A DNA stretch of 13,475 nucleotides. Source: Nitrososphaerota archaeon (GTDB taxonomy: Archaea > Thermoproteota > Nitrososphaeria > Nitrososphaerales > Nitrosopumilaceae). The position numbers and the translations under genes are program-made. The stretch is taken from positions 65,311 through 78,785 of the forward strand of contig NVWC01000003.1 of NCBI GenBank assembly GCA_002317795.1, in the 5' to 3' direction. This document shows, piece by piece, positions 1 through 13,475 of the stretch (position 1 is its first letter; each line of letters opens with the position of its first letter). The notes under the pieces are model-generated. The model was not told the DNA's origin and ran no database searches. It worked only from the letters and a program-made list of their open reading frames with translations.

Positions 1-43
1 TTAAGCTAATTATTTTAATCTGATGAATGATTTCACAAAGTTG

Positions 44-253
44 TTAATCCCAATCATCTAATGAACCAGCAGTTTGACCCTCAGTACTACCTGTATAGTC
101 TCCTAGAATATCTGAATATTTTTCTTCATTATGTGCTACAAATTTAATATATTCACCATAACTCATATCCAAACCACATGAATCACATGTCACAGAAGTA
201 AAATCCATTGTTAATTCAGCATTTTCTTTACATTTTGGGCATATTATCTTCAT
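44..253 (-). CDS. Small Zn-ribbon protein (host), 69 aa
   Basis: CPKC and CDSC pairs, acidic C-terminus; outside the direct repeats. Confidence 0.75.
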   Translation of the reverse strand: MKIICPKCKENAELTMDFTSVTCDSCGLDMSYGEYIKFVAHNEEKYSDILGDYTGSTEGQTAGSLDDWD

Positions 254-366
254 GAATATTTTTTGTTATTGTTAATTATTTACTTTACCTTCAAAACGTT
301 GTTAATTCTTGACTGATTTTGAATCATCTTTGATGATAAATTTCTTGAAATGCTTTTTTAGATATT

Positions 367-528
367 TTACACTCTTACTAATTTTGGTAAATTTCTAGTC
401 AATCGGATTCTATTTTGTCTAATAAGCTCACTTGGATCGATTTCACTGGTTCCTGTACCATTACATGTTTTACATCCAAATTTGTTCACTCTACCAGTCC
501 CTTTACAATCTTCACACTGAATATTCAT
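367..528 (-). CDS. 53-aa protein with a DnaJ-type zinc finger (host); not in ORF track
   Basis: Hand translation MNIQCEDCKGTGRVNKFGCKTCNGTGTSEIDPSELIRQNRIRLTRNLPKLVRV*; two CxxCxGxG repeats. Confidence 0.75.
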   Translation of the reverse strand: MNIQCEDCKGTGRVNKFGCKTCNGTGTSEIDPSELIRQNRIRLTRNLPKLVRV

Positions 529-602
529 AACAAAATTTCCCTTTTCTAGTTAATAATATGGTGTTCCAAAAAAATAAAAAGAGTCTTTATTCCATTATTC
601 TT

Positions 603-881
603 ATGAGTAGAACTTGTACAAAATGTAAGAATTCCATTCCCGATGAGGAAGATCTCGGCGTCGTAGCTGAAAAATATCCTACATGCAAAAAATGTTGGGC
701 TGAATGGAAAGAATATCAAATAATGGTGATGAATGAAATGAAACTTGACATGTCTATGCTTGATCACCGAAAATTATTAAAAAAACACGAAAAAATCTTT
801 GTTGGTGTTTTATCTGCTGAAGGTGAAATAATTGATTACTCCAATGAAGATAATAGAAATCCTGAAAAACCTCCAGAGTAA
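603..881 (+). CDS. Fe(II)-trafficking / oxidative-damage-protection protein, YggX-like (host)
   Basis: CKKCWAEWKEYQIMVMNEMKLDMSMLDHRKLL resembles the YggX W-x2-W-x3-Q-x-M-x2-NE-x2-L...HRKLL pattern; ATG at 603 preferred over 558. Confidence 0.8.
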   Translation: MSRTCTKCKNSIPDEEDLGVVAEKYPTCKKCWAEWKEYQIMVMNEMKLDMSMLDHRKLLKKHEKIFVGVLSAEGEIIDYSNEDNRNPEKPPE

Positions 882-1343
882 TTAAAATTTTAAGTGTTTT
901 TTAGCATTATCTGGAATAACTAGCAATATTCTTCTTTTTTGTTCATTATCTAAATTATTGATGATTTTTTTGATTGCATTTGCAAGAACTTCTTTTTCAT
1001 TTTCCTCTAATGATAAAAACACCTCTAAAATTCCATCTAAATTGAAGGTGATCAGTTTTTGTGGATGTTGAGATGCTTCAATAATATATGCAAAAAATAA
1101 CCCTTCTCTCTGTTCATCTGAAAGAGTTGCTAAAATCTTTAGCCATGATTTGAATAGTTTTGAGAAATTTGGAAATGGAATCGTTGGTCCTGCTTCTAAG
1201 GCGTTATTTATGATCTCTTTTCTTTCTGGTTCAGATAATGTAAAAAATTCTATCATTCTTTTTTTCAAAATTGGATTTCTTAGAAAATCAGGAAGACTTG
1301 CTAAATTAATGATGATATTTCCTGCAAAATTCTCACCTACCAT
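882..1343 (-). CDS. Helical hypothetical protein (host)
   Basis: Long ORF whose stop abuts the stop of the convergent gene (881/882); ATG at 1343 (MVGENFAG), upstream TTG at 1352 possible. Confidence 0.75.
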   Translation of the reverse strand: MVGENFAGNIIINLASLPDFLRNPILKKRMIEFFTLSEPERKEIINNALEAGPTIPFPNFSKLFKSWLKILATLSDEQREGLFFAYIIEASQHPQKLITFNLDGILEVFLSLEENEKEVLANAIKKIINNLDNEQKRRILLVIPDNAKKHLKF

Positions 1344-1429
1344 AGATCTCAAAGAATCATTGTTGAATATTAAATCATTTGAAAATACTTTAGCTTAAAT
1401 AGAATATAGATAACGTGTTTACCTGACTA

Positions 1430-1468
1430 TTATGTCCGAAAACATCGGACATAAGTGCGGACATAAGT
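1430..1468. repeat. Palindrome TTATGTCCGA-N5-TCGGACATAA plus a tandem second CGGACATAAGT
   Basis: Arms at 1430-1439 and 1445-1454; CGGACATAAGT at 1446-1456 and 1458-1468; same core as the att repeat. Confidence 0.8.
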
Positions 1469-1482
1469 AAATTCTTAATTTT

Positions 1483-1584
1483 AGTCATAGCTATCAGTCA
1501 TAGCTAGTTGTAGCTAGATGTGCGTGATAAGGACTGTAATCATAGCTAGATATTACATTTCTATTCACAGCTAGTCATAGCTAG
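1483..1584 (+). repeat. Cluster of six AGCTA(G)-core repeats (iteron- or operator-like)
   Basis: AGTCATAGCTA at 1483, 1496, 1573; TAGCTAG at 1511; TCATAGCTAG at 1540; CAGCTAG at 1568. Confidence 0.7.
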
Positions 1585-1604
1585 TTTTCATTAATGAAAA
1601 ATAA

Positions 1605-1620
1605 TAATGTCCGATTCTAT
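1605..1620 (+). repeat. Putative attL, TAATGTCCGATTCTAT
   Basis: 16/16 identical to 13323-13338; upstream of the integrase. A 13-bp partial copy at 1688-1700 makes the exact left end uncertain. Confidence 0.7.
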
Positions 1621-1727
1621 TTTCATTATGTCCGTTAACGTTTTTCTATTTGACAACAAGGAAAAAAAGATATACTAACTGTTTAATATGTCCGATTCTA
1701 ATAATGTATAATGGCTTATGGTAGGAT

Positions 1728-1979
1728 TACTATTCATCGCAAATTTTTAGTTGTCCAGTAAATCCATGAGCCACTATTGATAATTATTATTTCCAGTTTT
1801 AGTATTTCAACACTACTATGCAAAAATCACATGATCACACTTTACTGAGAATCATAATTGATTAATGTCTGATGTGTCACATAAAAATTAGATCAACAAA
1901 GTTTACACTTGGATATACTTTTTTGACTCAGTAATAATCAAATAGTATATCCTTTCTCATTAAGTTGCGATGAATAGTA
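1728..1979. repeat. 15-bp perfect inverted repeat pair
   Basis: TACTATTCATCGCAA at 1728-1742 and TTGCGATGAATAGTA at 1965-1979. Confidence 0.8.
1911..1952. promoter_or_regulatory. Putative operator upstream of the integrase operon: GGATATAC-N26-GTATATCC
   Basis: Inverted octamers at 1911-1918 and 1945-1952; TCAAATAGTATATC (1938-1951) recurs exactly at 6487-6500. Confidence 0.6.
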
Positions 1980-2031
1980 TAGGCATATCTAAAACAGAAA
2001 TTTTCTGCATTAATTCGCAGGGAATTAACTA

Positions 2032-3336
2032 TTGTCTCTAGAGACTCAAAGCCAAGAATCTAGAACAGGACGAGCAATCAGACTTCATGGAAAAAAAGTC
2101 TCATGGAGTGAACTTTGTAATTACATTCTTGATCTAATTGAGAATGAAAAAATTACTGGAACTGATGCTTTATCCAAACAATTAGGAAAAACACCAAAGC
2201 AAACTAGACGATATTTGCTAAAAATGGCTCAAGATGGTAAAATCACTCTTGATGCTGATACTGGACGACTAGAAAAAACACAAAAAGCAGTCAATCATGA
2301 GAAATTTGAACGACTGCAGAAATCTGATTTTGGAAAAATTAGAGAAATAGGAAGATGGTTTGGAAATCTCACTTGCAAGCCAGCAGTAGCAGCCAATTAT
2401 CAATATTCTCTCAAAAGAATTTTTGATAAAATTATGGTAAATCCTTCTGCTGCACTAGCTTCAAAACAAGCATTTATTGAAACTTGGAAAACTTTCAAAG
2501 ATTTCAATGATGCAGATATGGGAGTTGGTCATGATCAATGTTATAGAATAGCATTTAGAAGTCTAGGAGATGAGTTTGATTATCACATCAATCTTGCATT
2601 AGGAAAAAAAATTGGACTAACATCAAAACACGATTCATACAAAAAATATGCCGGAGCTGCACTTTCTACAACTCTAACAAAAATTATCGGTAAAGAAATG
2701 CTAGAGAATGGAGATTTTGAAGTCTATACTTGGTTTAGAATTGGATGCAGAACCGGAGGCAGAACTGGAGCAATAGCTTCAATGACATGGGATAAAATTG
2801 TATTTGATGAAGAAAATTTTGAAGTAGCACAACACGAAACAAAAGATCCAAGAGGCGATGAATGGATTGGAGAGGATGGAGAATGGCAAAGAAAACTTCC
2901 AGCTATTGATCTCCTACACGTTTTAAAACATTGGAAAAATCTCGATGAATCTCCAAATTCAAAATTTGTTTGGTTTGAAGATAAAGGATCTGATATTGCA
3001 AACAGAAAAGCAATTCTAAAAATTAGAAGTAGAGTAATCAAAACTCTCAGAAGATATCTAGAACAACACTACGATGAAATGGATCTGCTAACAAGAGAAT
3101 ATGCACAGATTGAACCCGGTCACTTGTTGAGACATACATTCGCACAACTTCTCAGAGATGAAGGTGCAACAAGTGAACAAATCAGAGTTGCCGGATGCTG
3201 GAAATCTGCAGAAATTATTTCATGGTACACAGCAGCTTCAAAATCTGAAAAAGATGTTATCAAGAGAATAGGAGCTAAAGTTGATTCATTTTCTCAAGAA
3301 GAATCTGACATCATGCTTGGAGGTAAGAAAAATTGA
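2032..3336 (+). CDS. Tyrosine recombinase/integrase with N-terminal winged-HTH-like domain
   Basis: Catalytic motifs TGGRTGAI (R), HETK (K, tentative), HLLRHTFA (HxxR), AGCW (H/W), SWYT (Y); N-terminal TDALSKQLGKTPKQTRRYLLKMAQDGKI is wHTH-like; TTG start. Confidence 0.92.
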   Translation: MSLETQSQESRTGRAIRLHGKKVSWSELCNYILDLIENEKITGTDALSKQLGKTPKQTRRYLLKMAQDGKITLDADTGRLEKTQKAVNHEKFERLQKSDFGKIREIGRWFGNLTCKPAVAANYQYSLKRIFDKIMVNPSAALASKQAFIETWKTFKDFNDADMGVGHDQCYRIAFRSLGDEFDYHINLALGKKIGLTSKHDSYKKYAGAALSTTLTKIIGKEMLENGDFEVYTWFRIGCRTGGRTGAIASMTWDKIVFDEENFEVAQHETKDPRGDEWIGEDGEWQRKLPAIDLLHVLKHWKNLDESPNSKFVWFEDKGSDIANRKAILKIRSRVIKTLRRYLEQHYDEMDLLTREYAQIEPGHLLRHTFAQLLRDEGATSEQIRVAGCWKSAEIISWYTAASKSEKDVIKRIGAKVDSFSQEESDIMLGGKKN

Positions 3337-3851
3337 AAAAACCTCAAAGCTTCTCCTGTGAAGAATCAAAATGGACAGCTTTAGAGCCTATTGCAAAAAA
3401 AGAAGGACTATCAAGAAATCAAGTAATTCAAAAATATATTGATAGAGTTGTTGCAACTGGAGAAATAGAGCCTAAATCTCAAACTCAAGGATCTATTGAT
3501 TCTCAACTAAAAGCAGAACAACTGACAAAAGCACAAAATTCAAACTCTGTTTTTGATCTCAAGAAAAGAGAACTAACTGCTAATGTAGAAATCAAAGAGT
3601 ATCATGCAAACAGTCTAGGAACAATAGGTGCAACACCTTCTCCAGCAGCTCATCGAGCTATGGAACACTATGTCAACCAAACTCAACCATACGATGAGAA
3701 AGCAATTCATTGTCCAGATTGTAAATGGCAAACAAGCTCTAGAGATACTACAAACTATCAAATCAATTCTCTAGTTGGTCACATGAAGATTGAACATCTA
3801 AGAGCACTAACTGAAAAAGAATCTGAACAATTAACGGAGTTGTTGATTTGA
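3333..3851 (+). CDS. DNA-binding protein: N-terminal ribbon-helix-helix plus C-terminal C2H2 Zn finger
   Basis: QSFSCEESKWTALEPIAKKEGLSRNQVIQKYI fits RHH; CPDC...HMKIEH; TTGA overlap with the integrase stop, GGAGGT upstream. Confidence 0.75.
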   Translation: MKKPQSFSCEESKWTALEPIAKKEGLSRNQVIQKYIDRVVATGEIEPKSQTQGSIDSQLKAEQLTKAQNSNSVFDLKKRELTANVEIKEYHANSLGTIGATPSPAAHRAMEHYVNQTQPYDEKAIHCPDCKWQTSSRDTTNYQINSLVGHMKIEHLRALTEKESEQLTELLI

Positions 3852-4012
3852 GTAAAGAACTATTCTCTTTGAGAATTACAACTCAATATGTGGCAATTAA
3901 TTTTGGAAAGAAATTATTTTTTATTTCTCCAGAATGGATAAGTTTGAATTTACAATATAGAATTGTGTATTTTCAAAAAGTAACTTTGTCAAGATGGAGA
4001 AGTAAATTTTGA
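3848..4012 (+). CDS. 54-aa hypothetical protein; not in ORF track
   Basis: MSKELFSLRITTQYVAINFGKKLFFISPEWISLNLQYRIVYFQKVTLSRWRSKF*; TTGA overlaps at both ends. Confidence 0.6.
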   Translation: MSKELFSLRITTQYVAINFGKKLFFISPEWISLNLQYRIVYFQKVTLSRWRSKF

Positions 4013-4155
4013 TTGATGCAGAACTTTACAAAGTTCTAAAACATCTTAGAGAAAAACTTTGTCAAAAAATGGATGATGCACCTTTTCAAACTGGAGCTGT
4101 AATCCAACTGGAAAGACTTGATGCAATCGATACAATCATGGAGATGATAAGCTGA
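4009..4155 (+). CDS. 48-aa helical hypothetical protein; not in ORF track
   Basis: MIDAELYKVLKHLREKLCQKMDDAPFQTGAVIQLERLDAIDTIMEMIS*; TTGA overlap, GGAGA at 3996-4000. Confidence 0.65.
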   Translation: MIDAELYKVLKHLREKLCQKMDDAPFQTGAVIQLERLDAIDTIMEMIS

Positions 4156-4241
4156 TGGAACTATTTTGCAAACAATGCGGACGACCTGAAAGATACTGTA
4201 TCTGTTTCAAAAAATTTAGGGAGAGATTAATTGAAATCTGA
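4155..4241 (+). CDS. 28-aa four-cysteine microprotein; not in ORF track
   Basis: MELFCKQCGRPERYCICFKKFRERLIEI*; TGATG coupling, GGAG upstream; CxxC...CxC. Confidence 0.6.
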   Translation: MELFCKQCGRPERYCICFKKFRERLIEI

Positions 4242-4320
4242 TCTCTGGAATCCTATTTGCAGAAATAAAAAATCTGTTAGAACTCAAACAGGAATACAAA
4301 AAGGAATTGAAGAATTTTGA
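4231..4320 (+). CDS. 29-aa hypothetical microprotein; not in ORF track
   Basis: MKSDLWNPICRNKKSVRTQTGIQKGIEEF*; GGGAG upstream; fills the gap in the coupled chain. Confidence 0.45.
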   Translation: MKSDLWNPICRNKKSVRTQTGIQKGIEEF

Positions 4321-4478
4321 AATCAAAAATCATCAAAGATGAAAATGGAATCTCTTGGAGACAATATCGCACAAAATCCAAAGATGCTGGAGATTTCATA
4401 ACATCTGAAAAAATAACCTTTCTCAGTCGTAAAATCATTAATCAAAACAGCATGGTATCTGGGGAATCAAATCTATGA
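4317..4478 (+). CDS. 53-aa hypothetical protein; not in ORF track
   Basis: MKSKIIKDENGISWRQYRTKSKDAGDFITSEKITFLSRKIINQNSMVSGESNL*; TTGA and ATGA overlaps. Confidence 0.6.
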   Translation: MKSKIIKDENGISWRQYRTKSKDAGDFITSEKITFLSRKIINQNSMVSGESNL

Positions 4479-4624
4479 CTAGAGAGTGTCCTTTTTGTGA
4501 AATTCCAATACATTTCCTTTATGGTAGTAGAGGAGAAAAAGTTGAGATTTGGAATTGCAAACCATGCGGATTTGTAAGAATCTACACCGATTCAAATGTT
4601 GACATTGAGAGGTATCATCAATAA
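4475..4624 (+). CDS. 49-aa Zn-ribbon protein; not in ORF track
   Basis: MTRECPFCEIPIHFLYGSRGEKVEIWNCKPCGFVRIYTDSNVDIERYHQ*; CxxC-x19-CxxC; ATGA and TAATG overlaps. Confidence 0.75.
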   Translation: MTRECPFCEIPIHFLYGSRGEKVEIWNCKPCGFVRIYTDSNVDIERYHQ

Positions 4625-4824
4625 TGCAATTAGATCTTGAAGGATTTGAAATTCCTTACACTTGCAAAAAGTGTGGACGATGTTTTGCAACAATGCAACA
4701 ATCATCAAGACATCATGCAAGATTTCACAAAAACAAATACAGAAAATATACTTTGATTAATTTTACATTGGAAAATTATAGTCTAGTGTCAACTCAGGAG
4801 ATTCAAATTGAAATGTCAAACTGA
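4624..4824 (+). CDS. C2H2 zinc-finger protein, 66 aa
   Basis: YTCKKCGRCFATMQQSSRHHARFH matches Y-x-C-x2-C-x3-F-x8-H-x4-H. Confidence 0.8.
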   Translation: MQLDLEGFEIPYTCKKCGRCFATMQQSSRHHARFHKNKYRKYTLINFTLENYSLVSTQEIQIEMSN

Positions 4825-5077
4825 ATTAGAAAAAGAAAAATCTTTTCTGGAATTGTATTTTAATAGATACAGAAAACATTTGATTTGCCAACTGATGAGA
4901 GTTAAAAAAAACTTTACTCCATATACTACAGGTCAAAAAAGATGTAAAAAATGTGATGTTTATTATTCAATTCCAGATTCATATTGTCCTTGTTGTGGTT
5001 ATCAACTTAGAACAAAAGCTCGAAACAAAACAACAACACTTCATGATGAAATTAGGAGGAAAAAAGAAATTGACTAA
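4808..5077 (+). CDS. Zn-ribbon protein, 89 aa
   Basis: GQKRCKKC...YCPCCGYQLRTK; GGAG at 4797-4800 before the TTG. Confidence 0.75.
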   Translation: MKCQTELEKEKSFLELYFNRYRKHLICQLMRVKKNFTPYTTGQKRCKKCDVYYSIPDSYCPCCGYQLRTKARNKTTTLHDEIRRKKEID

Positions 5078-5204
5078 AGAAGGAACTATTGGATTAACAT
5101 TAAGAGAAGATTATTACAATAGATTAAAAATAATTGCAAAGATTAGAAAATTCAAATCAGTTCAACAAATGATCTACAAAACTTTTCTTGGAGTTTCAAA
5201 ATGA
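5070..5204 (+). CDS. 44-aa RHH-like DNA-binding protein
   Basis: MTKEGTIGLTLREDYYNRLKIIAKIRKFKSVQQMIYKTFLGVSK*; GGAGG at 5055-5059 supports TTG 5070 rather than the track start 4953. Confidence 0.65.
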   Translation: MTKEGTIGLTLREDYYNRLKIIAKIRKFKSVQQMIYKTFLGVSK

Positions 5205-5335
5205 ATTGTTGTATTCGTGGATGCCCTAAAACTAAAAAATCCTCAACCCATAATTGCTGGATGAATTGGGGAATGTGTGGAACTCATGCAAGAGAAATTG
5301 TTAGATTTTACAGAGATGTAAAAAAAAGAATGTAA
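5201..5335 (+). CDS. 44-aa Cys/His-rich putative Zn-binding protein; not in ORF track
   Basis: MNCCIRGCPKTKKSSTHNCWMNWGMCGTHAREIVRFYRDVKKRM*; ATGA overlap; stop abuts the convergent gene. Confidence 0.7.
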   Translation: MNCCIRGCPKTKKSSTHNCWMNWGMCGTHAREIVRFYRDVKKRM

Positions 5336-5560
5336 TTAAATTTGAAAAATATCTTTTACAAAAAAATATAATCCTGTTGGTACTCCTATTATAGTTCCAA
5401 TGACGCCGATTAATAATATGATTTTCTTAGATAATCTTTGTGTGCGTGTTGCTTCTGAATAATGTTTCCAGCAAAAATCTTTATCTTTAGAAGAATGTGT
5501 TGCAGGCTCTCCACATGATTCTTTATCACATGCTTTCTTTCGTCGATTAACTAAGGGCAT
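5336..5560 (-). CDS. 74-aa protein with a C-x4-C...C-x2-H motif and C-terminal transmembrane helix
   Basis: CDKESC...FCWKH, then IILLIGVIGTIIGVPTGLYFFV; ATG at 5560. Confidence 0.75.
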   Translation of the reverse strand: MPLVNRRKKACDKESCGEPATHSSKDKDFCWKHYSEATRTQRLSKKIILLIGVIGTIIGVPTGLYFFVKDIFQI

Positions 5561-5595
5561 GAAAAATATTATCAATAATTGATAATTTAATGATT

Positions 5596-5787
5596 CTAAA
5601 CAGCTGATTTTGGATGATAAATTTCTGCTTTCGTTTCTAATTTTGCAATTCTTTCTCCATGACTTCTAAACAGATTATCAAAACAACCCATTTTTTTAAG
5701 CATGAATAACCCAAATCCCGTGCCTACTGAGGTCACTATTGTTATGATTCCAAGAAAAAAGGTTTGAAGAGTCTCGATTTCACTCAA
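5596..5787 (-). CDS. 63-aa single-TM protein with short coiled-coil tail
   Basis: FFLGIITIVTSVGTGFGLFML hydrophobic segment followed by HGERIAKLETK; TTGA overlap with the upstream gene. Confidence 0.75.
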   Translation of the reverse strand: MSEIETLQTFFLGIITIVTSVGTGFGLFMLKKMGCFDNLFRSHGERIAKLETKAEIYHPKSAV

Positions 5788-5963
5788 GATTTCTCACTCA
5801 TGAACAGAAACGTTGCAGCTGATGCAATAGCACCTGAAACAATAGGAATCACACTCTCTGCAAGTGGCAGATCTAGTGCAGAGGTTGCAATTAATGCTCC
5901 AGTTCCTCCGATGATAACTATTGCAGCAGTAAATCTTGAAACAGGTTTCTCAATTTGTTCCAT
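5784..5963 (-). CDS. 59-aa two-TM hairpin membrane protein; not in ORF track
   Basis: MEQIEKPVSRFTAAIVIIGGTGALIATSALDLPLAESVIPIVSGAIASAATFLFMSEKS*; starts right after the upstream stop, GGAGG upstream. Confidence 0.8.
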   Translation of the reverse strand: MEQIEKPVSRFTAAIVIIGGTGALIATSALDLPLAESVIPIVSGAIASAATFLFMSEKS

Positions 5964-6383
5964 TTAGATTCTGCCTCCAGTTGTTTTTAATTTCTCAGCT
6001 CTTGAAATTATGTGGCTTTTTCTATCTGTTGGAATCATTCTCAACTGAGAATGAATTTCTTGGAATTTTTTTAACCAATCTTCATTTCTATATCTTTGAT
6101 TTTTGCGAATCAATTTCAAATATACTTTTGTTAGCAAATCAAAAGCTAAATTCTCAATTTTTTCTAGTTTGAATTTTTCTGCTAGTTGATTTACTAACTC
6201 TAATTCTTTCAAATATTCTGTAATGTTGTCTCTGTACAGGTTGCTTACTGTTCCTTGGTCATAATGTTGTTTGAAAGATATTATTTTTTGCTTTGCTGAT
6301 TCAACGGTTCTTACTCCAATAAAATGCGGATCTGAATTACCGTCTGTTATTTCTTTAGCTATTTGTTTTGGATCTATTCCCAT
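5964..6383 (-). CDS. Helical hypothetical protein, 139 aa
   Basis: First gene of the minus-strand operon, 20 nt downstream of the shared promoter element; no motif recognised. Confidence 0.75.
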   Translation of the reverse strand: MGIDPKQIAKEITDGNSDPHFIGVRTVESAKQKIISFKQHYDQGTVSNLYRDNITEYLKELELVNQLAEKFKLEKIENLAFDLLTKVYLKLIRKNQRYRNEDWLKKFQEIHSQLRMIPTDRKSHIISRAEKLKTTGGRI

Positions 6384-6403
6384 AAGTTACAAAATTAATT
6401 TTA

Positions 6404-6513
6404 CTATGTAACACCGGTATATCTAAAAAGGATATACGATATACTTTGTGACTAGGATATATCTATCCATTTTGGATATACCCGTGTCAAATAGTATATC
6501 TTAAAGTATATCC
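6404..6513. promoter_or_regulatory. Divergent promoter region with two copies of the shared promoter element and several GATATAC boxes
   Basis: Minus copy 6404-6425, plus copy 6475-6494; GATATAC or GTATATC at 6417, 6431, 6438, 6475, 6494, 6506. Confidence 0.75.
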
Positions 6514-6515
6514 TT

Positions 6516-6695
6516 ATGCCTAAATTTAAAAAATTGGTATGTCTCGATGAAAAATGTGGAGATATACTAAACTCAGAAAAAAATTATTCAAAATACATTA
6601 GAGATGCAATTATTTTTTATGACAACTCGAAAAAAAATATTGAAACTGTTGAAGCAACAGTACCTCAACCAATAGTTACGGAGCTTACATCTTGA
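6516..6695 (+). CDS. 59-aa RHH-like transcription regulator; not in ORF track
   Basis: MPKFKKLVCLDEKCGDILNSEKNYSKYIRDAIIFYDNSKKNIETVEATVPQPIVTELTS*; strand-helix-N-x-S-x-YIR-x-AI pattern; TTGA coupled to the next ORF. Confidence 0.7.
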   Translation: MPKFKKLVCLDEKCGDILNSEKNYSKYIRDAIIFYDNSKKNIETVEATVPQPIVTELTS

Positions 6696-7132
6696 CTGAC
6701 TTCAAAGATTACATGATTGAACTTCCTCCTATTGATGATACTTGCAAGGATGGAAAATGTGAACATGTCCACAAAGTAAAAGTATCAAACAAACCTCCAC
6801 AACCAAAAATTGAATCAATAACTGCACCTGCACCAACAGTTTCAGAGGAAAAACATGACCATTCTCACGATCTAGAGGTAAATCATAACCAATTAGCAGA
6901 AATAATGCCCGGTGGAACTAACTTTGCCAAATGTGCAGATGGTTCTTGTGGCAATTCAGTGATTCAGAACTCAAAACTTACTAAAAAATTCAAAAAATGT
7001 ACAAACTGCGATTCTAATGCAGTTCCAAAGAAAAATGATTTCTGCCCTACTTGCGGAAACAAGCCCGAAGATGCTGAAGAATGGGATGATTCAGAAATTG
7101 ATTCAGAAAAGATAGGAGAAGATGAAGAATGA
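6692..7132 (+). CDS. Cys/His-rich putative metal-binding protein with acidic tail, 146 aa
   Basis: CKDGKCEHVH, HDHSH, CADGSC, CTNC...CPTCG; D/E-rich C-terminus. Confidence 0.8.
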   Translation: MTDFKDYMIELPPIDDTCKDGKCEHVHKVKVSNKPPQPKIESITAPAPTVSEEKHDHSHDLEVNHNQLAEIMPGGTNFAKCADGSCGNSVIQNSKLTKKFKKCTNCDSNAVPKKNDFCPTCGNKPEDAEEWDDSEIDSEKIGEDEE

Positions 7133-7344
7133 ATGGCAATCCTGACGAAATGATGCAAGAGTTTATTGGAATTCTTAAAAAATCTGCTGAATCTGCAAAT
7201 TCACTTCAAGAAGAACAAATGGCACAACATCAAAAAGATTTGCTAGAGCCAAAGAAAAAATATTATAAAATTGAAGGATTTTTTTCTGCAATCCAAATGC
7301 AAAAACTAGCAGAGTTTCTAAAGGATGAGATTTTCAATGAGTAG
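7129..7344 (+). CDS. Hypothetical protein, 71 aa
   Basis: ATGA overlap, GGAG upstream. Confidence 0.7.
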   Translation: MNGNPDEMMQEFIGILKKSAESANSLQEEQMAQHQKDLLEPKKKYYKIEGFFSAIQMQKLAEFLKDEIFNE

Positions 7345-7882
7345 TGAAGAATTTCCAGAAGCTCCAGAGCCTAAATTAACTCCGGAACAAATGGAGGAAT
7401 CACAAAAAATTAAAGAAAAACTCCAAAAAACAAAAGAAGCTCTAGGAATTACTAGAATGAATGAAGATATGTCTGAACTACGAGCTGAAATTCATTCAGT
7501 TGCAACAAATCTAAACAAACTATGTGATGCTTTAGGATCTGCAAACAATGCAAATCAACAACAAGCTCAATCACAACAACAAACTCAATCAGATGAAATT
7601 CCTCCAGAGCAAAAAATGCTTTTACTAAAAGATGGAATTGCTGGAGTTGCAGATTTAGTTAAAGCTTGGAAGGGAACAACAGCTTCACCACAAATGCAAC
7701 AGCAAAATGATTTTCAATCAATGATTATGCAATCCTTTGCAAAAATGATTCAAGCTAAAGTTGATGAGACAATTTTCTCAACTTATGGAACACAAATTCC
7801 AGTTGACCAACTCCAACAAGTAAGAAATATTCAAAATCAAGCTGCAAACATTGCTCAAGCAACGCCAGCTTTTGAGAAGTAA
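7337..7882 (+). CDS. Gln-rich coiled-coil protein
   Basis: Heptad-like MSELRAEIHSVATNLNKL and Q-rich tracts; ATG 7337 (MSSEEF) preferred, 7325 possible. Confidence 0.75.
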   Translation: MSSEEFPEAPEPKLTPEQMEESQKIKEKLQKTKEALGITRMNEDMSELRAEIHSVATNLNKLCDALGSANNANQQQAQSQQQTQSDEIPPEQKMLLLKDGIAGVADLVKAWKGTTASPQMQQQNDFQSMIMQSFAKMIQAKVDETIFSTYGTQIPVDQLQQVRNIQNQAANIAQATPAFEK

Positions 7883-7921
7883 TGGAACTGAAAAAGAGGT
7901 TAAGGAGAGAAGCGAAACAAG

Positions 7922-8329
7922 ATGCAAAAAGAGCTAGACGAGATATTAAAATCAATAACAGGAAAATCGCTAAATTCCTCATCGGCAAACCTATCAAAAC
8001 CTAAACAATTTGCTATCAAACTCATTGATGCATTTGATTCAATGGCTTCTGCTAACGCAAAAACAAACTTCACTCAATCTGTATGGAAATCAATCAAATG
8101 GTACATGAAAAATAAAATTATTCCACAAAAATCAGATAAAGAAACCATTGCAGATTTGCGAAAAATGAAAGAAACTATTGATCCGTTATTTCGTACACTA
8201 GACAAAGCAGAAGATGCACTTGATGATAGAAAATTAAATTCTACTAATGGAATAAAATCAAAAGCTCAAGTCTTTGTTGAAAGCATTCCAGATGTCAAAG
8301 CAGCTTTGGAGGTTCTAGATGAGATTTGA
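7922..8329 (+). CDS. Helical hypothetical protein, 135 aa
   Basis: GGAG at 7904-7907; TTGA coupling to the next gene; start uncertain because of an overlapping ORF at 7882-8004. Confidence 0.7.
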   Translation: MQKELDEILKSITGKSLNSSSANLSKPKQFAIKLIDAFDSMASANAKTNFTQSVWKSIKWYMKNKIIPQKSDKETIADLRKMKETIDPLFRTLDKAEDALDDRKLNSTNGIKSKAQVFVESIPDVKAALEVLDEI

Positions 8330-8607
8330 ATGTAAGCTGCTCTGATAAAAAATCTGTTTTGGGTTTTACTTGTACAGGATCTGATGAATCACATGTTTGG
8401 AAATTTATCAAAACAAAATTGCTTGATATGTTTCATTGTGGAACTTGTTCGATGCATGCAGAAAAATTATTTAATGGATTACATTCAATGGTTTCTTTAG
8501 GAATTGGAAAACCATTAGAGAAAGAAGAATGGAAAACTAATTTTAGAAATTTTGTTGCAGAAGTTAATCTAGTTTACAATACAGCTTTGAAGGATGGAAG
8601 AATTTGA
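8326..8607 (+). CDS. 93-aa protein with ERV/ALR-like sulfhydryl oxidase motifs (tentative)
   Basis: W25, C38-x2-C41-x2-H44, H53-x2-V56-x4-G-K-P63; GGAGGT upstream, TTGA coupling. The ORF is solid; the function is inferred. Confidence 0.5.
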   Translation: MNVSCSDKKSVLGFTCTGSDESHVWKFIKTKLLDMFHCGTCSMHAEKLFNGLHSMVSLGIGKPLEKEEWKTNFRNFVAEVNLVYNTALKDGRI

Positions 8608-8816
8608 GAGACATTAATTTAGAATTAGGATCTGTTGTACGATGTCCCGAATGTGGAGACAGAATTCCATCTAGTCAAGTAATGATTCAAAGACATTTTG
8701 TAGACAAACACAAAATTGTAGACCAATTAAAAAAGAGAGAGAAAGGATGGAGGTTTCAAGAAGTTAGACAAATTAGAAATCCATTATCATTGAAGAATAT
8801 CTTTGGTCGTGCCTAA
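8604..8816 (+). CDS. C2H2 zinc-finger protein, 70 aa
   Basis: VRCPECG...IQRHFVDKH; TTGA overlap. Confidence 0.75.
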   Translation: MRDINLELGSVVRCPECGDRIPSSQVMIQRHFVDKHKIVDQLKKREKGWRFQEVRQIRNPLSLKNIFGRA

Positions 8817-8823
8817 TTCCAGC

Positions 8824-8845
8824 TAGATATACCCGTGTTACATAG
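8824..8845 (+). promoter_or_regulatory. Putative promoter element of the structural operon, TAGATATACCCGTGTTACATAG
   Basis: 21/22 identical to the reverse complement of 6404-6425; ends 21 nt before ATG 8867. Confidence 0.75.
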
Positions 8846-8866
8846 CTAGAAAGATCTGTTTTCTTT

Positions 8867-8980
8867 ATGGCTACTGCAAAACAACTAGCACAACAGACTC
8901 GATTTAGAAAAGCTGCTAAAGCTTGTAAAGGTAAACCGGGCTATCGTGCATGTTTGAGTAAGCAGCTTAGGAAAAAATAG
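8867..8980 (+). CDS. 37-aa highly basic two-cysteine protein (candidate nucleoprotein); not in ORF track
   Basis: MATAKQLAQQTRFRKAAKACKGKPGYRACLSKQLRKK*; 12 K/R, no D/E; first ATG after the promoter element. Confidence 0.7.
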   Translation: MATAKQLAQQTRFRKAAKACKGKPGYRACLSKQLRKK

Positions 8981-8983
8981 AAA

Positions 8984-9055
8984 ATGAAACGAAAATGCAA
9001 AAACGGTGTTAACAAAAGCACCAAAAAGTGCTTAAAGCACAAGAGGAGCAGATAA
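8984..9055 (+). CDS. 23-aa highly basic two-cysteine peptide; not in ORF track
   Basis: MKRKCKNGVNKSTKKCLKHKRSR*; 11 K/R, no D/E; TAATG coupling to the next gene. Confidence 0.55.
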   Translation: MKRKCKNGVNKSTKKCLKHKRSR

Positions 9056-9423
9056 TGAAAACCATTACTATTCCGGGACAAAAAACTTTACAAAAGTTAT
9101 TGCCACCAGCAAAAGGATATGTACAAAATTCTTTTACTGGAATCGGATTTGGTAGAGGTGTAAGAGCATTAGATACAAAATTTTTGAAAGGCTTCCTACA
9201 AAGAATTGGATTTACTATTCCAGTTGTAAGAGTAAGAGCCGATTCGATTGATTTTGTTAATTTTGCTTTACACAATAGAGGTTTGAATCTGAAAAAAGAA
9301 GGATTCATTGCTGTAGGTGCAGACAAAGGAGTCGACATTATGTTGAACTCTAGTAACTTCAAAATTCCCACAAGTTTTGAGGATACTATCGCACAAGCTA
9401 ATGCATTGGAGGTATTTGAATAA
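9055..9423 (+). CDS. 122-aa putative virion protein upstream of the capsid gene
   Basis: GAGGAG at 9043-9048 supports ATG 9055 (MKTITIPG) over GTG 9028; TAATG coupling at both ends. Confidence 0.65.
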   Translation: MKTITIPGQKTLQKLLPPAKGYVQNSFTGIGFGRGVRALDTKFLKGFLQRIGFTIPVVRVRADSIDFVNFALHNRGLNLKKEGFIAVGADKGVDIMLNSSNFKIPTSFEDTIAQANALEVFE

Positions 9424-10361
9424 TGCCTAAAATGTACAAATTAGTTACAGACTATGATCCCGGAATAGCAGTAGAGACAAAAGAATGGGATCTACCTAGC
9501 GATGATAAGAGAATACTAAAATGTCTTATCCTCGATATTGTAGGACAAAGAAACGGAGTAGCAGACCCAACAAGACAAGTCGTAGCTTCACAGCTCGATG
9601 AAATCAAAGTTGGTGTTGCAGCTAATCCGGAAGTCTCCAGAATCTTAGGTGAGGATTTGTATAACAACAATGTGTTGTTAGGAAATCGACCTATCTTTGA
9701 TGGAGGCGGAGCAGACAATTCAAGAGTTTCTCTTGGAATGGTTTTGCCACTTGACCCATTTATGATGTCACCACAAATCGACTATCATCAACCTTACGGA
9801 ATGCCCGGAGGAATTGCTAGTCAATTATCAGTCAAATTTGATGCAGATGATGCAGCTTTTGACGGTAAAAAATTAACAGTTGGTGTAATCTCTAGTTTGA
9901 TTTCGGATCTAGGAGGATTCTCAAAACTACAAGGGTACATGAGTTATACAAGACACTCTGATACTATGGCAGTTGGAACAGAAAAGAGTTATGCAATCCC
10001 TCAACCGGGTAAACTCTTAGGTGTCCAATTCTTTGAAACAACTTCATTTGCTGACATAATCGCCGATGGTGAATATAGAAGCACACAATCAATTCAAGAA
10101 GCCAGTATTACAAGAGGCGAAAATGTAACTCACGGAGCATTACCTACAACTACATTCGGAATTATGAATGGAGCAGATGTTACAGAGCTAACCGACCAAG
10201 GTTATTCTTTGTGGAATCTGGGTATTCATAACAAAGTTGGAAGTTTAGGCATTCCTGATAAAGGAAGAATCCCATCTAACTTGAAAGTCAAGGTTTTAGG
10301 TGGAGTTGCTGATGCTGTACGAATTGTACCAATAACCCTCAACGATAAGTTAACTGTATAG
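9423..10361 (+). CDS. Probable double jelly-roll major capsid protein, 312 aa
   Basis: Beta-strand-rich with two ~150-aa halves showing parallel motif order; size and position fit DJR capsid proteins; fold inferred by eye. Confidence 0.7.
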   Translation: MPKMYKLVTDYDPGIAVETKEWDLPSDDKRILKCLILDIVGQRNGVADPTRQVVASQLDEIKVGVAANPEVSRILGEDLYNNNVLLGNRPIFDGGGADNSRVSLGMVLPLDPFMMSPQIDYHQPYGMPGGIASQLSVKFDADDAAFDGKKLTVGVISSLISDLGGFSKLQGYMSYTRHSDTMAVGTEKSYAIPQPGKLLGVQFFETTSFADIIADGEYRSTQSIQEASITRGENVTHGALPTTTFGIMNGADVTELTDQGYSLWNLGIHNKVGSLGIPDKGRIPSNLKVKVLGGVADAVRIVPITLNDKLTV

Positions 10362-10366
10362 GAGAT

Positions 10367-10768
10367 TTGAAAAAATTGAATATCGGTCAAACTATCCCCT
10401 TTTCTTTTTTTGATAGCCAAGATGTAACTTTAACAAATTATGCTATTGGTGATGTTGTTTTAGAATCAAGAAAAATTCCGGAAGGATTTACTGGAATTGT
10501 AAAAGATAATGATACTGTTTTTACAACTCCTGGAGGATCTGTTGATTATGTTATTAAAAGAGCCGCTGGAGGTTCTAAAGTATTTCGTAATGCTGTAAGC
10601 TCTGATGATTCAGGTTTTATTAATAAAAATTTGAGAACTGGAGACAGAATCCAAATTATTTTAAATGCTACTGGAGTCGGAGTTTTAGATTTAGTTTGGG
10701 ATGGAATCTTAAAAAAAATTAGTGAAGTAACAGATGAATCAGGTTTTGAAGAGGAGGAAGATTTCTAA
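10367..10768 (+). CDS. Beta-rich putative minor capsid protein (single jelly-roll candidate) with acidic tail
   Basis: Alternating-hydrophobic strands (SVDYVIK, DRIQIILN, VLDLVWDG); directly after the capsid gene; in-frame TTG 10376 is better spaced from GGAG at 10361. Confidence 0.55.
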   Translation: MKKLNIGQTIPFSFFDSQDVTLTNYAIGDVVLESRKIPEGFTGIVKDNDTVFTTPGGSVDYVIKRAAGGSKVFRNAVSSDDSGFINKNLRTGDRIQIILNATGVGVLDLVWDGILKKISEVTDESGFEEEEDF

Positions 10769-11397
10769 TGGGAATTTTATCAATTCCATTCAAAGGAACT
10801 GTTATCAAGGTTGTTCTAGCTGGTGTTGTAATTGGTGGAGCAGTTTATGCAGCTGACAAACTTAATCTTGGAACTAGAGTCTCTGATGGTGCAAATCAAT
10901 TAGGACAAGCTGGAGGAAATGCAATCACTCAACCAATCGCCGGATTAGTTGATTCACTAACTAAAGGAATTAGAGACATTCAATTAAACACTCAAGGACT
11001 TTTTGAAGGATTAGGATCTGCTGGTGCAGATGTTCAAGAAGCTTTTACTGGAAATAGGGATGCTATCAAAGATTTCTTTGATGGAAATGAAAGACAAGAG
11101 TTTAGAGCTTCTGATATATTCGGATCTAGTTTAGAAGAACTCTCAAAAAGTGTAACTGACAATTTTTTATCACAATCAGCTAGAACAAGTGTGAGAGAAA
11201 CTGCAGAAAGTTCTGGAAGCTTTAGCAACTTTTTAACTGACATTGCTAAATCTTTTAATCCAGAAAAAGATACTCCAACAGCCGGATTCTATATTGTCAC
11301 TTTCAGAGATGGTCGAGAAAGTGTTGCTATGCCGTTATCAGCTCAAGCTGTAGAACAATTCAAAGATGCTGGAAATTCTGTTAGAAGGGTTGGTTAA
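10768..11397 (+). CDS. Membrane-anchored putative virion protein, 209 aa
   Basis: N-terminal VIKVVLAGVVIGGAVYAA hydrophobic helix followed by G/A/S-rich amphipathic segments; GAGGAGG upstream, TAATG coupling. Confidence 0.7.
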   Translation: MGILSIPFKGTVIKVVLAGVVIGGAVYAADKLNLGTRVSDGANQLGQAGGNAITQPIAGLVDSLTKGIRDIQLNTQGLFEGLGSAGADVQEAFTGNRDAIKDFFDGNERQEFRASDIFGSSLEELSKSVTDNFLSQSARTSVRETAESSGSFSNFLTDIAKSFNPEKDTPTAGFYIVTFRDGRESVAMPLSAQAVEQFKDAGNSVRRVG

Positions 11398-11399
11398 TC

Positions 11400-12701
11400 A
11401 TGGGACTTTATGCCAGTTCTGGAGTTTTACTAACTCAATCAACTCAACCATCTAATCCCGGAGTCGGTGATTTGTGGTATGATACTGTAAACAAATTACT
11501 CAAAGGATTTGATGGAACTGAATATGTTACTCTGGGCAAAACAAATTTTTCAAATGCTACAATTACAAGTCACTCAGAAACAATCGGGAATTATTCTCAA
11601 CCTAGTAATGCAGTAGTGACAACTCCAGATACAAGTGCAATCTTAGATGATGATTTAACATCAAGTGCCAACTTTACAATTTCTGCTGATAATTGGACTT
11701 ATGATGCAATCAATGACGAAATTGATTTAGCAGCTGGTCAAGGTGGTGTTTATCGTGGGGCAAGATTTGACCCTGTTGGTGCAAATATTTCTACATCAAA
11801 ATGGTTATTGAGATTTAAAATAAGGGTTGATTCGATCACCTCATATTCAAGTGGGAATCATGCCGGTGCAATGTTTTTTGGATTTACTGATAAAATCACA
11901 AGTGTTATGACGGATTTACAGGATGCAGTGGGAATTATTTTTCAGACAAACCCTAACACATGGCGTAACCTCATAAAAGATAACGAGCAAATTAATGGTG
12001 GCACAACCGCATTTGCTCATGCTCCAACAATCGAAACACTCTACATTGAGATTGAAAATAATGCAGGTGCTTTGTCTATGCGTATGTATTCTGATGTTGC
12101 CAGAACAGTATTAATTGAAGAGGAAACAGGTTCTATAGGTTTAGTTACAGGATTAAGATATTTACATTTTCAAGGTTATAGTTACACTCCATTTGTTTCT
12201 GCTAGTGGTGGTTTAAATGGTGCAGTAGATGATGTCCAATTTTGGAATGGAATCAATAAAACTGAAATGCTAGCTGGTTCTGGTAGTGAAGTTTTTGATG
12301 ATAGTACCGGAACAAAATGGAATAGTAATGTAGAAACAAATCCAGCTGTTTACATTGATCTTGGTTCATCAAAAAATATTTTAGGAGTTGCAATTCATCT
12401 TCATGCAGATAATACAGAAACTGAATTTAAAATTAGATGTAGTGCAGATACAAGTTTTTCAGATGCAGAAAATGTTAGAACTATTACAGTTTCAAATTTA
12501 ACAGCTGGAGCTTGGAAGTTCATAAGATTCAATTTGAAATACAAAAGATATTTACAAATTTACGGATCTAGTGGTTCAAGTCTAGTAATGGCAATTAGTG
12601 AAATAAAATATTTGACTATGACTGATAATGATTTGAAAAATGATGAAGGAATCTTGGAGATTTCATCAAGTGATACAAGTATAGGACTAGATGGAGTTTA
12701 A
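11400..12701 (+). CDS. Putative spike/receptor-binding protein with C-terminal F5/8 type C (discoidin/CBM32-like) domain, 433 aa
   Basis: N-terminal QPSNPGVGDLWYDTVNKLLKGFDG fibre-type motif; VFDDSTGTKW...VYIDLG...RYLQI...ISEI discoidin pattern; central beta-sandwich. Confidence 0.75.
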   Translation: MGLYASSGVLLTQSTQPSNPGVGDLWYDTVNKLLKGFDGTEYVTLGKTNFSNATITSHSETIGNYSQPSNAVVTTPDTSAILDDDLTSSANFTISADNWTYDAINDEIDLAAGQGGVYRGARFDPVGANISTSKWLLRFKIRVDSITSYSSGNHAGAMFFGFTDKITSVMTDLQDAVGIIFQTNPNTWRNLIKDNEQINGGTTAFAHAPTIETLYIEIENNAGALSMRMYSDVARTVLIEEETGSIGLVTGLRYLHFQGYSYTPFVSASGGLNGAVDDVQFWNGINKTEMLAGSGSEVFDDSTGTKWNSNVETNPAVYIDLGSSKNILGVAIHLHADNTETEFKIRCSADTSFSDAENVRTITVSNLTAGAWKFIRFNLKYKRYLQIYGSSGSSLVMAISEIKYLTMTDNDLKNDEGILEISSSDTSIGLDGV

Positions 12702-12702
12702 A

Positions 12703-12840
12703 ATGCCTAAAGTAAAACGTCCAGATTTGAAGAAAAAACCTGTAAATGATAAGGAAAGAATTGATAGATTAGAGTTTTTTGTGGCTAAATTATTAAAAAA
12801 TGCAAAAATTATTGATGCTGACAAGGATTCAACGTGGTAA
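12703..12840 (+). CDS. 45-aa protein with short coiled coil; not in ORF track
   Basis: MPKVKRPDLKKKPVNDKERIDRLEFFVAKLLKNAKIIDADKDSTW*; GGAG upstream; 1-nt gaps to both neighbours. Confidence 0.7.
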   Translation: MPKVKRPDLKKKPVNDKERIDRLEFFVAKLLKNAKIIDADKDSTW

Positions 12841-12841
12841 A

Positions 12842-13240
12842 ATGACTATTCTTGATGAATTAAAAGCTCAACTTGTACAGGCTAAAGACAGATTACTCTC
12901 CATTGAAAATCTACACAAATCTATTGGAGCACCAAATGGATCTAGAAGTGTATTAAGAAAATTAGATAAATTGGTCGATGATAGAGGTAATGCCATATTA
13001 TCCATTAGAAATATTGAGAATGACATTAAAGAACAATCTGCAAGACTTGAAGAAAGAGCTGCAACTTCTACTATTGCAGATGATCGGAGTGCTGGTTCTA
13101 TAGCAACAACAAGCTCTTTTCTTAATGGAATCACTGAAAAAATTACTGGACTTGTAAAAAATCCCCTAGCTATTGGAGTTGTTGTTGTTGCAGCTGGTGC
13201 AATTATCTATTCTAAAAAATCACGTACCTCCAAACGCTAA
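12842..13240 (+). CDS. Coiled-coil protein with C-terminal TM anchor, 132 aa
   Basis: ATG 12842 (MTILDELK) preferred over 12800; PLAIGVVVVAAGAIIY followed by basic SKKSRTSKR. Confidence 0.75.
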   Translation: MTILDELKAQLVQAKDRLLSIENLHKSIGAPNGSRSVLRKLDKLVDDRGNAILSIRNIENDIKEQSARLEERAATSTIADDRSAGSIATTSSFLNGITEKITGLVKNPLAIGVVVVAAGAIIYSKKSRTSKR

Positions 13241-13322
13241 CGCGATAAAAAGCAACTTTGATTTACTTTGTACCGTCCCTTTGATTTCTCAATCAGACTT
13301 AATTGATTCTAGTCTAGTAGTG

Positions 13323-13338
13323 TAATGTCCGATTCTAT
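13323..13338 (+). repeat. Putative attR, TAATGTCCGATTCTAT
   Basis: Identical to 1605-1620; lies between the last element gene and purA. Confidence 0.75.
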
Positions 13339-13371
13339 AACTCTAAATAAACGGAATTAAAGTTCTACACT

Positions 13372-13475
13372 ATGACATCTACTGTAGTTGTTGGTGGATT
13401 TTTTGGAGATGAAGGTAAGGGAAAAATTATTTCATATTTGGCAATTAAAGATAATCCAAAAATTATAGTTCGTGG
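13372..13475 (+). CDS. purA: Adenylosuccinate synthetase, 5' part (runs off the window)
   Basis: [34 protein letters not shown]; GDEGKGK signature at the expected N-terminal position. Confidence 0.95.

What the first reader, a model, noticed from the sequence alone, without database searches (positions are those of the whole stretch)
1605..13338. Apparently intact ~11.7 kb tailless provirus in a Nitrosopumilus-like host
Seen: 16-bp terminal direct repeats, an uninterrupted integrase, about 30 tightly coupled ORFs in four blocks, no obvious frameshifts, and no recognisable terminase, portal or tail genes. Known: the cultured viruses of marine ammonia oxidisers I know of are spindle-shaped (Thaspiviridae); small DJR viruses with internal membranes are exemplified by STIV and PM2. 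Inference: a temperate icosahedral membrane-containing virus, possibly of an unclassified lineage.
Basis: partly seen in the sequence, partly recalled or inferred. Interest (0 to 1): 0.85.

Follow-up and report, generated by a model that had tools for sequence, protein, structure and literature searches.

The report
Temperate jelly-roll-capsid provirus in Nitrosopumilus
An 11.9-kb virus genome sits just upstream of the purA gene of a marine ammonia-oxidising archaeon; it encodes an integrase and a double jelly-roll capsid protein but no DNA-packaging motor, and sequencing data suggest it still moves in and out of the chromosome.

Summary
A real insert is present, but its ends differ from the finding. 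In 9 of 9 related Nitrosopumilus genomes examined, window 1401 joins directly to 13344. Contigs of three public runs carry the same empty-site joint, skipping 11,948 bases. The element is therefore 1402-13349, flanked by a 6-base TAAATA. The 16-base repeat exists, but its left copy lies 204 bases inside the element. It belongs to a cluster of seven ATGTCCG sites.

ORF 9423-10361 models confidently (pLDDT 86) as a double jelly-roll capsid protein. Its best fold matches are PRD1, PBCV-1, PM2 and STIV capsids, and a trimer is predicted. The integrase is intact. No Walker A motif occurs in any frame, so no packaging ATPase was found.

Metagenomic relatives share the syntenic morphogenesis module, and two of them look like free circles of about 12.2-12.6 kb. 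Contig breaks and depths suggest a circular or tandem form in the likely source samples. This was not seen directly.

The nearest described parallel is the ATPase-less "Odin group" of jelly-roll viruses, but membership could not be tested. Verdict: a probably active temperate tailless virus from a lineage not yet described.

The parts
1396..1401 (.). Left copy of the 6-base core TAAATA (attL crossover region)
   Evidence: Empty-site joint 1395->13344 with 6 bases shared by both sides. Relatives carry one TAAATA here.
1402..13343 (+). Body of the integrated element. With one core copy it is 11,948 bases.
   Evidence: Absent at this site in 9 of 9 relatives examined. Runs X1 and X2 hold a single contig 1396-13349.
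13344..13349 (.). Right copy of the core TAAATA (attR), 23-28 bases upstream of the purA ATG at 13372
   Evidence: The purA N-terminus matches PF00709 at E 1.2e-5.
1430..1468 (.). Palindromic pair plus a third ATGTCCG site; candidate integrase or regulator binding sites
   Evidence: Inverted repeat 1430-1439 / 1445-1454, 10 of 10 bases complementary. Motif count.
1485..1584 (+). Five iterons TCATAGCTAG; candidate replication origin or regulator array (function inferred)
   Evidence: 7 matches at up to 1 mismatch against 0.68 expected; 0 of 200 shuffles reach 7. Five of the seven lie here.
1605..1620 (+). It is internal to the element; arm-type site inferred.
1688..1700 (+). Third exact copy of the 13-base core of that repeat
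13323..13338 (+). Right copy of the 16-base repeat, ending 5 bases before the core
2032..3336 (+). Tyrosine integrase, 434 aa
   Evidence: PF00589 at 29.3 bits against a cutoff of 27.1. PHROG integrase. Sequence strings RTGGR (from residue 240), HLLRH (from 364), GCW (from 388) and SWY (from 397) are present; reading them as the catalytic residues is from recall. Relatives at 36-46% identity sit in other Nitrosopumilaceae elements.
3333..3851 (+). Weak ribbon-helix-helix-like protein; candidate regulator
   Evidence: PF13467 E 0.0012, below the family cutoff. PHROG CopG-like repressor E 0.008.
3848..5335 (+). Eight small ORFs (44-89 aa), several rich in cysteine. This block is variable.
   Evidence: No Pfam hit. 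No homologue in the metagenomic relatives.
5336..6383 (-). Divergent block: three small proteins with hydrophobic stretches (79, 63 and 59 aa) and a 139-aa protein
   Evidence: Hydrophobicity scan. 5784-5963 has homologues in 5 metagenomic loci.
6516..8816 (+). Conserved middle operon. It includes a zinc-ribbon protein (6692-7132), a CxxC protein (8326-8607) that is the best conserved of the family, and a zinc-ribbon protein (8604-8816).
   Evidence: Homologues in 5 to 8 of 12 metagenomic loci. Alignment A4 shows 62-69% identity to four relatives.
8867..9055 (+). Two very basic two-cysteine micro-ORFs (37 and 23 aa; 12 and 11 K/R, no acidic residues). Candidate DNA-condensing peptides.
   Evidence: One such ORF sits directly upstream of the pre-capsid gene in 5 of 5 relatives examined.
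9055..9423 (+). Small conserved protein immediately before the capsid gene; function unknown
   Evidence: Homologues in 7 loci. No family or fold lead.
9423..10361 (+). [quoted passage not shown]
   Evidence: Predicted trimer scores 0.91 against a best control of 0.00.
10367..10768 (+). Eight-stranded beta-sandwich protein, 133 aa; candidate vertex (penton) protein
   Evidence: Model pLDDT 82.6. Fold matches are weak and generic, E >= 3e-3. Homologues in 10 loci.
10768..11397 (+). Protein with an N-terminal hydrophobic anchor, 209 aa
11400..12701 (+). Candidate spike or receptor-binding protein with a C-terminal galactose-binding-like domain
   Evidence: PF22633 E 1.5e-8, 35.6 bits against a cutoff of 27.8, residues 298-386. 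The L023 homologue hits PF00754.
12691..13240 (+). Two last ORFs (49 aa and 146 aa). The 146-aa protein has a C-terminal hydrophobic anchor.

Best explanation
Window 1402-13349 is the integrated genome of a temperate, tailless, icosahedral double jelly-roll (DJR) virus of a Nitrosopumilus archaeon.

SHOWN. An 11,948-base insert is bounded by a duplicated TAAATA and is absent from relatives. An exact empty-site form occurs in public runs. The tyrosine integrase is intact. One protein has a DJR capsid fold and is predicted to trimerise. A syntenic morphogenesis module is shared with metagenomic contigs, two of which look like free circles of about 12.2-12.6 kb. No P-loop motif is present anywhere in the element.

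INFERRED MECHANISM. (1) The integrase recombines a site on the circular genome with TAAATA in the purA upstream region. The virus-side site consists of the core with ATTCTAT / ATAGAAT half-sites 8 bases apart, flanked by ATGTCCG sites. (2) TAAATA lies 23-28 bases before the purA ATG. It is probably the purA TATA box, and integration restores it. (3) Excision regenerates the empty site and a circle. (4) The iterons at 1485-1584 serve replication by host enzymes, since no replication protein was found. (5) The capsid is built from MCP trimers, a beta-sandwich vertex protein and a lectin-like spike. (6) The genome is condensed by conserved protamine-like peptides and enclosed by co-assembly instead of an ATP-driven motor. 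(7) Five small hydrophobic proteins hint at an internal membrane.
For: BOUNDARIES. Nine of nine relatives examined join window 1401 to 13344. The joint 1395->13344 skips 11,948 bases in X2 (depth 8.6), X5 (53.5) and X6 (8.0).

CAPSID. The model has pLDDT 86.1 and pTM 0.87. In the PDB, 94 matches have E<=0.001. All 21 rows the tool printed are DJR capsid proteins: PRD1 1hqn E 1.3e-12, PM2 2vvf TM 0.60/0.67, STIV 3j31 TM 0.67/0.61. In BFVD the top hit is the Bacillus phage Wip1 capsid protein, E 1e-16. The predicted trimer scores 0.91 against a best control of 0.00; the three runs agree in at least 82% of contacts and partner pLDDT is at least 86. That mark was reached by 20 of 30 solved pairs and 1 of 23 single chains.

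INTEGRASE..

VIRUS FAMILY. Twelve metagenomic loci carry the capsid gene with the same neighbours in the same order. L023 has a 310-base terminal repeat with 8 mismatches, and L021 bridges its two ends. L018 has a 135-base terminal repeat with 5.9% mismatches. Both carry an integrase.

NO ATPASE. Zero matches to [AG]x4GK[ST] in six frames of the window, and no ATPase family hit.

ACTIVITY. In X1 and X2 the element is one contig, 1396-13349, cut exactly at both cores. A 54-base contig lies with 30 bases on 1396-1425 and 24 bases elsewhere, at depth 64.8 in X1 and 13.1 in X2. Fifty-four bases is the length expected for a junction through one shared 6-base core at k=31. On the left side the depths add up: 136.9+64.8 against 198.3 in X1, and 20.3+13.1 against 31.9 in X2.

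HOST. The flanking protein is 83-86% identical to proteins of 'Nitrosopumilus sp.' genomes.

BASIC PEPTIDES. Conserved in position in 5 of 5 relatives examined.
Against: No particle, transcript or protein has been seen, and no RNA run holds the element.

The circle junction was not seen directly. The tool listed no 'goes back' joint, and I could not read the other 24 bases of the 54-base contigs. A tandem double insertion would give the same junction.

On the right side the depths overshoot: 147.9+64.8 against 198.3 in X1, and 28.6+13.1 against 31.9 in X2. X1 shows no empty-site contig. X1 to X4 may be the samples the genome was assembled from, so they are not independent.

The vertex protein has only weak, generic beta-sandwich matches. 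The hallmark packaging ATPase of the realm is missing. No replication protein was found. The membrane inference rests on a crude hydrophobicity scan. The shared core is only 6 bases, which is short for an attachment site. The half-site geometry, the TATA-box reading and the iteron function are inference. The trimer pass may reflect the model's memory of solved DJR trimers.
Confidence: 0.8

Rival explanations
1. Helper-dependent satellite. The element makes its own capsid shell but borrows a packaging motor or replication functions from another virus of the same host.
For: No packaging ATPase and no replication protein were found. The genome is small. Other variant contigs share short identical stretches in the same samples, seen as loose ends.
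Against: The whole family, including circular relatives, lacks the ATPase yet keeps a full and conserved morphogenesis module. ATPase-less DJR viruses have precedent in the Odin and FLiP groups (passages read). No candidate helper was seen in this genome; the capsid search of the own genome gave one match, the element itself.
Confidence: 0.07
2. Single-stranded DNA virus in the manner of FLiP. Particles carry a circular ssDNA genome, and only the double-stranded replicative form integrates.
For: The DJR capsid without an ATPase is the FLiP combination.
Against: No rolling-circle Rep or HUH family was hit in any ORF scanned. At 11.9 kb the genome is larger than FLiP's; the FLiP size is recalled, not taken from a call. 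The conserved basic peptides suit condensation of double-stranded DNA. The evidence here cannot exclude this rival.
Confidence: 0.07
3. Inactive relic or non-viral integrative element that merely retains a capsid-like gene.
For: No direct evidence of particles or expression. The integrase family also occurs in unrelated elements of 14 of 400 family genomes.
Against: All 30 ORFs are open and tightly coupled. An exact empty-site form coexists with the occupied site in X2 and X5. Contig breaks at both cores and excess element depth point to a second junction. The pieces of run X5, from a second study, match with no differing bases. The relatives are free circles.
Confidence: 0.05
4. One reading: the element is 1605-13338 and recombines through the 16-base repeat, with 1402-1604 being host DNA or an older remnant.
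For: The 16-mer is an exact repeat.
Against: Bases 1402-1604 are absent from 9 of 9 relatives. Every observed empty-site joint is 1395->13344. The element contig in X1 and X2 begins at 1396, not at 1605.
Confidence: 0.02

Closest known systems
'Odin group' of DJR-capsid viruses (Yutin et al. 2018, PMC5894146; passages read)
   Same: Both have a DJR capsid protein and no detectable packaging ATPase. Both have a small conserved gene of unknown function directly before the capsid gene and a beta-sandwich protein in the module. Genomes are small, an integrase is present sporadically, and the sources are marine.
   Different: The paper reports ParB and PD-(D/E)XK nucleases as conserved in the group; none was found here. 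Odin genomes are 7-11 kb against 11.9 kb here. Odin members have no secure host, whereas this element is integrated in a Nitrosopumilus chromosome. Sequence relatedness of the capsid proteins could not be tested, because no Odin sequences were at hand and supplements were closed.
DJR proviruses of Nitrososphaera (Ca. Ns. gargensis and NitEve-E7 of Ns. evergladensis; Krupovic et al. 2019, PMC6563490; passages read)
   Same: Thaumarchaeal host, integrated state, tyrosine integrase, DJR capsid protein, size under 20 kb.
   Different: Those were found with the STIV capsid as seed and encode an A32-like ATPase beside the capsid gene. Here there is no ATPase. The capsid profile matches no PDB sequence at E<=1 apart from one spurious integrase hit. 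It matched 0 of 78 genomes of family f15 and no other family of the class apart from its own. The host here is a marine Nitrosopumilus.
Corticoviridae (PM2) and Turriviridae (STIV)
   Same: Similar capsid fold (PM2 TM 0.60/0.67, STIV 0.67/0.61). Small genomes; the circular topology of PM2 and STIV is recalled, not from a call. Several small hydrophobic proteins are compatible with an internal membrane.
   Different: Both encode a packaging ATPase. That PM2 uses a rolling-circle Rep comes from the passage on corticoviruses read. Neither gene is present here, and there is no sequence similarity.
Thaspiviridae (Nitrosopumilus spindle-shaped viruses)
   Same: Same host genus.
   Different: From recall, not from a call: these are spindle-shaped viruses with linear genomes of about 27-29 kb, a protein-primed polymerase and no integration. 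Here the element has a DJR capsid and an integrase, no polymerase family was hit, and the relatives are circular.

Membership tests
DJR-capsid viruses (realm Varidnaviria, kingdom Bamfordvirae) | Major capsid protein with two vertical jelly rolls | tested here: met
   AlphaFold2 model with pLDDT 86.1 and pTM 0.87. Foldseek probability 1.00 to PRD1, PBCV-1, PM2 and STIV capsid proteins, TM 0.60-0.67. BFVD matches.
DJR-capsid viruses (realm Varidnaviria, kingdom Bamfordvirae) | Capsid protein forms trimers (pseudo-hexameric capsomers) | tested here: met
   A prediction only: score 0.91 against a best control of 0.00. The mark was reached by 20 of 30 solved pairs and 1 of 23 single chains. The pass may reflect likeness to solved DJR trimers.
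DJR-capsid viruses (realm Varidnaviria, kingdom Bamfordvirae) | FtsK-HerA (A32-like) packaging ATPase near the capsid gene | tested here: not met
   No Walker A motif in six frames. No ATPase family in Pfam, PHROGs or NCBIfam. The feature is known to be missing in the Odin and FLiP groups.
DJR-capsid viruses (realm Varidnaviria, kingdom Bamfordvirae) | Single jelly-roll vertex (penton) protein | tested here: inconclusive
   10367-10768 models as an eight-stranded beta-sandwich, pLDDT 82.6. PDB matches are weak (E >= 3e-3, TM 0.3-0.5) and generic.
DJR-capsid viruses (realm Varidnaviria, kingdom Bamfordvirae) | Icosahedral particles, with or without an internal membrane | not testable with these tools
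   Needs induction and microscopy. Five hydrophobic small proteins are only a hint.
Odin group (Yutin et al. 2018) | No packaging ATPase | tested here: met
Odin group (Yutin et al. 2018) | Small conserved gene without known relatives directly before the capsid gene | tested here: met
   9055-9423 is conserved in 7 loci and has no family or fold lead.
Odin group (Yutin et al. 2018) | Capsid protein clusters by sequence with Odin-group capsid proteins | not testable with these tools
Odin group (Yutin et al. 2018) | ParB-like and PD-(D/E)XK nucleases conserved in the group | tested here: not met
   No such Pfam hit in any ORF scanned.
STIV-group archaeal (pro)viruses, including the Nitrososphaera proviruses | Capsid protein detectable from STIV by sequence, with the ATPase adjacent | tested here: not met
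   The profile of 17 sequences finds no STIV chain in the PDB at E<=1. No ATPase.
Tyrosine-recombinase proviruses | Intact integrase, duplicated core at both junctions, empty site in relatives, precise excision product | tested here: met
   (integrase). (empty site in 9 of 9 relatives). (joint 1395->13344 with 6 shared bases).
Thaspiviridae | Protein-primed family B polymerase, linear genome, spindle-virus capsid proteins (features recalled) | tested here: not met
   No polymerase family was hit. DJR capsid. Circular relatives.

The most novel reading that the evidence does not exclude
This is the first host-anchored member of a family-level lineage of temperate DJR viruses that infect marine ammonia-oxidising archaea and have dispensed with the packaging ATPase. 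The genome would be condensed by conserved protamine-like two-cysteine peptides and the capsid assembled around it. The virus would insert into, and rebuild, the TATA box of purA. It would be excising and circularising in natural populations now, which would make ATPase-independent encapsidation by a DJR capsid experimentally approachable in a defined host.
Probability: 0.45. Interest if true: 0.78.

Novelty: new variant of a known kind. Interest (0 to 1): 0.66.

Why it matters
Nitrosopumilus and its kin are among the most abundant archaea in the sea and drive nitrification. From recall, their only cultured viruses are spindle-shaped and non-integrating. In five searches of the paper library I found no description of a jelly-roll-capsid provirus in this genus.

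An integrated and apparently mobile DJR virus gives a concrete case of lysogeny in marine ammonia oxidisers. It also ties a secure host to an ATPase-less jelly-roll virus; the previously described ATPase-less Odin group had no secure host. That makes a standing question testable: how does such a capsid enclose double-stranded DNA without a motor?

The capsid family was not found in IMG/VR by four pattern-based scans or in GenBank phage records. Viruses of this kind may therefore be overlooked in routine surveys.

Tried and rejected
SEARCHES FOR RELATIVES THAT FOUND NOTHING. IMG/VR was scanned four times: with the capsid protein, with alignment A2, with P0032 and with P0016. No scan found a relative. 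One scan of genome contigs with A2 found none. GenBank phage records by tblastn gave no match.

FAMILY AND FOLD SEARCHES ON OTHER PROTEINS. PDB sequence search with the capsid profile gave only a spurious integrase hit at E 0.78. NCBIfam gave nothing meaningful. The protein atlas gave no usable hit for 8326-8607 or 9028-9423.

Zero of 6 family members hit that Pfam family at E<=10, and no ERV/ALR chain appeared in the PDB profile search at E<=10.

WALKER-LIKE MOTIF IN RELATIVES. ALGGFGKT occurs in L017, L019 and L023. It lies in the homologue of the membrane-anchored protein 10768-11397 and is absent from the window, so I read it as chance.

INTEGRASE RELATIVES. Six genome regions around integrase relatives were fetched. 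Only the integrase is shared, so those are unrelated elements.

RNA. No RNA holder was listed by the look-up of sequencing runs.

ATT-LIKE REPEATS IN RELATIVES. Repeats upstream of the integrases of L018 and L023 showed no clear shared motif.

ROWS DROPPED. One search returned 12 loci. I examined 9 for the empty site and left out L004 (the own genome) and L007 and L009 (which begin at contig ends).

SUPPLEMENTS NOT SEEN. The additional files of PMC5894146 (Odin-group capsid identifiers and maps) and the supporting data of PMC6563490 (element lists) were not seen. They may bear on whether a relative is already catalogued.

Full report
WHAT IS THERE

The window is contig C25:65311-78785 of a 1.9-Mb genome that is 95.6% complete. 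Its left flank encodes host genes. Its right end is the start of purA: the ATG is at 13372 and the fragment matches PF00709 at E 1.2e-5. The 156-aa flank protein is 83-86% identical to proteins of genomes titled 'Nitrosopumilus sp.'.

BOUNDARIES

The 16-base repeat is real, at 1605-1620 and 13323-13338. It does not mark the ends.

- The left flank is found in 58 of 60 other genomes of the genus. In nearly all strong matches, similarity stops at window 1401 to 1412.
- I examined nine loci: L005, L006, L008 and L010-L015. I dropped L004 (the own genome) and L007 and L009 (which begin at contig ends). In all nine, the base after window ~1401 continues with window 13344 onward, and a single TAAATA lies upstream of purA.
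- Contigs of public runs show the same joint, 1395->13344. It skips 11,948 bases with 6 bases shared by both sides. It appears in X2, X5 and X6.

The element is therefore 1402-13349, with TAAATA at 1396-1401 and again at 13344-13349. Bases 1402-1604, which the finding left outside, belong to it.

THE ATTACHMENT REGION

ATGTCCG occurs seven times in the window against 0.34 expected, and 0 of 200 shuffles reach seven. Six copies lie at 1432-1694 and one at 13325. On a circular genome all seven would flank the core.

The heptamer ATTCTAT at 13332-13338 and its complement ATAGAAT at 1399-1405 would lie 8 bases apart on the circle. That is the usual geometry of a tyrosine-recombinase core site, but this reading is inferred. 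Five iterons TCATAGCTAG lie at 1485-1584; the window holds 7 matches at up to one mismatch against 0.68 expected, and 0 of 200 shuffles reach 7. Their role as an origin or operator is inference.

TAAATA sits 23-28 bases before the purA ATG. From general knowledge of archaeal promoters it is likely the purA TATA box, which the right junction preserves. This was not tested.

GENES

I count 30 ORFs in four blocks, 90% coding, with frequent 4-base overlaps.

- The integrase (2032-3336) passes the Pfam threshold. It contains the strings RTGGR, HLLRH, GCW and SWY, which I read from recall as the catalytic arginine, the His-x-x-Arg box, the tryptophan and the tyrosine.
- Relatives of the integrase at 36-46% identity occur in 14 of 400 other genomes of the family. 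That count includes the unpublished genomes G152 and G275. In the six regions I fetched, only the integrase is shared.
- No terminase, portal, tail, polymerase, Rep or ATPase family was hit.
- No Walker A motif exists in any of the six frames.

THE CAPSID PROTEIN

ORF 9423-10361 has only 17 relatives at E<=0.001 among 1.84 billion representative proteins. A profile search found 16 proteins, including the window's own, and none of them carries a name beyond 'hypothetical protein'.

With those relatives as the alignment, AlphaFold2 gives a confident all-beta model: pLDDT 86.1, pTM 0.87. Foldseek finds 94 PDB matches at E<=0.001. All 21 rows the tool printed are double jelly-roll capsid proteins: PRD1 P3, PR772, PBCV-1, PM2 P2, STIV, Sputnik, an iridovirus and EhV-201. 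In the viral model library the top hit is the capsid protein of tectivirus Wip1 at E 1e-16.

Three copies are predicted to form a ring. The score is 0.91 against a best control of 0.00. The runs agree in at least 82% of contacts and pLDDT is at least 86. The calibration mark was reached by 20 of 30 solved pairs and by 1 of 23 single chains. The pass may owe something to solved DJR trimers.

The next gene (133 aa) models as an eight-stranded beta-sandwich. Its fold matches are weak and generic, so 'penton' remains a candidate label. The 433-aa protein ends in a galactose-binding-like domain, which suits a receptor-binding spike.

RELATIVES

One metagenome scan returned 12 loci with the capsid gene. 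They share, in the same order:

- the small membrane protein (5784-5963);
- the zinc-ribbon protein (6692-7132);
- 7325-7882;
- the CxxC protein (8326-8607, 57-67% identical by tblastn in six of the seven loci that carry it and 39% in L024);
- 8604-8816;
- the pre-capsid protein;
- the capsid protein;
- the beta-sandwich protein;
- the anchored 209-aa protein;
- the lectin-like C-terminus.

The integrase, the block 3333-5335 and the last gene have no counterparts there. L023 carries a 310-base terminal repeat with 8 mismatches, and L021 bridges its two ends. L018 carries a 135-base terminal repeat with 5.9% mismatches. Both therefore look like circular genomes of about 12.6 and 12.2 kb. Each has its own, non-orthologous integrase.

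A very basic two-cysteine micro-ORF sits directly before the pre-capsid gene in 5 of 5 relatives examined.

Among genomes the capsid family is rare. It was found in 0 of 40 relatives, 1 of 400 in the family and 1 of 400 in the class. The single hit in both larger draws is the same partial match, on a 2.5-kb contig of another genus, and the draws overlap.

IS IT ACTIVE?

In X1 and X2 the element is a single 11,954-base contig, 1396-13349, cut exactly at both core copies. These runs may be the source samples, so they are not independent of the assembly.

X2 holds three 54-base contigs that lie fully on the window: the left junction (1372-1425), the right junction (13320-13373) and the empty site. 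It also holds a fourth 54-base contig with 30 bases on 1396-1425 and 24 bases that lie elsewhere. X1 has the same kind of contig at depth 64.8.

At k=31, a junction through one shared 6-base core gives exactly 54 bases. I therefore read the fourth contig as the circle or tandem junction. The depths fit on the left side: 136.9+64.8 against 198.3 in X1, and 20.3+13.1 against 31.9 and 20.3+8.6 against 28.1 in X2. They overshoot on the right side: 147.9+64.8 against 198.3 in X1, and 28.6+13.1 against 31.9 in X2.

The tool reported no 'goes back' joint, and I could not read the 24 bases. This step is therefore inferred. A tandem double insertion would look the same.

X5 comes from a second study. 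It holds the element with no differing bases in the pieces shown, joined to both flanks, at lower depth than the empty site. Occupied and empty chromosomes therefore coexist in that sample.

COMPARISON WITH WHAT IS KNOWN

Jelly-roll proviruses are described in soil Thaumarchaeota of the genus Nitrososphaera. They have an A32-like ATPase beside the capsid gene and were found with the STIV capsid as seed (passages of PMC6563490). The present capsid family is not detectable from PDB sequences, and the element has no ATPase.

The 'Odin group' of metagenomic DJR viruses has genomes of 7-11 kb and lacks the ATPase. It has a small conserved gene before the capsid gene and a beta-sandwich protein, and sometimes an integrase. 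It also carries conserved ParB and PD-(D/E)XK nucleases (passages of PMC5894146), which I did not find here. Whether the capsid proteins are related by sequence could not be tested.

Skuldviruses of Asgard archaea have the ATPase (passages of bioRxiv 10.1101/2021.07.29.453957). A paper on sub-ice-shelf viruses mentions Nitrosopumilus viruses and Varidnaviria separately and does not link them (passages of PMC10721903).

Five full-text searches found no description of a DJR provirus in Nitrosopumilus. Papers outside that library and the closed supplements were not seen.

VERDICT

The insert, the capsid fold and the temperate design are well supported. Current mobility is probable. The ATPase-free encapsidation mechanism, the internal membrane and the TATA-box target are inferences.

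I file it as a new variant of a known kind: a DJR virus. It has a capsid sequence family not seen in described viruses, no packaging motor, and a host group for which no such virus is in print as far as my searches reach.

Noticed in passing
window 8326-8607: This is the best-conserved protein of the virus family, 62-69% identical to four relatives. W25, C38-x-x-C41, H44 and H53 are invariant. Pfam (0 of 6 members) and a PDB profile search gave no support. The fold was not tested.
   Followed up: partly
window 8867-9055; L023:2216-2302; L018:2898-2990; L019:5281-5367; L016:6689-6790; L024:3049-3126: Very basic micro-ORFs of 23-37 aa with 11-13 K/R, no acidic residues and two cysteines. One is conserved in position directly before the pre-capsid gene in 5 of 5 relatives examined.
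   Followed up: yes
window 1396-1401 / 13344-13349 and purA at 13372: The recombination core TAAATA lies 23-28 bases before the purA start codon and is probably its TATA box. The right junction keeps it, so purA expression may survive integration. This is inference only.
   Followed up: no
L023:1650-2174, L023:10519-10965, L023:11061-11348: The circular relative carries genes absent from the window: a 174-aa protein with an HELGH motif (a possible metallopeptidase, no Pfam hit), a Dam-type methyltransferase (PF05869, E 5e-16) and a GIY-YIG nuclease (PF01541, E 6e-10).
   Followed up: partly
L128 (G281:C280:1-2500): A 2.5-kb contig in a genome of another genus of the family. It holds homologues of 6692-7132, 7922-8329 and 8326-8607 on one strand and the capsid N-terminus on the other, a different arrangement. 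It could be a related virus binned with that genome.
   Followed up: partly
L111-L121 and L122-L127: The integrase belongs to a family found in 14 of 400 Nitrosopumilaceae genomes, 9 of them in one other genus; two genomes are flagged unpublished. It sits in elements that share nothing else with this one, which suggests a pool of exchangeable integrases.
   Followed up: partly
window, loose ends at 2245, 3537, 4947, 7214, 10384 (runs X1, X2): Low-depth contigs match the element for short stretches and then diverge. This suggests related variants or recombinants in the same samples.
   Followed up: no
window 1728-1745 / 1962-1979: An 18-base inverted repeat, 94% complementary, with 216 bases between the arms, lies upstream of the integrase gene. 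Its function is unknown.
   Followed up: no
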